From positions 362,576,001-362,640,000 of the forward strand of contig NW_027362769.1 in assembly GCF_046119375.1 (NCBI RefSeq): a stretch of 64,000 bases of DNA, in the 5' to 3' direction. Origin of the DNA: Phyllobates terribilis (Eukaryota). The stretch's first letter is position 1. The number at the start of each line of letters is the position of its first letter. Both the position numbers and the translations under genes were made by a program. Positions 1 through 64,000 of the stretch are shown here, one piece after another. The notes under the pieces are model-generated. The model was given only the letters and a program-made list of their open reading frames with translations, searched no databases and had not been told where the DNA came from.

Positions 1-221
1 GGGCCCTGGGGTGGCTACAGGGCATGGAGATCCCGAGTTGGACCTCCGGTAGAGCCACAACCAGACAGGTTTTGCTTCCGAGGTCAGAGGTAGAGCCAAT
101 AGGGAGCACCTAAATAGGTGCAAACTATTTACAAAGTTAGTCTGTCTCCTGGTTAACGTCCACAGGGACAAGTGTTTATAGATAATCCGGGAGGAAAAAA
201 AAGCAACATAATTAAACAAAA

Positions 222-1628
222 TCAGCAACTAGTCCAACAACTGGGAGGTGTATCTTCCGGTGCTGCTTTACAGTGATAGCCCCACTGGGGAAAAGGCTCG
301 TGCTTCCCGACAGAGCCGGACCGGTCCTCTGTTGCCAGGTGCGTGGGGGCATCCTCCTTGAACACCCTATGGACATCCAGGGCATACCATCCACGCTCCC
401 CGTGGTGGCGGGTGTAAGAAACTAAATCACCCGGATAGAGGTTCCGGCCAGGGTGACCCTTCTCCAGCTGTGGCTCGACGTCCCGCCTACTGACAAAGAC
501 GTCTTGGGCAAACTGGGGGCTCCGAATAAAGCCCCATCCCGCCTCCTGGAGGAAGTGTACAATAAGGCCTTCCTCCCGGGAGCTTGGACGGGTGGCCTCT
601 GCCTGGCGGGCCCTTGTTTTGGCGGCTTTGGTGCGCACCTCCAGGCGCTCGCAGTGGATCATCCTCTCCCGCCGCTCCTTGTCGAGTTGGAGGAGCTCCT
701 TCTGATAGAACTCCTCCCTCCTCCGTGCTTCGGCCTTGGCCTCCTGGGGGAAGCCCATCAGGTCCCCCCCCTGGTTGTCCCAGGCCATCTCTTCTGCCGC
801 CGGACAGGCGACTGGAGGCGCGGGCAACGACGACAGCAGGGGTTGCTGCAGGTCCTCAGCTGGAGCGGACCAGTTCGGGTTGGGGTAGGTGGTCTCCCCA
901 GTGGATGCAGGATCCCTTTGACCGGGAGTCGGGAGGCATAGCAGGCCTCCAGCGACGGCGGTGACTTGGGCCTCGGGCTCCGGAGCCAAGAGCTGCTCCC
1001 ACACGACGGCGCCCGGGGTCAGGGGTGCCGGAATAAGATACAGGAGGGCCTCAGTGCGTTTTGAGCCTGGGACAGGGGACTCTTCCTTACCCGTTCCTGG
1101 GCTGCACAAGGCCTCCGGGGCTTCCTCCGTCTGGGCTGCGGCCCTAGTGGACAGGCTTGTAGAGCTCTGGCGGCGGGCCCGGATCTTCCGTAACACCTCC
1201 TCTCTCCACTCTGCAGCGGCCAATCGCTGGGCCTCTTCAACCCTCCGGGCCAGGTCCTGCGTTTCTCCACGGAGGTACTCGGCCTCATCCGGGGTCAGGT
1301 AGATTCCCTCCATTCCAAGAGAGGTGGCAGCTTGTGGGCCAGCGTCGGAGGACTTGGAAGACATCTCCTCGGCTGCGTCCATCTCTGCTGCAGGGTGTGG
1401 TGAGTCTCGGTTTGCAACAGCCGCACCTTGTTGTAACCTTCGTCTCCTCTTCTTTTCAGGGCGGTTCCAAGGCCGCTGGCTGACAGGCACTCCCCAGGAC
1501 GTTCCATCCGTCTTGACGGACACTACCATGCGGACTGTCTCTGTTGAAGGGGGCGGTCGGCTATTTTGGCGCCATTGGGAAGCCAGGCCCACAATGGGAA
1601 GTCTTAGGTTGCTGTTGTTTCTGCACAT
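222..1628 (-). CDS. 468-aa protein: N-terminal helical region, Pro/Ala/Glu-rich linker, charged coiled-coil, C-terminal cold-shock domain (about nt 366-575)
   Basis: Uninterrupted ORF. GLIVHFLQEAGWGFIRSPQFAQDVFVSRRDV...LYPGDLVSY...GERGWYALDV matches the CSD pattern (RNP1-like GWGFI, RNP2-like DVFV, L..GD.V.Y, G..G..A..V). Confidence 0.8.
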   Translation of the reverse strand: MCRNNSNLRLPIVGLASQWRQNSRPPPSTETVRMVVSVKTDGTSWGVPVSQRPWNRPEKKRRRRLQQGAAVANRDSPHPAAEMDAAEEMSSKSSDAGPQAATSLGMEGIYLTPDEAEYLRGETQDLARRVEEAQRLAAAEWREEVLRKIRARRQSSTSLSTRAAAQTEEAPEALCSPGTGKEESPVPGSKRTEALLYLIPAPLTPGAVVWEQLLAPEPEAQVTAVAGGLLCLPTPGQRDPASTGETTYPNPNWSAPAEDLQQPLLSSLPAPPVACPAAEEMAWDNQGGDLMGFPQEAKAEARRREEFYQKELLQLDKERRERMIHCERLEVRTKAAKTRARQAEATRPSSREEGLIVHFLQEAGWGFIRSPQFAQDVFVSRRDVEPQLEKGHPGRNLYPGDLVSYTRHHGERGWYALDVHRVFKEDAPTHLATEDRSGSVGKHEPFPQWGYHCKAAPEDTPPSCWTSC

Positions 1629-1750
1629 AATGGCGTCCGTTCTTCTGGGGCGGGCGCCACATGGAATGTGAAACGACAGTTTGTTGGTGAAAGGCGCACA
1701 GTACCCGGTAGCAATGGGGGTTATCCTCTTCCATTGTTGCGGGAACGCAA

Positions 1751-1768
1751 ATCCTGCCGATTACGCCA
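1751..1768 (-). promoter_or_regulatory. Primer-binding site complementary to tRNA-Ser(AGA)
   Basis: Plus strand ATCCTGCCGATTACGCCA vs vertebrate tRNA-Ser(AGA) 3' end ATCCTGCCGACTACGCCA (17/18), a few bases from the LTR end. Confidence 0.85.
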
Positions 1769-1771
1769 AGT

Positions 1772-2950
1772 TACGACACCCCCCCCTGGGCGATGGGGTA
1801 CCCGGTGCCGGGTCTAAGGTGGTGGTATCGGGATGTCGTCATGGCCGCGACCCGGACCGTGCTCAGGGTTGTCGCATGAAAATAGTGGGCTTTGTTTTTA
1901 GGATGAGTGGTAACTCGACTACGCCACCTGTGGTTCCTGGTGAGGGCCACCAGCACTGCTACAGTCCTCTGAGGCTGATGTACTGGCAGTCAGGTTTGTA
2001 CTACTCCCAACAGGCGGAGCAGGCCTCAGGGCAGTGAGAGAGAGTAGAGTTCTGGAGGTTTGCGGTGTGTGCAGGGCCGCGCAAGAAAGGATAACAAAGG
2101 CCAGGGGTGAAGTCATCCAAGCTTTACTCACGTTTGTTTAGTAGCAGGTGCAAAGCTTCCCTCTGCTTCTCAGAGCGCGCTGCAGCCACCAGGAAGGGGT
2201 TCAGCACACTCCGGGTTATTAAGGTGCACTTGACAGGACCCCTGCACCAGAGTGTTCCTCTCTTTTTTATTGAACTTGAACCGCCTTGTGTCCCCACTAA
2301 GTCACGTACGGGTACTGCAATGTCCTTTAAGGGTAGCTTATAGCTCCCGGACCGACTGGTGGTGGACTGTGGTGTGAACGTGGCGTTAGGCCGGGTCCCT
2401 CTGGATAAACGCAGATTAAGGAATACGGGTGGTGACTCCGCTCCGTCCGTATCCGCCTGGGATCCACTTCAGCCTCCGGACTTCTCGGACAGGGACGTGG
2501 AGTGCAAAGTCAGATAATCGGGGACCGGTACCCCCTCTTGCGGCAGGATCTCTCTCTGCCGGGGCCAGAATGAGGGTAGCAGGTGGCGACTGCGCTCCAT
2601 CCGCACCCCCTGGGATCCTTTCGCCTGTGGAGCTTTTCTCCTCTGCTCCCCTCCTGGGCCTTCTGGTATGGACTAAGATTTAGAACAGAGCTGGCTATAA
2701 CTCAACTCTTCCCCAATCCCCAGTCTCGAGGACTGAGACCGGGAATCACAGAATCCTAGAACAGCTGCAGCTTGTACTGACTAACCACTCCAGGGAACTG
2801 CGACCAAAGACCTGGTTATTAAAATGGCCTCCAAATTTATATGAATCTGTTAAGTGCTTAGAAAAGTGCTTCCTCCACCCTCACTCACTACAAGGTTCCC
2901 CCTTTCTTTGGTTCCCCCCTTACTCCTCCATTCAGGACCGGGGCAGCACA
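1772..2950 (-). repeat. 5' LTR of the CSD element
   Basis: TG start at 2950, minus-strand TATA-like (~2838) and AATAAA (~2266). The U5 end resembles the LTR ends at 29763, 51408, 52250 and 59358. Confidence 0.75.
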
Positions 2951-4437
2951 TTGTGCTTTAACCCCTTAACAACATTTGACGTACTAATACGCGTCTGTGC
3001 CCTGGGACTTAAGAGCCAGACCCGTATTAGTACGTCATGGCGATCGCGCGCGCACACAGGCTGTGCGGGCGCGATCGCCGCAGGGTGTCAGCTGATTGTC
3101 ACAGCTGACATCCGATACTATGCGCAGGGAGCGGTCCTGCACCGCTCCCAGCACATTAACCCCCGCGATGCTGCGATCGAAGTAGATTGAATTCGATCGC
3201 AGCATTGCGGGGGCAAGGGGAGGTGATCGCAGATACTCACCTCCTCTTCCGGCTTCCAGCGCTGTCTGCAAAGGCTTCCCGGGTGTTGCCATGACGACCC
3301 GATGTCGTCATGACAACATCCGGGTCACCAGACAGCAGGAAGATTGTTTGGACATGCGCAGTGCATCTCCAAACAATCTTCTCACTGTGCAGCGCTGACA
3401 GCCTGCATGGCACAGGGATGGTGCTGCATTCCTGTGCCATGCAGGCGATCAGAGAAAAAAGAGTGAAAGTCCCAGAGTGGGACAAAGTAATAAAGTATAT
3501 AAACTTTCAGAAAGTGAAAAAAAAAAAAAATTGCAAAAATATTAAAAAAAAAAATAAAAAAAATAATCCACCAAAAATAAAAATATAATGTACCCATCAA
3601 TAAATATTATTCTAAAAAAAACCCCAAAAAAACAATAAAAGTACACATATTTGGTATCGCCGCGTCCGGAATAACCTGACCTATAAAATTGTCCCACTAG
3701 TTAACCCCTTCAGTGAACACGGTAAAAAAAAAAAAAAAAAAACAAGCAAAAAACAATGCTTTATCACCATACCGCCAAACATAAAATGGAATAACACGCG
3801 ATCAAAAAGACAAATATGAATAAAAATGGTACCGCTGAAAACGACATCTCGTCCCGCAAAAAACAAGCCACCATAAAGCTCCATCAGCCGAAAAATAAAA
3901 AAGTTATAGCTCTCAGAATAAAGCTATGCTAAAAAATATTTTTTTCAATAAAATTGCTTTTATTATGTAAAAGTGCAAAACATAGAAAAACGACATAAAT
4001 GTGGTACCGCTGTAAACGTACTGACCCGAAGAATAAAGCTACCTTATCAATTTTACCACACGCGGAACAGAATAAAAAAAATAAAAAAAACCAATTCCTG
4101 AATTGTTGGTTTTTGTTTATTCTGCCTCCCCAAAATCGGAATAGAAAGCGATCAAAAAATGTCACGTGCCTGAAAATGGCACCAATAACAACATCAACTC
4201 ATCCCGCAAAAAACAAGCCGTCACATGACTGTCTGCCAAAATCTGGAAAAATTATAGTTCTCAAAATATGGCGATGCAAAAACTAGATTTTACAAAAAAT
4301 GCGTCTTTTAGTGTGTGACAGCTGTCAGTCATAAAAACCCCATATGATTCTAGTATTGCTGTAATCACACCGACCCGAAGAATAAAGTTGTCTAATCACT
4401 TATACCGCACGAGGAATGGCGTCAAAAATAAACTCTT

Positions 4438-4594
4438 GGGTTAGGATTGGGCTAGGGTTGGGGCTGGGTTTGGGGTTAGGGTTGTGCTAGGGTTAGGGTT
4501 GTACTAGGGTTAGGGTTGTGTAAGGGTTAGGGTTGTGCTACGGTTAGGGTTGTGCTACGGTTAGGGTTGGGGTTAGGGTTGTGATGGGGTTGGG
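4438..4594 (+). repeat. Degenerate telomere-like (TTAGGG-rich) tract
   Basis: Repeated GGGTTAGGGTT units interspersed with GTGCTA/GGGGCT variants. Confidence 0.8.
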
Positions 4595-4636
4595 ATTTTT
4601 TTCAAAAGTAAGAAAAAAAGATGATGATATGGCGAC

Positions 4637-4937
4637 GAGAGTTGAGCGCAAGTGCTCGCTACTTGAGTTTGCATCGGGTGCTCTGGTATGCATTGAGTAT
4701 CATGGGTATTTGAGTGACATGCTCGAGCCTCTGCCCCATATGCTTCGCGGCCAAAAAAACTTTATGGGGATTGCCTGCCATGCACGAGCGATCCCCGCAT
4801 GTTTTTTTTTGGGTGTCTAATTACCGTGAAACATGCGGAGCAGGGACTCGAGCATGTCACTCGATCACACGTTGTACATGGTGCATACCTGAGTACCCGA
4901 TGCAAACTCAAGTAGCGAGCACTTGCGCTCAAGACTA
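4637..4937. mobile_element. hAT-type MITE (~300 bp)
   Basis: ~50-bp TIRs (GAGAGTTGAGCGCAAGTGCTCGCTACTTGAGTTTGCATCGGG / CCCGATGCAAACTCAAGTAGCGAGCACTTGCGCTCAAGACTA); degenerate 8-bp TSD ATGGCGAC / ATGACAAC. Confidence 0.8.
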
Positions 4938-5039
4938 ATGACAACTTATTCAATATGATGACCTAATGTAAACAAATTCTGTGTCGTACCTCTGGGTTTA
5001 AAATGTTCACTATACACCTTAATAAAATCATTGATGGGT

Positions 5040-6070
5040 ATAGTTTCCAAAATGGGGTCACTTGTGGGGCAGCTCCACTGTTTAGGCACATCAGGGGCTC
5101 TCCAAACGCAACATGGTGTCCGCTAACAATTTGAGCCGACAATTTGAACCCCCATTTTTACGAATCAATTTGTGAAGCACCTGGGGGTTCCAAGTGCTCA
5201 CTATGCATCTAGATAGGTGCCTTGGGGGGTATAGTTTCCAAAATGGGGTCACTTGTGGGGGAGCTCCAATGTTTGGGTACACAGGGGCTCTCCAAACGCA
5301 ACATGGTGTCCGCTAACAATTTGAGCCGATTTTCCATTCAATTTGTTAGCGGATACCATGTTGCATTTGGAGAGTGCCTGTGTGCCCAAACATTGGAGCT
5401 CCCCCACAAGTGACCCCATTTTGGAAACTAGACCCCCCAAGGCACCTATCTAGATGCATAGTGAGCACTTGGAACCCCTAGGTGCTTCACAAATTGATTC
5501 GTAAAAATGAAAAAGTGAAAAAAAAAACACTTTTTCATTTTTACGAATCAGTTTGTGAAGCACCTGGGGGTTCCAAGTGCTCACTATGCATCTAGATAGG
5601 TGCCTTTGGGGGTCTAGTATCCAAAATGGGGTCACTTGTGGGGGAGCTCCAATGCTTGGGCACACAGGGGCTCTCCAAACGCAACATGGTGTCCGCTAAC
5701 AATTTGAGCCGATTTTCCATTCAATTTGTTAGCGGATACCATGTTGCATTTGGAGAGTCGCTGTGTGCCCAAACATTGGAGCTCCCCCACAAGTGACCCC
5801 ATTTTGGAAACTAGACCCCCCAAGGCACCTATCTAGATGCATAGAGAACACTTGAAACCCCTAGGTGCTTCACAAATTGATTCGTAAAAATGAAAAAGTG
5901 AAAAAAAAAACACTTTTTCATTTTTACGAATCAATTTGTGAAGCACCTCAGGGTTCCAAGTGCTCACTATGCATCTAGATAGGTGCCTTGGGGGGTCTAG
6001 TTTCCAAAATGGGGTCACTTTTGGGGGCGCTCCAATGTTTGGGCACACAGGGGCTCTCCAAACACAACAT
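5040..6070. repeat. Array of alternating direct and inverted ~80-100-bp modules (383-bp period)
   Basis: Module B (TAGTTTCCAAAATGGGGTCACTTGTGGGG...CCGCTAAC) and module A (TTTTTACGAATC...GTGCCTTGGGGG) occur as B A B B' A' A B B' A' A B. Confidence 0.85.
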
Positions 6071-7194
6071 GGCGTCCGCTAATTATTCAAGCAAATTTTA
6101 CAATCAAAAAGTCAAATGGCGCTCCTTCCCTTCCGAGCCCTGCCGTGCGCCCAAACAGTGTTTTTTCCCCACATATTGGGTATCTGCGTGCCCAGGGGAA
6201 ATTGCACAACAAATTTTGGGGTCCATTTTTTCTTGTTACCCCTGTGAAAATAAAAAAAATTGGGTCTAAAGTAACATTTTTGTGAAAAAAGTTAAATGTT
6301 CATTTTTTTCTTCCACATTCCAAAAATTCCTGTGAAGCACCTGAAGGGTTAATAAAGTTCTTGTATGTGGTTTTGAGCACCTTGAGGCGTGCAGTTTTTA
6401 GAATGTTGTCACTTTTGGGTATTTTCTGTCATAAAGACCTCTCAAAGTGACTTCAAATGTGATGTGGTCCCTAAAAAAATGGTTTTGTAAATTTTGTTGG
6501 AAAAATGAGAAATCGCTGGTCAACTTTTAACCCTTATAGCTCCCTAACAAAAAAAAATTTGGTTCCAAAATTGTGCTGATGTAAAGTAGACATGTGGGAA
6601 ATGTTATTTATTAACTCTTTTGTGTGACATATCTCTCTGATTTAAGGGCATAAAAATTCAAATTTTGAAAATTGCAAAATTTTCTAAATTTTCACCAAAT
6701 TTCCATTTTTTCACAAATAAACGCAAGTGATATCGAAGAAATTTTACCACGATCATGAAGTACAATATGTCACGAAAAAAACAATCTCAGAATCAGGGGG
6801 ATCCGTTGAAGCGTTCCAGAGAAATTACCTCATAAAGTGACAGTGGTCAGAATTGTAAAAATTGGCCTGGTCATTAACGTGCAAACCACCCTCGGGGCTT
6901 AAGGGGTTAAACCCCCTTCAGAACGGGAGTAGTGTGGTGCTGAGTGTGTAGTGGGTTCCTGAGTGGTGCTCCATCCAGAGGAAATACCACACCCCAGTCT
7001 GAGGTGCAGTACCCCTGTGGCGACTGAACCCTCAGGGGCGTCTGAACCCTCAGGAGAGCCACAGACTGTTCGTGTGGAACCTGTTTGAAATAACAGCCAA
7101 GTCTCTCCTCGCTCAGGCTCCCTATTCTGCCTCTTTCACCCGGTAGACTGTCGAGCATAGGGCACGAGGTCATAGATAGACCGGATGAACATAT

Positions 7195-8542
7195 GTGGCC
7201 AGCCAGTCACTAATGCCACAACCACCTTGGTTACGGGGCATTACAGTGACTGTCACGCAACTCCTCATGATAATTGGCTGCCTAATATGCGCCAAACATG
7301 CGGGGCGGCGACTCAAGCTCCCGCCGAACATTCAAAAGATACTCGCCAGCAACGAGCATCTCGAGCTAGTAACGAATAGTGGAGAGCATGCTGCTCATCT
7401 ACTATATAATTGTCTTATCCCGTCTGTCTGTCTGTCTGTCTATCTGTCTGTCTGTCTGTCTGTCCAGGAAATCCCACGTCGCTCATTGGTCCGGCAGCGG
7501 CCAATCAGCGCCGTGGGATTTCTGAAAAAAGATGGCGGCCGTTAGCGGCTCATCTGCGGGACGGAGCTCAGCGGCGCTGCAGCCGGGAGATGAGTGCCGC
7601 GAGGCGCTCATCTCCCGGCCGGTACCAGCATAAGGACCCCGACCGCCGGACCCATCTGCGGGACGGAGATGCAGCCGGGAGATGAGCGGCGCGAGGCGCT
7701 CATGTCCCAGCCGGTAGCAGTGGAAGGACCGCCGGCGTCGCTGACATCCATGCGGACGGGAGGACCGGGGAGAGGCGCTGCGGGTCGGGATACTTTTGCT
7801 GCGAGCGCCCGCTCATGTCCCGGGTTCTCGCAGCGGAAGTAGCCGCACAGGCAGCGCCGCTCCCCGGTCCTCACCAAGACGATTCAATGATTGGTCGCGG
7901 TCTTCGGACCCGACCAATCACTGATCTTAGCGCAAAAGTTAAATACCGCTGTGCTGATTGGTCGCGGACGCTGCCCGCGACCAATCACCGATTTGGGCAC
8001 CAAATTTAAATATCGTCCGCGACCAATCAGCACAGTAGTGGTTAACTTTAGCCGCAAGATCAGTGATTGGTCGCGAGCCAAGACCGCGACCAATGACCAA
8101 TTTGTGCGGCACATTTAAATAGCGGCCTTCACACCCTTGTCGCATGGATGTCAGCGGTGCTGCCTGTGCGGATAGTTCCGCTGCGAGAACCCGGGACATG
8201 AGCGGGCGCTCGCAGCAGAAGTATCCCGACCCGCAGCTCCGCTCCCCGGTCCTCCCTTCACACCCTAGCCGCTGATGTCCCCACAGTATCCGCATGGTGT
8301 TACAAAGATCCGGACATTTGTGTTAAAAATCGCTGATTGGTCGCTGGTGGTGCCCGCGACCAATAACCGATATTGCCGCCAAATTTAAACACCGCTTTGC
8401 TGATTGGTCGCGGTTGCCTAACGCGACCAATCAGCGATTTGGGCGCCAAATTTAAACACTGTTCTGCTAATTGCGCCCCGTCGGCCGCATACCTATTCTA
8501 GAATACCCGATGCGTTCGAATCGGGCCACCATCTAGTCACTA
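7195..8542. mobile_element. hAT-family terminal fragment whose TIR is split by a Helitron
   Basis: 7195-7397 carries the subterminal motif (CAGTCACTAATGCCACAACCACC...CATTACAGTGA) also seen at ~51335 and ~63905. Removing the Helitron restores GCTCA|TCACTA, the reverse complement of the terminus TAGTGATGAGC. Confidence 0.65.
7398..8536 (+). mobile_element. Non-autonomous Helitron
   Basis: 5' TC after A; 3' hairpin CCCGATGCGTTCGAATCGGG followed by CCACCAT-CTAG then T; no TSD; (TCTG)n microsatellite near the 5' end. Confidence 0.8.
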
Positions 8543-9156
8543 ATAAACTCCACCGACCACAATCTCATGTAATCACCTTTCATCAAACAGTGAAGTAATT
8601 TATTTAGAGAAACAACTAAACTGAATCAATTCCTAAAATAGGAATAAGACTAAAGGAGTCAGAATTTAGGAGCAAAGGCTTAAATAAAAATCACTGAACT
8701 TCCATCTGAAATCACAAGGGCATTGGTGAAAGTGCTACTGAGCTGTGAAGGAGAACCCAGAAGCAGCCCCAGTTTTCTCGCCATATTCGATAGTACCCAG
8801 CCTTCACCTCTACTTGCGCCACCTGCTATTTACCCTGTCACTAGACAGAGACCCGGGCTGTGCAACCAAATGTTGGAGCTTTTGTCTGATACAACTACTT
8901 ACACAAAAATTCCATCAAATCCCTCCTAAAATTCCATCAAATCCCTCCACAGATTACAAAACAACAACCCATGCTATAATAAACGAAGGTTTTGTTTTGG
9001 GGGTTATTACAGCTAAACAAAAAGACTTTCTCATTGTTGAGCATCCCATGTTACCACTTTTATATGGTCTACCCAGACACACAAGGGTATCAATCCCCCC
9101 CCCAATGAGTAATCATTTCTAATATTAATTCTGTTACAGAGCATCTTGGTAACTGG

Positions 9157-10046
9157 ATGGATACATTATTTCAGCCATTAGTGCAGAGATCTGCAGGATT
9201 TCTCAAAGATTCAAGAGACGTTCTGGATCAATTAACAAATATCACATGGTTGGAGGGGTATACATGGTTGGATTGTGATGTAGTGTCTTTGTACACAAGT
9301 ATACCATATGATGTCGCTCTGCAAGCATTGGATTTCCATCTTAATAGATATAGTAATTATACTTTGGATTTAATTATCTTTTGTCTTGTACACAATATCT
9401 CATGACTAATAATTTTTTTATGTACAATCAGGAATTTTATCTCCAATGTAGAGGAGTATCCATGGGATCTAGCTATTCTCCATTGTTAGCAAATATGGCA
9501 ATGTCCCATTGGGAATATGTTGCATTGTACACCTTCGCTAATCCATGGGCTTGTGATGTTTTCTGGTATGGCAGATACATCGATGATTTGATCTTTATCT
9601 GGCGTGGGGATGTGTCTGCCATACCAGAATTCATCAAGTATTTAAATAACAATGAATTTAATCTTTCTTTCACTTACACCTTTGATTCTAAGTGTATATC
9701 ATTTCTTGATCTAAAATTGGAGATTCTTGACGGTTCCATCACTACTTCCACATTTTCCAAGCCCATATCTGGGAATATCATTCTACATGCCAAAAGCGGA
9801 CATCCGCGCCATACTATAAAAGCTATGCCTGTGGGGGAACTGACAAGAATCAAACGTAATTGTAACAATGCAAATAAATTGGATGAAGAATTCATCAGGT
9901 GCAAAAATAAATTGAAATCTAGGGGTTATCCGGATTGGTCTTTAAAGAGAGCAGAAAAAATTGTGGACAGTAAAAATAGACTGGATCTGATTGATCTGTC
10001 TAGGGCAAGGACTAATCGCAATGATATTACAGCACAAAAAAATTGA
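9157..10046 (+). pseudogene. Penelope-type reverse transcriptase (fragmented)
   Basis: DVVSLYTSIP, GVSMGSSYSPLLANMAM, YGRYIDDLIFIW, ISFLDL and thumb region HPRHTIKAMPVGELTRIKRNC, split over frames. Confidence 0.85.
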
Positions 10047-10384
10047 AATGTTATTTCCTTTAGATATAGTTCACAATTTCAACTGATTAAAAATATAATA
10101 CTGAAACATCTTCCTATTTTATATGAGGATACTGTATTATCTAAAATTCTTGATTCTGGAGTTTTGCTGGTGGCAAAAAAAGCGCAAACAATAGGGGGGC
10201 TATTGGTATCTAATCAAATAACCGACAAAAAAGGCATACCAGGCTTAATTGCAAAGGGTTTTACAAGTGTGGTTACACCAGATGCGGCATTTGTCGCTAT
10301 GTAAAACTCACTAAAAACTTCACTAATGCTGATTCTAGTGAAACACACAATATAAAAAGCTATCTGAATTGCAACAGTAATTAT

Positions 10385-10718
10385 GTGGTTTACATCATAA
10401 GATGTGTCAGTTGTGATCTGTTATATGTGGGATGTACTATAAGAAAACTAAAACAGCGAGTGGCAGAACATCTTTCTGATATTTTTAATGTCACTAATCA
10501 TAACATTTCTTGTGCCTCCAGACATTTTATTGAGCAGCATAATAGAGACATCCTCATTTCAGGTCTTTGGCATTGAAAAACTTACCTCTGATCCTCGGGG
10601 CGGGGATAATAGGAGACGCCTGCTTCATCGAGAAGCATTTTGGATGTATCATCTGAACACTTGCCAACCAAAAGGACTAAATTTACGGAGGGAACTACTG
10701 TTCCATTACAGCGAGTAA
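10385..10718 (+). pseudogene. GIY-YIG endonuclease of the Penelope-like element (frameshifted)
   Basis: VYIIRCVSCDLLYVGCTIRKLKQRVAEH, then LLHREAFWMYHLNTCQPKGLN in the next frame. Confidence 0.85.
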
Positions 10719-10881
10719 CTTTTCTATGCATATGTGATTTCTTCTTTGTCATGTGATTGTTTTTATCATGCATATACTCTGTAAATTGGTTTTATATTTT
10801 TGTATGCTAATCTATGCATGTGACTTCCATTTTGTATGATTGGTGAACAATGGTTTATATACCATGGGTATGCCATTTGCA

Positions 10882-10936
10882 AGCCAGTCTTGACAAAAGA
10901 ACGCATCTTTAGCGTTCGAAACGCGTTGCCCTGGCT
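10882..10936 (+). ncRNA. Minimal type I hammerhead ribozyme variant (PLE-associated)
   Basis: Stem I AGCCAG/CTGGCT, variant core TCTTGACAA, stem II AACGC/GCGTT, CGAAA, palindromic stem III ACGCGT. Activity untested. Confidence 0.6.
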
Positions 10937-11117
10937 ACACTATGTAACTATGTAATCTGTTTTTAAAGAGCTTTTTCACAATAAAGAAAACTAATTATTG
11001 AGCTATTCATGAAGCTGGTAATCCTTTCTCTTTATGCTGTGCAGTGTAACCATAGACACCTCGGGGAGACAGGAGAGAACACAGGAGCAGCCACAGCTCT
11101 GATGCAGACGAGGTGGT

Positions 11118-11133
11118 GGTTCTTAGAAGAGCC
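11118..11133 (-). terminator. Histone 3' stem-loop of the H2B remnant (one stem mismatch)
   Basis: Minus strand GGCTCTTCTAAGAACC, followed by ACC and a downstream CAGAGCTGTG U7-type element (~11092-11101). Confidence 0.75.
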
Positions 11134-11166
11134 TTTGGGGTGATGGCGAGCAGCAGACGGAGCAGA

Positions 11167-11223
11167 TCACTTGGCGCTGCTGTACTTGGTGACGGCCTTG
11201 GTGCCCTCGGACACGGCGTGCTT
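11167..11223 (-). pseudogene. H2B: Histone H2B C-terminal fragment (18 codons plus stop)
   Basis: Translates KHAVSEGTKAVTKYSSAK*, the canonical H2B C-terminus. The upstream coding region is absent. Confidence 0.9.
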
Positions 11224-11345
11224 TAGTGATGGGTAGCTCCTGAACGAGCCGGCTCTAAGAGCCGGCTCTTTATAGTGAATCATATGAGTCGGCTCCTGGC
11301 AGGGAGCCAATTGAAATTTAAACGGCTCTTTGCCAGTTCACGTTC
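11224..11345. mobile_element. Probable hAT-type transposon terminus
   Basis: Begins TAGTGATGGG, like the other TAG(A/T)G(A/T)TG termini in the window, with repeated palindromic GAGCCGGCTC subterminal motifs. The other end was not found. Confidence 0.5.
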
Positions 11346-12634
11346 CACAGTCAGTCCCCTCTGGCCCCGCCCCTCCCGGCAGTAGTCACTCTGATCTTAT
11401 CCAGGAGACTGAGAATGCCTGCTCCTCCTGCTGCCGCACATAGCACTGACTCACAGCCCCGCCCCCTCCAATCTGTGACAAGCAAGCAGCAGTCAGGCAC
11501 TTTATTAAAGGAACACTGACATCTGGATTTAGCCTGATTATAGTTATTTACCGCCAGTTTGTAAATCCTCGCTGAGCGAGGGAGAAACAGCGGATGGAAA
11601 TGTGCGTCCCTTGTTCTCTCTCATTCACTTGAATGGAAGAGAACAAATGATCCAGCGATGCATATGGGCAGGGCAGATAAGGATCGCTTAAGTGTCTTAT
11701 AACAGGGACACCAGGCGATATATAGATACTACACAATCTATTCTATACTGTATGGTTTATTATAGATTAGAAAAGTAAAGCATTACATAGGACATCCAGG
11801 AAGCCCCTCATTCACCCACGTAATATTCTAGGCTGATTCCCAGTGGTGTCAACGCCGATCTTATCACAGACTAATACGAGCCTGATGTGAGCGCCGCCGG
11901 GTCTGGTGTGTGGGAAATCTCCGCTTCTGTAAAGCATGTATAAGTGTGGAGCGGGGATCAGCACACAGCCGGCTAATAGAGAGTTAAACGGTGGAGGAAA
12001 CATTTGTATCTGGTATTGATCGGCGCCTGCTGAGGTCTGTCTGGCATTCACTGATCACAGATCCGTTGGTGGTTTTGAATTTGCCGCTCAATCGTTGTTC
12101 TTTGTGCGTCGGATTATTACCGGCCCCTCTGCTTGTAGCGGAGATCGCAATGCGGTCTGGGGACAGCTCTACCCCTCTGAGAATACAGGGCAGAGCATCT
12201 TGCCCCAAACACGGTGATCGTTCTATTCAGAAAGAGGTTGGGCCTCCCATTAATTTTTTGTGGTGTTATGATTATGAACCTTCAGCGGCCTCCATATACA
12301 CTGAGCCTGATACAAGCCCCGTCCTCAATCACAGGATCTTAGGTTTCCTTTCTGTAAGCAGCACTCGGAACATCCGGATGCGGATACTGCTTCCTTGACT
12401 CAGGAGAACTACAGATTCCTGTATGGAACACAATAGGTTAAAGAAGTTACATCATTCCAATCACAACAAACTTTTAACCCTTCAGTGCCAGTATTCTCAG
12501 AGTTCGTTCTCAACAATGAGTGAACATTTAAACTCCTTGTGAACAGCGTGTAAAGCTTGTACTGGCATTCACACAAGCACAGGGATTATTATTCCACAAC
12601 AGGAGATTGTAGCCTCTCATCTAGAAGATGTGGT

Positions 12635-12650
12635 GGCTCTGAAAAGAGCC
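12635..12650 (-). terminator. Histone 3' stem-loop of H4 (canonical)
   Basis: Minus strand GGCTCTTTTCAGAGCC with AAACCC-like 5' flank and ACC 3' flank. Confidence 0.95.
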
Positions 12651-12682
12651 TTTGGGTTGTCAGGATGGAGCAGAGAACACAA

Positions 12683-12997
<315 letters not shown>

Positions 12998-13029
12998 CTA
13001 CTGAGCAGAAAGCAATGCTAAAACAAACG

Positions 13030-13210
13030 GGCTCCTAATTTATATAGCGTATAGGTGGACCAGAGAGAAGACTGCAGAGATGACGCGGTCCAGGGCGGGT
13101 CTTACAGAATCTACATTAGCTCCTCCTTCCTCTGCTGATTGGCTGAACACTGAACTGCTGGGGAGTTTGAATTTCCCGCTCATTGTGCAGTTTCCGCAGC
13201 TTCTAATTAT
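13030..13210 (-). promoter_or_regulatory. H4 promoter
   Basis: Minus strand GGTCC 10 nt upstream of TATATAAA, GC box (CCCGCCC), CCAAT (~13138-13142), E2F-like GCGGGAAA (~13172-13179). Confidence 0.75.
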
Positions 13211-13996
13211 ATATGTTTTACCTGTGATGAGAAATGTTTCAGAAACAGTCTATAAATAAAAGTGCAGACACGACACCAGCTGCAAGTGATCTACACTTCA
13301 TATAGAAGCTTCAGATCACTGCTGAATATACCTATAACGGCACTGACAGTGATTAACCCCCCACTTCCATCATACCATATTCGTAACATGCTATTCACTA
13401 ATGTCCAGGAAGGGTCATTTCCGCACCTTACTACTCCCCTCATCATCCCTTGCATTCTGTACAATCTACATGTGACATTCTGGCTGCTCCCGTCGACTAA
13501 TCTATAGGATCCTGACTGAGCTCTGACATTTCTAAGATGGGCTTGTCACTTCAGATAGAATTGCTCTTGGGGTGCGGTGATGTGAGGAGGATTGTGGCAG
13601 CCAGGATTATTGCCTCTTCTAAGGACAGTGCAGGGAGGAAGCCGCGGTCAGCAGCACTGCTCCGATACTGACACCAGCTCATAAGCCGGGAATCCCCTTA
13701 GTCTGGCTTACAGAGGGTCTCTCCCTGCAAAAAAAATAATGGCAGGACAGTACTGATATCAATTGGGAACAGAATTCTTGCAGAAGATAAAGACAACAGC
13801 TCAGATTGGTCAAATAAAAAAGGAACCGTATAAATAACAAAATCACTGAGCAGCTGATTGATTCTCATTCCAGTGGTCCCATATCCAATGGAGAATACAC
13901 TGTGATCTGGAAGGTGACTACATGAATGTGCTCAGTGGAGTTTATCTATAGACCGGACACTTCTCTTCACAGCAGAAGTAGTAACACAATTACATG

Positions 13997-14090
13997 TAGA
14001 AGCTGCGGAAACTCCAAGGAGCGGGAAATTCAAACTCCCTAACGTCCTGTGTTCAGCCAATCAGCAGAGGAAGGGGAGGAGCTAATGTTA
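13997..14090 (+). promoter_or_regulatory. Inverted copy of the distal H4 promoter module with no gene behind it
   Basis: TAGAAGCTGCGGAAACT..GAGCGGGAAATTCAAACTCCC..GTGTTCAGCCAATCAGCAGAGGAAGG..GAGGAGCTAATGT matches the reverse complement of ~13113-13205. Confidence 0.8.
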
Positions 14091-14560
14091 ATAGTTACCG
14101 AATAGGAAGTTCCCGCTCAGGGGCTGATGGCTTTTTGTTCTTTGTCCTGGTTTAACACGTAGTTTCAGGACTGTCGGATATCAGGAAATTTGCTTGTGTT
14201 GAGCGATCAATGGTCTCTTGGTTCCATACAGGAATCTCTATCATGTTCCAGGGAACAGTATCCGCTTTCTATAAAAGTGCATAACTTTGATTCTAACATC
14301 GGTGACTCCATCACACCAGCAATATTTTCAAGATCAAACTCGTGCGGCTGATAGGAGTCAGCGAGTGTTCACAGGAGATAGCGCTGGATAATGGACGTCC
14401 TATAATGATCGCATCATATACACCAAGAAATCTGCGCATTTTTTCAAGATTCCTTCACAACACAGTCCAGACTCCAAATAGATTATATAAAGCTGACATT
14501 CAAGAATCAGGGCAGAGAAGCAGATGTGAGGGATTAGCTCGTCCTGAGGGAGGATTTGGT

Positions 14561-14576
14561 GGCTCTGAGAAGAGCC
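14561..14576 (-). terminator. Histone 3' stem-loop of H3
   Basis: Minus strand GGCTCTTCTCAGAGCC, perfect stem with TCTC loop. Confidence 0.9.
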
Positions 14577-14605
14577 TTTGTTATAGTCAGACGTGTAGGA
14601 CGGAT

Positions 14606-15070
<465 letters not shown>

Positions 15071-15902
15071 TTATACTCCTCTGCTCCTGTTACCGCGTCA
15101 TGTGAACACGCCCCCTGCACTGCATTGGTCAATTTGTAGAACAAGCCGACAAATAGTGTGCGATATCCGCGACCAATCATCGTTCAGAAACTCAGCCTAG
15201 AACTCAGTAACCCCATCCTCCAAAAGAGGGAGCGGGGTCTGTCCAGTTCACACTCATTACCAGCTGCTCTGATCAACATGCGGCTTCTAGAGCAGGAGCC
15301 GCCGATGTCTCTCTATTCCCATGTTCTCCATACACGGAGCTGGACTATAGCTCCGCAGCCTTCACTCTCATTCCGGGCTATACTGATCTTCTTGGTCTCC
15401 CATAGGAATAATCCCCCCTTTACTAATTCAGACGCAGGTTATAAGGGTCGCAGCAGAAGTCTGCAGTAAGGATTGATGGGACGAGTGACAAGATTGCTGT
15501 AACACATCGGCCCTTCCCTTCTTGCGCTGTTGCCTATCGTTCTGCAGTCCATCCATACAATCCTGTCCCCAGTTCACGGACCTGTACAGTAGTCATCAGT
15601 CACATGCAGGGAGACGCTGGTTTTATAGGTCTCACATTGGAGTTAGAACCACACACACCTTCCTTAAACGAAATTAGTTACAAGGATCACAGCCATATCA
15701 AGTGGTGAAGATGTGACAAAGCTTAGGTAGGAGATCGGCTTCTTCCAGTCCCTCCATGACACATCACTCCTGATGTACAGACACCAGAGGGAGCGCTGCC
15801 TGGAAGACAAGTGACACCTGTGGTCGGGATACAGCGCAGCTCCGGGAGCGCTGCAGATTAGTAGAAAAGACCCTCTTTATAGAAAAACTGTTCTGCCAGA
15901 GA

Positions 15903-16620
15903 CAAGATGGTGGCTCTGTTTATACAGCTCTGCCGGGGACAAGGTGATGGCACTGATTATACAGCTCTGCAGGGTACAAGGTGGTGGCACTGATTATACA
16001 GCTCTGCCGAGGACAAAGTGATGGCACTGATAATACAGCTCTGCAGTGTACAAGGTGGTGGCACTGATTATACAGCTCTGCAGGGGACAAGGTGGTGGCA
16101 CTGATTATACAGCTCTGCAGGGGACAAGGTGGTGGCACTGATTATACAGCTCTGCAGGGTACAAGGTGGTGGCACTGATTATACAGCTCTGCCGAGGACA
16201 AGGTGATGGCACTGATAAGTCAGCTCTGCCGGGGACAAGGTGGTGGCACTGATTATACAGTTCTGCAGGGTACAAGGTGGTGGCACTGATTATACAGCTC
16301 TGCCGAGGACAAAGTGATGGCACTGATAATACAGCTCTGCAGGGTACAAGGTGGTGGCACTGATTATACAGCTCTGCAGGGGACAAGGTGGTGGCACTGA
16401 TTATACAGCTCTGCAGGGTACAAGGTGGTGGCACTGATTATACAGCTCTGCCAAGGACAAGGTGATGGCACTGATAATACAGCTCTGCCGGGGACAAGGT
16501 GGTGGCACGGATTATACAGCTCTCCCGAGGACAAGGTGATGGCACTGATAATACAGCTGTGCAGGGGACAAGGTGGTGGCACTGATTATACAGCTCTGCA
16601 GGGGACAAGGTGGTGGTTCT
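15903..16620. repeat. 37-bp minisatellite, ~19 units, directly downstream of H1
   Basis: Unit GGTGGTGGCACTGATTATACAGCTCTGCAGGGGACAA; contiguous with the H1 stem-loop. Confidence 0.95.
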
Positions 16621-16630
16621 GAAAAGAGCT
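16615..16630 (-). terminator. Histone 3' stem-loop of H1, degenerate
   Basis: Minus strand AGCTCTTTTCAGAACC; two of six stem pairs are mismatched relative to GGCTCTTTTCAGAGCC. Confidence 0.75.
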
Positions 16631-16660
16631 TTTGTGGTGTAATAACAGGGCGGCTTTGGC

Positions 16661-17305
16661 TTATTTCTTAGCCGCGGGCTTCTTGGCTTTAGCTGCCTTC
16701 TTAGCAGTACTCTTGGCAGCTTTGGGTTTGGCCGCTTTCTTAGCCGGACTCTTCGTCACCTTCTTGGGCTTCAGAGTGGCCTTTGGCTTCTTGGGGCTCT
16801 TGGTTGGCTTCTTGGCAGCTGCTGCGGGCTTCTTGGCCTTTTTCGGGCTGTTCTTGGCCACGGTCGGAGCCTTCTTGGGCTTCTTCGGAGACTTGGCGAC
16901 TTTCTTGGCTGCAGCGGATTTCTTGGGCTTGGCCGCTGCTGCTGACTTCTTCTTGGCCGCTTTGTCCTTAGTTTCCTGCTGCTTCTTGTTCAGCTTGAAG
17001 GACCCGGAGGCGCCGCTGCCCTTCACCTGGAGGAGGGCGCCCTTGGTGACCAGAGACTTGACGGCCAGCTTCAGGCGACTGTTGTTCTTCTCTACATCGT
17101 ATCCTCCGGCAGACAGAGCCTTCTTCAGGGTGGCCAGAGACACCCCACTGCGCTCCTTAGAGGCGGACACGGCTTTCACGATCAGATCGGAGACGCTGGG
17201 ACCGGAGGGTTTCTTGCTTTTCTTGGCGGATTTCTTCGGCTGCTTCTTGGATTTGGTGGTCGGTTCTGCGGGAGGGGGAGCGGCGGCTGGTGCGGTCTCT
17301 GCCAT
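16661..17305 (-). CDS. H1: Linker histone H1, intact (214 aa)
   Basis: [11 protein letters not shown]..., globular domain [74 protein letters not shown], and a Lys/Ala/Pro tail. The ATG at 17305 is preferred over the ORF-track start because TATA and CCAAT boxes lie at ~17365-17450. Confidence 0.97.
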
Positions 17306-17540
17306 CGTGTGCTTCGGAACTAGAACACAAATATCTCCTGATAGGAAAACACTGAGGCCGGAGCTGGAGGCGCCTGTTATATGTACAGGCTTACTGCGCA
17401 CTGATTGGCTGCTGAGCTGCATCATCCTGAGCATCTATTGGCTGACACTGAGCACAGGCCCCGCCTCCTTCTAGCTGATTCCGAGTGGAGCTCCGCTCTC
17501 CCCTTGTGCTTCCCTGCCCGGGATAAAAGCCATACTTCCA

Positions 17541-18480
17541 TACTGCTGGCTTGATTGCACTTGAAATTGGGCCTTTTAGGCATGTGGAGGCAAACGCTGG
17601 CCACCATGTCATGGCTGCGTCGGCGGCCTGGTATCCATACTCAGTCCCCAGCTGCCCGGCAGCCGGGTGTCCACTCTCGGTCCCCTGCCGCCAAGGGGCG
17701 GCCGGGTGTCCATACTCGGTCCCCAGCCGCCCCGCGGCCGGATGTCCACACACGGTCCTCAGCTGCCTGGGGGTGGCCAGGTGTCCATAAACGATCCCCA
17801 GCCGCCCCTATTTGTCCTTGGAACTTCCCCCCACACTTTTCTTAGCCCGGCCTGCTTTAGGGCAGCATTGGACGAGCCCACCAGAGAACCAGACTCCTCC
17901 GGTGGGCCCTGGTTTCTCCATCAGGGGAGTTGAGAGTGCCAAGATGAGGAGCATGATCATGATTATAGAAGTTAGCATTTGCTTTGTTTTATTGGAATAC
18001 AACCGTAAGTGTGCAACCTGCCACCCACCAACCCCCAGGCTGCAATACCATACTGCTAGCTTTTGCACTTGAAATTGGGCCTTTTAGGCATGTGGAGGCA
18101 GACTCAGGCCACCATGTCATGGCTGCGTCGGCGGGCTGTATCCATACTCTGTCCCCAGCTGCCCGGCGGCCGGGTGTCCACGCTCGGTCTCCAGCCGCCA
18201 GGGGGCGGCCGGGTGTTCTTACACGGTCCCCAGCCGCCCCACGGCCGGGTGTCCACACACGGTCCCCAGCCGCCCCTATTTCTCCTTGGAACTTCCTCCC
18301 ACACTTTTCTTAGCCTGGCCTGCTTTAGGGTTGCATTGGACGAGCCCACCTGAGAACCAGATTCCTCCGGTGGGCCCTGGCTTCTCCATCAGGGGAGTTG
18401 AGAGTGCCAAGGTGAGGAGCATGATGATGATGATAGAAGTTAGCATCTGCTTTGCTTTCTTAGAATGCAAGCGCATGTAT
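17541..18480. repeat. Two diverged ~510-bp tandem copies with internal ~37-39-bp GC-rich sub-repeats
   Basis: ATACTGCT(G/A)GCTT..TTGCACTTGAAATTGGGCCTTTTAGGCATGTGGAGGCA recurs at ~17541 and ~18050, and downstream sequence stays colinear. Confidence 0.85.
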
Positions 18481-19064
18481 GTTGTAGCGGCTAGGCCTGA
18501 GGTGGTCAGCGTTTTGGCTCATATCCTACCTCCTCCGAGGATTGCTGGATATTTTCCTGCTACTATCCCAGTTCTTTGACTCCCGTTAAAACAAAGCTTC
18601 AGGTGATGAATGATGGATGAGGTGGTAGCAAAGGAGAAAGAGCAGGAGGAAGAGGGACCATTCACATCAATATCAGGCCAGTCAACCACACATGTCTTGT
18701 AGGATATGTTTCTGTACCAAAAGGAGCAGTTCGGCTACACAGTTATAGGGCATACAGTGAGTGCAATGTCTACCAAAAATTTTGAGGCACTCCAATGCCC
18801 CTTGGAAGTGATATGGAGGTCAGAGGGCCTTAACTAAACCGTTTTTTCCATTTATAGCAACTGGGTCTCCTGTGCACTGTTGGCCTAAGCAGTGAATGGA
18901 AGGCTTTCCAAAAATTATGAGGAACTGCAATGGCCATTGAAACAGACGTGGATTACAGCATACTAAAAAACTTCTACCCATTATTGGGGAGTGGGTCTCC
19001 CTTAGTGTTCGCCTATGCATTGAAAAGCAAAAGCTGACTAAAATTAGGAGGAAATGCAATGCCC

Positions 19065-21150
19065 GTTGGAAGAGTCATGGAGGTTAGAGTTAATCAAAAA
19101 CAACATTTCAATGCCTCTTGGAAGAGCTATGGAGTTCAGAATGGTTTAACAAGACAGTTTTAATGCCCCTTGGAAGAGCGGTGGAGGTCGCACTAGCTTA
19201 ACAAGATGGTTTTAATGCCCCTGGGAAAACTGGTGGAGGTCGCAGTAGCTTAACAAGACGGTTTTAATGTCTCTTGGAGAAGTGGTGGAGGTCTCAGTTG
19301 CTTAACAAGACGGTTTAAATGCCCCTTGGAAGAGACGTGGAGGTCGCAGTAGCTTCACAAGACGGTTTTAATGCCCATTGGAAGAATGGTGGAGGTCGCA
19401 GTAGCTTGACAAGACGGTTTAAATGCCCTTTGGAAGAGACGTGGAGGTCGCAGTAGCTTAAAAAGACGGTATTAATGCCCTTTGGAAGAGACGTGGAGGT
19501 CGCAGTAGCTTAGCAAGACGGTTTAAATGCCCCTTGGAAGAGATGTGGAGGTTGCAGTTGCTTAACAAGACAGTTTAAATGCCCCTTGGAAGAGATGTGT
19601 AGGTCGTAGTAGCTTAAAAAGACGGTTTTAATGCCCCTTGGAAGAGCGGTGGAGGTCGCAGTAGCTTAACAAGACTGTTTTAATGCCCCTTGGAAGAGAA
19701 GTGGAGGTCACAGTGGAATAAAAAGACAATATCAATGCCCCTTCAAAATGTGGTGGAGGTTGCCGTAGCTTAACAAGACGGTTTTAATGCCCCTGGGAAA
19801 AGTGGTGGAGGTCGCAGTTGCTTAACAAGAAGGTTTTAATGCCCCTTGGAAGAGACGTGGAGGTCGCAGTTGCTGAACAAGATGGTTTTAATGCCCCTTG
19901 GAAGAGCGGTGGAGGTCGCAGTAGCTAAACAAGATGGTTTTAATGCCCCTTGGAAGAGACGTGGAGGTTGCAGTAGCTTAACAAGACTGTTTAAATGCCC
20001 CTTGGAAGAGACGTGGAGGTTGCAGTAGCTTAACAAGACTGTTTAATTGCCCCTTGGAAGAGACGTGGAGGTAGCAGTAGCTTAACAAGACGGTTTTAAT
20101 GCCCCTTGGAGAAGTGGTGGACGTCGCAGTAGCTTAAGAAGACGGTTTTAATGCCCCTTGGAAGAGACGTGGAGGTCACAGTGGAATAAAAAGACAATAT
20201 CAATGCCCCTTGAAAATGTGGTGGAGGTTGCAGTAGATTAACAAGACGGTTTTAATGCCCCTGGGAAAAGTGGTGGAAGTCGCAGTAGCTTAACAAGAAG
20301 GTTTTAATGCCCCTTGGAAGAGACGTGGAGATCGCAGTAGCTGAACAAGATGGTTTTAATGCCCCTTGGAAGAGACGTGGAGGTCGTAGTAGCTTAAAAA
20401 GACGGTTTTAATGCCCCTTGGAAGAGCAGTGGAGGTCGCAGTAGCTTAACAAGACGGTTTTAATGCCCCTTGGAAGAGACGTGGAGGTCACAGTGGAATA
20501 AAAAGACAATATCAATGCCCCTTGAAAATGTGGTGGAGGTTGCAGTAGCTTAGCAAGACGGTTTTAGTGCCCCTGGGAAAAGTGGTGGAGGTCGCAGTAG
20601 CTTAACAAGAAGGTTTTAATGCCCCTTGGAAGAGACGTGGAGGTCGCAGTAGCTGAACAAGATGGTTTTAATGCCCCTTGGAAGAGACGTGGCGGTCGCA
20701 GTAGCTTAACAAGATGGTTTTAATGCCCCTTGGAAGAGACGTGGAGGTCGCAGTAGCTTAACAAGACTGTTTAAATGCCCCTTGGAAGAGACGTGGAGGT
20801 TGCAGTAGCTTAACAAGACTGTTTAATTGCCCCTTGGAAGAGACGTGGAGGTTGCAGTAGCTTAACAAGACGGTTTTAATGCCCCTTGGAGAAGTGGTGG
20901 AGGTCGCAGTAGCTTAAGAAGACGGTTTTAATGCCCCTTGGAAGAGACGTGGAGGTCACAGTGGAATAAAAAGACAATATCAATGCCCCTTGAAAATGTG
21001 GTGGAGGTTGCAGTAGCTTAACAAGACGGTTTTAATGCCCCTGGGAAAAGTGGTGGAGGTCGCAGTAGCTTAACAAGACGGTTTAAATGCCCCTTGGAAG
21101 AGACGTGGCGGTCGTAGTAGCTTAACCAGACGGTTTTAATGCCCCTTACA
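19065..21150. repeat. 52-bp satellite, ~40 units, with higher-order structure
   Basis: Unit AATGCCCCTTGGAAGAGACGTGGAGGTCGCAGTAGCTTAACAAGACGGTTTT; the variant unit CACAGTGGAATAAAAAGACAATATC recurs at 468/312/468-bp spacing. Confidence 0.95.
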
Positions 21151-21824
21151 AGAGCCATGCAGTACAGCATATTAAAAACATTATTCCCATTATTGGGGAA
21201 TGGTTCTCCCATAGTCTTTGCCTATGCCTTCCAAGCAAAAGCTGGCAAAAATTAGGACAGAGGAACTTGCAATGCTGGCAACACGGACCACGGTCTCCCT
21301 GGTGGTATAGTGTGGTGGAGGCTGAGGATAAGGAGAAGAGCAAAATACAGCCGAAATGAGGAAGCGTATACCCATGTGTGTGTGTTATGATCTGCAACAT
21401 AAACTAAGGAAAGATAGGGGAAAGCTGTCCCTACCGTAAGACTAAGCTGAATCCCTACGATGCAGCGGGCTGCCTGTTCCTTGCGAACAGACCCGCCTTC
21501 GTCCTCGGCTAGTCTGAACGGAGACCTATAGAATAAAGGGAGGGGTCCCTAAAAGAACTAAGGACTGGGACAAAAATGGGACACCTCCTAACAGAAGTTG
21601 TTACAGAGCAAAAGACAAACTGACAAAAAGTACTAGAGGTCCCAGAGGACCAAGCAAACTGAAAGAATAGGTACAGAAGCACCTGGCTACTAAGACAGTC
21701 TAGAAAACACTGAAGTCCAGCGAGGCAAGAAGGGCGGAGCTGGAATATATCGGCAGCTGGTCACGTGACCGCAAAACACAAGATAGCAAAAACTAACAGG
21801 AGGGTTCTAACAGTACCCCCTCTT

Positions 21825-24506
21825 CTATGAGGATCCTCCGGATCCTCCAGGCCCAGGCCTATCAGGAATTCTCCTGTGGAAATCTTTAACAAGCTTAGGG
21901 ACAGAGACATCATCCGTCCTTACCCAGTAGTTGTCTTCGGGACCGAAACCCTTCCAGGAGACAAGATGCTGTAATTTCCCTCTATGCAATCTAGAATTCA
22001 AAATACGAGAAATTTCATATTCGCCGTCTTCCACCACAGGTGGAAGTGTGACAGTGGCGTCCATATTAGATACGTCAGCCTTTTTCAGCAAGGAAACATG
22101 AAACACAGGATTAATCTTCCAGGAAGTAGGGACATCCAACCTTACAGCAGATGGGTTAACAACCTGAAGCACTTTAAATGGACCCACAAACTTAGGACCC
22201 AGTTTTTTAGAGGGAATCCTCAACCGCAGGTTCTTCGAGGACAACCAAACCATGTCACCCACCATAAACAAAACCTCTTTACGCTTCCTGTCAAAATACT
22301 TCTTGGACTTCTTGTTATCCTCTTGCAGGTTACAACGTACATTAGTCCAAACTCTCTCCAAATCACCGGAAAAATTCTCCTCCTCCGGCACCGCCGACCC
22401 CAATTTGGAGAACGAACCAAAAGACGGATGTCTCCCATTACAACAAAAAAAGGAGAACACCCAGCAGAGGAGGATGTATGATTGTTAAGAGCAAATTCTG
22501 CGAGAGGCAGAAACTCAGACCACACCTCTTGATTGTCTGCCACAAAACAACGCAAAAACTGTTCAACATCCTGGTTCTTTCTTTCAGTCTGTCCATTAGA
22601 CTCAGGATGATAACCAGACGAAAATGACAAATGGACTCCCAACCTGTCACAAAAAGCACGCCAAAAGCGAGCCACAAACTGAGGTCCTCTATCAGAAACA
22701 ATATCTGTGGGGACACCATGGAGCTTGACAATCTCCTTAACAAACGCCTTAACGAGAGTCTTGGCGCAGGGCAACTTGGAATGGAACCAAATGACACATC
22801 TTACTAAAACGGTCCACGACCACCCAGATGACAGTAAACCCCTCAGACACAGGAAGATCAGTAATAAAATCCATAGTGAGATGCGTCCAAGGCGCACTAG
22901 GAACCTCCAGAGGACAAAGCAACCCCGCAGCAGGAGTATGTGAAGCCTTTGACCTAGCACACACAGTACACCGACGCACCCATTTGATGACTACCTTCTG
23001 CCATCCAGGCCACCAAAAACTGCGACTGATAAGTCTCTTAGTCTCCGAAACTCCTGGATGACCTGCCAACCGAGACTCATGACACTCCACAAACAAATCT
23101 CTCCTAAAGGCTCTAGGCACGAACAACCTCCCATGGGGAGTGTTAGATGGAGCATCATCTTGAGCATTCAGAATCCCATTCTCCAAATCGGACTCTAATG
23201 CCGCCACCACAACTCCTTTCTGCAAAATGCTCTCCTCCTCCTCGGCACCGACCGTAGGAGAAAAGCTGCGAGATAAAGCATCAGCTTTAACATTCTTAGT
23301 ACCAGGGATATAGGTAACAGAAAAATGAAGCCGAGAAAACAAAAGTGCCCACCTAGCTTGACGGGCATTCAAGCGCTTGGCAGCATCCAGATAGATCAAA
23401 TTCTTATGATCTGTGAAAACCTGAATAGAAAATCTTGCGCCTTCCAAAAAATGACGCCAGTGTTCAAACGCAAGTTTAATAGCCAGCAGCTCCTGATTGC
23501 CAACATCATAATTCAGTTCGGTTTCCGAAAAATTTTTCGAAAAGAAGGCACAAGGATGTACTCCACCCTTGTTCTCTTGAGACAAAACTGCTCTGACCCC
23601 CACTGATGAAGCATCGACCTCGACCAAAAAAGGCTTGGTCTCATCAGGCTGCATAAGGATAGGGGCAGAACTGAACCTCTCTTTGAGATACTCAAACGCT
23701 TCAATGGCTTCAGTAGTCCACTGGGCGGTATTCGCACCTTTCCTGGTGAGATTGGTTAGAGGTTTAACAATTACAGAAAAATTCTTAATGAATTTCCTGT
23801 AATAATTGGCAAAACCCAAAAACCTCTGTATAGATTTCAAACCAATAGGCCTAGGCCATTCCTGCACAGCCTGAACCTTCACAGGGCCCATCTCAAAGCC
23901 CTTGCTGGAGATAATGTAGCCCAAAAAACTAATTTTCTGCACAGCGAACTCACATTTCTCCAGCTTAGCAAAGAGTGAATTATCACTCAATAACTGCAAA
24001 ACTTCACGTACACTCTGCCAATGGGACTCAAAATCTGGTGAATAAATCAAAATGTCATCCAAATACACAACCACATTCTTACCAATCAAAGGTCTCAGGA
24101 TGTCATTAATAAGGTTCTGAAAAAATGAAGGTGCATTGGTAAGACCGAAAGGCATCACCAGATTCTCAAAATGACCTACCGGAGTGTTAAAAGCAGTTTT
24201 CCATTCATCACCCTCCTTCACTCGTAACAAATTGTATGCCCCTCGGAGATCAATTTTTGAGAACCACTTGGCCCCCACTAACTGGTTAAACAAGTCAGGA
24301 ATTAACGGCAATGGATAGGAATTGCGTACGGTAATCTTATTAATTTCACGAAAATCCAGACATGGACGTAAACCGCCATCCTTTTTTTTAACAAAGAAGA
24401 ATCCAACTGCCACAGGCGACTTAGAAGGTCTAATATGACCAGCAGCCAGGCTAGTCTCTATGTACTCCTCCAAGGCCTTTCTTTCAGGGATAGTCAGATT
24501 AAACAA
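21825..24506 (-). pseudogene. pol: Pol (RT, RNase H, integrase, chromodomain) of the chromovirus
   Basis: VVYLDDILIYS, VDAS/DHKNL RNase H, HHCC zinc finger, integrase core DRGPQF..YHPESNGQTER, GPF motif, chromodomain YEISRILNSR..HLVSWKGFGPEDNYW. Frameshifts near 22770 and 22450. Confidence 0.92.
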
Positions 24507-25813
24507 GCGACTTTTGGAAGAGTAGCACCTGGAACAAACTCAATGGCGCAATCATAATCCCTATGAGGAGGTAAAACTTGCGAGTCCTCCGAAAAAACCC
24601 TCCAAAAATCTTGAATAGGTACTGGTAATCCCCCTTTTTCCACAGCCGCCATGCGACCATTACAACAATTATCATAGCACTTCGGACTCCAAGACTTAAT
24701 CACATTAGTAGACCAGTCCAACAAAGGATTGTGCAATTTTAACCAAGGCAATCCTAGAACAACTGAAGAGGGCAAATTATCCAAAACAACCAAGTCCAAA
24801 ATTTCTTGGTGAACACCATTGATAGTGAGAGGAAATGCAGCAGTCTTGTGAGTTATACATTTCAAAGGAGTGTTATCAATTGCAACCACAGAAATAGGTG
24901 ATGACAAAGGTTTGGATTCCAATTTAAGTTTTTCCAAAAACTTTTTATCAATCACATTAAGTGTTGAACCACAATCCACAAATACCTGAAATTCAATCAA
25001 ATCTCCCTGCAGAGTAGTACTCCCAGAAAGGAACACTCCTGCAGAGCGTAAACAAGCTATACGGGTGTAACTGACCTTTTTTTTTTCTGTACTTAAACGA
25101 CGCTCACAATACTTAATCAAATGATCAGCTTTGCCACAATAAAGACACAATCCTTCGGTGAATCTCCGATCTCTTTCTTGAGAGCGGAGTGACATCGCCC
25201 CAACCTCCATTAGTTCTCCGCTGTCAGAGCAGATTTTCTGGAAACTAGGACCTGAAGTTACAGGAGTTTTTACATCATTGACCCTGGACCTTATTCTCCT
25301 GTCCAACCGAACAGCTAACTGCATAGCTTCCTGCAGAGTCTCAGGTGCAGGGAATGCAATTAGCAAATCCTTAACCCTTTCACTGAGACCAGCAAGAAAT
25401 AAACATTTCAGCGCAGAATTATTCCATTTAACTTCTGAAGCCCATCTTCTGAAGTGTGTGCAATAAATTTCAACATCATCTGACCCCTGATTCAAACGTC
25501 TAAGTTCTGATTCAGCAGATGAGATTCGATCAGAATCGTCATATAATAGCCCCATAGCAGAAAAAAATTCTTCAATAGAACTTAAACATGGATCATTAGG
25601 TTGGAGAGAAAAGGCCCACCCCTGTGGTTCTTTGCGCAAAAGTGACACAATAAAACCAATGCGCTGTGATTCATTCCCAGAGGACCGCGGTCTCAAACGA
25701 AAATAAAACAAACAAGCATTTTTAAAGGAAAAAAAATCTTGCTGTTTACCATTAAAAATACCAGGCAGTCCTACCTTGGGTTCGACAAAATGCGCTCCAG
25801 GACAGCTACTCAC
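24494..25813 (-). pseudogene. gag: Gag (capsid, CCHC knuckle) and protease of the chromovirus
   Basis: CLYCGKADHLIKYC zinc knuckle; VFVDCGST protease-like site; frameshift into RT near 24510. Confidence 0.9.
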
Positions 25814-26372
25814 GTGTTGCTGAAGTTGGCCACCTCCACAGACAATCCCTGCAGGCGTTGAGCCAACTCCTGGACGGAAAACATACTGATCCCCGAATTT
25901 CTTTCCTATAGTTTTTTTTTTTTTGAGCTGAGCTTACTGTTATGATCTGCAACATAAACTAAGGAAAGATAGGGGAAAGCTGTCCCTACCGTAAGACTAA
26001 GCTGAATCCCTACGATGCAGCGGGCTGCCTGTTCCTTGCGAACAGACCCGCCTTCGTCCTCGGCTAGTCTGAACGGAGACCTATAGACTAAAGGGAGGGG
26101 TCCCTAAAAGAACTAAGGACTGGGACAAAAATGGGACACCTCCTAACAGAAGTTGTTGCAGAGCAAAAGACAAACTGACAAAAAGTACTAGAGGTCCCAG
26201 AGGACCAAGCAAACTGACAGAATAGGTACAGAAGCACCTGGCTAGTAAGACAGTCTTGAAAACACTGAAGTCCAGCAAGGCCAGAAGGGCGGAGCTGGAA
26301 TATATAGGCAGCTGGTCACGTGACCACAAAACACAAGATAGCAAAAACTAACAGGAGGGTTCTAACAGTGTG

Positions 26373-28538
26373 GGTGTGAAGCGGTGCATGGGAATACACC
26401 TCCCGAAATAACACAGTGGATTTGACTTTATGTTACTCTGCTGTCATTTGGTGGTGATGAGAAGTCTGGCCCAATCCAGCCCTTGTTCATTTTGATAAGG
26501 GTCAGCTTGTCAGCATTGTCAGTTGACAGGCGAGTGCACTTATCAGTTATTATTCCCCCAGCGGCACTAAAAACACGCTCCGATAACATGCTAGCGGCAG
26601 GGCAGGCCAGGACCTCCAAGGCGTACAGAGCGAGTTCATTCCAAGTGTCCAGCTTGGATACCCAATAATTAAAAGGCACAGAGGAATCACGGAGGACGCT
26701 GGTACAGTCGGCAAGGTACTCCCTCACCATCTTTTGAAACTTTCCACTCCTTGTGAGTGTACCCTGCGCCTCAGGGCCTGTAAGATGGGCAGGTCACAGA
26801 AAACTGTCCCAGAATGTTGACAGTGTTCCCCTGCCTCTGCTGGATTGGAGTTGCATCTCTCTAACCTGTACGCCTTGGTTGGTCAACGAACTGTGACCTC
26901 TGCCGCTGGCGTGTTCAGATGGGAAATTTTTTAACAGTTCTGCAGCAAGGGCCTTCTGGTACTGCCACATTTTTGTAGACCTCTCCACCTCAGGAATAAG
27001 AGAGTGAAAGTTCTCCTTGTAGCGGGGGTCTACAAGTGTCACCAACCAGTAATGACTGTCACCCAACTTTTTGACAACGCGAGGGTCATGGTTAAGGCAG
27101 TGTAACATAAAGTCAGCCATGCGTGCCAGACTTGTAACAGGCAAGACTTCCGTGTCCTCACCAAGATGACGACTGACCATGCACTCCTCCTCCTCTTCCT
27201 CCTACCCCCTGTCCTCAGGCCACCCACGCTGAACCGACTGTATGACAGTTGTACAGGTAATACCGTCTACAGCGCATGATACCAGCTCCTGTTCTTCCTC
27301 CTCCTCTTCCTCTCCCGCATTGACCCCCAATGCACGTTGGGATGAGATGAGGCTGGGCTGTGTGTAATCGCCCGCTATGGCTTCTTGATCCATCTCATCA
27401 TACTCTGGCTGCAATGCCTCCTTTTTAGTTCTCTGCAGAGAGCATTGCAAAAGACAGACAAGTGGGATGCTGACGCTAATGATGCCGTCATCGCCACTCA
27501 CCATCTTGGTGGACTCCTCAAAGTTTGTCAGGATGGTACATATGTCAGACATCCAGGACCACTCCTGAGATCTTATGTGTGGAATCTGACCTGAATATCG
27601 ACGGCCTTGTTGCTGCTGGTACTCCACAACTGCTCTCTTCTGCTCACAAATCCTTTGCAACATGTGGAGGGTGGAGTTCCAAAGTGTGGGGACGTCACAC
27701 ACCAGTCGGTGTGACGGAAGCTGCAAACGCTGCTGCAACAAAGCAAGGGCGGCGGAAGCGGTAGCCGACTTCCGAAAATGAGCTGACAGGCGTCGTACTT
27801 TGACTAGCAGATCTGTCAACTCGGGGTATGATTTAAGAAACTGCAGAACCACGAGGTTAAGCACATGAGCCAGGCATGGTACGTGTGTGATCTCGCCTCA
27901 CCTCAGAGCCGCCACCAGGTTACGGCCATTGTCACACACGACCATGCCTAGATGTAGGTTCAGCGGTCTCAGCCACAGATCTGCCTGCTCTTTCACAGCT
28001 GTCCACAACTCACAAGCAGTGTGAGGTTTATCACCTAAGCTTATGAGTTTCAGCACAGCCTGTTGCCGCTTGGCTGAGGCAGTACTGCAGTGCTTCCAGC
28101 TTGTAACTGATGTGGTGATATCTGAGATGGAGGCTGAACATGAGGAGGAGGAGGAGGATGATGCGCAGGAGCTGTACACTGTGGGGGCAACTTTGACTGA
28201 CATAGGGCCCGCAATCCTCGGTGTGGGGAGGATGTGTTCCTTCCCAAGGTCCGACTGGGTCCCGGCTTCCACTATGTTTACCCAGTGTGCCGTCAGGTAG
28301 ATGTACCGTCCCTGGCCACAAGCACTTGTCCACGTGTCCTTTGTCAGGTGGACTCTCCCAGTAACTGCGTTGTTGAGGGCACGGCAGATGTCTTGGGACA
28401 CCTGCTTGTGTAGTGCGGGGATGGCACACCGGGCAAATAGTGTCAGCTGGGGACCGAGTACCGAGGGATGGCCACCGCCATAAGGTTGCGGAAGGATTCC
28501 GTCTCCACCAGCCTAAAAGGCAGCATTTCCAACGCAAG
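26373..28538 (-). pseudogene. hAT transposase, C-terminal part (copy 1; N-terminus lost at the duplication junction)
   Basis: VHLTKDTW and VVCDNGRN catalytic-core motifs, DVPTLWNST, and dimerization domain CPAASMLSERVFSAAG. Multiple stops and frameshifts. Confidence 0.88.
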
Positions 28539-30349
28539 TGTACCGCCCCGAGGGTTCGGTCGCTACAGAGGTATTGCATCTCACCCAGAGGTGTGATATC
28601 TCACTTCCAGGTAAGGATGGAGTGTGACTCAGGACCCTAACACCCACATTCACTACACCACATTTCCGGGTGACAGGGCGACAATACTCCCAAGAGTGAG
28701 CACAGCTGCCCCTGTCCCTGGCTGGAGTGGGGGGAGGGAACACCTAGAAAGGGGGAACCCGGTAGTGTGTGGGTGGGGAGAGTAGATCCAGGGTGCACTA
28801 TAAGGAGGAGTATATAAGGTGGGCACCATCTTAGAGTTCAGACTAGTCAGAGGAGGAGAAGTGACAGGAGCAGGGTCTCTGTACGAACTCTGCTCCGGAG
28901 GCGGGCCTAGCCAGTGAGGCCCAGGTCTGAGGAGAAGAGGGGAAAGGAGAGGAACGGAGGAGGCTCCAGGAGTGGAGTGAAGGGACCCCAGGGGTGCGGA
29001 CCGGCCAGTCGCCACCGTACGCCCGCCGCTACCAGAGTAGGGGGGTCAGGCCAAGAAAGGGAACCGGATCCCTCATCTAGTGGAGGAGAGCAACTACCCT
29101 CAGCTAATATCCGGAGGCCGTGGCATTGCACGTGTCATGGCCCCTCACTACACCCGTTAGGAAGGCACCATATAGGACCCAGGGAAACGGAACATACGTT
29201 TGCCCGCCAAGGCCCGAGGCAGCTGGACAGAAACGTGGTCAATTGTGGGGTACGACAGGCCAGAGGAAGGACACACGAAGGGGGTCCTGAAAAACATCCC
29301 AAAGTTACCTGGGAGTTGGCCGAGCCCCTCACCTGGTGAGCACAGTACGACTCGGGAAGCCATTACCTGTAGAAGTGGCTTGGAGTGTAAAACTGTGAGT
29401 AAAGACCCTGGACTGCATCACTGGACTTTGAGTCATTACTGTTGCTCCCGCGGGCCATCACCCTCATCATCTGCACTCACTGCCCTGATGCTATACTCCT
29501 CCCGTGGGGAGTTATACTACCCTCTGCTGCACACACAACATCAGCCTCAGCGGTCTGCCCCACAGCGGCGGTTCTCAGTGACCGCAATCCACGGGTGGCG
29601 TAGTCGGACATTTCAACATTGAAAACCAAGTAAACAGATCGGCCACTGGTTTGACCACCCTGAGCTACGGGACCAGGTCGCCGCCACAGAGACTACAACC
29701 CCCAGCATTACACAGAGACCCAGCTCCGGGTATTCCTCCACACATGGCCCAGGGGGCGCGTCAACTTTGGCGTTGTCGGCAGGATATGCAACCAACCCGT
29801 TATCACCGGGTATTGCGCGCCTAGAGACTGTTTTACTGTACTGAATGTGGCGCCCGCCCTAGTAGAACGGACACCAATATGTGCGCGCCAAAAGATAACA
29901 GGAAGCCACCTCCCATCGTGGACCAGGTCCCAGAATGGCACCAAAGACGGAGCCCACCCCCAACGGCCATGAGTGCGGCTGTAGAGATGTCCATCAACGT
30001 GGGGTGGCTGCCCCTGAGAGTGATTGTCAGCAGGTTTCCCCGGGACCAACCCCAACAGGGGCAGAAGGGAAAGAAAACCGAAGGGCAGGGTGTGGTTTGG
30101 ATCAGTCTTGGCAGACCACACCCGGAGATGGTGGGGAGCTCCAGCCCCAGTACCCTGACCAGTGGCCTGCTGCAGGCCGAAGCGACTCCATGCAGCCTCG
30201 TGGTACTGATGGCCCAGCTCCCCGGAGAGCACCCTGAATTCCTCCGGGCTGGGCTGGAGGATTTGGACCAGAGAATGGTCCAGGCGCAGTGGGAAGCCAT
30301 CGCGGGGTGGAAAGAAGAGATGGACTGGCATTACACAGAGACACGGCTC
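28539..30349 (+). mobile_element. tRNA-Ser(AGA)-primed LTR element related to the CSD element, inserted in the hAT gene (copy 1, cut by the duplication junction)
   Basis: LTR 28539-29763 (TGTA...GCGCGTCA), PBS TGGCGTTGTCGGCAGGAT at 29768-29785, ORF starting at 29879. Confidence 0.85.
29879..30349 (+). pseudogene. Truncated ORF homologous to the N-terminal region of the CSD protein at 222-1628
   Basis: EHPEFLRAGLEDLDQRMVQAQWEAIAGWKEEM aligns by eye with DEAEYLRGETQDLARRVEEAQRLAAAEWREEV; same position after the PBS; both start MC. Confidence 0.65.
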
Positions 30350-30399
30350 TTGGCACCGCCCTTCCCGAGACCTTTCCCTCCTTTACCCTGACCAGACAT
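30331..30399 (-). pseudogene. H4: Truncated histone H4 (tail only) created by the duplication junction
   Basis: Reads [17 protein letters not shown] from H4 (R3Q), then SRVSV* from LTR-element sequence; no stem-loop. Confidence 0.9.
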
Positions 30400-31394
30400 C
30401 TTCTACTGAGCAGAAAGCAATGCTAAAACAAACGGGCTCCTAATTTATATAGGTGGACCAGAGAGAAGACTGCAGAGATGACGCGGTCCAGGGCGGGTCT
30501 TACAGAATCTACATTAGCTCCTCCTTCCTCTGCTGATTGGCTGAACACTGAACTGTTGGGGAGTTTGAATTTCCCGCTCATTGTGCAGTTTCCGCAGCTT
30601 CTAATTATATATGTTTTACCTGTGATGAGAAATGTTTCAGAAACAGTCTGTAAATAAAAGTGCAGACACGACACCAGCTGCAAGTGATCTACACTTCATA
30701 TAGAAGCTTCAGATCACTGCTGAATATACCTATAACGGCACTGACAGTGATTAACCCCCCACTTCCATCATACCATATTCGTAACATGCTATTCACTAAT
30801 GTCCAGGAAGGGTCATTTCCGCACCTTACTACTCCCCTCATCATCCCTTGCATTCTGTACAATCTACATGTGACATTCTGGCTGCTCCCGTCGACTAATC
30901 TATAGGATCCTGACTGAGCTCTGACATTTCTAAGATGGGCTTGTCACTTCAGATAGAATTGCTCTTGGGGTGCGGTGATGTGAGGAGGATTGTGGCAGCC
31001 AGGATTATTGCCTCTTCTAAGGACAGTGCAGGGAGGAAGCCGCGGTCAGCAGCACTGCTCCGATACTGACACCAGCTCATAAACCGGGAATCCCCTTAGT
31101 CTGGCTTACAGAGGGTCTCTCCCTGCAAAAAAAATAATGGCAGGACAGTACTGATATCAATTGGGAACAGAATTCTTGCAGAAGATAAAGACAACAGTTC
31201 AGATTGGTCAAATAAAAAAGGAACCGTATAAATAACAAAATCACTGAGCAGCTGATTGATTCTCATTCCAGTGGTCCCATATCCAATGGAGAATACACTG
31301 TGATCTGGAAGGTGACTACATGAATGTGGTCAGTGGAGTTTATCTATAGACCGGACACTTCTCTTCACAGCAGAAGTAGTAACACAATTACATG

Positions 31395-31488
31395 TAGAAG
31401 CTGCGGAAACTCCAAGGAGCGGGAAATGCAAACTCCCTAACGTCCGGTGTTCAGCCAATCAGCAGAGGAAGGGGAGGAGCTAATGTTA
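31395..31488 (+). promoter_or_regulatory. Inverted H4-promoter module, duplicate copy
   Basis: Near-identical to 13997-14090. Confidence 0.75.
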
Positions 31489-31958
31489 ATAGTTACCGAA
31501 TAGGAAGTTCCCGCTCAGGGGCTGATGGCTTTTTGTTCTTTGTCCTGGTTTAACACGTAGTTTCAGGACTGTCGGATATCAGGAAATTTGCTTGTGTTGA
31601 GCGATCAATGGTCTCTTGGTTCCATACAGGAATCTCTATCATGTTCCAGGGAACAGTATCCGCTTTCTATAAAAGTGCATAACTTTGATTCTAACATCGG
31701 TGACTCCATCACACCAGCAATATTTTCAAGATCAAACTCGTGCGGCTGATAGGAGTCAGCGAGTGTTCACAGGAGATAGCGCTGGATAATGGACGTCCTA
31801 TAATGATCGCATCATATACACCAAGAAATCTGCGCATTTTTTCAAGATTCCTTCACAACACAGTCCAGACTCCAAATAGATTATATAAAGCTGACATTCA
31901 AGAATCAGGGCAGAGAAGCAGATGTGAGGGATTAGCTCGTCCTGAGGGAGGATTTGGT

Positions 31959-31974
31959 GGCTCTGAGAAGAGCC
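31959..31974 (-). terminator. Histone 3' stem-loop of H3 copy 2
   Basis: Identical to 14561-14576. Confidence 0.9.
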
Positions 31975-32003
31975 TTTGTTATAGTCAGACGTGTAGGACG
32001 GAT

Positions 32004-32432
<429 letters not shown>

Positions 32433-33300
32433 CTAGAAGTGATGAGAGGAGCGGAGAGAGCGGGACATTTATACTCCTCTGCTCCTGTTACCGCGTCATG
32501 TGAACACGCCCCCTGCACTGCATTGGTCAATTTGTAGAACAAGCCGACAAATAGTGTGCGATATCCGCGACCAATCATCGTTCAGAAACTCAGCCTAGAA
32601 CTCAGTAACCCCATCCTCCAAAAGAGGGAGCGGGGTCTGTCCAGTTCACACTCATTACCAGCTGCTCTGATCAACATGCGGCTTCTAGAGCAGGAGCCGC
32701 CGATGTCTCTCTATTCCCATGTTCTCCATACACGGAGCTGGACTATAGCTCCGCAGCCTTCACTCTCATTCCGGGCTATACTGATCTTCTTGGTCTCCCA
32801 TAGGAATAATCCCCCCTTTACTAATTCAGACGCAGGTTATAAGGGTCGCAGCAGAAGTCTGCAGTAAGGATTGATGGGACGAGTGACAAGATTGCTGTAA
32901 CACATCGGCCCTTCCCTTCTTGCGCTGTAGCCTATCGTTCTGCAGTCCATCCATACAATCCTGTCCCCAGTTCACGGACCTGTACAGTAGTCATCAGTCA
33001 CATGCAGGGAGACGCTGGTTTTATAGGTCTCACATTGGAGTTAGAACCACACACACCTTCCTTAAACGAAATTAGTTACAAGGATCACAGCCATATCAAG
33101 TGGTGAAGATGTGACAAAGCTTAGGTAGGAGATCGGCTTCTTCCAGTCCCTCCATGACACATGACTCCTGATGTACAGACACCAGAGGGAGCGCTGCCTG
33201 GAAGACAAGTGACACCTGTGGTCGGGATACAGCGCAGCTCCGGGAGCGCTGCAGATTAGTAGAAAAGACCCTCTTTATAGAAAAACTGTTCTGCCAGAGA

Positions 33301-33907
33301 CAAGATGGTGGCTCTGTTTATACAGCTCTGCCGGGGACAAGGTGATGGCACTGATTATACAGCTCTGCAGGGGACAAGGTGGTGGCACTGATTATACAGC
33401 TCTGCAGGGGACAAGGTGGTGGCACTGATTATACAGCTCTGCAGGGTACAAGGTGGTGGCACTGATTATACAGCTCTGCCGAGGACAAGGTGATGGCACT
33501 GATAAGTCAGCTCTGCCGGGGACAAGGTGGTGGCACTGATTATACAGCTCTGCAGGGTACAAGGTGGTGGCACTGATTATACAGCTCTGCCGAGGACAAA
33601 GTGATGGCACTGATAATACAGCTCTGCAGGGTACAAGGTGGTGGCACTGATTATACAGCTCTGCAGGGGACAAGGTGGTGGCACTGATTATACAGCTCTG
33701 CAGGGTACAAGGTGGTGGCACTGATTATACAGCTCTGCCAAGGACAAGGTGATGGCACTGATAATACAGCTCTGCCGGGGACAAGGTGGTGGCACGGATT
33801 ATACAGCTCTCCCGAGGACAAGGTGATGGCACTGATAATACAGCTGTGCAGGGGACAAGGTGGTGGCACTGATTATACAGCTCTGCAGGGGACAAGGTGG
33901 TGGTTCT
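33301..33907. repeat. 37-bp minisatellite, ~16 units (copy 2)
   Basis: Same unit as 15903-16620, three units shorter. Confidence 0.95.
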
Positions 33908-33947
33908 GAAAAGAGCTTTTGTGGTGTAATAACAGGGCGGCTTTGGC

Positions 33948-34592
33948 TTATTTCTTAGCCGCGGGCTTCTTGGCTTTAGCTGCCTTCTTAGCAGTACTCT
34001 TGGCAGCTTTGGGTTTGGCCGCTTTCTTAGCCGGACTCTTCGTCACCTTCTTGGGCTTCAGAGTGGCCTTTGGCTTCTTGGGGCTCTTGGTTGGCTTCTT
34101 GGCAGCTGCTGCGGGCTTCTTGGCCTTTTTCGGGCTGTTCTTGGCCGCGGTCGGAGCCTTCTTGGGCTTCTTCGGAGACTTGGCGACTTTCTTGGCTGCA
34201 GCGGATTTCTTGGGCTTGGCCGCTGCTGCTGACTTCTTCTTGGCCGCTTTGTCCTTAGTTTCCTGCTGCTTCTTGTTCAGCTTGAAGGACCCGGAGGCGC
34301 CGCTGCCCTTCACCTGGAGGAGGGCGCCCTTGGTGACCAGAGACTTGACGGCCAGCTTCAGGCGACTGTTGTTCTTCTCTACATCGTATCCTCCGGCAGA
34401 CAGAGCCTTCTTCAGGGTGGCCAGAGACACCCCACTGCGCTCCTTAGAGGCGGACACGGCTTTCACGATCAGATCGGAGACGCTGGGACCGGAGGGTTTC
34501 TTGCTTTTCTTGGCGGATTTCTTCGGCTGCTTCTTGGATTTGGTGGTCGGTTCTGCGGGAGGGGGAGCGGCGGCTGGTGCGGTCTCTGCCAT
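33948..34592 (-). CDS. H1: Linker histone H1, intact, copy 2
   Basis: Same as copy 1 except PTVAK to PTAAK; same degenerate stem-loop at 33902-33917. Confidence 0.97.
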
Positions 34593-34827
34593 CGTGTGCT
34601 TCGGAACTAGAACACAAATATCTCCTGATAGGAAAACACTGAGGCCGGAGCTGGAGGCGCCTGTTATATGTACAGGCTTACTGCGCACTGATTGGCTGCT
34701 GAGCTGCATCATCCTGAGCATCTATTGGCTGACACTGAGCACAGGCCCCGCCTCCTTCTAGCTGATTCCGAGTGGAGCTCCGCTCTCCCCTTGTGCTTCC
34801 CTGCCCGGGATAAAAGCCATACTTCCA

Positions 34828-35767
34828 TACTGCTAGCTTGATTGCACTTGAAATTGGGCCTTTTAGGCATGTGGAGGCAAACGCTGGCCACCATGTCATG
34901 GCTGCGTCGGCGGCCTGGTATCCATACTCAGTCCCCAGCTGCCCGGCAGCCGGGTGTCCACTCTCGGTCCCCTGCCGCCAAGGGGCGGCCGGGTGTCCAT
35001 ACTCGGTCCCCAGCCGCCCCGCGGCCGGATGTCCACACACGGTCCTCAGCTGCCTGGGGGTGGCCAGGTGTCCATAAACGATCCCCAGCCGCCCCTATTT
35101 GTCCTTGGAACTTCCCCCCACACTTTTCTTAGCCCGGCCTGCTTTAGGGCAGCATTGGACGAGCCCACCAGAGAACCAGACTCCTCCGGTGGGCCCTGGT
35201 TTCTCCATCAGGGGAGTTGAGAGTGCCAAGATGAGGAGCATGATCATGATTATAGAAGTTAGCATTTGCTTTGTTTTATTGGAATACAACCGTAAGTGTG
35301 CAACCTGCCACCCACCAACCCCCAGGCTGCAATACCATACTGCTAGCTTTTGCACTTGAAATTGGGCCTTTTAGGCATGTGGAGGCAGACTCAGGCCACC
35401 ATGTCATGGCTGCGTCGGCGGGCTGTATCCATACTCTGTCCCCAGCTGCCCGGCGGCCGGGTGTCCACGCTCGGTCTCCAGCCGCCAGGGGGCGGCCGGG
35501 TGTTCTTACACGGTCCCCAGCCGCCCCACGGCCGGGTGTCCACACACGGTCCCCAGCCGCCCCTATTTCTCCTTGGAACTTCCTCCCACACTTTTCTTAG
35601 CCTGGCCTGCTTTAGGGTTGCATTGGACGAGCCCACCTGAGAACCAGATTCCTCCGGTGGGCCCTGGCTTCTCCATCAGGGGAGTTGAGAGTGCCAAGGT
35701 GAGGAGCATGATGATGATGATAGAAGTTAGCATCTGCTTTGCTTTCTTAGAATGCAAGCGCATGTAT
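34828..35767. repeat. ~510-bp two-copy repeat (duplicate of 17541-18480)
   Basis: Colinear at offset 17287. Confidence 0.85.
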
Positions 35768-36351
35768 GTTGTAGCGGCTAGGCCTGAGGTGGTCAGCGTT
35801 TTGGCTCATATCCTACCTCCTCCGAGGATTGCTGGATATTTTCCTGCTACTATCCCAGTTCTTTGACTCCCGTTAAAACAAAGCTTCAGGTGATGAATGA
35901 TGGATGAGGTGGTAGCAAAGGAGAAAGAGCAGGAGGAAGAGGGACCATTCACATCAATATCAGGCCAGTCAACCACACATGTCTTGTAGGATATGTTTCT
36001 GTACCAAAAGGAGCAGTTCGGCTACACAGTTATAGGGCATACAGTGAGTGCAATGTCTACCAAAAATTTTGAGGCACTCCAATGCCCCTTGGAAGTGATA
36101 TGGAGGTCAGAGGGCCTTAACTAAACCGTTTTTTCCATTTATAGCAACTGGGTCTCCTGTGCACTGTTGGCCTAAGCAGTGAATGGAAGGCTTTCCAAAA
36201 ATTATGAGGAACTGCAATGGCCATTGAAACAGACGTGGATTACAGCATACTAAAAAACTTCTACCCATTATTGGGGAGTGGGTCTCCCTTAGTGTTCGCC
36301 TATGCATTGAAAAGCAAAAGCTGACTAAAATTAGGAGGAAATGCAATGCCC

Positions 36352-39300
36352 GTTGGAAGAGTCATGGAGGTTAGAGTTAATCAAAAACAACATTTCAATG
36401 CCTCTTGGAAGAGCTATGGAGTTCAGAATGGTTTAACAAGACAGTTTTAATGCCCCTTGGAAGAGCGGTGGAGGTCGCACTAGCTTAACAAGATGGTTTT
36501 AATGCCCCTGGGAAAACTGGTGGAGGTCGCAGTAGCTTAACAAGACGGTTTTAATGTCTCTTGGAGAAGTGGTGGAGGTCTCAGTTGCTTAACAAGACGG
36601 TTTAAATGCCCCTTGGAAGAGACGTGGAGGTCGCAGTAGCTTCACAAGACGGTTTTAATGCCCATTGGAAGAATGGTGGAGGTCGCAGTAGCTTGACAAG
36701 ACGGTTTAAATGCCCTTTGGAAGAGACGTGGAGGTCGCAGTAGCTTAAAAAGACGGTATTAATGCCCTTTGGAAGAGACGTGGAGGTCGCAGTAGCTTAG
36801 CAAGACGGTTTAAATGCCCCTTGGAAGAGATGTGGAGGTTGCAGTTGCTTAACAAGACAGTTTAAATGCCCCTTGGAAGAGATGTGTAGGTCGTAGTAGC
36901 TTAAAAAGACGGTTTTAATGCCCCTTGGAAGAGCGGTGGAGGTCGCAGTAGCTTAACAAGACTGTTTTAATGCCCCTTGGAAGAGACGTGGAGGTCACAG
37001 TGGAATAAAAAGACAATATCAATGCCCCTTCAAAATGTGGTGGAGGTTGCCGTAGCTTAACAAGACGGTTTTAATGCCCCTGGGAAAAGTGGTGGAGGTC
37101 GCAGTTGCTTAACAAGAAGGTTTTAATGCCCCTTGGAAGAGACGTGGAGGTCGCAGTTGCTGAACAAGATGGTTTTAATGCCCCTTGGAAGAGCGGTGGA
37201 GGTCGCAGTAGCTAAACAAGATGGTTTTAATGCCCCTTGGAAGAGACGTGGAGGTTGCAGTAGCTTAACAAGACTGTTTAAATGCCCCTTGGAAGAGACG
37301 TGGAGGTTGCAGTAGCTTAACAAGACTGTTTAATTGCCCCTTGGAAGAGACGTGGAGGTAGCAGTAGCTTAACAAGACGGTTTTAATGCCCCTTGGAGAA
37401 GTGGTGGACGTCGCAGTAGCTTAAGAAGACGGTTTTAATGCCCCTTGGAAGAGACGTGGAGGTCACAGTGGAATAAAAAGACAATATCAATGCCCCTTGA
37501 AAATGTGGTGGAGGTTGCAGTAGATTAACAAGACGGTTTTAATGCCCCTGGGAAAAGTGGTGGAAGTCGCAGTAGCTTAACAAGAAGGTTTTAATGCCCC
37601 TTGGAAGAGACGTGGAGATCGCAGTAGCTGAACAAGATGGTTTTAATGCCCCTTGGAAGAGACGTGGAGGTCGTAGTAGCTTAAAAAGACGGTTTTAATG
37701 CCCCTTGGAAGAGCAGTGGAGGTCGCAGTAGCTTAACAAGACGGTTTTAATGCCCCTTGGAAGAGACGTGGAGGTCACAGTGGAATAAAAAGACAATATC
37801 AATGCCCCTTGAAAATGTGGTGGAGGTTGCAGTAGCTTAGCAAGACGGTTTTAGTGCCCCTGGGAAAAGTGGTGGAGGTCGCAGTAGCTTAACAAGAAGG
37901 TTTTAATGCCCCTTGGAAGAGACGTGGAGGTCGCAGTAGCTGAACAAGATGGTTTTAATGCCCCTTGGAAGAGACGTGGCGGTCGCAGTAGCTTAACAAG
38001 ATGGTTTTAATGCCCCTTGGAAGAGACGTGGAGGTCGCAGTAGCTTAACAAGACTGTTTAAATGCCCCTTGGAAGAGACGTGGAGGTTGCAGTAGCTTAA
38101 CAAGACTGTTTAATTGCCCCTTGGAAGAAACGTGGAGGTTGCAGTAGCTTAACAAGACGGTTTTAATGCCCCTTGGAGAAGTGGTGGAGGTCGCAGTAGC
38201 TTAAGAAGACGGTTTTAATGCCCCTTGGAAGAGACGTGGAGGTCACAGTGGAATAAAAAGACAATATCAATGCCCCTTGAAAATGTGGTGGAGGTTGCAG
38301 TAGCTTAACAAGACGGTTTTAATGCCCCTGGGAAAAGTGGTGGAGGTCGCAGTAGCTTAACAAGACGGTTTAAATGCCCCTTGGAAGAGACGTGGAGGTT
38401 GCAGTAGCTTAACAAGACTGTTTAAATGCCCCTTGGAAGAGACGTGGAGGTTGCAGTAGCTTAACAAGACTGTTTAATTGCCCCTTGGAAGAGACGTGGA
38501 GGTAGCAGTAGCTTAACAAGACGGTTTTAATGCCCCTTGGAGAAGTGGTGGACGTCGCAGTAGCTTAAGAAGACGGTTTTAATGCCCCTTGGAAGAGACG
38601 TGGAGGTCACAGTGGAATAAAAAGACAATATCAATGCCCCTTGAAAATGTGGTGGAGGTTGCAGTAGATTAACAAGACGGTTTTAATGCCCCTGGGAAAA
38701 GTGGTGGAAGTCGCAGTAGCTTAACAAGAAGGTTTTAATGCCCCTTGGAAGAGACGTGGAGATCGCAGTAGCTGAACAAGATGGTTTTAATGCCCCTTGG
38801 AAGAGACGTGGAGGTCGTAGTAGCTTAAAAAGACGGTTTTAATGCCCCTTGGAAGAGCAGTGGAGGTCGCAGTAGCTTAACAAGACGGTTTTAATGCCCC
38901 TTGGAAGAGACGTGGAGGTCACAGTGGAATAAAAAGACAATATCAATGCCCCTTGAAAATGTGGTGGAGGTTGCAGTAGCTTAGCAAGACGGTTTTAGTG
39001 CCCCTGGGAAAAGTGGTGGAGGTCGCAGTAGCTTAACAAGAAGGTTTTAATGCCCCTTGGAAGAGACGTGGAGGTCGCAGTAGCTGAACAAGATGGTTTT
39101 AATGCCCCTTGGAAGAGACGTGGCGGTCGCAGTAGCTTAACAAGATGGTTTTAATGCCCCTTGGAAGAGACGTGGAGGTCGCAGTAGCTTAACAAGACTG
39201 TTTAAATGCCCCTTGGAAGAGACGTGGAGGTTGCAGTAGCTTAACAAGACTGTTTAATTGCCCCTTGGAAGAAACGTGGAGGTTGCAGTAGCTTAACAAG

Positions 39301-39581
39301 ACGGTTTTAATGCCCCTTGGAGAAGTGGTGGAGGTCGCAGTAGCTTAAGAAGACGGTTTTAATGCCCCTTGGAAGAGACGTGGAGGTCACAGTGGAATAA
39401 AAAGACAATATCAATGCCCCTTGAAAATGTGGTGGAGGTTGCAGTAGCTTAACAAGACGGTTTTAATGCCCCTGGGAAAAGTGGTGGAGGTCGCAGTAGC
39501 TTAACAAGACGGTTTAAATGCCCCTTGGAAGAGACGTGGCGGTCGTAGTAGCTTAACCAGACGGTTTTAATGCCCCTTACA
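36352..39581. repeat. 52-bp satellite, ~62 units (copy 2)
   Basis: Same unit and higher-order pattern, with an extra 1144-bp block. Confidence 0.95.
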
Positions 39582-39813
39582 AGAGCCATGCAGTACAGCA
39601 TATTAAAAACATTATTCCCATTATTGGGGAATGGTTCTCCCATAGTCTTTGCCTATGCCTTCCAAGCAAAAGCTGGCAAAAATTAGGACGGAGGAACTTG
39701 CAATGCAGGCAACACGGACCACGGTCTCCCTGGTGGTATAGTGTGGTGGAGGCTGAGGATAAGGAGAAGAGCAAAATACAGCCGAAATGAGGAAGCGTAT
39801 ACCCATGTGTGTG

Positions 39814-42800
39814 TGTTATGATCTGCAACATAAACTAAGGAAAGATAGGGGAAAGCTGTCCCTACCGTAAGACTAAGCTGAATCCCTACGATGCAGCGGG
39901 CTGCCTGTTCCTTGCGAACAGACCCGCCTTCGTCCTCGGCTAGTCTGAACGGAGACCTATAGAATAAAGGGAGGGGTCCCTAAAAGAACTAAGGACTGGG
40001 ACAAAAATGGGACACCTCCTAACAGAAGTTGTTACAGAGCAAAAGACAAACTGACAAAAAGTACTAGAGGTCCCAGAGGACCAAGCAAACTGAAAGAATA
40101 GGTACAGAAGCACCTGGCTACTAAGACAGTCTAGAAAACACTGAAGTCCAGCGAGGCAAGAAGGGCGGAGCTGGAATATATCGGCAGCTGGTCACGTGAC
40201 CGCAAAACACAAGATAGCAAAAACTAACAGGAGGGTTCTAACAGTACCCCCTCTTCTATGAGGATCCTCCGGATCCTCCAGGCCCAGGCCTATCAGGAAT
40301 TCTCCTGTGGAAATCTTTAACAAGCTTAGGGACAGAGACATCATCCGTCCTTACCCAGTAGTTGTCTTCGGGACCGAAACCCTTCCAGGAGACAAGATGC
40401 TGTAATTTCCCTCTATGCAATCTAGAATTCAAAATACGAGAAATTTCATATTCGCCGTCTTCCACCACAGGTGGAAGTGTGACAGTGGCGTCCATATTAG
40501 ATACGTCAGCCTTTTTCAGCAAGGAAACATGAAACACAGGATTAATCTTCCAGGAAGTAGGGACATCCAACCTTACAGCAGATGGGTTAACAACCTGAAG
40601 CACTTTAAATGGACCCACAAACTTAGGACCCAGTTTTTTAGAGGGAATCCTCAACCGCAGGTTCTTCGAGGACAACCAAACCATGTCACCCACCATAAAC
40701 AAAACCTCTTTACGCTTCCTGTCAAAATACTTCTTGGACTTCTTGTTATCCTCTTGCAGGTTACAACGTACATTAGTCCAAACTCTCTCCAAATCACCGG
40801 AAAAATTCTCCTCCTCCGGCACCGCCGACCCCAATTTGGAGAACGAACCAAAAGACGGATGTCTCCCATTACAACAAAAAAAGGAGAACACCCAGCAGAG
40901 GAGGATGTATGATTGTTAAGAGCAAATTCTGCGAGAGGCAGAAACTCAGACCACACCTCTTGATTGTCTGCCACAAAACAACGCAAAAACTGTTCAACAT
41001 CCTGGTTCTTTCTTTCAGTCTGTCCATTAGACTCAGGATGATAACCAGACGAAAATGACAAATGGACTCCCAACCTGTCACAAAAAGCACGCCAAAAGCG
41101 AGCCACAAACTGAGGTCCTCTATCAGAAACAATATCTGTGGGGACACCATGGAGCTTGACAATCTCCTTAACAAACGCCTTAACGAGAGTCTTGGCGCAG
41201 GGCAACTTGGAATGGAACCAAATGACACATCTTACTAAAACGGTCCACGACCACCCAGATGACAGTAAACCCCTCAGACACAGGAAGATCAGTAATAAAA
41301 TCCATAGTGAGATGCGTCCAATGCGTACTAGGAACCTCCAGAGGACAAAGCAACCCCGCAGCAGGAGTATGTGAAGCCTTTGACCTAGCACACACAGTAC
41401 ACTGACGCACCCATTTGATGACTACCTTCTGCCATCCAGGCCACCAAAAACTGCGACTGATAAGTCTCTTAGTCTCCGAAACTCCTGGATGACCTGCCAA
41501 CCGAGACTCATGACACTCCACAAACAAATCTCTCCTAAAGGCTCTAGGCACGAACAACCTCCCATGGGGAGTGTTAGATGGAGCATCATCTTGAGCATTC
41601 AGAATCCCATTCTCCAAATCGGACTCTAATGCCGCCACCACAACTCCTTTCTGCAAAATGCTCTCCTCCTCCTCGGCACCGACCGTAGGAGAAAAGCTGC
41701 GAGATAAAGCATCAGCTTTAACATTCTTAGTACCAGGGATATAGGTAACAGAAAAATGAAGCCGAGAAAACAAAAGTGCCCACCTAGCTTGACGGGCATT
41801 CAAGCGCTTGGCAGCATCCAGATAGATCAAATTCTTATGATCTGTGAAAACCTGAATAGAAAATCTTGCGCCTTCCAAAAAATGACGCCAGTGTTCAAAC
41901 GCAAGTTTAATAGCCAGCAGCTCCTGATTGCCAACATCATAATTCAGTTCGGTTTCCGAAAAATTTTTCGAAAAGAAGGCACAAGGATGTACTCCACCCT
42001 TGTTCTCTTGAGACAAAACTGCTCTGACCCCCACTGATGAAGCATCGACCTCGACCAAAAAAGGCTTGGTCTCATCAGGCTGCATAAGGATAGGGGCAGA
42101 ACTGAACCTCTCTTTGAGATACTCAAACGCTTCAATGGCTTCAGTAGTCCACTGGGCGGTATTCGCACCTTTCCTGGTGAGATTGGTTAGAGGTTTAACA
42201 ATTACAGAAAAATTCTTAATGAATTTCCTGTAATAATTGGCAAAACCCAAAAACCTCTGTATAGATTTCAAACCAATAGGCCTAGGCCATTCCTGCACAG
42301 CCTGAACCTTCACAGGGTCCATCTCAAAGCCCTTGCTGGAGATAATGTAGCCCAAAAAACTAATTTTCTGCACAGCGAACTCACATTTCTCCAGCTTAGC
42401 AAAGAGTGAATTATCACTCAATAACTGCAAAACTTCACGTACACTCTGCCAATGGGACTCAAAATCTGGTGAATAAATCAAAATGTCATCCAAATACACA
42501 ACCACATTCTTACCAATCAAAGGTCTCAGGATGTCATTAATAAGGTTCTGAAAAAATGAAGGTGCATTGGTAAGACCGAAAGGCATCACCAGATTCTCAA
42601 AATGACCTACCGGAGTGTTAAAAGCAGTTTTCCATTCATCACCCTCCTTCACTCGTAACAAATTGTATGCCCCTCGGAGATCAATTTTTGAGAACCACTT
42701 GGCCCCCACTAACTGGTTAAACAAGTCAGGAATTAACGGCAATGGATAGGAATTGCGTACGGTAATCTTATTAATTTCACGAAAATCCAGACATGGACGT

Positions 42801-44798
42801 AAACCGCCATCCTTTTTTTTAACAAAGAAGAATCCAACTGCCACAGGCGACTTAGAAGGTCTAATATGACCAGCAGCCAGGCTAGTCTCTATGTACTCCT
42901 CCAAGGCCTTTCTTTCAGGGATAGTCAGATTAAACAAGCGACTTTTGGAAGAGTAGCACCTGGAACAAACTCAATGGCGCAATCATAATCCCTATGAGGA
43001 GGTAAAACTTGCGAGTCCTCCGAAAAAACCCTCCAAAAATCTTGAATAGGTACTGGTAATCCCCCTTTTTCCACAGCCGCCATGCGACCATTACAACAAT
43101 TATCATAGCACTTCGGACTCCAAGACTTAATCACATTAGTAGACCAGTCCAACAAAGGATTGTGCAATTTTAACCAAGGCAATCCTAGAACAACTGAAGA
43201 GGGCAAATTATCCAAAACAACCAAGTCCAAAATTTCTTGGTGAACACCATTGATAGTGAGAGGAAATGCAGCAGTCTTGTGAGTTATACATTTCAAAGGA
43301 GTGTTATCAATTGCAACCACAGAAATAGGTGATGACAAAGGTTTGGATTCCAATTTAAGTTTTTCCAAAAACTTTTTATCAATCACATTAAGTGTTGAAC
43401 CACAATCCACAAATACCTGAAATTCAATCAAATCTCCCTGCAGAGTAGTACTCCCAGAAAGGAACACTCCTGCAGAGCGTAAACAAGCTATACGGGTGTA
43501 ACTGACCTTTTTTTTTTCTGTACTTAAACGACGCTCACAATACTTAATCAAATGATCAGCTTTGCCACAATAAAGACACAATCCTTCGGTGAATCTCCGA
43601 TCTCTTTCTTGAGAGCGGAGTGACATCGCCCCAACCTCCATTAGTTCTCCGCTGTCAGAGCAGATTTTCTGGAAACTAGGACCTGAAGTTACAGGAGTTT
43701 TTACATCATTGACCCTGGACCTTATTCTCCTGTCCAACCGAACAGCTAACTGCATAGCTTCCTGCAGAGTCTCAGGTGCAGGGAATGCAATTAGCAAATC
43801 CTTAACCCTTTCACTGAGACCAGCAAGAAATAAACATTTCAGCGCAGAATTATTCCATTTAACTTCTGAAGCCCATCTTCTGAAGTGTGTGCAATAAATT
43901 TCAACATCATCTGACCCCTGATTCAAACGTCTAAGTTCTGATTCAGCAGATGAGATTCGATCAGAATCGTCATATAATAGCCCCATAGCAGAAAAAAATT
44001 CTTCAATAGAACTTAAACATGGATCATTAGGTTGGAGAGAAAAGGCCCACCCCTGTGGTTCTTTGAGCAAAAGTGACACAATAAAACCAATGCGCTGTGA
44101 TTCATTCCCAGAGGACCGCGGTCTCAAACGAAAATAAAACAAACAAGCATTTTTAAAGGAAAAAAAATCTTGCTGTTTACCATTAAAAATACCAGGCAGT
44201 CCTACCTTGGGTTCGACAAAATGCGCTCCAGGACAGCTACTCACGTGTTGCTGAAGTTGGCCACCTCCACAGACAATCCCTGCAGGCGTTGAGCCAACTC
44301 CTGGACGGAAAACATACTGATCCCCGAATTTCTTTCCTATAGTTTTTTTTTTTTTGAGCTGAGCTTACTGTTATGATCTGCAACATAAACTAAGGAAAGA
44401 TAGGGGAAAGCTGTCCCTACCGTAAGACTAAGCTGAATCCCTACGATGCAGCGGGCTGCCTGTTCCTTGCGAACAGACCCGCCTTCGTCCTCGGCTAGTC
44501 TGAACGGAGACCTATAGACTAAAGGGAGGGGTCCCTAAAAGAACTAAGGACTGGGACAAAAATGGGACACCTCCTAACAGAAGTTGTTGCAGAGCAAAAG
44601 ACAAACTGACAAAAAGTACTAGAGGTCCCAGAGGACCAAGCAAACTGACAGAATAGGTACAGAAGCACCTGGCTAGTAAGACAGTCTTGAAAACACTGAA
44701 GTCCAGCAAGGCCAGAAGGGCGGAGCTGGAATATATAGGCAGCTGGTCACGTGACCACAAAACACAAGATAGCAAAAACTAACAGGAGGGTTCTAACA
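39814..44798 (-). mobile_element. Chromodomain Gypsy, copy 2
   Basis: LTRs 39814-40243 and 44369-44798, TSD GTGTG. ORFs 42925-44244, 41180-42937, 40651-41391 and 40256-40891 carry the same frameshifts as copy 1. Confidence 0.95.
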
Positions 44799-46969
44799 GT
44801 GTGGGTGTGAAGCGGTGCATGGGAATACACCTCCCGAAATAACACAGTGGATTTGACTTTATGTTACTCTGCTGTCATTTGGTGGTGATGAGAAGTCTGG
44901 CCCAATCCAGCCCTTGTTCATTTTGATAAGGGTCAGCTTGTCAGCATTGTCAGTTGACAGGCGAGTGCACTTATCAGTTATTATTCCCCCAGCGGCACTA
45001 AAAACACGCTCCGATAACATGCTAGCGGCAGGGCAGGCCAGGACCTCCAAGGCGTACAGAGCGAGTTCATTCCAAGTGTCCAGCTTGGATACCCAATAAT
45101 TAAAAGGCACAGAGGAATCACGGAGGACGCTGGTACAGTCGGCAAGGTACTCCCTCACCATCTTTTGAAACTTTCCACTCCTTGTGAGTGTACCCTGCGC
45201 CTCAGGGCCTGTAAGATGGGCAGGTCACAGAAAACTGTCCCAGAATGTTGACAGTGTTCCCCTGCCTCTGCTGGATTGGAGTTGCATCTCTCTAACCTGT
45301 ACGCCTTGGTTGGTCAACGAACTGTGACCTCTGCCGCTGGCGTGTTCAGATGGGAAATTTTTTAACAGTTCTGCAGCAAGGGCCTTCTGGTACTGCCACA
45401 TTTTTGTAGACCTCTCCACCTCAGGAATAAGAGAGTGAAAGTTCTCCTTGTAGCGGGGGTCTACAAGTGTCACCAACCAGTAATGACTGTCACCCAACTT
45501 TTTGACAACGCGAGGGTCATGGTTAAGGCAGTGTAACATAAAGACAGCCATGCGTGCCAGACTTGTAACAGGCAAGACTTCCGTGTCCTCACCAAGATGA
45601 CGACTGACCATGCACTCCTCCTCCTCTTCCTCCTACCCCCTGTCCTCAGGCCACCCACGCTGAACCGACTGTATGACAGTTGTACAGGTAATACCGTCTA
45701 CAGCGCATGATACCAGCTCCTGTTCTTCCTCCTCCTCTTCCTCTCCCGCATTGACCCCCAATGCACGTTGGGATGAGATGAGGCTGGGCTGTGTGTAATC
45801 GCCCGCTATGGCTTCTTGATCCATCTCATCATACTCTGGCTGCAATGCCTCCTTTTTAGTTCTCTGCAGAGAGCATTGCAAAAGACAGACAAGTGGGATG
45901 CTGACGCTAATGATGCCGTCATCGCCACTCACCATCTTGGTGGACTCCTCAAAGTTTGTCAGGATGGTACATATGTCAGACATCCAGGACCACTCCTGAG
46001 ATCTTATGTGTGGAATCTGACCTGAATATCGACGGCCTTGTTGCTGCTGGTACTCCACAACTGCTCTCTTCTGCTCACAAATCCTTTGCAACATGTGGAG
46101 GGTAGAGTTCCAAAGTGTGGGGACGTCACACACCAGTCGGTGTGACGGAAGCTGCAAACGCTGCTGCAACAAAGCAAGGGCGGCGGAAGCGGTAGCCGAC
46201 TTCCGAAAATGAGCTGACAGGCGTCGTACTTTGACTAGCAGATCTGTCAACTCGGGGTATGATTTAAGAAACTGCAGAACCACGAGGTTAAGCACATGAG
46301 CCATGCATGGTACGTATGTGATCTCGCCTCACCTCAGAGCCGCCACCAGGTTACGGCCATTGTCACACACGACCATGCCTAGATGTAGGTTCAGCGGTCT
46401 CAGCCACAGATCTGCCTGCTCTTTCACAGCTGTCCACAACTCACAAGCAGTGTGAGGTTTATCACCTAAGCTTATGAGTTTCAGCACAGCCTGTTGCCGC
46501 TTGGCTGAGGCAGTACTGCAGTGCTTCCAGCTTGTAACTGATGTGGTGATATCTGAGATGGAGGCTGAACATGAGGAGGAGGAGGAGGATGATGCGCAGG
46601 AGCTGTACACTGTGGGGGCAACTTTGACTGACATAGGGCCCGCAATCCTCGGTGTGGGGAGGATGTGTTCCTTCCCAAGGTCCGACTGGGTCCCGGCTTC
46701 CACTATGTTTACCCAGTGTGCCGTCAGGTAGATGTACCGTCCCTGGCCACAAGCACTTGTCCACGTGTCCGTTGTCAGGTGGACTCTCCCAGTAACTGCG
46801 TTGTTGAGGGCACGGCAGATGTCTTGGGACACCTGCTTGTGTAGTGCGGGGATGGCACACCGGGCAAATAGTGTCAGCTGGGGACCGAGTACCGAGGGAT
46901 GGCCACCGCCATAAGGTTGCGGAAGGATTCCGTCTCCACCAGCCTAAAAGGCAGCATTTCCAACGCAAG

Positions 46970-48818
46970 TGTACCGCCCCGAGGGTTCGGTCGCTACAGA
47001 GGTATTGCATCTCACCCAGAGGTGTGATATCTCACTTCCAGGTAAGGATGGAGTGTGACTCAGGACCCTAACACCCACATTCACTACACCACATTTCCGG
47101 GTGACAGGGCGACAATACTCCCAAGAGTGAGCACAGCTACCCCTGTCCCTGGCTGGAGTGGGGGGAGGGAACACCTAGAAAGGGGGAACCCGGTAGTGTG
47201 TGGGTGGGGAGAGTAGATCCAGGGTGCACTATAAGGAGGAGTATATAAGGTGGGCACCATCTTAGAGTTCAGACTAGTCAGAGGAGGAGAAGTGACAGGA
47301 GCAGGGTCTCTGTACGAACTCTGCTCCGGAGGCGGGCCTAGCCAGTGAGGCCCAGGTCTGAGGAGAAGAGGGGAAAGGAGAGGAACGGAGGAGGCTCCAG
47401 GAGTGGAGTGAAGGGACCCCAGGGGTGCGGACCGGCCAGTCGCCACCGTACGCCCGCCGCTACCAGAGTAGGGGGGTCAGGCCAAGAAAGGGAACCGGAT
47501 CCCTCATCTAGTGGAGGAGAGCAACTACCCTCAGCTAATATCCGGAGACCGTGGCATTGCACGTGTCATGGCCCCTCACTACACCCGTTAGGAAGGCACC
47601 ATATAGGACCCAGGGAAACGGAACATACGTTTGCCCGCCAAGGCCCGAGGCAGCTGGACAGAAACGTGGTCAATTGTGGGGTACGACAGGCCAGAGGAAG
47701 GACACACGAAGGGGGTCCTGAAAAACATCCCAAAGTTACCTGGGAGTTGGCCGAGCCCCTCACCTGGTGAGCACAGTACGACTCGGGAAGCCATTACCTG
47801 TAGAAGTGGCTTGGAGTGTAAAACTGTGAGTAAAGACCCTGGACTGCATCACTGGACTTTGAGTCATTACTGTTGCTCCCGCGGGCCATCACCCTCATCA
47901 TCTGCACTCACTGCCCTGATGCTATACTCCTCCCGTGGGGAGTTATACTACCCTCTGCTGCACACACAACATCAGCCTCAGCGGTCTGCCCCACAGCGGC
48001 GGTTCTCAGTGACCGCAATCCACGGGTGGCGTAGTCGGACATTTCAACATTGAAAACCAAGTAAACAGATCAGCCACTGGTTTGACCACCCTGAGCTACG
48101 GGACCAGGTCGCCGCCACAGAGACTACAACCCCCAGCATTACACAGAGACCCAGCTCCGGGTATTCCTCCACACATGGCCCAGGGGGCGCGTCAACTTTG
48201 GCGTTGTCGGCAGGATATGCAACCAACCCGTTATCACCGGGTATTGCGCGCCTAGAGACTGTTTTACTGTACTGAATGTGGCGCCCGCCCTAGTAGAACG
48301 GACACCAATATGTGCGCGCCAAAAGATAACAGGAAGCCACCTCCCATCGTGGACCAGGTCCCAGAATGGCACCAAAGACGGAGCCCACCCCCAACGGCCA
48401 TGAGTGCGGCTGTAGAGATGTCCATCAACGTGGGGTGGCTGCCCCTGAGAGTGATTGTCAGCAGGTTTCCCCGGGACCAACCCCAACAGGGGCAGAAGGG
48501 AAAGAAAACCGAAGGGCAGGGTGTGGTTTGGATCAGTCTTGGCAGACCACACCCGGAGATGGTGGGGAGCTCCAGCCCCAGTACCCTGACCAGTGGCCTG
48601 CTGCAGGCCGAAGCGACTCCATGCAGCCTCGTGGTACTGATGGCCCAGCTCCCCGGAGAGCACCCTGAATTCCTCCGGGCTGGGCTGGAGGATTTGGACC
48701 AGAGAATGGTCCAGGCGCAGTGGGAAGCCATCGCGGGGTGGAAAGAAGAGATGGACTGGCATTACACAGAGACACGGCTCCAGGTATTCCCCCACACACG
48801 GCCCAGGGGGGCGCGTCA
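46970..48818 (+). mobile_element. Internally deleted tRNA-Ser(AGA)-primed LTR element (CSD-element family)
   Basis: 4-bp TSD CAAG (46966-46969 and 48819-48822); 5' LTR 46970-48194; PBS 48199-48216; ORF from 48310; only the last ~60 bp of a 3' LTR remain. Confidence 0.88.
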
Positions 48819-50004
48819 CAAGCAGTCGTGAAATGTGCCAATTTAGGACTGTGGCCTGTGGGGCATTGGCTGCGAATTTGCGCTTTCATTCAAAGGTCCG
48901 GGATATGGACAATTGAACGCTGCGGTGGGACGTGGACGTTGATGCTGTTTCTTGAGAAACTGCCATAACAAGTGAAGACTGAGAGGAGGGGGCATCTTTG
49001 CATGCAGTATGGACAGGGGATTGCCTTGCACGCACAACAGGGGTTGCTCTTACACGCACAACAGCGGAAGAAGCAGTGGTGACACCCGCTGACACAGGTC
49101 GTGGACCCTGGGGTTCACCCCACAAAGTCGGGTGCTTTGCTGCCATTTGCCTGATCATGCTGGTGGTGGTCAGGCTGGTAGTTTTGTCACCCCTGCTGAT
49201 GCTGGCATGGCAGGTGGTAAAAATGGCCTTTTTGGGGTTATCAGCAGAGTCTTTAAAAAATTCCAGACTCTGGAAGACCTACCAGTTGTACTGGCAACGT
49301 CCCTCATGTTGGTGTCACTGGGAACGGTTGCCCGCCTTCTGTCTGCGGCCACCAGACTGCTTCTTCCTGTCTGTTGGGGTACTTAGCCTCCCTCCCCCTG
49401 TGTGCTGCTGGCTTCGCTCTGCGTGTCCTCCTGCCACCTTGGGTCAGTTACTAGATCATCCACCACCTCCTCCTTTTCCACTTGTGCACCACGATCCTCC
49501 TCCTCACTTTGTGGCAATTGCGTCTCGTCATCGTCCACCTCTTGTGACAAATTGCCAGCGTCGACTTCCTCTGGCCATGGCTGTTCAAATACTTGGGCAT
49601 CGCTACATGGGATCTCCTCTTCCACCACTTCAAGCGGAGCAGGCGAGGGGCACAAATATGGAAATGGACCAGTGAACAGCTCTTCAGAGTGTCCAAGTGT
49701 GGGATCAGTTGCTGTCTGACGACACTCGGCATGGTGGGAGGAAGGAGCATCAGGGTGAGGAGTATGCGGTCGAGACTCACGGCTACTAAAACTTGACCGT
49801 GTGGAAGACAGACCAGAGGTGGTGGTGCCCAGGTAACTGGAAGTATTATCTGCTATCCAATTATTAACTTGTTCACACTGATCAGTTCACAATAGTGGTC
49901 TTGTTGTTGTGTGCTTCCCTAGTAATTCGGTCAAGAACTGGAAGCGAGAAGATGTGGCTGTTGGTTGTCGCACATTTTCACCTTGGCCAAGGCCCCGTTC
50001 TCTA

Positions 50005-50920
50005 CACGCAGTTTTTTTTTAACGGCAAAAAATGACAAAAAAAGGATAATACAGAGATTTGACCCGTGGAACTGCAAAACCACAGTTATACTTTTCTGGC
50101 CTACACCAGAATCTTTCAAACAGATATATTTCTGTCTGAACAATCAGGGAGACACTAGTACTGTTTTTTTTTACAGCAAAAAATGCTAAAAACAGGATAA
50201 TACAGAGATTTGACCCGTGAAACTGAAAAAACACAGTTATATTTTTCTGGCCTACACCAGACTCTTTTAAACAGATATATTTGAGTCTGACCAGTCAGGG
50301 AGACACTATTACAGTTTTTTTTACGGCAAAAAATGCCAATAAAAGGATAATACAGAGATTTGACCAGTGGAACTGCAAAACCACCGATATATTTTTCTGG
50401 CCTACACCAGAATCTTTCAAGCAGATATATTGGTGTCTGAACATTCAGGAGACATTATTACTGTTTTTTTTTACAGCAAAAAAATGCCAAAAACAGGATA
50501 ATACAGAGATTTGACCTGTGGAACTGCAAAACCACAGTTATATTTTTCTGGCCTACACCAGACTCTTTTAAACAGATATATTTGTGTCTGACCAGTCAGG
50601 GAGACACTATTACAGGTTTTTTTTACGGCAAAAAATGCCAAAAAATGGATAATACAGAGATTTGACCCGTGGAACTGCAAAACCACAGTTATATTTTTCT
50701 GGTCTACACCAGACTCTTTTAAACAGATATATTTGTGTCTGAACAATCAGGGAGACACTATTATGGGTTTTTTTTATGGCAAAAAATGCCAAAAACAGGA
50801 TAATACAGAGATTTGACCCGTGGAACTGCAAAACCACAGTTATATTTTTCTGGCCTACACCAGACTCTTTTAAACAGATATATTGGTGTCTGAACAGTCA
50901 CAGACACACTCAATTTTTTT
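50005..50920. repeat. ~153-bp tandem repeat, ~6 units, in the hAT 5' region
   Basis: TTTTTTACGGCAAAAAATGCCAAAAA..GGATAATACAGAGATTTGACCCGTGGAACTGCAAAACCACAG recurs about every 152-153 bp. Confidence 0.9.
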
Positions 50921-51407
50921 TTTTTGGGTGGAGGGGGGAATACCAAAAGGTTAATAAGACACGAATTTGTACAGTCTGACTGAGGGAAAAAAAATACAGG
51001 ATTTAGATGAAAACAAAAAGGATTTTTCCTGGCCCTTGAGACCGGAGAATAAGTCTAGCAATTTGACCAGCAGGAGCACACAGGACTGTAATGCAGGTAT
51101 AACCACTGCGTCTCCTATACATCCTGCCTGCCTGATATCTGGGATGGATATTAGTCCTGAGAAGGACTGTTTGTTTGATTTGGCAGGCTTTAGAGACCCT
51201 ACTCTAACTATTTTGCAGGATAAATCTCTCCCTAGTTCAGCAGCACTGACCCTACACTGTCTGATCCGGAGCGACTGTGTCCAAGATGGCGGCGTCCGGT
51301 TTTAAATACTCGAGGTGACGCTGTGCGGCCAGCCAATCACTCTAATGCCCACAAACAACATGGCTGCAACATTACAGTGACTGGCTGGCAATCCCTGCAT
51401 GTTCATT

Positions 51408-52249
51408 TGACGCACCCCCAGGGCCGTGGGGTACTCGGCAGCCAGGCCTATGGATGCCGGTATGGCGGGGATATCACGGTGGCTGGCCCGGTCCGTGACC
51501 CAGGGCGGTCAATAGAAAGGGGAATTATTTATAAGGAATTTGGAAAGTTTGTGACGCCACCTGTGGAATGCGGCAAATGGGGGGTCGCTGCTGCGGAGCA
51601 GTCCTCTGAGGCAGATGGTAGGGCAGCTTGTGATGGAGCGGCTCCCCACAGGTGGAGCGGGCCTCAGGGCAGCGTGGGATGTAATGGGTGGTGGTGCAGG
51701 GGAGAGAGGCGGCAGGACGGTCCCGGAGGAAAGACGGACAATCACACGGGGGTAAGCTTCAGTACCTTTACTGGTGAAGATGCAGGCACAGTCCAGGGTA
51801 CTCAGGACGAAGGGCGCACTTTTTGAATCTCCCCAGTGAGCGGGTATAGGGCCTCCTGATCCGTGGCTTTACTCGCTAAGCTTCAGGCCTGCCTGGAGCT
51901 AGGCCTAGCTTGGTTACTATCTCTCTCTTGCACCTGCTGACCTGGTGGTAGGGCCTTCTGCTGGAGATCACTCTCCCTGGTCGCTGGGGCCTCCGTGACT
52001 CCTAGCCCTGGTACTGTAGTCAGCGTTTCGTAATCCTGGGACCTGTAGTCCTCCAGGGGTTCCAGTGGTCCCTACTGGGTATAAGGGACCCCGTAGGCAC
52101 GGACCCGTTGTCCGGTATATATCTCGGGGTGAGCCTGGTATGCTCCTCTGCCCCCTCACTACTTCTTCCTTCTCCTCTCGCCTTCGGCCACACTCAGGGC
52201 CCTCACTAGGCCTTCAGTGTGCTGTAGGCCTTAGCTCGCCTAAGCACAG
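51408..52249 (-). repeat. U5-side part of the 3' LTR of an older tRNA-Ser(CGA) Gypsy (split by a nested element)
   Basis: Colinear with the first ~840 bp of 52250-53338; continues at 60463-60703. Confidence 0.85.
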
Positions 52250-53770
52250 TGACGTGCCCCCAGGGCTGTGGGGTACTCGGCAGCCGGGCCTTCTATCTCG
52301 CTGCTGGGGGATATCACGGTGGCTGGCCCGGTCCGTGAACCAGGGTGGTCAGTGCAAAAAGGGAATATTTTTATATGAGGTTTTTGGGATTGTTCGTGAC
52401 GCCACCTGAGGAATGCGGCTAAAGGGAGCTGCCGCTGTGGAGCAGTCCTCTGGAGAGGGTGTTTCAGCAGCAGGAATGGTGTGGCTCTCCACAGGTAGAG
52501 CTAGCTCCAGGGCAGTGTAGGGGTAGATGGTGGTGCGGGGGAGAGGCGGCAGGACCGTCCCGGAGGAAAGATGGACACTCACACAGGGGTAAGCTTCAGT
52601 ACCTTTACTGATGATGCTGCAGGCACGGTCCAGGGTACTCCGGGCGAAGGGTGCACTTTTGGACTCTCCCCAGTGAGCAGTTATAGGGCCTACTGATCTG
52701 TGGCTTTACTCATTAAGCTTCTGGCCTGCCTGGAACTAGGCCTAGCTTAGTTACTGTCTCTCTCCTGCACCTGCTGACCTGGTGGTAGGGCCTTCTCTTT
52801 TGGAGATCACTCTCCCTGGACGCTGGGGCCTCCATGACTCCTAGCCCTGGTACTGAAATCACCAATCACCTGTAGTCCTCCAGGGGTTCCGGTGGTTCCT
52901 ACTGGGTATAAAGAGTCCCTGTAGGTGCAGACCCGGTGTCCGGTATCTATCTCGGGGTGAGCCTGGTATGCCCCTCTGCCCCCTTGTTACTTCTTCCTTC
53001 TCCTCTCGCCTTCGGCCACATTCAGGCCCTCACTAGGCTTTCACACGTGCTGTAGGCCTTGACTCGCCTAAGCACAGCAGCCAGCGTGCTGCCTCTTCTC
53101 CGCTCTCTGAGCAACGGCACGCTCTCAGACTCTCTCTGTCTGACTGCTCTGAACACTGACTCTGAGCACAGAACTGAGCTGCCTGGCTCCACCTTCCCTT
53201 TATATATCCCTATCAGGGCTCCCTCTGCTGGTATGATGTGGAAGGTGGAGGTGTGTGAATGTGTGAGGGCCTCTTGTGGAGAAGTCCATCCATGCACCCC
53301 TCTGAGTCTGTGGCACCAATGCGCAGCAGGGTGCCACATTCCCCCCTAGTAAAACTCAGTACTCCTGGACTGAAGCATTTTTGCAAAAACATGTTAAACA
53401 ATAACATTTCTTCCCTTTACGGGAGGCACTTTTCTTGAACGTTACAGGAACATTATAATACAATTAATATATATAAAACATTTTCAGAGTTTTTCAAGTA
53501 AATGTGTCCATTTCACCGATGAAGGAAGAACATGAGGGACCCACCTGAAAATCCCTCAACGTAGGCCCTGGGCGTGGCTACAGGGCATAGGTGATCCAGG
53601 TGATGGACCACATCTTCGGCAACGCCAAACGGGTTTTTGTTCAGTGGTCAAATAAGGGGCACTATTTACAAATTAAGTTTTTGGCTGCTCACATATAAAT
53701 TTCAGTTTATACAATAAACATTATTCAATTCCCTACTGGGTAACTATTTACACTGCCAGTGTTTCTCTAT

Positions 53771-56700
53771 TCACTCCCTATACCTGACAGGGACCTGGCC
53801 TTTTGTGCTACGTGAGGACCTACGTAGTACTGGGGTGTTGCTGATGTACATGTTTGCACTGTCTGCTACCCTGTCAGATATACGTGTGGGTAAATTGTAG
53901 AACTGTCTTAACCTCTCTATGGGACTGGCAAGTGCACTGTCTACTGGGCCTGCAGGCTCTGCTTCTGCCGGCGATCCTTTCTCCGGGGATTCTTCCTGAG
54001 CAGGCTCTTCTGGGGCACTTACAGGTCCTACTTGCAGTGGAGGTTCTTCTGGCTATTGGTAGAAGTGCTGCACACGTATTATTACCGCTCCATCCAGTTG
54101 AGGCCAATCTGCCGGGAAATCTCCTAAGATAGTATGGAGTACTTCTTCTTTAGGCTCCTCCGGTACGGTGAGAGGCACTTCCTCCTGGGGCTTCAGCGGA
54201 CTTGGGCACAGCTTCAGATGGCCTCTTGATACCGTTGCAGTTGTTTTGCCTCCATCTTTGCTAATCAGGCAAGTTTTACTGTTATAAAATCTGGAGTTCA
54301 GCACTGTGTAGGGCTCTCTTTCCCACTGGTCATCGAGCTTGTGACTTCTTCTCTTCCGTTTCAGCACAACTTCTCTAGGTGTCAAGGGTTCGGCTGGTGC
54401 ACTCTTGTTATACTGCGCTTCCTGCTTATCTCTCACCCTATTTAGACTGTCTTCGACACAGGCTTGTATTCTCTTGTACTGCTCCTGTCAGGTCGTATAC
54501 CAGTCTTCAGTGGACACATCTGCTCTGGCTCTACCACTCCAAGCTCCAGGTCCATGGGCAACTTTCCGGGTCTCACTCTCATTAGGTACGCTGGAGTACA
54601 ATTGGTGGAACTCACAGGTATGAGATTGTACAGATCTACCAGGTCAGGTAGTTTGTCTGGCCACTGATTTCTTTCTTCTAGAGGTAAAGTCTTCAGCAGG
54701 TCTATGACAATATTGTTCATCTTTTCACATAGACCATTGGTTTGAGGGTGGTACGGTGTAGTCCGAATCTTCTTACACCCGTACAGATGGCAAAACTCTT
54801 TGAACAGCCCGGCTTCAAAGGCAGGGTCTTGATCCGTCAGCACCTTATCCGGGTATCCATGGGGCCTGCAGAAGTATGCTTAAAACGTCCTTGCTGCAGT
54901 TTCTGCCGTCAGATCCTGGACGGGGGCTAACACCAGGAACCGGGAGTAGTGATCCATCATGGTCAGGGCATAGGAGTAGCCTGTCCTGCTGGGTGACAGC
55001 TTGACGTGATCCAGATCGACGATCTCCAGGGACTGGGTTGTCTTGATGGACTGCAAGGGTGCTTTCTGGCTGCTGTAGTCTTTTCTTCTGAGGCTACAGG
55101 TTCAACAATCCCGGCACCACCTCTCTATGGAGCTCCGCATTCCAACCCAGTAAAACCGACTCTTCAGGAGAGTTTCCAGCTTCTTCCAGCTAAAGTGCCC
55201 TGCTTGATCATGGTAGGCCTTCCAACACCATCTGGATGTCTGTTCTGGGCACTACTATCTGCCATACCATCTCATGGGTTCTAGGGTTAACATACCTTCG
55301 GCACAGCTTCTCTCTATAGATGAACAGCCGGTTTCTCTAATTCCACAGTTGCTTGGCTTGTTGAGAAGCGTCCTTCTCCAGGGAGGAACCTTCCTGGGTT
55401 GTCAGTTCCTTGATTCGGCTGACAACTGGGTCACTGTCCTGGGACTCCTTTCAACTGTGATGAGGTAAAGGGTTGAGTGTCTTACTGTGATACCTCCTGG
55501 AGGTGCGCTGCTCTTGTTCCATCCCATTTCTGTGGAAGGCAGGTAGCTCAATCTCCTCCAGGTCATCCACTTCTTCTTCAGTGTCTGACTGGTGAGGCAT
55601 TCTGGATAGGGCATCGGCATTGGCGTTCTTGTTGCCTGCCCGGCACTTGTTGGTGAACTGATAGTTTGACAGTCGGGCCATCCAACGCTGCTCCATGGCT
55701 CCCAACTTGGCTGTCTCTAGATGTGTCAAGGGGTTGTTGTCAGTATAGGCCGTGAACTTAGTGGAGGCCAGGTAGTGCTTGAATCATTCAGTGATGGCCC
55801 AGACCAAGGCCAGGAGCTCCAACTTGAAGGAGCTATAGTTTTCTGGGTTTGGGTTCCTCTCTGTCGGACGAAGCTTCCTGCTGGCATAGGCGATCACCTT
55901 CTCTTTGCCATACTGCTTCTGACTCAACACAGCTCCTAGTCCCTCGTTGCTGGCATCAGTGTACAGAAGGAAAGGTTGGCTGTAGTCAGGGTAGGCCAGG
56001 ATCTCTTCGCCAGTCAGGATCTCTTTCATCACTGCAAAAGACTCAGCCTGTTCTTTACCCCACTGGAAGGGGAGGTTCTTGCCTCTCTTGGACTGTCCTA
56101 CCAGGAGATCTTGCAAAGGTGCTGCCTTCTTGGTGTAGTCCCTTTCAAATCTCCGGTAGTACCCGACCAGTCCCAGGAACTGACGTATCTCCTTGAGATT
56201 CTTCGGCTCCGGTTATTTCTGGATGGCAGTGACCTTCTCCGGGTCTGGTGCTACTCCTTCTGGACTGACGATGTGCCCCAGGTACTGAACCTTCTGTTTG
56301 AGCAGGTGGCACTTGGAAGGTTTCAATTTCATCCCATACCGGGACAATGCTTCAAATACCTCCGCAAGGTGCTTCAAATGGTCCTCATACGTCTTGGAGT
56401 ACACTATCACGTCATCCAGTTATAGCAGCATGGTCTCGAAGTTTCGGTGTCCCAAACAGCACTCCATCAATCTCTGGAACGTTCCAGGGGCATTACAGAG
56501 TCCGAACGGCATACGGTTGAACTCGCAGAGTCCCATCGGGGTAGTGAAGGCCGTCTTCTCCCGGTCCTCCTCAGCAACTGCTCCTTGCCAGTACCCACTA
56601 GTGAGGTCAAGGGTAGAGAAGTAATTTGCACACTTTAATGCAGCCAGGGATTCCTCTATATGGGGCAAAGGGTATGCATCTTTATGTGTTATGCGATTTA

Positions 56701-57860
56701 CCTGTCTGTAATCTACACACATCCTCATGCTTCCATCCTTTTTCCTGACCAGGACCAGGGGAGCTGCCCAGGGGCTACAGCTATCTCTTATTACCCCTGC
56801 CTCCTTCATGTCATGCAACATTTCCTTCGCTTTCTGGTAGTGTGCTGGTGGGATGGGCCTGTAATGTTCTTTGATAGATGGATGGTCACCTGTGGGTATA
56901 TGGTGTTGTACCCCTTTACTCCTCCCAAAATCAAGTGGGTGTTTGCTGAATACCTGTTCGTATTCCTGGACCACCCTGTATACACCTTGTTTTCGATGGA
57001 CAGGAGTGGCGTCACTCCCAACATGGAGCTGTTGACACCAATCCCCCACCTGGGTTTCCGAGTCGTTATCCTCCACTCTGTCTGGTGAGTTTAAGAACTC
57101 CACTGTGTGGATAGCGTTGTTATCCACAGTATACAACCTGGCAACAGTGGTGTACCTTGGTACTTTAACTTCATCCTCTCCATAGTTTAGGAGGCGTATG
57201 GGCACCCTCCCATTGCATACATCCACTACCCCTCTGGCAGTTAAGAGTGTAGGTCTGTGCTCTGAGCTAATGGGCTCTACTACCGCCTGGTAGTTCTGTC
57301 CTCTTAGACATATTGCTGCTCTACACCAAATCGGCATTTCACTCATCGGGGGAATCACAATGGGTATCGGGTCTGTCACCCGTACATTACCAATTTCACC
57401 ACCTGTTAACTTTACCTATTGCTCGTACATAAGGGCTCGGATCTCTTTCTGGAACACCCTCCTCTGCCCTGGCTTGGCAGTGCCAGCCTTCTGTTGCAGC
57501 AAGAACAACACTTCTCCCAAACAGTTACCAACAACATTAGTACCAAGTATCATGTACAAGTCTGTATCATCAGGATTAGTCTCTACTACAATTAGTCTCT
57601 GGTCCTTCAGTTCCACTCTTCAACCTTTACTGCCACATCCTTAACCCCGACTAGATTAAGGGGAAGGCCATTAGAGGCATACACAGAAAGGTTTGGAGCT
57701 GGCGGGTGAAGTTCGTCTATGGACCAGAACCTTTTGTAGAGGACATCAGGCATGATGGTTACCTGAGATCCAGTGTCCAGCAGGGCAGGTGTCGCGATGC
57801 CATCCAGCACAATGGACAGGAAAGGTCTTCCTCCCAAGAACCGATGGTACCAGTTTGATG
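53771..57860 (-). pseudogene. pol: Gypsy pol (PR, RT, RNase H, IN), disrupted
   Basis: LLDTGSQVT, CSPWAAPLVLVRKKDGSMRMCVDYR, LDLTSGYWQ, MPFGLCNAPGTFQR, LYTDAS, TDQDPAF..YHPQTNGLCEK. Confidence 0.9.
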
Positions 57861-57872
57861 GGCCTGGTTGGT

Positions 57873-58966
57873 CTACTCCTGGGTGTCAGCCTTCGGCCCC
57901 AGGGTTTGCTCGTTTAAAGGACAGTTTCTCGCTGTGTGGCCTGCCTTCTGGTAGCGGTAGCAGATGAAGTCTCCTGGAGGGCGAAGTTGGTCGTTGGTCC
58001 TCCCACGGGGTGGCGTTGTCCTCCTCCGGGGAGGCGTTGTCCTCCTACGGGGAGGCGTTGTCCTCCTTCTTCTCCTCATCCATGGGACATCCTCAGGGCT
58101 GTCGGCCAGTAGGATTCTTCCTTCCGGCTCAGGCTCCGTCTGTAGCTGCAGGGTGCTCAGGACAGTGACCAAGGTTTTACTTAACTGGCGCACTTCAGAG
58201 CGTAGGCTGTTCAGCTTACTAGGGGGCACTGTTTGCATCTTTGTTTCAGCCGTAATGAAGGAGCAGTGGGTGCTGCAGGCACTGGGGTGGCCCCACCCTG
58301 GTAACGCTGGATAGCAGTATCTGTTGTTTCCAGGGGCTGCAGACCCTTTATAGCCATGTCCTTAAGGGTGTCAAAGGTGGCACCTGGATGATATAAGGCC
58401 CACCACCGTACAGTTCTGCTCTCCTCCTGGGACCTTTACCCCCGGATGAACTGTTCCGTCTGCATTTTATTTTCATTTTGTATGCTGGCTGGACTAACCT
58501 GTTTCAGGGCCCGCAGGGCCTCTTGTAAGCGCCAGGCATAGTCCCGGATACTGTCCTCAGGTTTCTGGACACAGTGGTAGAACCTCATCCGGAGATCCGT
58601 CTCAGTGCTGTTTTCAAACACAGTTTGAAGTCTTTTAAAGATGATGGATACTGATTCCTGGTCTGAGGCTGGCCAGTTTTCAACCTCCCTCTATATGGCA
58701 CCAGTCAATTGTCTTAACACAACAGCTGCTCTTTGCTTGCCCATTATAGAATACATGTCTAGCACAACGCATATTTTTCTCTTGAAGCCGGACAGGTTTT
58801 ACTGAGGAAGTAATTTTGCTCTAGGGATTTACGGCAGGGCCATGGGTATCAACGGGGTCATGACCCCTGCTGGTGGAGCGGCCGCTCCGGCCTGTGCAGC
58901 GCCGGGCGCAGGTTGGGCATCAGGAGCGCTAACCGGTGCTCCGGCGGCTTGCTGGTCGTCAGCCAT
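57873..58966 (-). pseudogene. gag: Gypsy gag (PNMA-like capsid, degenerate knuckle), disrupted
   Basis: FYHCVQKPEDSIRDYAWRLQEAL capsid-like motif; ICYRYQKAGHTARNCP knuckle; ATG at ~58966 with in-frame stops downstream. Confidence 0.75.
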
Positions 58967-59335
58967 GGTTGCGCCCCCCTAGTGAACCGGAGCCTACCTT
59001 CTTCACTTTCTTTACCAGGTAGACCGCAGCTCCGTGAGCGACGGTCTTCTTCCAGGACCTTGCTTCGCTCGCGTCTGACGTCAGAGCGTCCTCTGGCTCC
59101 TTCCAGGACCTGACGCTTCCTTGTTCGACGTCAGGGGCGGGGCGTGTCCTGGGTTTTGTGCGCTTCAGCGGTTACGCCTCTCCAATTCCCACGGTTACAC
59201 CCCTCTTCTTCCCGCGCGGCGACAGGAAGATGGCGGAGATTGGCGGTAAATCTCGGAAATGGCGGGAAACCTTCACCACAGTGAGTATTACAGTTTTTTT
59301 AAAGGCGCTCAGTACCCGGTGGCTACGGGCACAGA

Positions 59336-59353
59336 ATCCTGTTCATGACGCTA
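59336..59353 (-). promoter_or_regulatory. Primer-binding site complementary to tRNA-Ser(CGA)
   Basis: Plus strand ATCCTGTTCATGACGCTA vs a vertebrate tRNA-Ser(CGA) 3' end ATCCTGTTCGTGACGCCA (16/18), 4 nt from the LTR. Confidence 0.75.
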
Positions 59354-60458
59354 AGCTTGACGCGCCCCCATGGCCGTGGGTTACTCGGCAGCTGGGCCTT
59401 CTATCTCGCTGCTGGGGGATATCACGGTGGCTGGCCCGGTCCGTGACCCAGGGCGGTCAGTGCAAAAAGGGGATATTTTTATATGGGGTTTTTGGGATTG
59501 TTTGTGACGCCACCTGTGGAATGCGGTTAAAGGGAGCTGCTGCTGCAAAGTAGTACTTTGGAGCGGGTGTTACAGCAGCAGGGATGGTGTGGCTCTCCAC
59601 AGGTAGAGCTAGCTCCAGGGCAGTATAGGGGTAGATGGTGGTGCGGGGGAGAGTCGGCAGGACGGTCCCGGAGGAAAGACGGACACTCACACGGGGGTAA
59701 GCTTCAGTACCTTTACTGATGATGCTGCAGGCACGGTCCAGGGTACTACGGGCAAAGGGTGCACTTTTGGACTCTCCCCAGTGAGCGGGTATAGGGCCTC
59801 CTGATCTGTGGCTTTACTCATTAAGCGTCAGGCCAGCCTGGAACTAGGCCTAGCTTAGTTACTGTCTCTCTCCTGCACCTGCTGACCTGGTGGTAGGGCC
59901 TTCTCTCTTGGAGATCACTCTCCCTGGATGCTGGGGCCTCCATGATTCCTAGCCCTGGTACTGCAATCAGCATTTGGTGAAACTGGGACCTGTAGTCCTC
60001 CAGGGGTTCCGGTGGTTCCTACAGGGTATAAAGAGTCCCTGTAGGCGAGGATCCAGTGTCCGGTATCTATCTCTGGGTGAGCCTAGTATGCTCCTCTGCC
60101 CCCTTGTTACTTCTTCCTTCTCCTCTCGACTTCGGCCACACTCAGGCCCTCACTAGGCTTTCACACGTGCTGTAGGCCTTGGCTCGCCTAAGCACAGCAG
60201 CCAGTGTGCTGCCTCTTCACCGCTCTCTGAGCGTCGGCACACTCTCAGACTCTCTCTGTCTGACTGCTCTGAACACTGACTCTGAGCACAGAACTGAGCT
60301 GCCTGGCTCCACCTTCCCTTTATATATCCCTATCAGGGCTCCCTCTGCTGGTATGAGGTGGAAGGTGGAGGTGTGTGAATGTGTGAGGGCCTCTTGTGGA
60401 GAAGTCCATCCATGCACCCCTCTGGGTCTGTGGCACCAATGCGCAGCCGGGCGCCACA

Positions 60459-61725
60459 TTAGCAGCCAGCGTGCTGCCTCTTCGCTGCTCTCTGAGCGTC
60501 AGCACGCTCCCTTCTCACTGACTAAACTAAACTGAAACTGAGCTGCCTGGCTCCACCCTAACTATATAAGTTCCTAACGGGCTCCCTCTGGTGGTCTGAG
60601 GTGGTACTGTGGAGGTGTGTGAATGTGTGAGGGCCTCTTGTGGAGAAGTCCATCCATGCACCCTTCTGGGTTCTGTGGCACCAATGCGCAGCAGGGCACC
60701 ACATCTCCCCCTAGTAAAACTCATTACTCCTGGACGGAAGCATTTTTGCAAAGCAGGTTAAAGAATTAACAATAACAAGTATAATAACAATAGAGTTACA
60801 GTAAGTCCCGTAACCTGGCGTCCATTTCACCGATGAAGGAACATGAGGGACCCGCCTGAAAAGCCTCAACGTAGGCCCTGGGCGTGGCTACAGGGCATAG
60901 GTGATCCAGGTGCTGGACCACGTCTTCAGCCACGCCAAACAGGTTTTTGTTCTGAGGTCACTTAAAAGGCACTCCAGGGAGTGCAACTATGTACATGACA
61001 GTTTTTGGGCTACTCACAGTCCTCAGCCACCGAGTCCTTTATTTATACAAATATGGGTAACTAAATGCAATGAGAAGTGTCCGTGTCACATAAATTGTCC
61101 ATTAGTAAGGCAAAATAAATCAATAAATAAATACATGAAATTATTACAAGAACATACCCTACGGGGTAACTATTTATACAGTCACTGTTTCTCTATTCAC
61201 TCCCTATACCTGACAGGGGTCTGGCCTTTTGTGCTACGCGATGACCTACGTAGTACTGGGATGCGTGCATTGTGGATGCTTGCGCTATTTTCCACTCTAT
61301 CAGCTCTATGTGTTGGTGGACTGCAAGACTGCCTTAACCTTTCTACCGGACTGGCAAGTACACTGGTTACTGGGCCTACTTGCTCTGCTTCCATCGGTGC
61401 TCCTTCTTCCGGGGATTCTTCCTGAGCAGGCTCTTCCGGGGCGCTTATAGGTCTTACTTGCAGTGGAGAGTCTTCTGGCTGTTGGTAGAAGTGTAGCATA
61501 GGTATTATTACAGCTCCATCCAGTTGAGGCCAATCTGCCGGGAAATCTCCTAAGACAATATGGAGTACTTCTTCTTTGGGCTCCTCCGGTAGGGTGAGAG
61601 GCACTTCCTCCTGGGGCTTCAGCGGACTTGGGCACAACTTCAGATGGTCTCTTGATACCGTTGCAGTTGTTCTTCCTCTGTATTTGCTAATTAGACAGGT
61701 TTTCCTATTGTCGAATCTGGAGTTC
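60459..61725 (-). mobile_element. Remainder of the older Gypsy: U3-side LTR part, PPT, 3'-UTR and integrase C-terminus
   Basis: LTR part 60463-60703, PPT TCTCCCCCCTAG, ORF 61197-61637 matching the IN tail at 53771-54230; cut off by CR1. Confidence 0.88.
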
Positions 61726-63720
61726 TGCAGGAACCAACTAGAGGGATGGCCCTTTTAGCCTTAATATTAACTAACAGGCCAGACAGAATAACTGAGGTGC
61801 AGGTCGGGGGGCACCTGGGAAATAGTGACCACAACATTATACAATTCCACATGTGCTTCAGTAGGGTGCCCAGCAAGGGAGTCACAAAAACGCTGAACTT
61901 CAGGAGGGCAAAGTTTGATCAGCTAAGAGATGCCCTTCACCTTATAGACTGGGATAGTATCTTCAGTAATAGGAGCATGGATAGAAGATGGGAAATTTTC
62001 AAAACAGTCCTACATAGTCACTGTAGAAGGTGCATACCTTATGGGAATAAAAGGGCTAGGAATAGGAGGAAGCCAATGTGGCTAAATAAGGAAGTCAAGA
62101 GGGCAATGAAAAACAAAAAAAGGGCTTTCAGTAAACTTAAACAAGAAGGCAGCGAGGAAGCGCTAATATCTTATAGGGAAAAAAACAAAATCTGTAAGAA
62201 ACAAATAAGAATAGCAAAAGAGGAGACAGAGAGACTAATTGCCAAGGAAAGTAAAACGAATCCCAAACTGTTCTTTAACTATATAAACAGTAAAAGGATT
62301 AAAACTGATGGAGTTGGCCCATTGAAAAATAACCTGGGTAAAATCATAGAGGGCGATGAGGGTAAAGCAAACCTACTCAATAGCTTCTTCTCCACTGTTT
62401 TCACAAAAGAAAACAATTTATTGGAGGAAATGTAGAGTGATAAAGTAAACCCTCCGCTAAATATCACCCACCTAACCCAGGAGGAAGTTCAGAAACGCCT
62501 AAATAATATAAAATAGACAAGTCACCAGGCCCAGATGGCATACACCCCCGGGTACTAAAATAATTAAGTAATGTGATAGACAGACCGCTGTATCTTATAT
62601 TCAAGTACTCTTTATGGACAGGGACCGTCCCACTAGACTGACGCCAAGCAAACGTGGTACCAATATTCAAAAAGGGGTCTAAAAGTGACCCTGGGAACTA
62701 TTAACCAGTAAGCTTAATGTCTGTTGTGGGTAAATTGTTTGAAGGATTTCTTAGAGATGCTATTGTAGAATATCTTAATGATAAAAACTGTCTAACTCAA
62801 TATCAACTTGGATTCATGAGGGATTGCTCCTGCCAAACAAACCTGATCGCCTTCTACAAGGAGGCGAGCTCACAGCTGGACCGGGGAGAGTCAGTGGATG
62901 TTGTATACCTTGACTTCTCCAAAGCGTTTGATACCGTGCCACACAATAGGTTGGTATATAAAATGAGAATGCTTGGTCTGGGGGATAATGTGTGCAAGTG
63001 GGTAAATAGCTGGCTGAGTGATAGAAAGCAGAGGGTGGTTATCAATGGAGTAAGCTCAGGGTGTGTCAGGGTTACTAGCGGGGTGCCTCAAGGGTCTGTC
63101 TTGGGCCCTATATTATTTAAAATATTTATTAATGATCTAGTGGAAGGGTTGCATAGTAAAATAGCAATATTTGCAGATAATACTAAACTTTGTAAAGTAG
63201 TTAATACAGATGAGGATAGGGCACAGCTACAGGAGGATTTAGATAAATTGGGGAGTTGGGCCAAAAAATGGCAAATGGGGTTCAATGACGATAAATGTAA
63301 GGTCATGCACATGGGAAAGAAAAACAGCAGTCACCCATACATATTAAATGGGAAACCGTTGGGGACATCTGACATGGAGAAGGACCTGGGCGTCTTGGTT
63401 AACAGCAAATTAAATTGGAGTGCCCAGTGTCAGGCAGCAGCTGCGAAGGCAAATAGAGTCATGGCATGCATCAGAAGAGGAATAGGGGCATATGATGAGA
63501 ACATTGTTCTTCCTCTGGATAAAGCGCTGGTAAGGCCGCACTTAGAATATTGTGCACAGTTCTGGGCTCCGGTGCTCAGGAAAGACATATTGGAGCTAGA
63601 GAGGGTACAAAGCAGGGCGACTAAGGTAATAAAGGAAATGGAGGGACTAGAATACCCAGAGAGGTTGTCAAAATTAGGCCTATTTACGTTGGAAAAGAGA
63701 AGGCTTAGGGGAGACCTCAT
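61726..63720 (+). mobile_element. CR1 LINE ORF2, 5'-truncated and disrupted
   Basis: EPTRG..LILTN..LGNSDHNII (end of endonuclease), VVYLDFSKAFDTVPH, GVPQGSVLGP, IFADNTKL, RRLRGDLI; stops and frameshifts; interrupted at 63721. Confidence 0.92.
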
Positions 63721-64000
63721 TAGAGATGAGCGGTGTTCTACTAGAACTGTTCGCCAATCTCAAATTCGAGCTGTTTTGGGCGGTGTTCGAGTCGTTCGAC
63801 GAACGCGAACGATTTGAAAAAAATTCAGCTCTTCGAGGTTATGTTCGATAACTGTTCGTGCACCAAAAGCGTGTCCTGCATGTCTGGCGCTATTTAGAGC
63901 ACCAATCATGCAGGGATTGTCTGCCACTCACTGTAATGCCACAGCCATGGTGGTTGTGGCATTACAATGATTGCCCAAATCGTTGGGAACAGTGCTCACA
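63721..64000 (+). mobile_element. hAT-family element terminus (continues beyond the window)
   Basis: Starts TAGAGATGAGCG like the other hAT termini; subterminal motif ATGCAGGGATTG..CACTGTAATGCC matches the reverse complement of ~51335-51400. Confidence 0.7.

Follow-up and report, generated by a model that had tools for sequence, protein, structure and literature searches.

The CSD element and related sequences in the window

The DNA analyzed here (the window) is a 64,000 nucleotide stretch of the Phyllobates terribilis genome. Read on its minus strand from position 2950 down to position 1, it contains an LTR, a primer-binding site (PBS), a leader, an intact open reading frame (ORF) and a 3' UTR that is clipped by the window edge. 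We call this arrangement the CSD element, after the predicted cold-shock domain (CSD) near the C-terminus of the encoded protein. Its features are as follows:

1772-2950, minus strand: 5' LTR (~1,179 bp)
1747-1768, minus strand: PBS, 22 nt, complementary to the 3' end of tRNA-Ser (AGA/CGA type)
1629-1746, minus strand: leader
222-1628, minus strand: intact 468-codon ORF (stop included)
1140-1292, minus strand: predicted long helix 1, residues 113-163
591-749, minus strand: predicted long charged helix 2, residues 294-346, directly ahead of the CSD
366-575, minus strand: predicted CSD, residues 352-421, a five-strand barrel with GWGFI and VFV motifs
1-221, minus strand: 3' UTR, clipped by the window edge

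The initial annotation of this DNA had described an LTR, then a PBS, then an ORF, and all three are found in that order on the minus strand (2950-1772, 1768-1747 and 1628-222). Related sequences lie elsewhere in the window:

28690-30348, plus strand: second CSD element (LTR ~28690-29766, PBS 29768-29789, leader, ORF from 29879)
47121-48818, plus strand: duplicate of the second element (LTR, PBS 48199-48220, shortened ORF from 48310)
51407-61729, minus strand: broken Gypsy A/B array, recognized by three LTR copies, the A internal region and the B 3' end
51407-52249, 52250-53340 and 59358-60771, minus strand: Gypsy A/B LTR copies
53341-59357, minus strand: Gypsy A internal region
60772-61729, minus strand: Gypsy B 3' end

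Only the 5' LTR of the CSD element falls inside the window (2950-1772, ~1.18 kb). It was delimited by comparison with the second element, whose LTR (~28690-29766) can be aligned with it end to end, and by block homology with the two Gypsy A LTRs, which are direct repeats (52250-53340 and 59358-60460) and have the start, the U5 blocks and the end in common with it. The LTR opens with TG at 2950-2949, similarity to the second-element and Gypsy A LTRs ends exactly at 2950, and a TATA-like box lies about 115 nt inside. Its last two bases are TA; the homologous end of the related LTRs reads "...GCGTCA", and both the related copy and Gypsy A thus finish with CA.

The PBS, found as a reverse-complement match, begins 3 nt past the LTR end. 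Compared with the reverse complement of tRNA-Ser(AGA) plus CCA, 1768-1747 has 19 of its 22 bases in agreement, 18 of them among the first 19 (the reference tRNA-Ser genes, which are eukaryotic but not from the frog itself, were located by a pattern scan of metagenome contigs and then by ARAGORN; ARAGORN finds no tRNA gene in the 64-kb window itself). No chance match to the 22-nt string is expected in the window, and it recurs at 29768 and 48199 with 3 mismatches. This match, adjoining an LTR, agrees with the earlier view of an LTR-type element primed by tRNA-Ser. The isoacceptor named there, AGA, is a different matter: the 3' end of tRNA-Ser(CGA) is identical to that of tRNA-Ser(AGA), and the PBS fits either one.

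From PBS to ATG the leader is 118 nt long (about 120 nt had been estimated). Alignment with the second element and a 12-mer search show that its best-conserved part is a block of ~40 nt, including ATGTGGCGCCCG, immediately 5' of the ATG. One 12-mer is common to the leader and the start of the Gypsy LTR; this could be chance, and we draw nothing from it.

At the other end of the element 221 bp separate the ORF stop codon from the window end, and bases 185-1 of these align with the 3' UTR of both Gypsy A and Gypsy B. In those two elements the polypurine tract and the start of the LTR come 175-235 bp later, very near the ~170-230 bp that the initial annotation had given.

The second element and its duplicate are less complete. 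The second element's ORF has been shortened by one internal deletion, the element itself is clipped by a tandem-duplication junction, the boundary of its 5' LTR is indistinct, and the 4-base match CAAG does not convince as a target-site duplication. The duplicate ends with a ~60-bp remnant of the end of its own 3' LTR (48758-48818, matching 29709-29766). The two diverged CSD proteins in the window are 28% identical over 148 residues, and the LTR, PBS, leader and ATG stand in the same register in the CSD element and the second element. When the window, including Gypsy A/B, was searched with the ORF by tblastn, the only CSD-element-like piece found was the N-terminus of the second element.

The internal region of Gypsy A holds remnants of gag, RT, RNase H and integrase and no CSD ORF. 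The parts of Gypsy A/B that can be aligned with the CSD element are the LTR start, the U5 blocks, the LTR end, the position of the PBS, the leader block and the 3' UTR. Gypsy A/B are presumed to be autonomous-type relatives of the CSD element that are now broken. They had been assigned to a "tRNA-Ser Gypsy lineage"; positional homology favors this, but the Gypsy A PBS is decayed (14 of 22 bases match tRNA-Ser), so the lineage is deduced from position rather than read from the PBS.

The ORF and its predicted cold-shock domain

The ORF runs unbroken from an ATG at 1628 to a stop at 224-222. When bases 1-2000 were shuffled 1000 times with dinucleotides preserved, the longest ORF had a mean length of 123 codons (sd 38) and never exceeded 306, so the 468 codons reported earlier are both confirmed and far above chance expectation. 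The ORF call, Pfam, the predicted structure and the family alignment (below) together give a protein with a disordered N-terminus that includes a basic patch, two long helices, a C-terminal CSD and a disordered tail. Both helices are predicted by AlphaFold2 with pLDDT >90, and the helix 1 region aligns with the frog relative P0001 (below) and with the second in-window copy.

The CSD is the sole Pfam match of the 468-codon ORF: no Pfam gag, protease or RT match was found in it, no gag family appears even at E≤10, and a search of the protein sequence for the CCHC zinc-knuckle pattern found none, in agreement with the initial annotation, which had seen no capsid, knuckle, protease or RT motifs. 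The visible interior of the element (1,768 bases) likewise has no RT or integrase, so that the CSD protein is, as had been stated, the only visible gene, with no gag or pol signal in the visible part. A gag origin of the helical part was considered and rejected (when the family was compared with a Gypsy gag-protease ORF by hhalign, the probability was 0.3%). The exact protein of this ORF is absent from database records.

The evidence for the domain comes from profiles and from predicted structure. The PF00313 match of this ORF (E 4.5e-5, 23.7 bits) is under the 27-bit gathering cut-off, and relatives P0003, P0005 and P0006 clear that cut-off at 32-37 bits. A single-sequence phmmer search of the PDB with the ORF gave no match, and solved CSDs were reached by the family profile only: this matches the YB-1 CSD with E 3.4e-7, at 33 bits compared with 30 bits for CspA, a narrow lead. 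The top HMMER matches outside the family are multi-CSD protist proteins, whose scores are summed across several domains. In the AlphaFold2 model the strands are at residues 352-360, 365-369, 376-380, 402-409 and 414-421 (pLDDT ~90), and Foldseek aligns the predicted domain with CspC, YBX1 and CspA at probability 1.0 and TM 0.77-0.87. The RNP1-like GWGFI motif is at residues 364-368 and the RNP2-like VFV at 377-379; the family alignment shows no variation at G364, G366, F367, I368, F378 and V379. The residues that follow VFV depart from the classical motif. By profile and modeled fold, then, residues 352-421 are a cold-shock domain. The C-terminal CSD of the initial annotation therefore stands, with the qualification that the Pfam score of this copy is sub-cut-off, and the PF00313 and structure checks proposed there both point the same way.

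Relatives in other frogs

Word-index protein searches were dominated by low-complexity words (1-3 matches each), and the informative search was a full HMMER scan, which found relatives of the CSD ORF only in Dendrobatoidea and no orthologue outside that group. Intact single-exon relatives are present in five other dendrobatoid genomes, with two frog families represented. They were compared through their protein sequences and, for P0001-P0006, through gene spans and neighboring genes: there are several loci per genome, which are non-syntenic and have differing neighbors, and fragments of the ORF occur inside chimeric gene models with DNA-transposase genes (Harbinger and piggyBac), including in Phyllobates terribilis. 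This spread, the single exons and the chimeric models are the signature of a dispersed repeat.

Across the family the mean identity of the CSD is 52%, compared with 16-30% in other regions, and relatives with no more than 24-41% identity still have the same architecture and the same invariant CSD positions, glycine and phenylalanine among them. The initial annotation had offered selection as one reason for the intact ORF, and at the level of the family this option gains from the intact relatives in five genomes and the greater identity of the CSD. No RT, integrase, protease or gag domain was found in the relatives checked (P0001-P0006, P0056 and P0057), and no CSD-family protein with an RT, integrase or protease domain was found among 1.8 billion representatives. 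Among the genes called within 10 kb of four relatives none bears an RT; this is a weak point, as annotation usually masks transposable-element genes.

What is the CSD element?

We believe that the CSD element is probably a non-autonomous LTR retrotransposon of a dendrobatoid genome, derived from or co-evolving with the tRNA-Ser-primed Ty3/Gypsy lineage. The LTR, PBS, leader and 3' UTR that it shares with the broken Gypsy A/B are what one would expect of a non-autonomous partner. In bases 185-1 the element matches the 3' UTR of Gypsy A/B, so the 3' LTR should be near and there should be no room for pol; this is an argument from homology. The earlier proposal of a non-autonomous Gypsy partner is thus upheld as far as the cis sequences are concerned, and its placing of the 3' LTR and its absence of pol rest on those 185 bp.

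Such an element might be copied as follows: It keeps the cis parts that helper-driven copying would need (PBS, leader, distal 3' UTR and an LTR whose TATA-like box resembles a promoter), with the polypurine tract and 3' LTR presumably just past the window edge, and one ORF would have replaced gag and, by the argument above, pol. Transcription would start from the element's own LTR. The two ~50-residue helices of the protein, if formed as modeled, could drive self-association, and its CSD would bind single-stranded nucleic acid, most likely, given a cis preference, the very RNA that encodes it, which would be coated, stabilized or chaperoned as a result. Capsid, reverse transcriptase and integrase would be supplied in trans by a related autonomous Gypsy, which would recognize the leader, PBS and LTR ends common to both elements. 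A more specific version, which we put forward tentatively, is that the CSD element is a poison-frog-restricted, semi-autonomous parasite of a Gypsy lineage: having lost capsid, protease, RT and integrase, it would borrow everything else it needs and keep, under purifying selection, a helical CSD protein of its own that chaperones or coats its RNA in the manner of LINE-1 ORF1p. With the same reserve, a CSD could here have been turned independently into the nucleic-acid chaperone of a retroelement.

Could it be something else? In several frogs the annotation treats the relatives as normal genes of one exon, their CSD is clearly constrained, and the solved CSDs nearest to it are, by a narrow margin, those of vertebrate Y-box proteins, a hint that the domain came from a host; all of this would suit a lineage-specific, intronless host gene family encoding a retrogene-like CSD protein, in which adjacency to the LTR is secondary and some copies are perhaps domesticated. 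(The LTR might then have been reached by a single capture, by landing beside a solo LTR or by use of an LTR as promoter.) We nevertheless think this unlikely, since two copies as diverged as those in the window have LTR, PBS, leader and ATG in register, the 3' UTR is Gypsy-like, the loci are non-syntenic, several per genome and in part fragmented within Harbinger and piggyBac chimeras, and no orthologue was found beyond Dendrobatoidea. An autonomous element, with the CSD ORF standing first (as a gag substitute or as an accessory gene before gag) and gag-pol lying beyond base 1, is in our estimation quite unlikely. The window does stop 221 bp after the ORF stop codon, and the second copy, being internally deleted, is uninformative on what followed its ORF. 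However, the bases that end the window are distal 3' UTR, which in Gypsy A/B comes just ahead of the polypurine tract and LTR; Gypsy A, with the same LTR, PBS and leader arrangement, lacks a CSD ORF and carries gag directly in the internal region; and the family-wide searches for RT, integrase and protease domains and, more weakly, the genes called near four relatives (above) also speak against it.

It is very unlikely, in our view, that the CSD element is an inert relic whose ORF serves nothing and is open through recency or luck. The non-canonical LTR terminus of this copy and the decay or deletion of its neighboring relatives would suit a relic, but the length of the ORF is far outside the shuffle distribution, and the architecture and invariant CSD columns have been kept among strongly diverged relatives in two frog families. 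As sequence evidence, ORF length and conserved columns argue for past selection on the family, not for present activity of this copy.

Comparison with known systems and significance

Non-autonomous LTR elements are usually described either as non-coding (LARD and TRIM) or as Gag-keeping (TR-GAG). The CSD element resembles all three in keeping LTRs, a PBS and a presumed polypurine tract with no pol seen, and in its presumed dependence on an autonomous partner with common terminal and leader sequences. Like TR-GAG it has kept a single ORF, but the product is a helical protein with a CSD, not Gag, and its host is a vertebrate whereas TR-GAG is from plants. A retained non-Gag nucleic-acid-binding ORF would set the CSD element apart from the usual descriptions of these groups.

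LINE-1 ORF1p, a coiled-coil trimer with an RRM that is a nucleic-acid chaperone with cis preference, belongs to a non-LTR element. The likeness is one of functional analogy: both proteins are encoded by a retroelement, ahead of where enzymes would be, and have a variable N-terminus, a long helix and then a single-strand nucleic-acid-binding domain. The frog protein differs in having a CSD rather than an RRM and in belonging to an LTR-type element, and there is no relation in sequence or fold beyond the helices. With the Y-box proteins (YB-1, YBX2) and CspA/CspB it has in common the fold, the best profile matches and the GWGFI and VFV motifs; however, only 25-31% of ~71 columns are identical, the flanks are unrelated, and the frog ORF is intronless, LTR-linked and sub-cut-off in its own Pfam score.

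CSDs have been found in retroelements before: 46 bird ERVs are reported to have them, acquired several times, and these are gag-pol(-env) retroviruses to which a CSD has been added at varying positions (PMC12287698). Compared by description, the bird and frog cases are alike in being retroelements with a CSD, but in the frogs the CSD protein is the sole visible gene, the element is Gypsy-related, and the family is conserved across frog genera. Taken with the bird captures (PMC12287698), the frog family would suggest that CSDs may be recurrently useful to retroelements. If our reading is true, a host-type RNA-binding fold can take over the gag position, and elements that are parasites of parasites can bring a factor of their own, perhaps competing for helper particles or guarding RNA. 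The genomes of poison-frog genera are 5-12 Gb in size and filled with transposons, and in the annotation of Phyllobates terribilis chimeric gene models already contain pieces of CSD-element ORFs.

Structure of the CSD element

The element that carries the cold-shock-domain (CSD) ORF is cut by base 1 of the window, and its parts run along the minus strand as follows:

2950 to ~1772, minus: LTR-like stretch, begins TG
between LTR and primer-binding site, minus: spacer, 3 bases
1768-1747, minus: primer-binding site, 22 nt
between primer-binding site and ATG, minus: leader, 118 nt
ATG at 1628, stop 224-222, minus: CSD ORF, 468 codons
3' of the stop, minus: 221 bases, as far as the window edge

The initial annotation had described an intact 468-codon ORF following an LTR and, by about 120 nt, a primer-binding site, and this order was found on the minus strand (2950-222). 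The 60% G+C content does not account for an ORF of this length: when bases 1-2000 were shuffled 1000 times with dinucleotides preserved, the longest ORF had a mean of 123 codons (sd 38) and never exceeded 306. Two short MITE-like palindromes (3160-3213 and 3339-3381) lie just beyond the LTR.

A second, related CSD element (28690-30348, with a duplicate at 47121-48818) is laid out as follows:

~28690-29766, plus: LTR
29768-29789, plus: primer-binding site, 3 mismatches relative to the 1768-1747 site
29879, plus: ATG

The two elements align from the first bases of their LTRs through a TATA-like box, U5, the primer-binding site and the leader into the ORF, and the alignment stops exactly at base 2950. 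Judged by sequence, the LTR-like stretch is a genuine LTR of a repeat family. The ORF of the second element is shortened by a single internal deletion, and its product is 28% identical to that of the window CSD ORF (148 residues). In the duplicate, this deletion gives way to a remnant of ~60 bp (48758-48818) that corresponds to the final 60 bp of the element's 5' LTR and so reads as the tail of a 3' LTR. The 12-mer ATGTGGCGCCCG occurs at 1651-1662 (minus), 29845-29856 (plus), 48276-48287 (plus) and 60448-60459 (minus); in the two CSD elements it precedes the ATG of the ORF by a short distance, creating an upstream ATG out of frame with the ORF, and it also opens an LTR of the neighbouring broken element Gypsy A, a recurrence at leader and LTR start that is possibly chance.

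The CSD protein

The only Pfam match in the ORF is CSD at residues 353-420 (E 4.5e-5, 23.7 bits, under the 27-bit cut-off); families for gag, protease, RT and integrase gave none, and the sequence contains no CCHC knuckle. A family-derived profile had as its best match the YB-1 cold-shock domain (E 3.4e-7), and YBX2 and bacterial CspA ranked next; the window ORF as a single sequence had no match in the PDB. From a six-sequence family alignment, AlphaFold2 predicted long helices at residues 113-163 and 294-346 (pLDDT >90) and a five-strand barrel at 352-421 (pLDDT ~90), the remainder being disordered. Foldseek matched the barrel to the solved CSDs of CspC, YBX1, CspA and CspB (probability 1.0; target TM-scores 0.77-0.87), and among predicted viral structures only to phage and giant-virus Csp proteins. 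The ORF has an RNP1-like GWGFI and an RNP2-like VFV; the alignment columns for their glycine, phenylalanine, isoleucine and valine do not vary across the family. A C-terminal CSD in a protein devoid of capsid, knuckle, protease and RT motifs, as proposed from the sequence alone, is borne out. The family profile showed no relation to that of a Gypsy gag-protease ORF, and a gag origin for the helical part was rejected. The helix-plus-binding-domain build resembles, by analogy only, that of LINE-1 ORF1p.

Primer-binding site

A pattern derived from the site was scanned over metagenome contigs and the matches were analyzed with ARAGORN; the reference tRNA genes are those of unknown eukaryotes, not of a frog. 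In L017, L036 and L055, tRNA-Ser(aga) genes carry the pattern at their 3' end, as does a tRNA-Ser(cga) gene in L017. Against the reverse complement of the non-frog L017 tRNA-Ser(aga) plus CCA, the site matches at 18 of its first 19 bases, and at 19 when all 22 are counted. Of the initial assignment to tRNA-Ser(AGA), the serine part stands; the site fits the AGA and CGA isoacceptors alike, whose genes have the same 3' end.

Relatives in the window and in other frogs

The presumed autonomous-type relatives are broken:

51407-61729, minus: Gypsy A/B array, three LTR copies and two internal regions

The LTRs flanking Gypsy A are 93% identical. Its remnants of gag (PNMA / Retrotrans_gag), RT, RNase H, integrase and possibly dUTPase are spread over separate short ORFs (longest coding piece at most 319 codons), which implies at least three interruptions separating the domain-bearing pieces; no CSD-like coding sequence was found in it. 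The A/B LTRs share with the CSD elements the LTR start, several U5 blocks and the "...GCGTCA" end. Also common are the position of the primer-binding site, of which the copy in Gypsy A has decayed (14 of 22 bases), and a leader block just 3' of it.

HMMER, run in full against 1.8 billion representative proteins, placed five family members (P0002-P0006) at E <= 1e-12, after which ranked unrelated multi-CSD proteins from dinoflagellates and environmental samples; P0001, P0056 and P0057 were added from word-index protein searches. All hosts are dendrobatoid (Phyllobates terribilis, Ranitomeya variabilis, R. imitator and Anomaloglossus baeobatrachus), which makes a dendrobatoid frog the probable source of the window too. 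P0002-P0005 are encoded by single-exon genes of 1149-1650 bp with differing neighbours and no RT-bearing gene called within 10 kb. In P0001, P0056 and P0057, all from Phyllobates terribilis, pieces of the CSD ORF are first exons of chimeric public models with a Harbinger transposase (P0001), a piggyBac transposase (P0057) or R3HCC1 (P0056); these models reflect either errors of annotation or chimeric transcripts started from an LTR. Averaged over sequence pairs of the family alignment, identity comes to 52% within the CSD, as against 16-30% for each of the other regions. A tryptophan-arginine-glutamine then proline run near the ATG is common to the window ORF and P0004 and matches loosely in the second in-window copy, which supports use of the first ATG.

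Interpretation

The initial annotation read the CSD element as a non-autonomous Gypsy partner with its own nucleic-acid-binding protein. This fits every test run, including the LTR, leader and 3'-UTR kinship to Gypsy A/B, and the sequence comparisons fit an LTR element, related to Gypsy, whose gag-pol has given way to a single ORF encoding a helical, CSD-bearing protein; its family has kept this protein through the Aromobatidae-Dendrobatidae divergence. Could it be something else? An autonomous element with pol past the window edge is improbable: bases 185-1 match the distal 3' UTR of Gypsy A and B, as had been claimed, and there the polypurine tract and LTR start lie 175-235 bp past the matching stretch. 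A host gene family with secondary LTR linkage, or a partly domesticated one, is marginally more probable and still unlikely; dispersed, non-syntenic copies, several per genome, are the expected product of a repeat family. Least probable is an inert relic.

In the favoured mechanism for a non-autonomous partner, the LTR would drive transcription, the CSD protein would bind nucleic acid in single-stranded form, with the element's own RNA the likeliest target, and a related autonomous Gypsy would provide capsid, RT and integrase in trans, working through cis sequences common to both elements. The nearest structural class is TR-GAG, LARD and TRIM, which are non-coding or retain Gag, whereas the window element has a CSD-protein ORF. 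Bird endogenous retroviruses are reported to have captured CSDs repeatedly, with gag-pol still present (2025 study, PMC12287698). Searches of full-text literature gave no description of an LTR element with a CSD protein as its sole gene.

Neighbouring features

12683-12994 and 14606-15070, minus: histone H4 and H3 ORFs, intact
12944-30348 and 30349-48780: tandem duplication, ~17.4/18.4 kb, 98-99% identity
21383-26369 and 39814-44800, minus: compact chromodomain-bearing Gypsy, 432-bp LTRs, 97.9% identity
15884-16625 / 33282-33912 and 19057-21162 / 36344-39593: internal tandem-repeat arrays, two per duplicate
~27200-28600 and ~45600-47000, minus: hAT-transposase-like ORFs, directly upstream of the second CSD element's LTR
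9381-10046, plus: RT-motif ORF, retroelement fragment
62717-63817, plus: RVT_1 ORF, retroelement fragment

The intact H4 and H3 ORFs indicate that the window crosses a histone gene cluster, and a second, truncated H4 5' end (~30349-30393) marks the junction of the tandem duplication, which may be genuine, as a segmental duplication, or stem from the assembly. Satellite arrays, a hAT remnant and a Gypsy element lie within the duplicated stretch, together with the second CSD element, which occurs twice only for that reason. Pfam gave no family at E<=0.01 for the hAT-like ORFs 27202-27864 and 28031-28579. The chromodomain Gypsy, a lineage distinct from Gypsy A/B, is divided among four ORFs (gag-protease; RT-RNase H-integrase zinc finger; integrase core; SH3-chromo) and therefore has at least three frame breaks. 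The long tandem-repeat arrays match themselves at offsets of ~74 bp and ~52 bp with 83-92% identity.

Follow-up and report, generated by a model that had tools for sequence, protein, structure and literature searches.

The window, a stretch of 64,000 nucleotides from the genome of Phyllobates terribilis, contains LTR elements which carry within the LTR, upstream of the true primer binding site (PBS), a short second copy of the start of that PBS, here designated PBS'. One of these, on the minus strand at 52250–60458, displays the features of a Ty3/Gypsy element: paired TG...CA LTRs, a PBS, a PPT adjoining the 3' LTR, and the order RT-RNase H-integrase. Its gag-pol is broken (internal region 53339–59335), and its 3' LTR (52250–53338) is 93% identical to the 5' LTR (59358–60458). 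A target-site duplication was sought; further LTR pieces adjoin both ends. Among named sequences, the RT region is closest to those of dendrobatid frogs (70% and 46%) and of fishes. Just before the RT lies a weak dUTPase-like match (56420–57415, minus strand) with an E value of 0.0013, below the cut-off.

The PBS of this element (59336–59353, 2 mismatches) is of the Ser-CGA type and matches a genomic tRNA-Ser(CGA) gene (L037). Its 5' LTR contains, in minus-strand order, a TATA-like sequence (60320–60326), an AGTAAA hexamer (59712–59717), a loop heptamer (59597–59603), the strand predicted to pair with it in a pseudoknot stem (59513–59519), a PBS' of the Ser-CGA type (59499–59512), and an 11-nt complement of nt 1–11 of tRNA-Ser(CGA) (59421–59431). 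Since PBS' and the site for the tRNA 5' end are also present in the 3' LTR (52391–52404 and 52313–52323), the module lies inside the LTR. Both recur in an adjacent partial LTR of a sister subfamily (51408–52249, minus strand), at 51547–51559 and 51473–51483.

Element A, also on the minus strand, has a 5' LTR at 1772–2950. Here PBS' (1916–1926) is an 11-nt complement of the 3' end of tRNA-Ser(AGA/TGA), covering NCCA and the acceptor 3' strand. Abutting it on the 5' side is the predicted 3' strand of the pseudoknot stem (1927–1933), whose predicted partner is a hairpin-loop heptamer (2008–2014) with one mismatch in this copy. A site complementary to nt 1–12 of tRNA-Ser(AGA), with one mismatch region, occurs at 1835–1846, the true PBS (Ser AGA/TGA, 1 mismatch) at 1751–1768, and an AGTAAA, which would be the poly(A) signal, at 2123–2128. 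The element specifies a 512-aa stop-to-stop frame (222–1760, minus strand) with a weak match to the cold-shock domain [PF00313; E 5e-5, 23.5 bits, below the Pfam cut-off of 27].

Other single-long-frame LTR elements with this weak cold-shock-domain (CSD) match were seen at L033, L036, L081–L089 and L092. Their LTRs are built like those of the gag-pol elements, with which they also have a piece of 3' UTR in common (window 2–86 versus 60874–60960), and judged from these sequences they are probably non-autonomous partners bringing their own RNA chaperone. A description of such a family was not found in the literature that was searched. The initial annotation had assigned the Ser(AGA) primer to CSD-type elements and Ser(CGA) to gag-pol elements; this grouping does not hold generally, as CSD-frame elements occur with either PBS type.

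A CSD-like element, B, is present in two copies, B1 and B2, which lie on the plus strand within a 9.2-kb duplicated block of 99.8% identity, and are identical at 1228 of 1231 nt over the LTR plus the PBS start. B1 consists of an LTR (28539–29763) with loop heptamer (29501–29507), pseudoknot stem strand (29589–29595), PBS' (29596–29607), a tRNA 5'-end site (29683–29696; 5+6 bp with a 3-nt bulge) and a true PBS (29768–29785). In its segmental duplicate the LTR spans 46970–48194 and the module 47932–48216, with PBS' at 48027–48038, the 5'-end site at 48114–48127 and the true PBS at 48199–48216.

Thus all six internal motifs listed by the initial annotation are present, four on the minus strand and two (29596 and 48027) on the plus strand. 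Their starts lie 154–168 nt before the LTR end, in agreement with the 140–170 nt first proposed, and 158–172 nt before the PBS; the window PBSs themselves are each 1–2 nt off the tRNA. The preceding CCAC(A/G)GG was found at five of the six; CCTCAGG precedes the motif at 52404. The CSD-type motifs do match their own PBS, as was claimed, and this type fits tRNA-Ser(TGA) equally, since both tRNAs have the same 3' end. Because B1 and B2 are duplicates and the three gag-pol sites belong to one nested Gypsy element (two LTRs plus a partial third), the window holds about three independent cases, fewer than had been counted when a switch of the motif together with the PBS was judged hard to explain by chance.

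The association was surveyed in this one genome. The Ser sample comprised the window and 126 loci, of which 28 were the best DNA matches of the window family and the others were collected with PBS patterns that ignore the internal motif; it gave 129 matches, or 118 after removal of near-duplicates. The best 11-mer of either type was picked blind from the 270 nt upstream of each junction. A PBS' 120–200 nt upstream was present at 105 junctions, and its type agreed with that of the PBS in every one (60 Ser-CGA and 45 Ser-AGA/TGA), so that the proposed covariation is borne out genome-wide. The 13 junctions left out were four tandem-duplicated ends (all same-type), three tRNA genes and six without the motif, namely unrelated LTR ends at L090, L091, L127 (twice) and L130, and L065, which has no upstream LTR. 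The two types of PBS' differ at five adjacent bases, each fitting its own tRNA, and the chance of an exact 11-mer within 300 nt is about 7e-5. Besides L037, genomic tRNA genes confirm the Ser-AGA primer (L132, L134), and a Ser-TGA gene (L135) has the same 3' end as Ser-AGA.

Conservation was computed on 87 rows, 18 surplus rows of the window family having been dropped from the 105. The majority fraction is 0.98/0.94 for the two types at nt 1–11 of PBS' and equally high, 0.90/0.96, over the 7 nt preceding it, and drops to 0.45/0.52 at nt 19–30; that is, conservation ends where the acceptor strand of the tRNA ends. Between one and four switches suffice to explain the distribution of Ser types: a tree of the upstream 450 nt needs four changes of PBS type, and a tree of the spacer two. 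As a single AGA/CGA clade is not rejected in the latter (p-AU 0.60), the 105 Ser rows may reflect one switch.

A second clade argues for the same relationship. The tRNA-Leu(AAG) PBS pattern has 3813 matches in the genome, and Leu-AAG tRNA genes are found at L206–L209. In these elements the integrase precedes the RT (L076, L169, L175, L178, L187, L195, L201–L203), an order which we take to be that of Gmr1-like Gypsy elements. An exact 9–11-nt copy of the element's own PBS lies 180–388 nt upstream in 26 of 53 Leu rows, belonging to four of 13 LTR clusters, and in L076 it is present in both LTRs. These elements give independent support for a primer-matched PBS'; the RT tree (18 rows) is too sparse to choose between one and two origins of the module. 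The initial suggestion of a tRNA-recruiting aid gains likelihood at the sequence level, since the covariation with the primer holds and extends to this clade.

The module is family-specific rather than universal, being absent from other Leu clusters and from both Ser-GCT families that were read. Nine of the 13 Leu clusters lack PBS', three of these being truncated or rearranged rows, and the short-LTR Ser-AGA elements L090, L091, L127 and L130 lack the module. It is thus dispensable in many families. A purine-rich look-alike (9–10/11) upstream of AATAAA in a Ser-GCT family was treated as chance.

A hairpin farther upstream has a loop complementary to the 6–7 nt that immediately precede PBS', giving a predicted pseudoknot. 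Three compensated heptamer pairs account for 79 of the 105 Ser rows (48, 21 and 10). Over five helices in 30 aligned rows, 96% of cells are paired and 18 of 31 pairs show two-sided changes, counts inflated by the fact that the helices were drawn from the same sequences. In a blind scan, 70 of 87 Ser rows had the hairpin-loop pairing at PBS', compared with none at the true PBS and a mean of 1.5 at other offsets; for Leu the numbers were 14 of 22 rows, 1 of 22 and a mean of 0.4. The Leu pseudoknots have at least four different stem sequences. Single-sequence folds of 24 copies, a check of the kind first recommended, revealed no consistent partner for PBS'. RNAalifold (26 rows) predicts local hairpins, leaves the tRNA 5'-end site unpaired, and gives a weak 4-bp helix between PBS' and PBS. 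A search of Rfam found nothing near the gathering score for the module.

The third component is a site complementary to nt 1–8/12 of the tRNA, which follows the isoacceptor as well. In Ser LTRs the complement of nt 1–11/12 lies about 75–90 nt before the PBS. For Ser-CGA elements the median predicted duplex is -21.8 kcal/mol with the cognate tRNA versus -16.3 with the non-cognate (42 rows), and for Ser-AGA elements -16.7 versus -15.0 (45 rows), shuffled sequences giving about -13. The cognate 5' end is predicted to bind better in 37/42 CGA and 36/45 AGA rows; the AGA duplex often contains a 2–5-nt bulge, and is predicted to be only slightly more stable than that with the non-cognate 5' end. Among 17 Leu rows with an exact 5'-end site of at least 7 nt (7–9 nt), 16 have PBS' 38–65 nt downstream of it, while the distance from this site to the PBS varies (245–453 nt). 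The site is therefore downstream of PBS' in Ser and upstream in Leu elements. Being equally far from both in Ser elements, it may there serve the PBS.

At the G.U positions of the acceptor stem two sites each fitted to the tRNA would mismatch each other, which allows fit to the tRNA to be recognized. In Ser-CGA elements C opposite tRNA G7 together with A opposite U66 occurs in 46 of 60 rows (10 not read, 4 other). The 30 Leu candidates include 22 rows with A opposite U3 together with C opposite G70, two with other bases and six that were not read. Each of the two sites is therefore fitted to the tRNA. The downstream U5 site, at first taken for an anti-PBS, fits the tRNA 5' end better, and that reading was given up. 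The internal PBS' is real, beyond chance, and structurally richer than first described, the pseudoknot and the 5'-end site having been no part of that description.

On predicted energies, which ignore unfolding and modifications of the tRNA, the duplex of the tRNA 3' end at PBS' is worth -20 to -26 kcal/mol, where opening costs 3–11, and that at the true PBS -27 to -37 kcal/mol. The module very probably binds tRNA. What is seen at the sequence level is two complementarities, their tracking of the isoacceptor, compensated helices, and a near absence of LTRs ending at PBS'. Based upon these we favour, at about even chances, a three-part module (a PBS' of 9–13 nt, the 5'-end site and the predicted pseudoknot) which captures and parks the primer tRNA. 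The acceptor stem would be opened and its strands split between PBS' and the 5'-end site, so that the tRNA is clamped without priming. As its CCA end would be stacked against the stem of the pseudoknot, no single-stranded template would remain for reverse transcriptase, and presumably only an uncharged tRNA would fit well. Captured for packaging and parked in this manner, the primer would then move on to the 18-nt PBS, whose predicted binding is stronger than that of PBS' by about 10 kcal/mol.

The foremost alternative is that the module binds tRNA and acts on formation of the RNA 3' end, not on priming. In the 5' LTR it might suppress the weak poly(A) site; in the 3' LTR the bound tRNA might instead serve as a guide for cleavage, by RNase P or RNase Z, of the RNA beyond the poly(A) site. 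The module is placed in U5 on the strength of poly(A)-like hexamers upstream of it. In the Ser rows AGTAAA occurs 180–240 nt before PBS' (82 hexamers in 87 rows), and in Leu module families ATTAAA or AGTAAA is found at -256 to -443; module families thus have such a non-canonical hexamer, with a GU-rich tract, far from the LTR end and the module just downstream. Module-free families mostly have AATAAA 59–170 nt from the end. Since module families are in this way linked to weak, distant poly(A) signals, a role in 3'-end processing is possible, if rather unlikely. Nucleotides 5–11 of PBS' repeat tRNA nt 1–7, as cleavage guided by the tRNA would suppose, and presumably resemble a guide-sequence substrate. 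However, a long U5 would be needed in any case to hold the module, and cleavage within the 5' U5 would break the template.

That the module is a T-box-like sensor, in which uncharged cognate tRNA switches a long leader between translation and packaging, we hold to be distinctly unlikely. In the discriminator of bacterial T-boxes, UGGN pairs with the NCCA of the tRNA beside an RNA helix. The UGGN-NCCA pairing here, abutting a helix, has what we assume to be the same arrangement, and several compensated helices surround it. Unlike a T-box, the frog module would open the whole acceptor stem; there is no Rfam family near threshold, and no alternative fold appeared in the folds of 24 copies. A tentative and wider proposal, which we hold to be less likely than not, is that of a pseudoknot tRNA clamp in vertebrate Gypsy LTRs, occurring in two clades or more and adapted to each primer, which possibly selects uncharged tRNA as a regulatory ligand or cleavage guide and so acts as a T-box-like sensor gating polyadenylation, translation or the start of reverse transcription.

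The initial annotation had also considered an alternative priming site. As a productive route, or as the relic of an older LTR end and PBS refreshed by recopying from the tRNA, this is improbable. A CA followed by four nt and PBS' does mirror the true LTR end, the change of five bases points to a single templated event at some earlier time, and in Drosophila gypsy an 11-nt PBS suffices (PMC1635307). Nevertheless, a search for copies ending at the internal site, one of the checks first proposed, found 18 LTR copies without the start of PBS' versus 5262 intact; 16 of the 18 are small indels inside full LTRs and two stop at PBS', one of them insertion-like. With at most two LTRs ending there, productive priming at PBS' must be rare, though the pattern used sees about one quarter of random breaks and covers Ser-CGA-type flanks only. 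Where the PBS of a single copy no longer fits the family tRNA, its PBS' is still that of the family, which indicates inheritance of PBS' together with the LTR rather than renewed copying in every cycle, and the heptamer containing the "CA" varies with its pseudoknot partner.

It is highly improbable that the motif is not directed at tRNA at all but is passed down with the LTR as a CTCF- or CRE-like protein site in the DNA, or as a sequence that pairs within the molecule with the downstream U5 site. There are few independent switches, and CCACAGGTGGCG has what we take to be a resemblance to the CTCF motif. Yet the flanks change in compensated pairs, including G.U pairs, Leu elements have other flanks in the same layout, the two element sites mismatch at the wobble positions, and no consistent intramolecular partner appeared in the 24 folds.

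The remaining suggestion of the initial annotation, a decoy or target for 3' tRNA fragments, is scarcely credible. In its favour, 3'-tRFs act through the PBS, and little is said to be known of how tRF3a finds its targets (PMC7472051); the same review reports that inhibition by tRF3a is very sensitive to mismatches. None of the 105 PBS' matches PBS nt 12–17, the region of seed pairing, at 5/6 or better, and a 3'-tRF would leave the site for the tRNA 5' end unexplained.

The module has partial counterparts in known systems. Yeast Ty1 and Ty3 have element sites besides the PBS that contact the primer (PMC5371799); they pair with the TpsiC and D arms of the one tRNA that also primes, and in Ty3 they lie in the 3' U3. 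Unlike these, the frog module would combine a second 3'-end site, a site for nt 1–12 and a pseudoknot cap. As in such multipartite primer binding, the 5'-end site complements a part of the primer that lies beyond its 3' 18 nt; PBS' repeats the 3'-terminal match, whereas the extra sites of the Ty1/Ty3/gypsy type pair with other regions of the tRNA. Drosophila gypsy likewise has two 11-nt sites for tRNA-Lys2 in a Gypsy element; the second pairs with the anticodon/TpsiC stems and not with the tRNA 3' end, lies near the genome 3' end outside U5, and is unneeded for cDNA synthesis, its role being left open (PMC1635307). In HIV, too, U5 upstream of the PBS pairs with the primer and can limit primer choice; the partners of the PAS and A-rich loop, and of the U5-TpsiC contact in HIV-2, are the TpsiC stem and anticodon loop, and no duplicate 3'-end site is described there (PMC3185550). 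Like Helenus/TRIMp3, the frog LTRs contain tRNA-related sequence. The Helenus LTR has a tRNA-like promoter without PBS complementarity (PMC10886601), whereas the frog sites are short complements of the primer, and no tRNA match was found in the window 5' LTR. Two other reports mention tRNA-like or PBS-like sequence of other kinds (PMC4580426, PMC12853362).

The literature searched, to which subscription journals, Repbase reports and supplements did not belong and in which a prior mention could thus have been missed, contained no duplicated 3'-end site with a pseudoknot. The module would then be a variant of multipartite primer binding, duplicating the 3'-end site under a pseudoknot, that none of these sources describes. 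A set of 77 metagenome Gypsy loci was distant (39–53% identity in the best RT segment) and yielded no interpretable result. Selection, unfolding and timing of the primer in LTR elements have been worked out in a small number of models, from yeast, flies and retroviruses; the module adds three tRNA specificities, with families that naturally have it and others that lack it. If three sites must change together, this would explain rare primer switching in module families, and the module, if it binds as predicted, would add a new structured RNA that binds tRNA.

Several minor observations were made. Position 6 of the Ser-AGA PBS shows a recurrent T-to-C change in many subfamilies (e.g. L050, L052, L054) which is not mirrored in PBS' and might be due to a modified base, or to a less common variant of the tRNA. 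In many insertions (L031–L042, L076–L078, L088–L133) the PBS runs on into the tRNA; among 59 rows with such an extension, three of which are tRNA genes, most copy 25–53 nt, these loci having been selected by such a pattern, and one insertion seems to contain the whole tRNA complement. This suggests read-through past the usual modified-base stop. On the minus strand, a conserved stretch just after the PBS (59310–59322) complements about 59750–59760, just before the AGTAAA; such pairing, available solely at the 5' end, might hide the poly(A) site there. At C1:19.88–19.97 Mb (L144–L165) a 4.2-kb tandem array of over 20 units contains a fragment of a Leu-PBS LTR element.

Elsewhere in the window, a chromodomain Gypsy element with 432-bp LTRs of 98% identity (21383–26369 and 39814–44800, minus strand) was duplicated along with an 18.4-kb repeat unit. 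Tandem arrays with units of 52, 37, 151 and 383 bp, the last built of inverted repeats, occupy 19106–21154, 36393–39585, 15901–16616, 50009–50900 and 5153–6082. The LINE RT frames on the plus strand at 61695–63817 are presumably CR1-like.
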